Source: Nitrosomonas europaea
Lineage (GTDB): Bacteria > Pseudomonadota > Gammaproteobacteria > Burkholderiales > Nitrosomonadaceae
DNA: 26,798 nt
NCBI RefSeq assembly: GCF_900167395.1
Contig: NZ_FUWK01000036.1
Span: 1-26,798 of the forward strand
Direction: 5' to 3'
The translations under genes were made by a program, and so were the position numbers. Below are positions 1-26,798 of the stretch, piece by piece (within the stretch, counting starts at the first letter, position 1; every line of letters starts with the position of its first letter). The notes under the pieces were generated by a model. The model made no database searches, had not been told where the DNA came from, and saw only the letters and a program-made list of their open reading frames with translations.

Positions 1-323
1 GCCAGTTGTTTGCCGACAAAGGCTACCTCGCCCAGTGGCTCACTGAAGCACTGGACCAGCAAAACCTTCAACTCATTACTCCCCTCAGGAAAAACATGAG
101 GCCTGTGCCTCGTACCAGGTTCGAGAAAGTCATTCTGCGTCGCCGTTCCCTGATTGAAACCGTCTTTGATGAATTGAAGAATCTTTGCCAGATCGAGCAT
201 ACCCGACACCGCTCTCTCTTCAATTTTATCGTTAACCTAATGGCTGGTATCGTCGCTTACTGTTTGTCCGATAACAAACCAACTTTGAATCTGACCAGGG
301 TCAACAGCCTGGCTAAAGCTTAA
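1..323 (+). CDS. DDE transposase, C-terminal fragment (IS982-family-like), open at the window edge
   Basis: The frame is open from the window start. The translation ..QLFADKGYLAQWLTEAL..LITPLRKNM..RRRSLIETVFDELKN..IEHTRHRS..F has the ADKGY and xIETVFxxLK/..EHTRHRS pattern typical of the C-terminal catalytic part of IS982/IS4-like DDE transposases. Confidence 0.7.
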   Translation, partial: QLFADKGYLAQWLTEALDQQNLQLITPLRKNMRPVPRTRFEKVILRRRSLIETVFDELKNLCQIEHTRHRSLFNFIVNLMAGIVAYCLSDNKPTLNLTRVNSLAKA

Positions 324-344
324 GGGCTTATCCCGAACTCAGGT
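1..344 (+). mobile_element. Right-hand end of an IS982-family-like insertion sequence (partial, continues upstream of the window)
   Basis: It contains the 3' end of a DDE transposase ORF. After the stop at 321-323 comes GGGCTTATCCCGAACTCAGGT. Its reverse complement starts ACC..., which matches what I recall of IS982-family termini. The exact end at 344 is a guess. Confidence 0.5.
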
Positions 345-459
345 TACTGTAGCGCAAATGCTTGGCACACAACAGTGAGGACTCGACCAATACCGCGTGG
401 CATCTGTAACGATGGCAACTTTGCCTTCAAGGCGTTTTGATAACGTCGGCTTGCTCCTT

Positions 460-2586
460 TCAAAACGTGTAGGTAGCCCCTATGCCAGCGCTCCAGTTTC
501 GGCCAGGGGCAGGCTCGAAATACCGCCCGTTTCCTTCGTTCACGATGATCGAGCCCGCATACCGCCGGTCAAAGAGATTGTCTGCTCGGGCGTATACCCG
601 TCCCTGCCACGATCCCGCACGCCAGACATAGCCCGCGCTGAGTGCTGCGACGAAATATGCAGGTGCGGCGTCGGAGTTAGCATCATTGATGGCAACGCTT
701 CCAAGATACCTGCCCTCGATGCCGGCTTGCCAGCCTTCTCTCGGCTCCCAGGCCACCGTGGCGTAAGCGGCTTGGCGGGCTGTGCCTGGAATCCGATGGC
801 CTGCGCGAATGGCGTCGGATACGGATTCCCGATAGCGGGCGTCGAGCCACGAATAGGAAAGCTGGACGCGGGCATCGCCAGCGAATCGCGCGTTCCATCC
901 CAGCTCTACGCCATCGCGCCGTGTTCGGCCGGCATTGCGATACGATGTGCGCCCGCCCAGGCTGGTGGCGGGCACGATCTCGTCCTGCGTATCGCTGCGA
1001 AAGATCGCTACGGTTAGCAATCCACCGGCAACTTCTTTCTTGGCGCCCAACTCGAAGTTGTCGCTCAGGGCAGGATCGAGGCCGAAATTCATCCCCGGCT
1101 GTGCATCTGGCCGGTATGACAATTCATTGAGAGTCGGGGTCTCGAATCCTCGACCATACGATGCGTAAAGCATGGTGTTTTTCGCCGGCGTGTAGCGCAG
1201 CGCTGCAACGGGCAATGCCTTGCGATAGCGCAGGTTGCCACTGTCGTCCGGGTTGCCTGAGACGATATAGTGATCGCTGGAATCAAAAGACACTGTGCTG
1301 TAGCGCAAGCCTGCATCCACCGCCCATTGGGGAGAGGCTTGCAATGACATCTGCAGGTACGGGTCCAGGTTATAGACGCGGTTGGTTTCATTGCGCCGCA
1401 AGTTTCCCCGTTCACCCAATGTCGGCGCGTTAAGACTTCCCGTATAGTTTTCATACCCCTTTCTCTGCTCGACCATACTGTCGTACGACAAGCCAGCGAT
1501 GAGTGTCAGTGGCCGATCGGCCACCGACAGCCGAGACGTCCAGCGCAGATCCGCACCACCATAGCTGCGCGCGAGATCTATCATCCCGCCGGCACTGCCG
1601 GGTGGTTGTTGCGCAGCTACCGGAATCGCCTGGTACTGTACGGTATTGCGCTGGCCGTAGTACAGCATGGCGCGCAGCGAATGGTTCGCGTCGATATCTC
1701 GCTCATAGACCAATCCACCTTGGGTTTGCTGGATCGTCTTGCGCGTATTGAAAGTCTTGGCCTGTATGGCTGCGATCCGGGGATTTGATTCGAACTGTGA
1801 ACGGGTTAGCCCCAGCGGATCCTGCGCAGTCAGGTCTACGCCGTTGGCGACAATCGTCAACCGGCTCGCATCATCGAGTTGCACCCCAAGCTTTACGTTG
1901 CCGAGGTTCTTGCGTGCAGCACTGTGGTCCCGGTATCCCCCGGTGGTGAAATGGCTGGCGCTCACGTTATAGTCGATCAGGCCCAGAGCGCTTTCGGTGG
2001 CGCCGGAGGCGCGCAATCCATAACGTCTGGTTCCATAGCTGCCAGCCGATATATCGGCAACCAACTGCGGCGGCCTTGAACCCTCTTCGGTAAATACCTG
2101 CACCACGCCGCCGGAGGAGTTCCCATACAGCGCCGAGAATGGGCCGCGCAGCACCTCCACGCGATCCGCTGATGCAATATCGATGTTAGACGTCTGTCCT
2201 TGGCCGTCCGGCATGGTCCCGGGAATTCCGTCTACGTAAAGGCGTACCCCGCGCACGCCAAAGCTGGAGCGGGCACCGAAGCCGCGAATCGACAACTGCA
2301 GGTCTTGCGCGTAATTCTGACGATTCTGTAGCTACAGCCCTGGCACGCTGACAAGTCCTTCGGACAGATTGATACCCGGCTGGCGCGCGCGGAGCTGGCG
2401 TCCGTCAATCACATCGACAGACGCCGGTGTATCAGCTATCGATGCTCCCAATCGAGTCGCTTGTACTACGACGGGTGCAAGCGTCGTGGTGGGCATCTCC
2501 TGGGCCGCAGCTATGCTCGGAAACAGAAGAAGCAAGGCCAAAGCCCTCATACGTGAAGTCACGCAGAAAGGCTTGGCAAAGCGCAC
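460..2586 (-). pseudogene. TonB-dependent outer-membrane receptor interrupted by an in-frame TAG at 2329-2331
   Basis: ORFs 2332..2586 and 460..2295 are in the same frame (2586-2295=291). The first holds a signal peptide (MRALALLLLFPSIAAAQE) and the start of the plug (TPASVDVIDG..LSEGLVSVPGL). The second holds the rest of the plug, the barrel, and a terminal ..GATYTF aromatic residue. The reverse strand across the junction reads GGG CTG TAG CTA CAG AAT CGT CAG AAT TAC = G L * L Q N R Q N Y. The likely true start is ATG at 2550. Confidence 0.8.
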
Positions 2587-2595
2587 GGTATCGTC

Positions 2596-3930
2596 TCAAC
2601 GCGGTGCGGGTGCGTCGGTGCCGCGCGCCGTGACACGCCAGATGGTATTGCCCACATCATCCGCGATGAGCAAAGCACCTTCAGCATCTTCGGCCAGGCC
2701 CACCGGTGCGCCCTTCAAGGTCTTTTGATCAGCCGATGTAAAGCCGGTGACGACCGGTTCCGGTACCCCTTCGGGCTTGCCATCCTTGAAGCGCACAAAG
2801 ACAACGTCATATCCGCTCAATGGGATACGGTTCCAGCTTCCATGCTGGCCTATGAAGGCTCCACCATGGTATTTCTCCGGTAGATTGCGGCCCTGATAGA
2901 ACCACAGTCCCAGTGGTGCCACGTGCGAACCCAGGGCGTAGTCCGGGCGGATGGCCCTGGCCACGAGATCCGGACGCTGCGGCTGCACGCGCTGATCCAC
3001 ATACTGTCCGTAGTAGCTGTACGGCCAGCCATAGAACCCGCCTTCCTGGACGGAGGTGAGGTAGTCGGGTACCAGGTCTGCGCCGATTTCGTCACGCTCA
3101 TTAACGATTGCCCAGAGCTTGCCGGTCGTTGGCTCCCAACCCAATCCCGTGGGGTTTCGGATGCCAGACGCATAGATGCGGCTGGCCGCCGATTGCACAT
3201 CGACTTCGAGCACGGTTGCACGTCGGTATTCGATATCCAGGCCGTTTTCAGCTACGTTGCTGTTGGAACCGACCCCGACGTAGAGCTTCTTGCCATCGGG
3301 GCTGGCCAGCAGTGCCTTCGTCCAGTGATGGTTAACGGTACTGGGCAAGTCCGTAAACTCCACGCCGGGGTCGGACATGCGTGTCTCGCCTGGCGTGTAA
3401 CGATACTTCATGATGTTGCCGGTATTCGCGACATATAGCGTATCGCCGATCAATTGCACGCCGAATGGGGAATGCAGATTCTCGATGAAGACGTACTTTT
3501 CCCATTTACCGCTCTGGCCGGCCGCCTTGCGCAGCAGTGTGATGCGGTTGCCGCCTTTGCCACCCTTACCAGAGCGATCTTTGACGATGCTCGCGATCAT
3601 CTGCTTGGGCGAGGTGATAGGCACGGTGCCTGGGCTGTTGGCTTCGACCACCAGCACATCGCCATTGGGCAAGGTCAGAAGTTGCCGGGGGTGCATCAGG
3701 CCAGAGGCGATCTTCTCGATCGCCAACCCATCCGCGACGGTTGGCTTTTCACCTTCCGCCCACCCCGTTCTATCCGGAGTCTGGATGGGTGGAATGAAGA
3801 ACTTCTGTGCCTTGGGCAGTGGAGGATTCGCACCCGATTGCTGCGCAGGCTCATAGGTTGCCTTTTCACAGCCGGCCAGCACCATCATCAGTGCCACCGC
3901 ACATGCCTGGGCTATGTATGTTTTATTCAT
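2596..3930 (-). CDS. PQQ-dependent sugar (glucose/sorbosone-type) dehydrogenase, lipoprotein
   Basis: 444 aa. Lipobox MMVLAGC. Beta-propeller-type sequence (..GLMHPRQLLTLPNGDVLVVE.., ..SNSNVAENG.., ..GIRNPTGLGWEP..GKLW..VNERDEIG.., ..GGFYGWPY..) typical of soluble sorbosone/glucose dehydrogenase family proteins. GGGGAGG Shine-Dalgarno sequence upstream of the ATG. Confidence 0.8.
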   Translation of the reverse strand: MNKTYIAQACAVALMMVLAGCEKATYEPAQQSGANPPLPKAQKFFIPPIQTPDRTGWAEGEKPTVADGLAIEKIASGLMHPRQLLTLPNGDVLVVEANSPGTVPITSPKQMIASIVKDRSGKGGKGGNRITLLRKAAGQSGKWEKYVFIENLHSPFGVQLIGDTLYVANTGNIMKYRYTPGETRMSDPGVEFTDLPSTVNHHWTKALLASPDGKKLYVGVGSNSNVAENGLDIEYRRATVLEVDVQSAASRIYASGIRNPTGLGWEPTTGKLWAIVNERDEIGADLVPDYLTSVQEGGFYGWPYSYYGQYVDQRVQPQRPDLVARAIRPDYALGSHVAPLGLWFYQGRNLPEKYHGGAFIGQHGSWNRIPLSGYDVVFVRFKDGKPEGVPEPVVTGFTSADQKTLKGAPVGLAEDAEGALLIADDVGNTIWRVTARGTDAPAPR

Positions 3931-4363
3931 GGCGGCCTCCCCGTGTTGTGGCTTGTTGCAGCGCGCTGACGATCAAACCGATGGCGATCAAGGCCACCGT
4001 CACCGCGGAAAGCCAGACCCCTTCGGGCATAACGCCATAAGCATCCCGGGTGTGGACAAAGGCGTTCACGATAGCTGTGATGATGGCGACAAGATTGAGC
4101 CAGAAGTCCAGCTTCTCGACACGAGAACTCCGCCTGGCGGGCATCCAGACGTGAACCAAATTGATCAGGCGGGGAATGATTGCAAAGATCAGCCCGATCA
4201 CATTGAGCCAGGCAGCCGACTTGACCCAAAACACGTTGGCGTTACATGCATAGATCGCATCGAAGATCAGTGCCGCGACGAAGAACCCAAAGGGTATGGG
4301 ATTAAGAAGCGCGAACATGGCGTGTGCCAGCCGCGATCGTGTCTGTACGGGATGTGTGAGCAT
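3923..4363 (-). CDS. DUF2231-like small integral membrane protein, overlapping the dehydrogenase start by 8 nt
   Basis: About four hydrophobic helices (..ALLNPIPFGFFVAALIFD.., ..AAWLNVIGLIFAIIP.., ..FWLNLVAIITAIVNAFVH.., ..LSAVTVALIAIGLIV..). I chose ATG at 4363 (MLTHPV..), preceded by GAGG, rather than the ORF-track start at 4468. This family is often paired with sorbosone dehydrogenase-like genes. Confidence 0.65.
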   Translation of the reverse strand: MLTHPVQTRSRLAHAMFALLNPIPFGFFVAALIFDAIYACNANVFWVKSAAWLNVIGLIFAIIPRLINLVHVWMPARRSSRVEKLDFWLNLVAIITAIVNAFVHTRDAYGVMPEGVWLSAVTVALIAIGLIVSALQQATTRGGRHE

Positions 4364-5044
4364 TGGAAACCTCTGACATGAACTGAGTACGGATAATAAT
4401 TCTGACGATCTGCATTGCCTTTTGGTACCGCAAGCCGATTGTTCAATATAGACCACGCTGGTTTCCAAATGTCATGCTACCAGCCGGCCCATGTGCATTA
4501 CCTTGGTATCGTTGAGTACCGCGTTACTGTACTGACGTTTGTAAGCAAGTGACAGAGTAGCGCAGGCGCAGGAGGAGATAAAGCAGCCGTATTCAGCGAT
4601 TAAAAACCAAGAAAGATATGCTAAAAAGGTTGTTGCTCCCTTGATATCGAACGAGTTCAAATTTAATCACCTATTATTCTGTTTAAAGCAAGATTGCTGG
4701 TGGCAGTATGTTCGGTGCTCGACATATCGTGAATGAGAATAAAACTGCGGGACGAATCAAAGAGAAATGGATGTCTTGTTACAATAACAATGACTTCATC
4801 ATAAGGGTGAGGTATGCGTCGTGCGGTTGAGCAACTGGTTAAGAATGGCAAATTGCAACAAAAGGGAGTGCGCAGTGGCACACGTTATCACTTGGCCTAA
4901 CTTGGCTCAAAATTTACCTTATCTGCCACGCCTAAGCCAAGACATTGAATCATACAGGCTATCGGGCAATGTATGCCTTATTGGTGATAGCCGAGCGATA
5001 GCAAAGCGCAGCACATCTGCTACCGACGAAGAGGCTCGTCATTG

Positions 5045-7846
5045 ATGAGCGAGACTGAAGCCCAAACACGAGCCGACCTGATCGACCAGCAACTCGCGTT
5101 ATCAGGCTGGAACGTCAAAGACCCGACTCAGGTTATCGAAGAATTCGACATCCTCACTGTGCTAACAGAGGGTGTGGCCGAACCACGCGCCCCATATCAG
5201 GGCCATCAGTTCAGCGATTATGTCTTGCTGGGCAGAGACGGTAAGCCACTGGCCGTGATCGAGGCCAAAAAAACCCTCCGAGATGCCGCGCTTGGCCGCG
5301 AGCAAGCCAAGCAGTACTGCTACAACATCCAGAAGCAACTGGGCAGTGAACTGCCATTCTGCTTCTATACCAACGGCCACGAACTCTATTTCTGGGATCT
5401 GGAGAATGCGCCGCCCCGCAAGGTCGTCGGTTTCCCCACGCGCGACGATCTGGAGCGTTTTGCCTACATTCGCCGCAACCGAAAGCCGCTGACGCAGGAG
5501 TTCATCAACACCTCGATAGCCGGCCGGGACTACCAGATCCGTGCGATTCGTTCAGTGCTCGAAGGTATCGAGCAGAAAAAACGTGACTTCCTGCTGGTGA
5601 TGGCCACTGGTACCGGCAAAACACGCACCTGCATTGCCATGGTCGATGCACTGATGCGTGCAGGCCATGCCGAGAAGGTGCTGTTCCTGGTTGACCGCAT
5701 TGCCCTGCGCGAGCAGGCCTTGGCCACGTTCAAGGAACACCTGCCCAACGAGCCTCGCTGGCCCAACGTGGGCGAAAAACTCATTGCCATGGATCGCCGC
5801 ATCTATGTGGCGACCTACCCGACGATGCTCAATATCATCCGGGATGATGCGCAGCACCTGTCGCCACACTTCTTCGACTTTATCGTCGTGGACGAAAGCC
5901 ATCGTTCCATCTACAACACCTACGGCGAAATCCTCGATTACTTCAAAACCATCACCCTCGGTCTGACGGCGACGCCGACCGACATCATCGACCACAACAC
6001 CTTCCAGCTCTTTCACTGCGAAGACGGCATTCCCACGTTTGCCTACACCTATGAAGAGGCCGTGAACAACGTGCCGCCCTACCTCTGCAATTTTCAGGTC
6101 ATGAAGATTCAAACCAAATTCCAGATGGAGGGCATCAGCAAACGCACCATTTCGCTGGAAGATCAGAAAAAGCTGATCCTGCAAGGCAAGGAGGTTGAAG
6201 ACATCAACTTCGAGGGTACCCAGCTTGAAAGGCAGGTGATCAACAATGGCACCAACACCCTGATCGTCCGCGAGTTCATGGAAGAAGCCATCAAGGATGC
6301 CAACGGCGTGCTGCCGGGCAAGACCATCTTCTTTTGTGCCACCAAGGCACATGCCCGGCGCATCGAGGAAATCTTCGACAAGCTTTATCCGCAATACCAT
6401 GGTGAACTGGCCAAGGTGCTGGTTTCGGACGACCCCCGCGTCTACGGCAAGGGTGGTCTGCTCGATCAGTTCACCAACAACGATATGCCACGCATCGCCA
6501 TCAGCGTGGATATGCTCGATACCGGCATCGACGTGCGCGAAATCGTCAACCTTGTATTCGCCAAACCAGTCTATTCTTACACCAAGTTCTGGCAGATGGT
6601 CGGGCGTGGCACGCGCCTGCTGGAAACCAGCAAACCTAAGCCTTGGTGCCTTGAAAAGGAGGTGTTCCTGATCCTCGACTGCTGGGACAACTTCGAATAC
6701 TTCAAGCTCAACCCTAAAGGCAAAGAACTCAAACCGCAGTTGCCACTGCCGGTGCGTTTGGTCGGTCTGCGCCTCGACAAGATCGAGAAGGCCAACGACA
6801 GCGGCCATGCCGACATTGCCAGTCGTGAAATTGCCAAGCTCCGCCTGCAGATTGCCGCGCTGCCCAAAGAGTCGGTCGTGATCAAGGAAGCCGCCGCTGC
6901 TCTGGCGCGGCTGGACGATGACAACTTCTGGATCAGCCTCAGCCACGACCGACTGGAATTCTTGCGCGCTGAAATCAAGCCGCTGTTCCGCACTGTTTCC
7001 GAGGCCGACTTCAAGGCCATGCGTTTTGAGCGCGACCTGCTCGAATATTCGCTGGCTGTGCTCAATGAAGACAAAGAACAAGCCGAAACGATCAAGGAAG
7101 GTATCGTCGAGCAGATCAGCGAACTACCGCTCTCGGTCAGCTTCGTGAAGCAGGAAGAAGCCCTGATCCGCGCGGCGCAAACCAGCCACTACTGGGCCAA
7201 AGCCGACGAAGAGGCCTTTGATGAGTTGGTGGCCAAGCTCGGACCTTTGATGAAATTTCGGGAACAATCCACAGGCCAGGAGCAAACCCACCTGGATTTG
7301 GCCGATGAGCTGCACAAGAAGGAATGGGTGGAATTCGGCCCGCAGCACGAAGCTGTCAGCATCAGCCGTTACCGCGAAATGGTCGAGGCGCTGATTACTG
7401 AATTGACGGAGCACAACCCGGTGCTGCAGAAGATCAAGAACGGCGAGGCGGTGAACAGCCAGGAATCCAATGAACTGGCCGAACTGCTGCATGAAGAACA
7501 CCCGCACATCACCGAAGACTTGCTGCGCCAGGTTTACAAAAACCGTAAAGCACGTTTTATCCAGTTTATCCGCCACATTCTCGGCATAGAAGTGTTGCAA
7601 AGCTTCCCGGATGAAGTCAGCGCCGCCTTCGGCCAGTTCATTCGTGCCCACACCACCTTGTCCAGCCGCCAGATGGAGTTCCTCAACCTGTTGAAGAACT
7701 TCATCATCGAGCGCGAGAAGGTGGAGAAGAGAGACTTGATCAACGCTCCCTTTACGGTCATTCACCCGCAAGGCATCCGTGGCGTATTCAGCCCGGCCGA
7801 AATCAACGAAATCCTGCAGCTGACCGAAGGGCTGGTGGCATCATAA
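5045..7846 (+). CDS. hsdR: Type I restriction enzyme R subunit (endonuclease/SF2 translocase)
   Basis: N-terminal PD-(D/E)xK-type module (..FSDYVLL..VIEAKK..). SF2 helicase motifs MATGTGKT (I), VVDESHR (II), LGLTATP (III) and QMVGRGTR (VI). Long helical C-terminal domain resembling the EcoEI-type R C-terminus. It sits in an operon with hsdM and hsdS. I preferred ATG at 5045 over TTG at 5042. Confidence 0.9.
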   Translation: MSETEAQTRADLIDQQLALSGWNVKDPTQVIEEFDILTVLTEGVAEPRAPYQGHQFSDYVLLGRDGKPLAVIEAKKTLRDAALGREQAKQYCYNIQKQLGSELPFCFYTNGHELYFWDLENAPPRKVVGFPTRDDLERFAYIRRNRKPLTQEFINTSIAGRDYQIRAIRSVLEGIEQKKRDFLLVMATGTGKTRTCIAMVDALMRAGHAEKVLFLVDRIALREQALATFKEHLPNEPRWPNVGEKLIAMDRRIYVATYPTMLNIIRDDAQHLSPHFFDFIVVDESHRSIYNTYGEILDYFKTITLGLTATPTDIIDHNTFQLFHCEDGIPTFAYTYEEAVNNVPPYLCNFQVMKIQTKFQMEGISKRTISLEDQKKLILQGKEVEDINFEGTQLERQVINNGTNTLIVREFMEEAIKDANGVLPGKTIFFCATKAHARRIEEIFDKLYPQYHGELAKVLVSDDPRVYGKGGLLDQFTNNDMPRIAISVDMLDTGIDVREIVNLVFAKPVYSYTKFWQMVGRGTRLLETSKPKPWCLEKEVFLILDCWDNFEYFKLNPKGKELKPQLPLPVRLVGLRLDKIEKANDSGHADIASREIAKLRLQIAALPKESVVIKEAAAALARLDDDNFWISLSHDRLEFLRAEIKPLFRTVSEADFKAMRFERDLLEYSLAVLNEDKEQAETIKEGIVEQISELPLSVSFVKQEEALIRAAQTSHYWAKADEEAFDELVAKLGPLMKFREQSTGQEQTHLDLADELHKKEWVEFGPQHEAVSISRYREMVEALITELTEHNPVLQKIKNGEAVNSQESNELAELLHEEHPHITEDLLRQVYKNRKARFIQFIRHILGIEVLQSFPDEVSAAFGQFIRAHTTLSSRQMEFLNLLKNFIIEREKVEKRDLINAPFTVIHPQGIRGVFSPAEINEILQLTEGLVAS

Positions 7847-7891
7847 TTGAGTCTGAGCCTGCAAAATGATCTCGATTAAAAAGGACAAACC

Positions 7892-8698
7892 ATGCCAAAA
7901 ATGGATGTAAAAGGTATAGCAGTAACGGTCTACTCGGAAAATGCCATGGATTTCATTTCCCTGACCGACATGCTTCGCGCCAAAGACGGCGACTTTTTTA
8001 TCTCTGACTGGCTTCGCAACCGCAACACCGTTGAGTTTCTGGGCATTTGGGAGCAGGTGCACAACCCGAATTTTAATTATGGCGAATTCGCCACAATTAG
8101 AAGCCAGGCTGGCCTGAACAGCTACAAAATCAGCGTCAAGGAATGGGTCGCCAGGACCCATGCCATTGGGTTGGTGGCCAAGGCCGGTCGTTACGGGGGC
8201 ACCTATGCCCATAAAGATATTGCTTTTGAGTTTGGCATGTGGATCAGCGCTGAATTCAAAATTTACCTCATCAAGGAATTTCAACGCCTCAAGGAAGCTG
8301 AACAACAGCAACTCGGCTGGGACATTCGCCGCAACCTTACCAAGATCAACTACCGCATTCACACAGATGCCATTCAGACAAACCTGATCCCGCCTGCGCT
8401 GACGCAAAGTCAGATTAGCTTGATTTATGCCAGCGAGGCAGACTTGCTGAACATGGCATTGTTCGGGAAAACGGCCAAACAGTGGCGCGAAGAAAACCCC
8501 AATAACAAAGGCAATATTCGAGACGAAGCCAATGTTTCGCAGCTGGTTTGCCTTGCCAACCTGGAAACCTTGAATGCCCACTTTATCCATCAAGGGCTGC
8601 CGCAGGTCGAGCGGCTAAAAATCCTCAACCAGACCGCTATTCATCAAATGAAATTGCTGCTTGCCGACAGAAGCCTCAAGCAGTTGGACGGAAATTAA
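7892..8698 (+). CDS. KilA-N domain-containing protein inserted between hsdR and hsdM
   Basis: 268 aa. The N-terminus (..FISLTDMLRAKDG..FISDWLRNRNTVEFLGIWE..GTYAHKDIAFEFGMWISAEFKIYLIKEFQRL..) matches the KilA-N DNA-binding fold signature as I remember it. AAGGA Shine-Dalgarno sequence. The stop lies 2 nt before the hsdM ATG. Confidence 0.7.
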   Translation: MPKMDVKGIAVTVYSENAMDFISLTDMLRAKDGDFFISDWLRNRNTVEFLGIWEQVHNPNFNYGEFATIRSQAGLNSYKISVKEWVARTHAIGLVAKAGRYGGTYAHKDIAFEFGMWISAEFKIYLIKEFQRLKEAEQQQLGWDIRRNLTKINYRIHTDAIQTNLIPPALTQSQISLIYASEADLLNMALFGKTAKQWREENPNNKGNIRDEANVSQLVCLANLETLNAHFIHQGLPQVERLKILNQTAIHQMKLLLADRSLKQLDGN

Positions 8699-8700
8699 CC

Positions 8701-10362
8701 ATGCTACAGAACAACCCCGAACTCAAAAGCAAGATCGACCAACTCTGGAACAAGTTCTGGAGCGGCGGCATCAGCAACCCGCTTACCGCCATCGAGCAGA
8801 TCACCTACCTGCTGTTCATGAAACGGCTGGATGAACTTGATCAGAAGCGCCAGGCCGACGCAAGAGATGGCTGGAGCGATCCGTATCAATCCAAGTTTGA
8901 AGGCACCTGGATTCCACCCGAGGAGCGCAACTGGCCTGTAGCGGAACAACGCCCCATCGACAAACGCACGCTGCGCTGGGGCGAATTCAAGCGCATGCAA
9001 GCCGAAGAGATGCTGCAGCATGTGCAGGGCAAGGTATTCCCCTTTCTGAAAGACCTGAACGGCGCCGAATCAAACTTTACCCACCACATGAAGAATGCCG
9101 TGTTCATCATCCCCAAGCCAGCGTTGCTGGTGGAGGCGGTGAAGACCATCGACGAGATCTTCGAGGTGATGGAGAAGGACTCACGGGAAAACGGCCAGTC
9201 CTTCCAGGACATCCAGGGCGATGTCTATGAAATGCTACTGGCCGAAATCGCCACCGCTGGCAAGAATGGCCAGTTCCGTACCCCGCGCCATATCATCAAG
9301 CTGATGGCCGAACTGGTACAGCCACAGCTAGGCCACAAGATAGCCGACCCTGCCTGCGGCACGGGCGGTTTCCTGTTGGGTGCCTACCAGTACATCGTCA
9401 CCCAGCTGGCCATCAATGCAGGTACCCAAACCCTCACACCCGATGAAGACGGTTTTACCCGCACGTCAGTTGCCGCCGCATTCGATGAAAAGCGCCAAGC
9501 CATTCTGGCCAGCTCGCTCTGGGGCTACGACATCGACCAGACCATGGTGCGCCTGGGGCTGATGAATCTGATGATGCACGGCATCGAGGAGCCGCACATC
9601 GACTACAAGGACACCCTTAGCAAGAGCTACACCGAGGAAGCCGAATACGACATCGTGTTGGCCAACCCGCCCTTTACCGGCAGCATCGACAAGGGTGACA
9701 TCAATGAAAACCTGCAGCTCTCTACCACCAAGACCGAGCTGCTGTTTGTCGAGAACATCTATCGCCTGCTCAAGAAAGGCGGCACCGCCTGCGTGATCGT
9801 GCCGCAGGGCGTGCTGTTCGGCTCCGGCAAAGCTTTCAAGGATTTGCGCCAAACCCTGGTGGAACACTGCGACCTGAAGGCCGTCATCACCCTGCCCAGC
9901 GGCGTGTTCAAACCCTATGCCGGGGTCAGCACCGCCATTCTGCTGTTCACCAAGGTCTGGGGAATGAAGGACAAGGTTGCCAAACCTGCCACCGAGCATG
10001 TCTGGTTCTACGAGATGGCCGCCGATGGCTACTCGCTGGATGACAAGCGCACCAAGCAGGAAGGCTACGGCGACCTACAAGACATCATTGCCAAATACCA
10101 CGCCCGCGACGCTACCACCGACACCAATCGCACCGCCAAGTGCTTCATGGTGCCGCGAGCCGATATTGAGTCCGAGAACTACGATCTATCCCTGTCGCGA
10201 TATAAGGAAGACGTGTTCGAAGAAGTTCAGTACGACGCGCCTGGCGTGATTCTGGATCGCCTGATTCAGGCGGAAGTAGGTGATGTGGATGAAGCGGAAC
10301 TGGCCAAGGTGCAGAGTGGAATCGTCCGTGAACTATTGGAGCTGAAGGGGATGGTGGAATGA
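8701..10362 (+). CDS. hsdM: Type I R-M N6-adenine DNA methyltransferase subunit
   Basis: HsdM-type N-terminus (..LWNKFWSGGISNPLTAIEQITYLLFMKRLDE..). AdoMet motif ADPACGTGGFL. Catalytic motif IV LANPPFTG. I chose ATG at 8701. The ORF-track start at 8548 would overlap the KilA-N gene by about 150 nt. Confidence 0.9.
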   Translation: MLQNNPELKSKIDQLWNKFWSGGISNPLTAIEQITYLLFMKRLDELDQKRQADARDGWSDPYQSKFEGTWIPPEERNWPVAEQRPIDKRTLRWGEFKRMQAEEMLQHVQGKVFPFLKDLNGAESNFTHHMKNAVFIIPKPALLVEAVKTIDEIFEVMEKDSRENGQSFQDIQGDVYEMLLAEIATAGKNGQFRTPRHIIKLMAELVQPQLGHKIADPACGTGGFLLGAYQYIVTQLAINAGTQTLTPDEDGFTRTSVAAAFDEKRQAILASSLWGYDIDQTMVRLGLMNLMMHGIEEPHIDYKDTLSKSYTEEAEYDIVLANPPFTGSIDKGDINENLQLSTTKTELLFVENIYRLLKKGGTACVIVPQGVLFGSGKAFKDLRQTLVEHCDLKAVITLPSGVFKPYAGVSTAILLFTKVWGMKDKVAKPATEHVWFYEMAADGYSLDDKRTKQEGYGDLQDIIAKYHARDATTDTNRTAKCFMVPRADIESENYDLSLSRYKEDVFEEVQYDAPGVILDRLIQAEVGDVDEAELAKVQSGIVRELLELKGMVE

Positions 10363-12002
10363 TCCCAATGAAACCAACTCCATTGAGACAACTGGCGATT
10401 GTGTCAGCAGGGCAAGCAGCGCCAAAGAGTGACGAATTTTCTGACTACGGAACACCATTTGTCCGAGCAGGTAGCCTGGATAGACTGCTGTCAGGTGAAC
10501 CCGAGTCCGGCCTTGAACTCGTCAGCGAAGAAACAGCCAGGCGACGGAAGCTGAAGACCTATCCGAGAGGAACCGTTCTTTTTGCAAAGAGTGGCATGTC
10601 CGCCACCAAAGATCGCGTCTACGTCCTTCAAAACCCTGCTCATGTCGTTAGCCATCTGGCGACGCTGATCCCAAAGAGCGGAACTCACATAGACTATCTT
10701 CGCTTGGCCTTGAAGCATTTTCCGCCCTCATCGCTGATCAAAGATCCTGCTTATCCAGCCATTGGTCTCGGTGATATCGAGGATTTCAAAATCCCCACTC
10801 CTGATAGTTCCGACGCCCAAATCCGCATTGCCCATCTGCTCGGCAAAGTCGAAGGGCTGATCGCCCAGCGCAAACAACACCTGCAACAACTCGATGACCT
10901 GCTCAAGAGCGTGTTTCTGGAGATGTTTGGCGATCCGGTGCGAAATGAGAAAGGTTGGGACAAGCCCGCGTTGACAGCTTTCGGCAAGATTTCCACGGGC
11001 AATACGCCCCCGAGAAGTGAATCAGTAAATTACGATGGTGATTTCATTGAGTGGATCAAGACGGACAACATTACAGGCGATGCCGTTTGCGTCACACCTT
11101 CTACCGAGCATCTTTCTGAGATTGGGGCGAGAAAGGCAAGAACAGTGACGAGCGGTGCGCTGCTTGTGGCCTGCATCGCCGGTAGCGTCGAATCAATCGG
11201 GCGCGCAGCATTAACAGACAGAACAGTGTCCTTCAACCAGCAGATCAATGCCATCCAGCCTGGAAAGGATGTTAATCCTTTGTACTTGTATGGTCTGTTT
11301 AAGTTGTCTCGGAGCTATATACAGAGCCACGCCACGAAGGGGATGAAGAAGATTCTGACAAAGGGTGATTTTGAGAAGATCACGATGATCAAACCATCCT
11401 TCGAAATGCAAAATCGATTCGCGGTCATTTTTGAAAAAGTCGAAAGTATTAAGTCCAGATACAAACAAAGCCTCGCCGATCTGGAAACCCTCTACGGCGC
11501 ACTAAGCCAGCAGGCCTTCAAGGGGGAACTGGATCTGTCGCGCGTGCCTATTCCCGCCCAGCTTGTCGCGCCCGTTTCCCCTGGAGATCAAGCCACCGTG
11601 CCAGAACCTGTTGTGCAGACCGTGCCTGCTATTCATTTGCCCGATACCGGAAACCTGCTGGCAGCGTTGGAAAATTCCGAGGCGCGTAAAGCATTGATCG
11701 CAGAATGGCTGGAAGCCTATCGCCAACAACTGGGAGATGCACCATTTTCGGTGCAAGATTTTATGGTGGCGGTGAGTGATCGACTCACAGAATGGCTGCA
11801 GACTGTGGTGGAAGACGAAGGTGTCACTGATGAGCAGAAGAACCGTTTAGCCGAGTTCTACCCGAGCAATGATGTTGGGCTTGACGTAAACGACTATGAA
11901 CACATAAAAAAATGGGTATTCGAGGCGCTGGCGGCTGGCGCCCTGACGCAGGGGGGCAATAAAGTCGGCAACCGCATCGAACTCAAGGCTGTTCAGTCAT
12001 GA
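10359..12002 (+). CDS. hsdS: Type I R-M specificity subunit with a non-canonical C-terminal extension of about 150 aa
   Basis: Two target-recognition regions (aa ~1-150 and ~200-345). They are separated and followed by the conserved helical spacers (..AQIRIAHLLGKVEGLIAQRKQHLQQLDDLLKSVFLEMF.. and ..QNRFAVIFEKVESIKSRYKQSLADLETLYGALSQQAFKGEL..). ATGA overlap with the hsdM stop. Residues ~394-547 are extra. Confidence 0.85.
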   Translation: MIPMKPTPLRQLAIVSAGQAAPKSDEFSDYGTPFVRAGSLDRLLSGEPESGLELVSEETARRRKLKTYPRGTVLFAKSGMSATKDRVYVLQNPAHVVSHLATLIPKSGTHIDYLRLALKHFPPSSLIKDPAYPAIGLGDIEDFKIPTPDSSDAQIRIAHLLGKVEGLIAQRKQHLQQLDDLLKSVFLEMFGDPVRNEKGWDKPALTAFGKISTGNTPPRSESVNYDGDFIEWIKTDNITGDAVCVTPSTEHLSEIGARKARTVTSGALLVACIAGSVESIGRAALTDRTVSFNQQINAIQPGKDVNPLYLYGLFKLSRSYIQSHATKGMKKILTKGDFEKITMIKPSFEMQNRFAVIFEKVESIKSRYKQSLADLETLYGALSQQAFKGELDLSRVPIPAQLVAPVSPGDQATVPEPVVQTVPAIHLPDTGNLLAALENSEARKALIAEWLEAYRQQLGDAPFSVQDFMVAVSDRLTEWLQTVVEDEGVTDEQKNRLAEFYPSNDVGLDVNDYEHIKKWVFEALAAGALTQGGNKVGNRIELKAVQS

Positions 12003-13831
12003 AACTGCTCCGCCTCAAGATCACTGACTCGGCAGGCTTTCGTAGCCTGCCCTGTGGTTTCGAGCATCACTTCCGCACCGAGTGGAGCTTGCAGGAAGAA
12101 CTGGCCCAGCCCGAAGGCTTTGGGCCTTTCGTGTGTGCAGGCCCCAACGGCAGCGGTAAGTCCAACTTGCTCGAGGCGTTGGCAGCGATCTTCTTTCAGC
12201 TGGAGGTGCAGCGGGTACGCCGCAATTTCTTGCCCGATATCTTTCAGTACGACCCTGATGACAATCCGGAGGGCATACAAGAGCACGAAGGCCATCCCAA
12301 CGCCTATGAACTGGAATACCTGATCAAGTTGCCGAAGGAACACCGTTCTTCCGGTAGTCCGGAGTTCGCCCACGTGGTCGTGATCAAGGAGAGGGACAAG
12401 TCGCCGTGGCTGCGCTGGGAGAACAACGAAGCATTCCCTGTCGAGGGTTTTGCTTTCAGCACATTGACTGATGAAGAGCGTGACCTGTTATTGCCGCAGT
12501 ACGTGCTGGGCTACTCCTCCGGCGAGAATGAGATTCTCAGCCTGCCGTTCTTCAAGATGCGCTTCATCCAGTTCGATGAGTACTCGAATGCTCTGGCTCG
12601 ACAGCTTCCTTATCCCGGCCGCCCCGAAACGCGGCTGGCCTATCTGGACAGCAGCTTCAGCCAGGCCATCCTGCTGTGCAACTTGCTGTTTCAGGACGCG
12701 GCTACGCTCCAGCCCTTCCGCGAGGATGTTGGCATCGAGGCGCTACAGGAGTTCCGCATCGTCCTGCGCCGCAGTGTTCCGGTCACCCATCAGCAGGTTG
12801 CTGCTTTCACTTCGGGTGAGTACGTTTTGCCCACTGAGACGCAGGATGGTCGCTTTACAGATACCAATGTGGTTTATCTTGACCCGGAGACTGGCGATTA
12901 CCGGCTCAATCTGCTTCAGGGGCTGGAAGCGAATGAACGCACTGAACGTACCGCCATTGTCGAGAAGCTCAAGCGTTGCGCCACGCTGCATTTTCACGAT
13001 GAAGCGACCGATACCTTGGTTCTGGACTACCGGGTCAATGAAGCAACCAAGCAAGCCTTTCGTGCCAACTTCGATGATCCGGCGGGCCCAGCACTGGCCT
13101 TGTTTCAGGCCTTGCAGGTTCTGCTGACGCTCAACTTGTATAGCGTCAGCGACACCATCAAGGCCGACTTGTACCGCTCCACCAGCCACTACGTCAGTGA
13201 GACGGTACCGACGCTGGCCTCCGACCAGCGCATCATGCGTTTCAAGAATTTTTACTTCACAAAGCAGGGCGTAAAAAAGCCGATGCTGCTCAAAGATCTG
13301 TCGGATGGCGAGTATCAGATGCTGCACAGCCTCGGGCTATGCCTGCTGTTTCGCAAGACCAACAGCCTGTTCCTGCTTGATGAGCCAGAAACCCACTTCA
13401 ACCCACACTGGCGCGCCAGCTTCATCACCCGTCTGCGTCAATGCCTGCCCGATGTGGAGGGTGTGGGACAAGAAATGCTGGTCACCACCCACACGCCCTT
13501 CCTGATCTCCGACAGCAAGCCGGACAAGGTGTTGGTGTTCGCCAAGGATAAAACCAGCGGCGAGGTCAGCATCAGCAAGCCGAACTACAACACGCTGGGC
13601 GCATCGATCAACAAGATCACCATGAACACCTTCGGCAAGCGCGAAACCATCGGTGGCTATGCGCAGGTGCTGCTGGATGATTTGCGCAAGCGTTTTGAAG
13701 AAGGCCATGAGGACAGGGAAACCTTGATCACCGAAATTAACCAGCAACTGGGCGATTCGGTGGAAAAGCTGCTGTTGATCAAGACCATTCTCGACGGAAA
13801 TCAACCTGCCGATGAGGAGGCGCAGGACTGA
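11999..13831 (+). CDS. ABC/SMC-type (AAA_15/AAA_21-like) ATPase linked to the restriction operon
   Basis: 610 aa.
- Walker A: GPNGSGKSN (nt 12140-12166).
- ABC signature-like: LSDGEYQ (nt 13298-13318).
- Walker B/D-loop: LFLLDEPETHFNP (D461-E462 at nt 13379-13384).
- H-loop: TTHTP.
- An insert of about 370 aa lies between Walker A and the signature motif.
- The start ATG overlaps the hsdS stop (ATGA at 11999-12002). Confidence 0.85.
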   Translation: MKLLRLKITDSAGFRSLPCGFEHHFRTEWSLQEELAQPEGFGPFVCAGPNGSGKSNLLEALAAIFFQLEVQRVRRNFLPDIFQYDPDDNPEGIQEHEGHPNAYELEYLIKLPKEHRSSGSPEFAHVVVIKERDKSPWLRWENNEAFPVEGFAFSTLTDEERDLLLPQYVLGYSSGENEILSLPFFKMRFIQFDEYSNALARQLPYPGRPETRLAYLDSSFSQAILLCNLLFQDAATLQPFREDVGIEALQEFRIVLRRSVPVTHQQVAAFTSGEYVLPTETQDGRFTDTNVVYLDPETGDYRLNLLQGLEANERTERTAIVEKLKRCATLHFHDEATDTLVLDYRVNEATKQAFRANFDDPAGPALALFQALQVLLTLNLYSVSDTIKADLYRSTSHYVSETVPTLASDQRIMRFKNFYFTKQGVKKPMLLKDLSDGEYQMLHSLGLCLLFRKTNSLFLLDEPETHFNPHWRASFITRLRQCLPDVEGVGQEMLVTTHTPFLISDSKPDKVLVFAKDKTSGEVSISKPNYNTLGASINKITMNTFGKRETIGGYAQVLLDDLRKRFEEGHEDRETLITEINQQLGDSVEKLLLIKTILDGNQPADEEAQD

Positions 13832-14892
13832 TGCTGATTCCGTACACCTATGTGCCGCATCAGATGGAGAAGATGCAGGCGTTTATCGATTTCATCTTTC
13901 ACGAGATTTGGTGCAAGGCACCGGCAAGCGGCCCGTTTGGCCTTCACCTGTTCAACGCCAATGCGGAGTTGCGCGAAGTGATGGAAGCGTTCTATTACTC
14001 CGACGCGCAAGGTGCCGATTTCTTTTATGGCCATGTGGAACGAATCTATGGCTTGTTTTCGGCGCTTACTTTCGTGCAGATAAGCCAGTTTCAGCAGTGG
14101 TACCTGGGCAATAACGACCTGGAGAAAGTGTGCGCCAATGCTCCTGCTGCACAGATCGTCCGGTACGCGGACATTGCCACCACCCACCAAGACCTTGCTG
14201 ACCAACTTGCCTCCTTTTTCAAGGGCTTGTACTCACAGTCGCTGCTTGGTCTTGCTACACTACGCGCCAAGATCGGAGATATAGACGATCACTATCAAGC
14301 CTTTGTTGCGGCGAACAAGATGGGGAAATGTCCTTTCTGCGGCATTGGAGACATCAAGGGCGAGCATCACAGCAAACGCGAAGCCTACGATCACTACCTC
14401 CCCAAAGCGCTATATCCATTCAATTCTATCAATTTCCGCAACCTTGCTCCGGCGTGCCATGAATGTAACAGCACCTATAAGCTAAGCAAGGACCCTGCGC
14501 ACAATGCGGTTGGGCGGCGCAAGGCCTTTAATCCGTATGCCGCAGCGGATCATGCTATTCAAATACAGGTCGCTCTGCCGCATGCGGACATTGACGCACT
14601 GACGCCTGCTGACATCACGATGCACTTCGGCCCTGTGGAGCTGGCAGAGGAACTCGAAACCTGGAAAGATGTATATGGCATTGAGGAGCGCTACAAGGCC
14701 AAATTTTGTGCCGAAAACGACGGAAAATATTGGCTGACACAGGTGCTGGACGAGTGGAAAGAGGACGGTCGAGACCCTGCCGATTTCATGACCACACTGG
14801 TGCGGCAGGTGCAAAAGAACCCGTACGCAGAGTGCAATTTCCTCAGAAAGCCTTTTCTCGATGCTTGTCAGCAGGTCGGTATTTTTAAATGA
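13831..14892 (+). CDS. HNH-motif nuclease with unassigned N- and C-terminal regions, partner of the upstream ATPase
   Basis: 353 aa. The zinc-ribbon/HNH core spans nt 14329-14469: C167-P-F-C170 ... D187-H188 ... N204 ... C209-H-E-C212-N. I cannot assign aa 1-165 or 220-353 to any family. GAGGAGG Shine-Dalgarno sequence at 13814-13820. The start overlaps the ATPase stop (TGATG at 13829-13833). Confidence 0.75.
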   Translation: MLIPYTYVPHQMEKMQAFIDFIFHEIWCKAPASGPFGLHLFNANAELREVMEAFYYSDAQGADFFYGHVERIYGLFSALTFVQISQFQQWYLGNNDLEKVCANAPAAQIVRYADIATTHQDLADQLASFFKGLYSQSLLGLATLRAKIGDIDDHYQAFVAANKMGKCPFCGIGDIKGEHHSKREAYDHYLPKALYPFNSINFRNLAPACHECNSTYKLSKDPAHNAVGRRKAFNPYAAADHAIQIQVALPHADIDALTPADITMHFGPVELAEELETWKDVYGIEERYKAKFCAENDGKYWLTQVLDEWKEDGRDPADFMTTLVRQVQKNPYAECNFLRKPFLDACQQVGIFK

Positions 14893-15120
14893 TTCTCGCA
14901 GTTGGCTGCACCAGTGCTTATAAAATCAGAAAGCTCGTTCGTATAAGGTTAACTTTCTTAGTGGATTTTTTGCTTAAAACATCAGTGTTGACACGATTTC
15001 TGGGCATAGCCGCACGAGTGTTCCAGTAATAACTGCTTTTACAACATCACGGATTTAGAGATGATCAGTTATAGCCGACGTTTCTGCAGCAACGGCAATC
15101 ATGATTCTAAGCAGGCTACC

Positions 15121-15129
15121 TGTTACAAT
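15121..15129 (+). promoter_or_regulatory. Putative extended -10 promoter element (TGTTACAAT) driving the riboswitch leader
   Basis: TGnTACAAT lies about 6 nt upstream of the first base of the predicted riboswitch P1 stem. The -35 region is weak (ATGATT/TTCTAA). Confidence 0.4.
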
Positions 15130-15134
15130 TTGCC

Positions 15135-15239
15135 GGTCATTGGGGAGTAGCCGCTCTTCGTTTCGAAGGGGCTTACGTCAACATACTTGACCGGCAGGTC
15201 ATGGCGTAAGCGGTTCTAAGCCTGGCAAGACCTTTGACC
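15135..15239 (+). promoter_or_regulatory. yybP-ykoY (manganese) riboswitch
   Basis: Conserved blocks are in the right order: uuGGGGAGUAG (15141-15150), CAACAUAC (15179-15186) and GGCAAGACC (15224-15232).
- P1: GGUCA (15135-39) pairs with UGACC (15235-39).
- Hairpin CUCUUCG-UUU-CGAAGGG.
- Helix CUUACG (15172-77) / CGUAAG (15205-10).
- Hairpin UGACC-GGCA-GGUCA.
The downstream gene belongs to a family known to be controlled by this riboswitch class. Confidence 0.8.
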
Positions 15240-15306
15240 ACAATGCCTCCGATTTGGCCGGGGAGGCGTTGTGGTCAATCGTCTGTAAACCGGCCGGAGA
15301 ACATTG

Positions 15307-15885
15307 ATGGAATCCTTCCTCGTTTCGACCGGAGTCGTTGCCCTTGCCGAGATTGGCGATAAAACTCAGCTCCTCGCTTTCCTTCTTGCTGCCCGCTTCA
15401 AAAAACCGCTTCCCATCATGCTGGGTATTCTGGTTGCAACGCTCATCAATCATGGTCTCGCTGGTTTCCTCGGTGCCTGGATCACGGCGACTGTCAGCCC
15501 TGACATTCTGCGCTGGATCCTGGGCCTTTCGTTCATCGGCATGGCAATCTGGACGATGATCCCGGATGAGATCGAACAAGAAGAAACTTTGATCGCCGGG
15601 AAATTCGGTATCTTCGGTGCTACGCTGATCACTTTTTTTCTTGCTGAAACAGGTGACAAGACTCAGATTGCGACGATTACAATGGCTGCTCACTACGGAA
15701 CTCCATTCATGGTCGTGATGGGTACGACGCTCGGCATGCTGATTGCCGATATCCCGGCCGTTTTTGCCGGTGAAAAATTGGCGACCAGAATTCCGATGAA
15801 ACTCGTTCACTCGATTGCTGCCGCGGTTTTTGCCTTACTGGGTGTTGCGACATTGCTCGGCGCCGGATCAAAGCTCGGGTTCTGA
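15307..15885 (+). CDS. GDT1/TMEM165 (UPF0016) family cation (Mn2+/Ca2+) transporter
   Basis: Two copies of the family signature E-x-G-D-K-T (AEIGDKTQ and AETGDKTQ) sit in a six-helix membrane protein. GGAGA Shine-Dalgarno sequence at 15296-15300. I preferred ATG at 15307 over TTG at 15304. Confidence 0.85.
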   Translation: MESFLVSTGVVALAEIGDKTQLLAFLLAARFKKPLPIMLGILVATLINHGLAGFLGAWITATVSPDILRWILGLSFIGMAIWTMIPDEIEQEETLIAGKFGIFGATLITFFLAETGDKTQIATITMAAHYGTPFMVVMGTTLGMLIADIPAVFAGEKLATRIPMKLVHSIAAAVFALLGVATLLGAGSKLGF

Positions 15886-15914
15886 ATCGGATCCGATTTT
15901 CTTTTTAATCCAAC

Positions 15915-17090
15915 ATGACAACAGAAAACAATCAACGGACAAAAATCCCGGCTGGTATTTGGGTGCTCGGCTGCGTGAGTATGCTGATGGATATTTCCTC
16001 AGAGATGATCCACAGCCTGCTGCCGCTGTTCATGGTAGGCACACTGGGTGCAAGCGCCTTTGTCGTGGGTCTGATCGAAGGTCTGGCTGAATCGACAGCA
16101 CTGATCGTCAAGGTTTTTTCGGGCGTGTTGAGTGACTGGTTCGGTAAACGTAAGGGTCTGGCGGTATTCGGCTACGCTTTGGGTGCGTTGACCAAACCGC
16201 TTTTTGCCATTGCGCCGGGTATCGGCGTTGTGCTGACAGCACGTCTGCTGGATCGGATCGGCAAGGGCGTGCGTGGTGCGCCGCGTGATGCACTGGTGGC
16301 CGATATTGCACCGCCTGAAATACGTGGCGCAGCGTTTGGTCTTCGGCAGTCACTGGATACGGTGGGCGCTTTCCTGGGGCCACTGCTGGCCGTTGGTCTG
16401 ATGCTGTTATGGGCCGATGATTTTCGAGCGGTATTCTGGGTGGCCGTTGTTCCGGGGCTGCTCGCGGTTGCACTGCTGCTGTTTGGTGTGCATGAACCTG
16501 ATCGCCACGTCGGTGAAAAACGTATCAATCCGATTCGCCCGGAAAACCTCAAGCGATTGAGTAGCGCATACTGGTGGGTGGTCGGCGTGGGAGCCGTTTT
16601 TACATTGGCCCGATTCAGTGAGGCATTCCTGGTACTGCGGGCTCAGCAGAGTGGAATTGCCGTTGCGCTGGTGCCATTGGTGATGGTGGTGATGAATGTC
16701 GTGTACTCAGCATCGGCCTATCCTTTCGGCAAGCTGTCCGATCGGATGAATCACAAGCTGCTGCTGGCACTGGGCCTGGTGGTACTGATCGCCGCCGATC
16801 TGATTCTGGCACTGGATGATCACTGGATAACGGTACTCGCTGGCGTTGCATTGTGGGGCGCTCACATGGGCATGACGCAAGGTTTGCTGGCGACGATGGT
16901 GGCCGATGCGGCCCCTGCTGATCTTCGGGGTACCGCTTTCGGATTCTTCAATCTGGTGAGTGGTATTGTCATGCTGATCGCCAGTGCAGTAGCCGGCCTG
17001 CTGTGGGATCAGCTCGGAGCATCGTTCACTTTCTATACGGGTGCCGTGTTCTCTGGCGTTGCATTGCTTGGCTTGCTCAAAAGGTTTTGA
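15915..17090 (+). CDS. MFS transporter
   Basis: 391 aa with about 12 hydrophobic segments. MFS motif-A-like sequences (..LSDWFGKRKG.., ..LLDRIGKGVRGAPRDA..). Confidence 0.75.
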   Translation: MTTENNQRTKIPAGIWVLGCVSMLMDISSEMIHSLLPLFMVGTLGASAFVVGLIEGLAESTALIVKVFSGVLSDWFGKRKGLAVFGYALGALTKPLFAIAPGIGVVLTARLLDRIGKGVRGAPRDALVADIAPPEIRGAAFGLRQSLDTVGAFLGPLLAVGLMLLWADDFRAVFWVAVVPGLLAVALLLFGVHEPDRHVGEKRINPIRPENLKRLSSAYWWVVGVGAVFTLARFSEAFLVLRAQQSGIAVALVPLVMVVMNVVYSASAYPFGKLSDRMNHKLLLALGLVVLIAADLILALDDHWITVLAGVALWGAHMGMTQGLLATMVADAAPADLRGTAFGFFNLVSGIVMLIASAVAGLLWDQLGASFTFYTGAVFSGVALLGLLKRF

Positions 17091-17102
17091 TCAGAACGAT
17101 GA

Positions 17103-17825
17103 TTACTTGTCCCGCAAATGGGTGCGTAAACGGGAAATGGCCTGAGTATGCAACTGGCAGACACGTGATTCACTGACTCCCAGCACTTTACCGATTTCGC
17201 GCAGATTCATTTCCTGCTCGTAATACATCCCCATGACCAGTTTTTCCTTGGCAGGCAGTTTCTCGATTGCGGCCACCAGCAGTTCCCGCAGATTCTTCTC
17301 CAGCAGCCGATCCAGCGGCTCGTTACTCTGGTCGCCGCGTAGACGATCGAGAAAATGATCTTCTTCGTCTTCCTGAAAATCCTCGTAATAGATCAGTTGT
17401 CCGCCACCCGCTTCCTGCAGCATCTCCTGGTATTCGACCAGTGGCAGATTCATTTCATTGGCGATTTCCTGTTCACTGGGCGGGTAACCAAGGCGCTGTT
17501 CCAGTGCACGCATGGCGGTTTCTATCTGGCGCATTTTTCTGCGCAGGCTGCGCGGTAGCCAGTCTGCTTCTCTCAATTCATCCAGAATCGAGCCACGAAT
17601 ACGCTGGGCAGCGTAGCTCTCAAACTGACGGCCATAAGAACCTTCATAACGGTTGATGGCATCCAGCAGGCCGATCATCCCCGCTTGGATCAGATCATCG
17701 ACCTGAACGCTGGCCGGCAGTCTGGCCATCATGTGATGGGCAATCCGTTTGACCAATGGTGTAAATTCCGTAATGAACTGGTCTTTGTCAACGATTCCTG
17801 TGTCGGTATACATAGGCTCTCTCAC
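17103..17825 (-). CDS. fliA: Flagellar RNA polymerase sigma factor sigma-28
   Basis: Region 2 (..VDDLIQAGMIGLLDAINRYE..FESYAAQRIRGSILDELR..DW.PRS), region 3, and the region 4 HTH (..NLREIGKVLGVSESRVCQLHTQAISRLR..). It lies directly downstream of flhF-flhG. The GTG start at 17825 overlaps the flhG stop (GTGA). An alternative ATG is at 17813. Confidence 0.9.
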   Translation of the reverse strand: MREPMYTDTGIVDKDQFITEFTPLVKRIAHHMMARLPASVQVDDLIQAGMIGLLDAINRYEGSYGRQFESYAAQRIRGSILDELREADWLPRSLRRKMRQIETAMRALEQRLGYPPSEQEIANEMNLPLVEYQEMLQEAGGGQLIYYEDFQEDEEDHFLDRLRGDQSNEPLDRLLEKNLRELLVAAIEKLPAKEKLVMGMYYEQEMNLREIGKVLGVSESRVCQLHTQAISRLRTHLRDK

Positions 17826-18715
17826 ACCGTAAAATCTGCTATATCAAGATGACTGGTACGAATCAGTCTGCGCATGAAATTCTCCACCCCGTCGTTATCT
17901 GTCCAGGGCCCGGCACACCGCATCAGCTTTTCAGCCAGCTGCCGGTAACCTGCGGCCGATGCGGATGTCGGGAAAATTTCCACTACCGGCTGGCAAAGTC
18001 GGGTCGAGCGTTGCAGTTTTTCATCGAACAGAATGCATCCCATCCACTCCAGCTTGACTGCCAGGTGCTTTTGAGCAACACCGGCAATGTTCTCGAAAAT
18101 ATCGCGCCCCATGCTTTCTGATTCCACTTTGTTGACCAGCACCAGAAAATCCCGTCGGGCATATTCCTGACTGATGAGCTTGATCAGGGCGTACGCATCT
18201 GTGATGGCCTTGCCGGAAGCGGAGAGCACGATCAGTACCTGCTGGGAAGCCAGGCTCAGCGGAACGACCCGGCTGGTTCGCCCGATCGCGGTATCGATCA
18301 GCACGACATCCACCGTCTGGGACAGTTCGCTGAAGCATTGAATAAGCCGTTCCTGATCAGCAGACGAAAGTTTCGCCAGCGAATGGATTCCGCGCATCGC
18401 CGTCAATACCAGCACATCTTCCGGCCCTTGTGTCATCACCTGTTCAAGTGTTTTATCCTGATTGATGACGTGCAGCAGATCGTAACGCGCGCTGAGGCCG
18501 AGATTGGCATTGACATCCTTGTGGCGCGGGTTTTCATCCAGAATCAGCACGCGTTTACCCGTTTTTGCCAGTGCGACAGCCAGATTGATGACCGAACTGG
18601 TTTTGCCTACCCCCGTTCGTCCACCGACCACGGCAAACACACGTACCCCGGCATTGGGTTCCAGCGCGGTCAGCTCGCGCAGGCCGGCTGCCTGATCTTT
18701 TTTATGACTGATCAT
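17822..18715 (-). CDS. flhG: MinD/ParA-type ATPase regulating flagellar number and placement
   Basis: Deviant Walker A GGRTGVGKTS, then ..ILDEN.. and the following MinD-like motifs. Located between flhF and fliA. I chose ATG at 18715 (MISHKKDQAAGLRELT..) rather than 18787. It overlaps the flhF end by 14 nt. Confidence 0.85.
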   Translation of the reverse strand: MISHKKDQAAGLRELTALEPNAGVRVFAVVGGRTGVGKTSSVINLAVALAKTGKRVLILDENPRHKDVNANLGLSARYDLLHVINQDKTLEQVMTQGPEDVLVLTAMRGIHSLAKLSSADQERLIQCFSELSQTVDVVLIDTAIGRTSRVVPLSLASQQVLIVLSASGKAITDAYALIKLISQEYARRDFLVLVNKVESESMGRDIFENIAGVAQKHLAVKLEWMGCILFDEKLQRSTRLCQPVVEIFPTSASAAGYRQLAEKLMRCAGPWTDNDGVENFMRRLIRTSHLDIADFTV

Positions 18716-19961
18716 GGCTTGCCTCGACGCGTGTTTGCTGTCTGGTAACTGACTGATCGGCGTAATTGCCCGCCATGAGCATTGCAAATTCCGGATCCTG
18801 CAGCGAAAAAGGTGAGTTTTCCGCCGAGGGTTTGAAAATACGATGCAACAGGTAACGGGAATTGGCTTCGTGCAGATCTTCCGGAACCTTCTGGCCGTTG
18901 GTCACGTAATGCAGCACCAGTTTGCGCCGGATCACCGCATCCAGCGCAATGCCCAGACTGGCTGCTTCATCCACCTTGGTAATGATGCAGCCATGAATAC
19001 CGTGTTGCTGGTAGGCGGAAATGACTTCATCCAGCGTATCTCCGCTGCTGGTCGCGTTGAGCAGCAGCAGGTGTTTTACTTCTGTTCCGCATTGGCTCAG
19101 CATGGTGATCTGTTCGGCGAGCATCTGATCTCGCTGGCTCATCCCGACGGTATCGATCAGTACCATGTGTTTGCCGCGCAATTCGTGCAGCATCAACTGC
19201 AGGTCGTCGATATCCTTGATGCTGCGTACCGATATGCCCAGCAGCTTGCCGTAAATGCGTAGCTGTTCATGCCCCCCGATACGGTAACTGTCGGTGGTCA
19301 GCAGTGCCACCTTGTCGGCACCGTGGCGGATGACGGCACGTGCAGCCAGTTTTGCCGTCGTCGTGGTTTTACCGACGCCGGTTGGACCGATCAGTGCATA
19401 AATCCCGCCTTGTTCGATGATTTCGTCACCGGCTGTGGTACGTAAATTGAGTGTGAGCAAGGCAATGGTTTTTTTCAGGCTTTGTTCAAAGTCGCGATCA
19501 GCCGGCAGTTTCTCCAGCAAATGGCGCGACAGTAACGGACTGAAACCCGCACTCAGCAACGTGCGCAGCACCTTCATCCCACCGGGATCGCGTTGCGAAA
19601 AATTGCTCCATCCCATGGTGATCAATTGTTCTTCCAGCAACTGCCGCATGGCATGGATTTCCTGGAGGATATTCGCGCTCTGAATATCTGCCACTGCGGG
19701 TTGCTTCTGAACAGGCGGTGCCTGCTTTTTTTCGGAAGCAGGCTTTTGCCGGGGTGCAGCAGTCGTTTTGACAGCCGGTGAAGTTGCTTCGGGTGGTGTG
19801 TCGCTGGTGAGGCTGGAAATATCCTTGCCCGCCAGCGCCATGATTTCGATCCCGCCCGGTACCTGCTTGTTCGACAGAATGACCGCATCCGGGCCCAATT
19901 CGTCCTTGACCTTGCGTAACACCTCATGGGAGGTGGCAGCCAAAAATTTTCTTACTTTCAT
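18702..19961 (-). CDS. flhF: Flagellar biosynthesis SRP-type GTPase
   Basis: N-terminal B domain (MKVRKFLAATSHEVLRKVKDELGPDAVILSN..). G1 GPTGVGKTTT, G3 DTVG, G4 TKVDE. Confidence 0.9.
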   Translation of the reverse strand: MKVRKFLAATSHEVLRKVKDELGPDAVILSNKQVPGGIEIMALAGKDISSLTSDTPPEATSPAVKTTAAPRQKPASEKKQAPPVQKQPAVADIQSANILQEIHAMRQLLEEQLITMGWSNFSQRDPGGMKVLRTLLSAGFSPLLSRHLLEKLPADRDFEQSLKKTIALLTLNLRTTAGDEIIEQGGIYALIGPTGVGKTTTTAKLAARAVIRHGADKVALLTTDSYRIGGHEQLRIYGKLLGISVRSIKDIDDLQLMLHELRGKHMVLIDTVGMSQRDQMLAEQITMLSQCGTEVKHLLLLNATSSGDTLDEVISAYQQHGIHGCIITKVDEAASLGIALDAVIRRKLVLHYVTNGQKVPEDLHEANSRYLLHRIFKPSAENSPFSLQDPEFAMLMAGNYADQSVTRQQTRVEASHDQS

Positions 19962-22042
19962 TTTTTGTTACCCCCAATGATCGATATGAATTTGATTTTT
20001 CTGGTATCCGGTATTTCGGAATGGGCCAGAACCCGTAACTGAGGCAATGATCGGCGCAGGAAGCGGGACAACAGCAGGCGAATTGGATCCGGTACCACCA
20101 GCACGACCGGTAATCCGATCTGTTCCAGTCGCTTGACTGCATTGCTGGCTTCACGTGTCAGCGTATCGGCCAGGCCGGGCTCGATCCCGCCATCTGCCAC
20201 AGGATCGGATTGCACCACCTGCAGCAGAATGGTTTCCAGTTCGGGATGCAGGCTCATGACCTGCATTTCTGCGTCAGACGGGAAACACTGCTCTACGATG
20301 GCACGCCCCAGTGCGATTCGAACCAGGGCGAGCAGCTCACTGATATCCTGGGTACGCCCCGCATGTTCGGTCAGGGTGTCGATGATGGTGCGCATGTCAC
20401 GGATATTCACCCCCTCTTCCAGCAGGTGCTGCAGGATCTTCTGCACGGTGGCCAGCGGCAGCAGCTTGGGAATCAGATCTTCCGCCAGTTTGGGCGAACG
20501 CTGACCCAGATGATCGAGCAGCTTCTGCAATTCTTCCCGCCCGAGCAGTTCAGAAGCATGCATGCGTATCAGGTGATTCAGGTGAGTGGTGACGACCGTG
20601 CTGGCATCGACTACGGTATAGCCGCTGGTTTGGGCCAGTTCTCGCTGTTCTGTCTCGATCCAGACTGCGGGCAGTCCGAATGCCGGATCTTCGGTATTGT
20701 TGCCTGGCAATGCCATGGTGACCTGGCCGGGATTGATTGCCAGATGCATGCCGTTATAGGATTCTCCCTGGCCGATGACCGAGCCTTTCATGGTGATGCG
20801 GTAGCCATTGGGGCGCAGTTCCAGGTTATCCCGGATATGGACCACCGGTGGAAGAAAGCCGATTTCCTGGGCAAATTTCTTGCGTATGCCGTTGATGCGC
20901 TTGAGCAAATCACCCTGACGCTGTTTGTCGACCAACGGAATCAGACGATAACCGACTTCCAGTCCAAGTGTATCGACCTGAACCACATCCTCCCAACTGG
21001 CATCCTGCCCTTCGCTGGAAACAACCTCGGGTTCTTCCGATTTTTCAGCAGGCGAAGCGGGACGATGGGTGACGTAATAGGCAAGCGTGCCGATCATTCC
21101 GGCCAGCAGCAGAAAAACGAAGTGCGGCATGCCCGGAACCAGTCCCAGTGAGCCGAGGATACCCGCCGTCAGCCACAGCACTTGTGGCTTGCTGAGTAAC
21201 TGACTCACGAATTGCTGGCTGAGATCTTCATCGGTGCTGACCCGGCTGACCACCAGACCGGCTGCTGTGGAAATGATCAGCGCAGGAATCTGGGCCACCA
21301 GTCCGTCACCAATGGTCAACAGCGTGTAGTTTTTTGCGGCATCGCCAAAACTCAGATCATGTTGCAGCACACCCACGGCCAGCCCGCCGATAATGGTAAT
21401 CAGCATGATCAGAATGCCTGCGATCGCATCGCCGCGCACGAACTTGCTGGCGCCATCCATCGAACCGTAGAAATCGGCTTCCTGCGCAACCTGCTCACGC
21501 CGCTTGCGTGCTTCGTCTTCCCGGATCAGGCCGGCATTGAGATCAGCATCGATCGCCATCTGTTTTCCCGGGATGGCATCCAGTGTGAAACGGGCGCTGA
21601 CTTCAGCGATACGTCCGGCACCCTTGGTGATGACGACGAAATTGATCACCACCAGAATGATGAATACCACCAGACCCACCGTATAGTTACCGCCCACCAG
21701 AAAATGACCGAATGCCTCGATGACTTTACCGGCAGCATCCGGGCCGGTATGGCCATGCATCAGTACTACCCGGGTCGACGCTACGTTCAGCGAAAGCCGC
21801 AACAGGGTCGTGATCAGCAAAACAGTAGGAAAGACAGCAAATTCGAGTGCATTGCGCGAATAGAGGCTCACCAGCAGTACGATCACCGCCAGTGCGATAT
21901 TGAAAGTAAACAGCACATCCAGCACGAAGGGCGGCAGTGGCAGAACCATCATCGCCAGGATCATGATGATCAGCATCGGCCCTGCAAGACTCTGCAGTTG
22001 ACCACCCCGCACCAGGGTAGATAAAGACAGAATATTATTCAT
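19958..22042 (-). CDS. flhA: Flagellar type III export apparatus protein
   Basis: 694 aa, FHIPEP family. Conserved ..FPTVLLITTLLRLSLNVASTRVVL.., ..GAGRIAEVSARFTLDAIPGKQMAIDADLNAGLI.., and a cytoplasmic C-domain. Confidence 0.95.
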   Translation of the reverse strand: MNNILSLSTLVRGGQLQSLAGPMLIIMILAMMVLPLPPFVLDVLFTFNIALAVIVLLVSLYSRNALEFAVFPTVLLITTLLRLSLNVASTRVVLMHGHTGPDAAGKVIEAFGHFLVGGNYTVGLVVFIILVVINFVVITKGAGRIAEVSARFTLDAIPGKQMAIDADLNAGLIREDEARKRREQVAQEADFYGSMDGASKFVRGDAIAGILIMLITIIGGLAVGVLQHDLSFGDAAKNYTLLTIGDGLVAQIPALIISTAAGLVVSRVSTDEDLSQQFVSQLLSKPQVLWLTAGILGSLGLVPGMPHFVFLLLAGMIGTLAYYVTHRPASPAEKSEEPEVVSSEGQDASWEDVVQVDTLGLEVGYRLIPLVDKQRQGDLLKRINGIRKKFAQEIGFLPPVVHIRDNLELRPNGYRITMKGSVIGQGESYNGMHLAINPGQVTMALPGNNTEDPAFGLPAVWIETEQRELAQTSGYTVVDASTVVTTHLNHLIRMHASELLGREELQKLLDHLGQRSPKLAEDLIPKLLPLATVQKILQHLLEEGVNIRDMRTIIDTLTEHAGRTQDISELLALVRIALGRAIVEQCFPSDAEMQVMSLHPELETILLQVVQSDPVADGGIEPGLADTLTREASNAVKRLEQIGLPVVLVVPDPIRLLLSRFLRRSLPQLRVLAHSEIPDTRKIKFISIIGGNKK

Positions 22043-22089
22043 TCAGCATCCAGATTCTGATAACTGTGTATGGGTCAGATAAATGCCTT

Positions 22090-23220
22090 TCAGGCATGGT
22101 CCATTTCTTCCGGTACCGCTATTTCCGATGACAGCTGCGGAGCAATACCACCCGTCGTCTGATACCGTTTCAACTGAAAAATATAGGCCAGCACATGGGC
22201 CACTGCGGTATAGAGCGTTTCAGGAATCTCGGTATCCAGTTCCACATGGTGATACAGTGCCCGCGCCAGCGGCGGCACTTCGAGCACCGGAATATGGTGT
22301 TCATCTGCCAGCTCACGGATGCGGGCCGCGATCAGTTGTGTTCCTTTTGCCACTACTTTCGGCGCACGCATCGAGCGATCCTGATATTTCAAAGCGACGG
22401 CATAGTGTGTCGGGTTGGTGACCACGACATCCGCTTTGGGGACTTCCGCCATCATGCGGCGGCGTGCTATTTGACGCTGCATATTGCGGATGCGCCCCTT
22501 GACTTGCGGATCACCCTCATCTTCCTTGGCTTCCTTGCGCAGATCTTCCCGGGACATGCGCAACTGGCGTGCGTGATTCCAGATCTGGAAAGGCACATCG
22601 ATGACGACGATCAGCAACATGGCACCGACGATCAGCATAAAAGTCAGGCCGATCAATCTGCTCATGCTGATCAGGCTGGTATCCAACGGCATGCCAACCA
22701 GATCGAGTACATCCTGCTTGTGACTCCAGATAATCCCGGCAGCAACACCACCAATGACCATCACCTTGGCAATGGCCTTGACTAGCTCGATCAATCCGCG
22801 CGATGAAAATATTCTTTTGAGTCCATTCACCGGATTGAGGCGTTTCAAATCCGGAAACAGTGCTTTGGAGCTGAAAAGCCACCCGCTGAGCAGCATGGGA
22901 GCCACCAGTGCTATGATCACCAGCCATCCCAGCAGAGGCGCAATGGCCAATAGTCCGTCGAGCGCCAGTTGAAACAGCCTGGGCAGCAACAACGCCGGAT
23001 TGAAGGCAACCTCCTGTTCCATTCGCAGGCCGCTTTCCAATACGGCAGATAACTTCTGAATGATAATCGAACCGATCACCCACAAGCTGCTGGAAGCCGC
23101 GATCAGCAGGGTAAATGTGGTCAATTCCTGCGAACGCGCTACCTGCCCTTCTTCTCTGGCTTTTTCCAGGCGTCTGGGCGACGCGGGTTCGGTACGTTCA
23201 AGATCGTTATCGTCTGCCAT
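22090..23220 (-). CDS. flhB: Flagellar type III export switch protein
   Basis: Starts MADDNDLERTEPASPRRLEKAREEGQVARSQEL.. Autocleavage motif NPTH (..VVTNPTHYAVAL..). I chose ATG at 23220, preceded by GAGAGGAA, rather than 23283. Confidence 0.9.
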   Translation of the reverse strand: MADDNDLERTEPASPRRLEKAREEGQVARSQELTTFTLLIAASSSLWVIGSIIIQKLSAVLESGLRMEQEVAFNPALLLPRLFQLALDGLLAIAPLLGWLVIIALVAPMLLSGWLFSSKALFPDLKRLNPVNGLKRIFSSRGLIELVKAIAKVMVIGGVAAGIIWSHKQDVLDLVGMPLDTSLISMSRLIGLTFMLIVGAMLLIVVIDVPFQIWNHARQLRMSREDLRKEAKEDEGDPQVKGRIRNMQRQIARRRMMAEVPKADVVVTNPTHYAVALKYQDRSMRAPKVVAKGTQLIAARIRELADEHHIPVLEVPPLARALYHHVELDTEIPETLYTAVAHVLAYIFQLKRYQTTGGIAPQLSSEIAVPEEMDHA

Positions 23221-23510
23221 GGCGGATTCCTCTCGATGAACCGGAATTATCCGCACTCCCCTGGAAAGTGATGTGGCAAACAAACGAAGATTTAGGTTGC
23301 TAATCGGATGATTCTGGAGGGAAATCCAAATAGAAAAAAGATAAAGATGTATTGATTGTTACGCCTGATCAGGCGAAAACAAGGATGGCAGGTAACCCTG
23401 TATTACCACAAACTACATCGGATCATTACGACTTGCCTGGCTGAAGAAATGCCATTTCTGTTATCTGGTCATCTATCAGACCAGTCTTGCAAGGCGGGTA
23501 CCTTACCCTA

Positions 23511-23529
23511 TAAAATAAGAATCGTTCTC
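23511..23529. promoter_or_regulatory. Putative Fur box in the ECF sigma promoter region
   Basis: TAAAATAAGAATCGTTCTC matches the 19-bp Fur consensus GATAATGATAATCATTATC at 13/19 positions by manual alignment. It overlaps a TATAAAAT -10-like element about 50 nt upstream of the fecI-like start. Confidence 0.45.
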
Positions 23530-23580
23530 ATTTTATTTTTGTGTCCGCATATGTGCCTGACCAATGACGAGGGGAGCGCT

Positions 23581-24090
23581 GTGCCGGCCACTGACCTTGC
23601 AGCACACCAAATCCATATTCTGTATACCGACCATCACGGCTGGCTGTATAACTGGTTGCGCCACAAACTGGGCAATGCCTGCGATGCTGCGGATATTGCG
23701 CAAGATACGTTCATGCGCATACTTACCCGGCAACAGCCTGTGCATCTGAATGAGCCGCGCGCTTATCTTTCTACCATTGCGCATGGTCTGGTTATCGATC
23801 ACTGGCGTCGGCGTGAGCTGGAACGGGCCTGGCTGGAAACGCTGGCGTCATTGCCGGAGCCTGAAGCGCCTGCACCCGAGACGCGGCTGATCTTTCTGGA
23901 GGCATTGATCGAGATCGACAGGTTGCTCGATTCGCTCAAACCCCGGGTACGTACCACCTTCCTGCTGGCCCAGCTCGATGGGCTGACCTGCCCGCAAATT
24001 GCCGAGCGCCTGGGGGTATCGCTATCTACAGTGGAACGCTACATCACCAAAGCGCTGCGCAGTTGCTACATGCTGCGTTTCGAACCATGA
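23581..24090 (+). CDS. ECF sigma factor, FecI-like (iron-starvation group)
   Basis: ..LYTDHHGWLYNWLRHKLGNACDAADIAQDTFMRIL.. (region 2) and ..LDGLTCPQIAERLGVSLSTVERYITKAL.. (region 4). I chose GTG at 23581, preceded by GAGGGGAG. An alternative ATG is at 23551. The ORF-track start at 23356 is implausibly long. The stop overlaps the fecR-like ATG (ATGA). Confidence 0.85.
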   Translation: MPATDLAAHQIHILYTDHHGWLYNWLRHKLGNACDAADIAQDTFMRILTRQQPVHLNEPRAYLSTIAHGLVIDHWRRRELERAWLETLASLPEPEAPAPETRLIFLEALIEIDRLLDSLKPRVRTTFLLAQLDGLTCPQIAERLGVSLSTVERYITKALRSCYMLRFEP

Positions 24091-25139
24091 CCAACGAGGT
24101 TTCTTCACAGGAAGGTACTGCGCAAGCAACGGAAGCATCGCATCACGGCGCTGATCGGTTCCCCGAATCTGTCGTTGATGCTGCCATCTCCTGGGCAGTC
24201 CGGCTCGACTACAACACGCCTACTGTTGCACAGCAACAGGCATTCGAATGCTGGTTGCAGGCCGATCCTTTACATGGCCTTGCCTGGCAGCGTGTGCATT
24301 CTCTGAAGGGATTCCAGTCTGATCTGGGCGAGCTGCCGCCCGGGCTGGCGTATGACACATTACAAACCGCACAACGTCATCGTGAACGTAGCGGCTTGAG
24401 CCGCCGCAACGTCATCAAGCTGTTGTCACTGGCGGGTTTTGCGCTGAGCACGGGTTGGATCGCACGTGAAAATACGCCGTGGCAGCGCCTGCTGGCCGAT
24501 GCCAGTACTGCTACCGGTGAGCAGAAAACACTGCAGCTGGATGATGGCAGCATCATCGTACTCAACACTGACAGTGCCGTCAGCACTGACCTGGCCGGGC
24601 CACATCGTCTCCTTATGCTGTGGCGTGGGGAAATTCTCATTACGACCGGGGCTGATACCGGTATTGCGATGAAACGTCCATTCTGGGTACATACGCCCTT
24701 CGGCCGGATACAGGCGTTGGGTACGCGTTTCGTGGTCCGCCTGGAAGCTGATCGCGCTCGCATCAGTGTGCAGGAAGGCGCTGTGGAACTGCATCCGGTG
24801 AATGGTGGGTTTCCTGTCATCGTGCAATCCGGCGAGAGTCGCTGGCTGGCTGAGGAAGGTACCTTACCGGCGGATCTGCAAGGCTTTGAAGCGGACAGCT
24901 GGCAAAAAGGTGTCATTGCCGGCAGGAACATCCGTCTGCAGGATTTGCTGAGCGAGCTGTCGCGTTACCGGCCCGGTTACATCACCTGCGATCCAGGAGT
25001 AGCCGATCTGCGTCTGTCCGGCCTTTTTCATGTGAAGGAAACCGACCGGACACTGCAATTCCTCACGCAGATCCAGCCGATAAGTATTACCTACCGTACC
25101 CGATTCTGGGTTTCAGTAGGGCTGCGAGATTTTCACTGA
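24087..25139 (+). CDS. FecR-like anti-sigma factor / transmembrane sensor
   Basis: N-terminal anti-sigma domain (..AISWAVRL..Q.AFE.WL.ADP.H..AW..). A single TM segment (..VIKLLSLAGFALSTGWI..). A periplasmic FecR domain (..LQLDDGSIIVLNTDSAV.., ..V.TPFG.IQALGTRFVV..). Translationally coupled to the sigma gene. Confidence 0.85.
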   Translation: MTNEVSSQEGTAQATEASHHGADRFPESVVDAAISWAVRLDYNTPTVAQQQAFECWLQADPLHGLAWQRVHSLKGFQSDLGELPPGLAYDTLQTAQRHRERSGLSRRNVIKLLSLAGFALSTGWIARENTPWQRLLADASTATGEQKTLQLDDGSIIVLNTDSAVSTDLAGPHRLLMLWRGEILITTGADTGIAMKRPFWVHTPFGRIQALGTRFVVRLEADRARISVQEGAVELHPVNGGFPVIVQSGESRWLAEEGTLPADLQGFEADSWQKGVIAGRNIRLQDLLSELSRYRPGYITCDPGVADLRLSGLFHVKETDRTLQFLTQIQPISITYRTRFWVSVGLRDFH

Positions 25140-25262
25140 CGGGAAAAACAGGGAAGAAAAAAAGGCTGCAAAAAAATTTTCAGAAAAATGAAGGGGTTTT
25201 GATCCTCGTTCGGCTTAACAGGTAGGAAGACCATTAATAACTTACCTTGTCGAGACTGAAAA

Positions 25263-26498
25263 ATGACCCTGAGCCGTTTACCTTTCCCCGGTGTGGAATA
25301 CCGGAACCGATTCATCCAACTGTTTTCCCGTTTGCAGCACAAGCTGCTGACTATTGCCCTGCAGGGCATCCTGTTGAGCTTGCTTGTCAGCATAACGGTA
25401 CCGCTGTTGCACGCTGCTGCGGTCGAGATGGCTGCGGCACCACCTGCTGCCGACGAAATCCACACCTTTAATGTGCCAGCCGGCCCGCTGGATGCAGCGC
25501 TGGATCATTTCGCGCATACCGCCGGCGTCAATCTTTATTATGATGCTGCGCTGCTCAGTGGACTGCAATCCAAAGGATTGTCTGGCAATTACAGCATTGC
25601 CTCAGCACTGAGTCGGTTGCTGGCCGGTAGTGGTATCAAAGCTGTTTCCCAGCCGGGTGGCGGCTATTCATTGCGCAAAGTACCTACTGCTGGGAATTCA
25701 TCCAGCGAGGCGGTGGTACTGCCGTTGATGACGGTGAGTGCTACGATTGCTTCGGCAGATGGCAGCGCCGATCAAGGCTATCGTAGCGAGAAGGTTTCCC
25801 AGGTCGGTCCCTGGCAAGGGCGGGTGCTGCAGAATCTTCCCTATGCTATTACTGTGATTCCAGAGGAATTGATCGATAATCTGCAGGCCATTACGCCCGA
25901 TCAGGTATTCCGTATCGCGCCAACAACACATCTGTCACGTGTACAGGCTGAAAATGATCAACCTAATGTATCTATGCGTGGCTTTCGCGTGAACTCTAGC
26001 TATCGTGATGGTGTGCCTGGTGCCCAGCTTAATCATGCTACGACCACTGAGGATACTGAACGTATCGAAATCCTCAACGGTCTTTCGGGTTTTCTCTACG
26101 GTTCCGGCAATGTTGGCGGGGTCATTAACTATGTGTCCAAGCAACCTACTTTCGAGCGATTGAACCGGATCACGATCGGCAACAATGGTGGCAAGAGTTA
26201 CTACGCGCACGGTGATTTTGGTGGTCCCATCGACAGCAAAGGGCGCTTCAGCTATCGCATTAATGCCATTGCTCAGGGGGGAGAAACAGCACTTGAGAAT
26301 CACAAAATCAGCAAGACTTTCGTTAGTGGTGTATTCGATTGGCGTGTATTCGACGGTGCATTGATCCAGTTGATGGCTGCCCACCGCAATTACGAGAATG
26401 AAGGGGCATTAACTGCCTGGACTTTGGCTACTGGCGTCACACGTCCTTCTGCCAGGGACATCGATAACAATATTTCCTGGGGACAGCAGTGGGCTAGT
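25263..26498 (+). pseudogene. FecA-type TonB-dependent transducer (signalling STN domain, plug, first barrel strands), truncated by IS insertion
   Basis: The N-terminal extension has an STN-type signalling domain (..FNVPAGPLDAALDHFAHTAGVNLYYDAALLSGLQSKGLSGNYSIASALSRLLAGSGIK..). The plug reads ..ITVIPEELIDN..RGF..SSYRDG..ERIEILNGLSGFLYGSG... Receptor-like sequence stops after ..ISWGQQWAS. The remaining ORF text (CLVPHCDGVLYD..) is read-through into IS DNA. Confidence 0.8.
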
Positions 26499-26798
26499 TG
26501 TTTGGTCCCGCATTGTGATGGTGTATTGTATGATTTGCTACCGACACAGGAGGAATTATGGGACAGATATTACACGGGAGCGCCCGCACGACAGCGGCGG
26601 TGCGTCGAGCGATACAACATAGTGAAGAGAGCCTGAATGTGCTGGCCAGGCGCTACGCCATCAATCCCAAGACGGTGGCGAAATGGAAGAAGCGCAACTT
26701 TACGCACGATGCCAGGATGGGTCCGAAAGAGCCGCGTTCCACGGTTCTGACACCAGAGCAGGAAGCCGCTTGCGTAGCCTTCCGCAAACATACGCTGC
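26499..26798 (+). mobile_element. Left end of an IS481-family-like insertion sequence (continues beyond the window)
   Basis: The start is TGT (26499-26501), immediately after GCTAGT, which contains CTAG at 26494-26497. A 59-nt leader with an AGGAGGAA Shine-Dalgarno sequence follows, then the transposase ATG at 26558. A TGT terminus and CTAG target preference are what I recall for IS481-type elements. Confidence 0.6.
26558..26798 (+). CDS. IS481-family-like transposase, N-terminal HTH part (open at the window end; not in the ORF track because it has no stop)
   Basis: Manual translation gives MGQILHGSARTTAAVRRAIQHSEESLNVLARRYAINPKTVAKWKKRNFTHDARMGPKEPRSTVLTPEQEAACVAFRKHTL.. The pattern (..HG.A.TT...R..IQ.S.ES...LA.RY.INPKTV.KW.KR....D...GPK.P.STVL...E) is the characteristic N-terminus of IS481-family transposases. 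Confidence 0.75.
   Translation, partial: MGQILHGSARTTAAVRRAIQHSEESLNVLARRYAINPKTVAKWKKRNFTHDARMGPKEPRSTVLTPEQEAACVAFRKHTL

Follow-up and report, generated by a model that had tools for sequence, protein, structure and literature searches.

An ABC ATPase–HNH gene pair locked to the 3′ end of type I restriction-modification operons, a candidate guardian made of Septu-type parts

Septu is a two-gene unit consisting of an ABC ATPase and an HNH protein (PtuA/PtuB; the PtuAB effectors of retron I-A/Ec78 included), and it is normally autonomous. PrrC of EcoprrI and RloC are known examples of a nuclease that is controlled by an ABC ATPase and encoded, with few exceptions, within a type I restriction-modification (R-M) operon; PrrC is a single polypeptide whose anticodon-nuclease domain cuts tRNA-Lys. 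In PARIS, an autonomous system without a tie to hsdS, the ABC ATPase AriA detects the anti-restriction protein Ocr and thereupon frees its nuclease partner AriB, which is of the Toprim/DUF4435 type. PrrC and PARIS have been presented as guardians of R-M systems (PMC12707154). Type I R-M systems that enclose modules of an ABC ATPase and a nuclease have also been described, with Septu systems embedded in Hma given as 0.7% (bioRxiv 10.1101/2024.01.29.577857), and OLD-ABC plus HNH dyads have been proposed as back-up effectors (PMC12839542). Further, PDC-M01 and PDC-M62 are untested ATPase plus HNH-type candidates from PADLOC, put forward through "guilt by embedding" in R-M, BREX and DISARM, and Gabija is a defence system with an OLD-type ABC ATPase.

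The window, the whole stretch of 26,798 nucleotides analyzed here, is Nitrosomonas europaea-like and contains the genes hsdR, kilA-N, hsdM, hsdS, ATPase and HNH in this order:

5045 to 7846, + strand: hsdR, type I restriction subunit (Pfam ResIII/DEAD helicase, EcoEI_R_C at the C-terminus, HSDR_N; PD-(D/E)xK intact)
7892 to 8698, + strand: KilA-N domain gene in a variable slot between hsdR and hsdM (Pfam KilA-N, E = 1e-21)
8701 to 10362, + strand: hsdM, N6-adenine methyltransferase subunit (Pfam HsdM_N, N6_Mtase)
10359 to 12002, + strand: hsdS, specificity subunit (Pfam Methylase_S), its stop overlapping the ATPase start
11999 to 13831, + strand: ABC-type ATPase, 610 aa, member of NCBIfam TIGR04435
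13831 to 14892, + strand: HNH nuclease partner, 353 aa (AlphaFold2 model; core-only PADLOC matches)

The host operon was identified as type I R-M, with the HsdR helicase-nuclease, HsdM and HsdS all recognized by Pfam. Both open reading frames that the initial annotation had placed after hsdS, with overlapping codons, were recovered: the hsdS stop lies on the ATPase start in ATGA (11999-12002), and the ATPase stop lies on the HNH start in TGATG (13829-13833). The operon account given there was supplemented by the KilA-N gene, which ends 2 nt upstream of the hsdM ATG and is present in a minority of related loci only. The start of hsdM was set at ATG 8701 by homologue alignment starts and sequence. 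For hsdR, the listed open reading frame opens at TTG 5042, and the next codon is the first ATG. A promoter/terminator scan of the window performed no better than on shuffled sequence, no tRNAs were found in the window, and its base composition revealed no clear island edge.

The ATPase motifs reported in the initial annotation (GPNGSGKS, LSDGE, LLDEPE and an H-loop, here placed at H498) were all present, and their key residues were invariant across the family:

12140 to 12163, + strand: Walker A GPNGSGKS, residues 48-55 including K54 (G48, G51, G53, K54 and S55 invariant in 77 homologues)
13298 to 13390, + strand: ABC signature LSDGE (434-438) to Walker B LLDEPE (459-464) (S435, D436, G437, E438, D461 and E462 invariant in 77 homologues)
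13490 to 13492, + strand: H-loop H498, within TTHTP (invariant in 77 homologues)

With its nucleotide-binding and hydrolysis motifs all invariant, the protein belongs, judged from its sequence, to the OLD/PtuA-like ABC ATPases. The unassigned insert of about 370 aa proposed earlier was oversized, as invariant family motifs such as YSSGENEILSLPFFK occur in residues 165-230; the stretch without assignment would correspond roughly to residues 230-430. A structure model built from a shallow alignment (pLDDT 48) was unusable. The ATPase was a full-length match to NCBIfam TIGR04435 (811.7 bits against a cutoff of 300, E = 3.5e-244; protein residues 1-600 aligned to positions 1-566 of 568 in the profile), a family named "restriction system-associated AAA family ATPase". 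In agreement with the name, which calls for adjoining restriction-system genes, the ATPase gene lies directly 3′ of hsdS. TIGR04435 is a "hypothetical equivalog", which is annotation only, and it is silent on the HNH partner; PGAP routinely labels the trio [quoted passage not shown], including in E. coli and on plasmids. The ATPase family and its restriction association are thus already known under this name, while literature searches using the family name, TIGR04435, Septu-like plus R-M, and combinations of hsdS, HNH and ATPase found no study of the ATPase-HNH family.

In the HNH protein, the motif described in the initial annotation (C167xxC170, D187-H188 and C209xxC212-N213) was present within a conserved core:

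14329 to 14481, + strand: HNH catalytic core, C167 to K217 (conserved residues from 78 representatives and 75 locus copies)

C167, C170, D187, H188, C209, C212, N213 and K217 were invariant in the 78 HNH representatives (down to about 26% identity) and in the 75 locus copies, and N204 was retained in at least 90% of the representatives and in every locus copy. H210, which had been suggested as a mutation target, is a poor choice, since the position varies between H, N, Y, S, D and T across the family. In the AlphaFold2 model (pLDDT 96.8, pTM 0.92), helical domains make up the N-terminal (1-161) and C-terminal (269-348) parts, and between them lie a ββα-metal core with a Cys4 site (165-217) and a small β unit (244-267). 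With its Cys4 zinc site and unvarying catalytic residues, the protein is predicted to be a nuclease of the ββα-metal (HNH) type. The earlier statement that the HNH core was its only recognizable part held up: no curated model fits, and only the ββα-metal core matches PADLOC. No Pfam family was matched at its own cutoff or at E<0.1, and neither NCBIfam nor Pfam holds a model for the partner. In PADLOC, the PDC-M01B, PDC-M62B and PtuB models reached the core only, and did so in 65-78 of the 78 family members. A profile search of the PDB with 78 HNH homologues returned chance coiled-coil matches and no PtuB chain, and Foldseek with the model found no match below E = 0.5 in the PDB and BFVD; the latter result means that the model has no global neighbour and does not contradict the HNH nature of the core. 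No homologue of the HNH protein was found in the phage collection.

Compared with the described systems, the pair resembles Septu in its two-gene composition, but the matches were partial, and the ATPase is only a distant relative of PtuA. Its best PADLOC match was the PtuA model PDLC00293 (E = 5e-51, 172 bits), in two partial stretches, one towards each end of the protein, of which the best spanned residues 421-585; the NCBIfam PtuA equivalog NF041760 gave 44.8 bits where its cutoff is 500, and PtuA chains, the nearest solved structures by sequence, covered residues ~450-560 only. On the HNH side, PtuB HMMs reached only residues 164-226 (59 of 247 profile positions, E = 2e-8), and the protein, at 353 aa, has two extra helical domains relative to PtuB-type proteins of about 200-250 aa. 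With a core-only PtuB match, no PtuB chain in the PDB search and these extra domains, it was rejected as a PtuB-type partner. Nor is the pair a self-contained Septu operon, as it sits after hsdS, with overlapping or near-abutting codons. The proposal of a distinct or undescribed variant rather than classical Septu stands for the part "not classical", but "undescribed" applies only in part, the ATPase being already named as TIGR04435.

The best PADLOC matches of the HNH protein were PDC-M01 and PDC-M62, and seven models of these two candidates matched all 78 family members, with E-values down to 3.5e-20. Membership was rejected, as profiles and HNH protein were each covered to only about one quarter: PDC-M01A matched the C-terminal third of the ATPase only (E = 1e-15), and PDC-M01B and PDC-M62B aligned to the HNH protein over 81 of 285 (E = 1e-15) and 140 of 328 positions (E = 1e-13), respectively. 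The pair lies at the operon 3′ end and not between hsd genes. For PARIS, the AriA HMM gave a weak though significant match, to residues 393-504 only (E = 9e-18), and AriA chains were matched in the PDB over the C-terminal ~100 aa; identity with AriA/AriB was rejected because the partner is an HNH protein without a Toprim domain, and the pair is bound to hsdS. PtuA, AriA and PDC-M01A were thus the nearest defence ATPases. Gabija or OLD identity was also rejected, as the ATPase has no OLD-like_TOPRIM match and is followed by no UvrD-like (GajB) helicase gene, and the MADS MAD3 ATPase model NF047739 reached 35.4 bits against a cutoff of 420. PrrC and RloC models were not among the best PADLOC matches of the pair. 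The ATPase has no sequence relationship with PrrC beyond the ABC fold, and it is not fused to an anticodon nuclease, ending instead after the ABC C-lobe and a helical tail; its nuclease is a separate HNH protein, presumably a DNase. What the pair shares with PrrC is near-exclusive occurrence in type I operons, together with the asymmetry that the R-M system can exist without it.

The gene arrangement was conserved over large phylogenetic distances. The ATPase and HNH genes each have thousands of homologues, and together with the conserved junction overlaps this shows that they are not chance open reading frames. The hsdS/ATPase junction had a 4-nt overlap in 47 of 79 loci and fell within 15 nt in 76 of 79, and the ATPase/HNH junction had a 1-nt overlap in 72 of 78. 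These stop-on-start overlaps suggest translational coupling of hsdS, ATPase and HNH. The order hsdR-hsdM-hsdS-ATPase-HNH was found in all 80 genome loci, as far as each contig extends, except L051. Order and overlaps were conserved in Proteobacteria, Firmicutes, Bacteroidota, Chlorobi and other phyla, and the identical gene order was seen on plasmids of Priestia, Sphingobium and Hymenobacter and with HNH relatives of only 26-31% identity, one Firmicute included. Across about 170 loci in many phyla, the pair lies directly 3′ of hsdM-hsdS, and the sole hsd-less copy seen (L096) is cut by an IS3 element. The survey of homologues for synteny with hsdS, proposed in the initial annotation, thus showed that the pair is evolutionarily locked to the type I operon, and the conserved order and overlaps support the suggested co-expression, with the pair transcribed as the 3′ end of the hsd operon.

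Among close HsdM relatives, 46 of 58 carried the pair and 12 did not. In several of these 12 loci, Gabija, an SMC-like ATPase, SoFic or DRT UG36 occupied the same slot; in L136, a true, full-length GajA plus GajB was located exactly in the post-hsdS position. A sister Nitrosomonas locus, L131, had 93-94% identity to the window at 1700-10362 and 14668-17741, and between these flanks differed in the following block:

10363 to 14667, + strand: exchanged block (L131 comparison), comprising the variable parts of hsdS, the ATPase gene and HNH codons 1-279

In place of this block, L131 has another hsdS and an 872-aa SMC/LmuB-like ATPase, and it keeps a 3′ HNH remnant; the cassette was thus swapped directly, without a change of chromosomal site. 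The target-recognition domains of hsdS were swapped in the sister loci L097 and L131.

Mean pairwise divergence climbed along the operon, from HsdR (0.15) and HsdM (0.18) to the ATPase (0.32) and HNH (0.45), and HNH alleles were shuffled between otherwise similar cassettes. This pattern may represent an arms-race signature, which we count in favour of an effector, together with the defence-type relatives of both proteins, the invariant catalytic residues, the conserved coupling to hsdS, the R-M relatives that do without the pair, and the dispensability of hsdR. By analogy with PrrC and PARIS, the pair may be an accessory anti-phage effector dependent on its host type I R-M system, that is, a guardian made of Septu-type parts; we give this reading about an even chance. 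The ATPase would oligomerize and restrain the HNH nuclease, as the PtuA oligomer of Septu holds PtuB. The complex would read the state of the methylase-specificity core (M2S), as suggested by PrrC/EcoprrI and PARIS, or its attackers, for which the DNA mimics Ocr or ArdA and Stp-like peptides are candidates. When restriction is subverted, the ATPase would release or activate the HNH nuclease, and DNA would be cut and the infection stopped. Docking and sensing would probably take place on the family-specific helical domains at both ends of the HNH protein and on the ~200-aa α/β insert of the ATPase.

Other explanations also draw on the linkage to hsd genes. In many E. coli and Klebsiella, ICEs had an intact hsdM-hsdS-ATPase-HNH set but no hsdR, as did a Hymenobacter plasmid with no hsdR anywhere. 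In E. coli, 96 of 5,426 complete genomes contain the system; it occurs both in the five-gene form and in this four-gene form, the latter on ICEs that include the anti-restriction gene ardC as well. Such forms without hsdR fit a pair that serves as the restriction nuclease of M2S just as well as they fit the guardian reading. The pair could accordingly be a second restriction module, recruited by M2S on an unmethylated site to cut DNA beside HsdR or in its place, and both the abutment on hsdS, with an overlap consistent with translational coupling, and the correlation of ATPase divergence with HsdR and HsdM divergence (r about 0.7) fit such a role. We nevertheless consider it unlikely: some close relatives of the R-M system have no such pair, or have unrelated cargo in its position, the hsdR-less ICE copies may all stem from one deletion, and we know of no precedent for an ABC ATPase-HNH unit using M2S. 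Moreover, D59, E74, K76 and Q88...Y92 of HsdR (D...ExK, QxxxY) were intact and invariant in 62 homologues, so no nuclease is missing from the R-M system, and the HNH protein was rejected as a substitute for a lost HsdR nuclease. A stronger form, in which hsdM-hsdS-ATPase-HNH is a self-sufficient R-M system of new architecture, its type I core directing the ABC ATPase-HNH to unmethylated DNA with or without HsdR, would explain why intact hsdR-less cassettes persist on ICEs and plasmids; we regard it as quite improbable.

Functional dependence on R-M is not proven by co-transcription alone, because autonomous systems, Gabija among them, occupy this slot as well, and the strict linkage could partly result from the pair having no promoter of its own. 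The pair may thus be autonomous Septu-type cargo on a mobile R-M cassette, with its own phage trigger and no need of Hsd proteins, and the full-length Gabija, DRT UG36 and SoFic in the same slot, the best defence-database matches to PtuA and PtuB-type models, and the independent shuffling of HNH alleles all favour this. It is rather unlikely, since most Septu, Gabija and DRT systems lie outside operons of this kind, whereas about 170 loci, down to about 26% identity and from several phyla, yielded a single copy free of hsdM-hsdS, the IS-truncated one. DNA repair involves ABC ATPases of the SMC/Rad50/RecF group, and the strict R-M linkage and the location on mobile elements would also suit non-defence housekeeping of the R-M system, in which the pair would, for example, resolve type I translocation complexes that have stalled, alleviate restriction when DNA is damaged, or stabilize the cassette post-segregationally. 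This is highly improbable, as the 12 relatives mentioned above show the R-M clade working without the pair, fast HNH divergence and allele shuffling are typical of conflict genes, and the nearest relatives in PADLOC are all defence proteins.

In this R-M clade, defence cargo that includes Gabija, DRT, SoFic and SMC-like ATPases is exchanged at the 3′ end of hsdS, and this slot is useful for finding new systems. If the pair is indeed an R-M-dependent guardian, it would represent a third widespread design against phage anti-restriction after PrrC and PARIS, distinguished from both by a DNA-cutting HNH effector, and it would be a natural Septu-type ATPase-nuclease machine that is fed by another immune system and not by the phage directly.

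The two ORFs that the initial annotation had placed after hsdS were confirmed in the sequence, with the coordinates and overlapping codons it described: ATGA at 11999-12002 combines the hsdS stop with the ATPase start, and TGATG at 13829-13833 combines the ATPase stop with the HNH start. Every motif quoted in that annotation was also found. A KilA-N gene missing from its operon was identified between hsdR and hsdM, and the operon therefore comprises six genes. The features are as follows.

5045-7846, + strand: hsdR, operon gene 1
7892-8698, + strand: kilA-N, operon gene 2
8701-10362, + strand: hsdM, operon gene 3
10359-12002, + strand: hsdS, operon gene 4
11999-13831, + strand: ATPase ORF, 610 aa, operon gene 5
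13831-14892, + strand: HNH ORF, 353 aa, operon gene 6
15130-15302, + strand: Mn2+ (yybP-ykoY) riboswitch, strong (114 bits; gathering score 45)
15304-15885, + strand: GDT1/UPF0016 cation transporter gene, directly 3' of the riboswitch

The operon was flanked upstream by genes for a TonB-dependent receptor and a GSDH-type dehydrogenase and by an opposite-strand DUF2231 gene, and downstream by the riboswitch with its GDT1-family transporter, an MFS transporter, and the flagellar genes fliA, flhG, flhF, flhA, and flhB. A 203-aa ORF at 15199-15810, on the strand opposite to the GDT1 gene, is probably spurious, since it had no Pfam match and lies mostly within the span of that gene. The window's left edge (6-323, + strand) held a DDE transposase fragment (DDE_Tnp_1_3, C-terminal part only).

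The ATPase was a full-length member of the NCBIfam family TIGR04435, 'restriction system-associated AAA family ATPase' (811.7 bits; cutoff 300), and its association with restriction systems is thus already curated knowledge. Pfam returned only generic ABC-type families (AAA_21, AAA_15, and SMC_N). Among the PADLOC defence models, the best match was PtuA (E = 5e-51, in two partial stretches), followed by AriA, PDC-M01A, and others. The nearest solved structures by sequence were PtuA, retron I-A PtuA, and AriA, with matches confined to approximately 100 C-terminal residues. Walker A, signature motif, Walker B, and H-loop were invariant across 77 homologues. The unassigned middle reported previously does exist, but it measures approximately 200 aa rather than 370, because residues 165-230 hold invariant family motifs.

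The window as a whole matched Nitrosomonas europaea. The HNH protein was 100% identical to a Nitrosomonas database entry, and no Pfam or NCBIfam family was found for it. The PADLOC models PDC-M01B, PDC-M62B, and PtuB matched its core only, as they did in 65-78 of the 78 family representatives. The family comprised 156 clusters at 50% identity (E <= 1e-30), with full-length matches down to approximately 29% identity. C167, C170, D187, H188, C209, C212, N213, and K217 were invariant among the 78 representatives, and further near-invariant positions were located in both regions flanking the core. H210, previously proposed as a target for mutation, occupies a variable position and is not a catalytic candidate. 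The ATPase and the HNH protein were both shown to have intact catalytic sites. An AlphaFold2 model built with 78 homologues (pLDDT 96.8, pTM 0.92) predicted a ββα-metal core followed by a small β unit, with helical domains at both the N and the C terminus. Foldseek found no neighbour of this model in PDB or BFVD, a profile search of PDB with the HNH homologues retrieved no PtuB, and no homologue was identified in the phage genome collection searched.

Scanning one genome per species, we identified ATPase relatives in 302 species. Eighty loci with 56-93% identity were fetched, from Proteobacteria, Chlorobi, Verrucomicrobia, Lentisphaeria, Nitrospirota, and others. Wherever the contig permitted, hsdS was directly 5' of the ATPase gene, and hsdR and hsdM were located upstream of the pair with a single exception (locus L051); the HNH gene was 3' of the ATPase gene in all 78 loci having downstream DNA. 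The 4-nt hsdS/ATPase overlap was present in 47 of 79 loci and the 1-nt ATPase/HNH overlap in 72 of 78; the layout was shown to be co-transcriptional, and the conserved overlaps suggest translational coupling. The five-gene order was identical even for HNH relatives with no more than 26-31% identity, one of them from the Firmicute Desulforamulus, and remote relatives on Priestia, Sphingobium, and Hymenobacter plasmids were also located 3' of hsdM-hsdS-TIGR04435. The only copy without hsd genes among the loci examined was an E. coli locus truncated by IS3; apart from it, the linkage of the pair to hsdM-hsdS was exclusive. In the remote relative of the cassette on the Sphingobium plasmid pKN1 (L092, 1809-3526), genes for an 8xMP membrane protein and a GIY-YIG nuclease lie between hsdM and hsdS.

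The R-M system was examined from the other side by a metagenome scan with the window's HsdM as the query, from which 80 loci were fetched (73-94% identity). The pair was present in 46 and absent in 12 of the 58 loci with sufficient downstream DNA, and three further loci of the 80 retained only ATPase remnants of approximately 100-130 nt. The pair-less relatives carried other genes 3' of hsdS, often with overlapping codons, as listed below by locus.

L136, 9867-15439: complete Gabija (GajA 1085 bits, GajB 872 bits), a PIN-domain gene, and a PDC-M14A-like gene
L131, 9927-12545: 872-aa SMC/LmuB/mad3-like ABC ATPase, overlapping the hsdS stop by 4 nt
L121, 9876-12482: SMC/LmuB/mad3-like ABC ATPase of approximately 870 aa, overlapping the hsdS stop by 4 nt
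L153: SoFic
L170: DRT UG36 reverse transcriptase
L122: DUF6731 protein

The ATPase of L121 and L131 is a candidate single-gene effector. L131 is the window's own Nitrosomonas chromosomal site, with 93-94% identity over 1700-10362 and 14668-17741; opposite 10363-14667 it has a different hsdS and the 872-aa ATPase gene, with the 3' stub of the HNH gene left behind. This swap and the other cargo of pair-less relatives show that the R-M system can do without the pair, that the pair preceded the 872-aa ATPase at this site, and that defence cargo is exchanged in a slot at the hsdS 3' end.

At L136, gajA, gajB, and the PIN and PDC-M14A-like genes continue hsdS via overlapping stop/start codons, making an autonomous defence system part of a type I operon. 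The activated-sludge Nitrosomonas contig L097 (97-98% identical) differs from the window only at 10363-10812, the first hsdS target-recognition domain, which indicates a recent specificity swap. The hsdR-hsdM gap is a second variable slot. In the window it contains KilA-N (7892-8698); about 17 of the 64 relatives compared have Bro-N, RhuM+Fic, Schlafen/AlbA_2+HATPase_c_4+Fic-like_C, or PDDEXK_3 genes there (among them loci L013, L064, L078, L054, and L087), and the others have nothing.

hsdR was shown to be dispensable for keeping the pair. Klebsiella (L005/L006) and E. coli strain 61 (L095, 5769-11849; NZ_CP048326, 2824441-2830521) harbored an hsdM-hsdS-ATPase-HNH cassette whose flanking 9-10 kb (5-10 kb at the hsdM end) contained no hsdR, and the 41.5-kb Hymenobacter plasmid pHsw2 lacks the gene altogether. 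The form is widespread in Klebsiella, where a 90% cluster contains 266 sequences. In both hosts the cassette was located at the edge of an ICE, adjoining the anti-restriction gene ardC and a VirB-type conjugation module; in strain 61 the ICE lies near tRNA-Asn. The 96 matches in E. coli were mostly similar to the strain 61 copy. The five-gene form was also present in E. coli, on another ICE; strain S1-NGR-02-A carries such a five-gene cassette (NZ_CP145679, 3588860-3597762). Where HsdR was present, its nuclease motif was invariant, which rules out the HNH protein as compensation for a dead HsdR.

Across 52 complete loci, mean pairwise distance climbed along the operon (HsdR 0.15, HsdM 0.18, ATPase 0.32, HNH 0.45), and HNH divergence followed that of HsdR, HsdM, and the ATPase only loosely (r about 0.43; 0.71-0.83 among those three). 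HNH proteins could differ by 63% between cassettes with an HsdR distance of 4%. They formed three deep clades, and were most conserved in the catalytic core and over the first approximately 30 residues. The HNH gene has at least three deep alleles (<=50% identity), which have been exchanged between cassettes with 94-96% identical HsdR (L045 and L067, L012 and L041, and similar pairs). Such fast divergence and allele shuffling fit conflict-driven selection on the HNH gene.

The pair resembles Septu in its component parts, but it lacks a PtuB and does not stand alone; it resembles PrrC in genomic logic, but has no anticodon nuclease, and it therefore belongs to neither. PtuA restrains PtuB and AriA restrains AriB (summarised in PMC12065111), and by analogy the ATPase may oligomerise and restrain the HNH nuclease. 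Such a complex would be tuned to the state of the methylase-specificity core (M2S; HsdM plus HsdS) or to proteins attacking it, and would release a DNase when restriction is subverted. The pair would then act as a guardian of R-M, a reading we hold at about even confidence. Its precedents are the T4 Stp-activated PrrC of EcoprrI and the Ocr-activated PARIS, both counted among the 'RM guardian systems' in a 2025 review (PMC12707154).

The hsdR-less forms would be accounted for equally by a second restriction nuclease directed by M2S, which we consider unlikely. Gabija in the same slot indicates that the slot is permissive, as expected if the pair were an autonomous Septu-type system carried as cargo, but its exclusive occurrence with hsdM-hsdS across phyla argues against this, and we regard such a role as similarly doubtful. 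A non-defence maintenance role seems very improbable.

Published comparative genomics has described the general theme of back-up effectors in which an ABC ATPase and a nuclease are nested within R-M or BREX systems (bioRxiv 10.1101/2024.01.29.577857; PMC12839542). Three features appear to be undescribed in the literature searched: the HNH partner family, which is conserved, approximately 350 aa long, and has a fold context of its own; the pair's strict and asymmetric dependence on hsdM-hsdS; and the four-gene form without hsdR. No experimental test of the pair was found there either. The pair is a real, conserved module and is probably defensive. Its ATPase half is already named. It is not greatly surprising to a specialist, but E. 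coli offers a clean system for testing it, and it has implications for how one immune system protects another.
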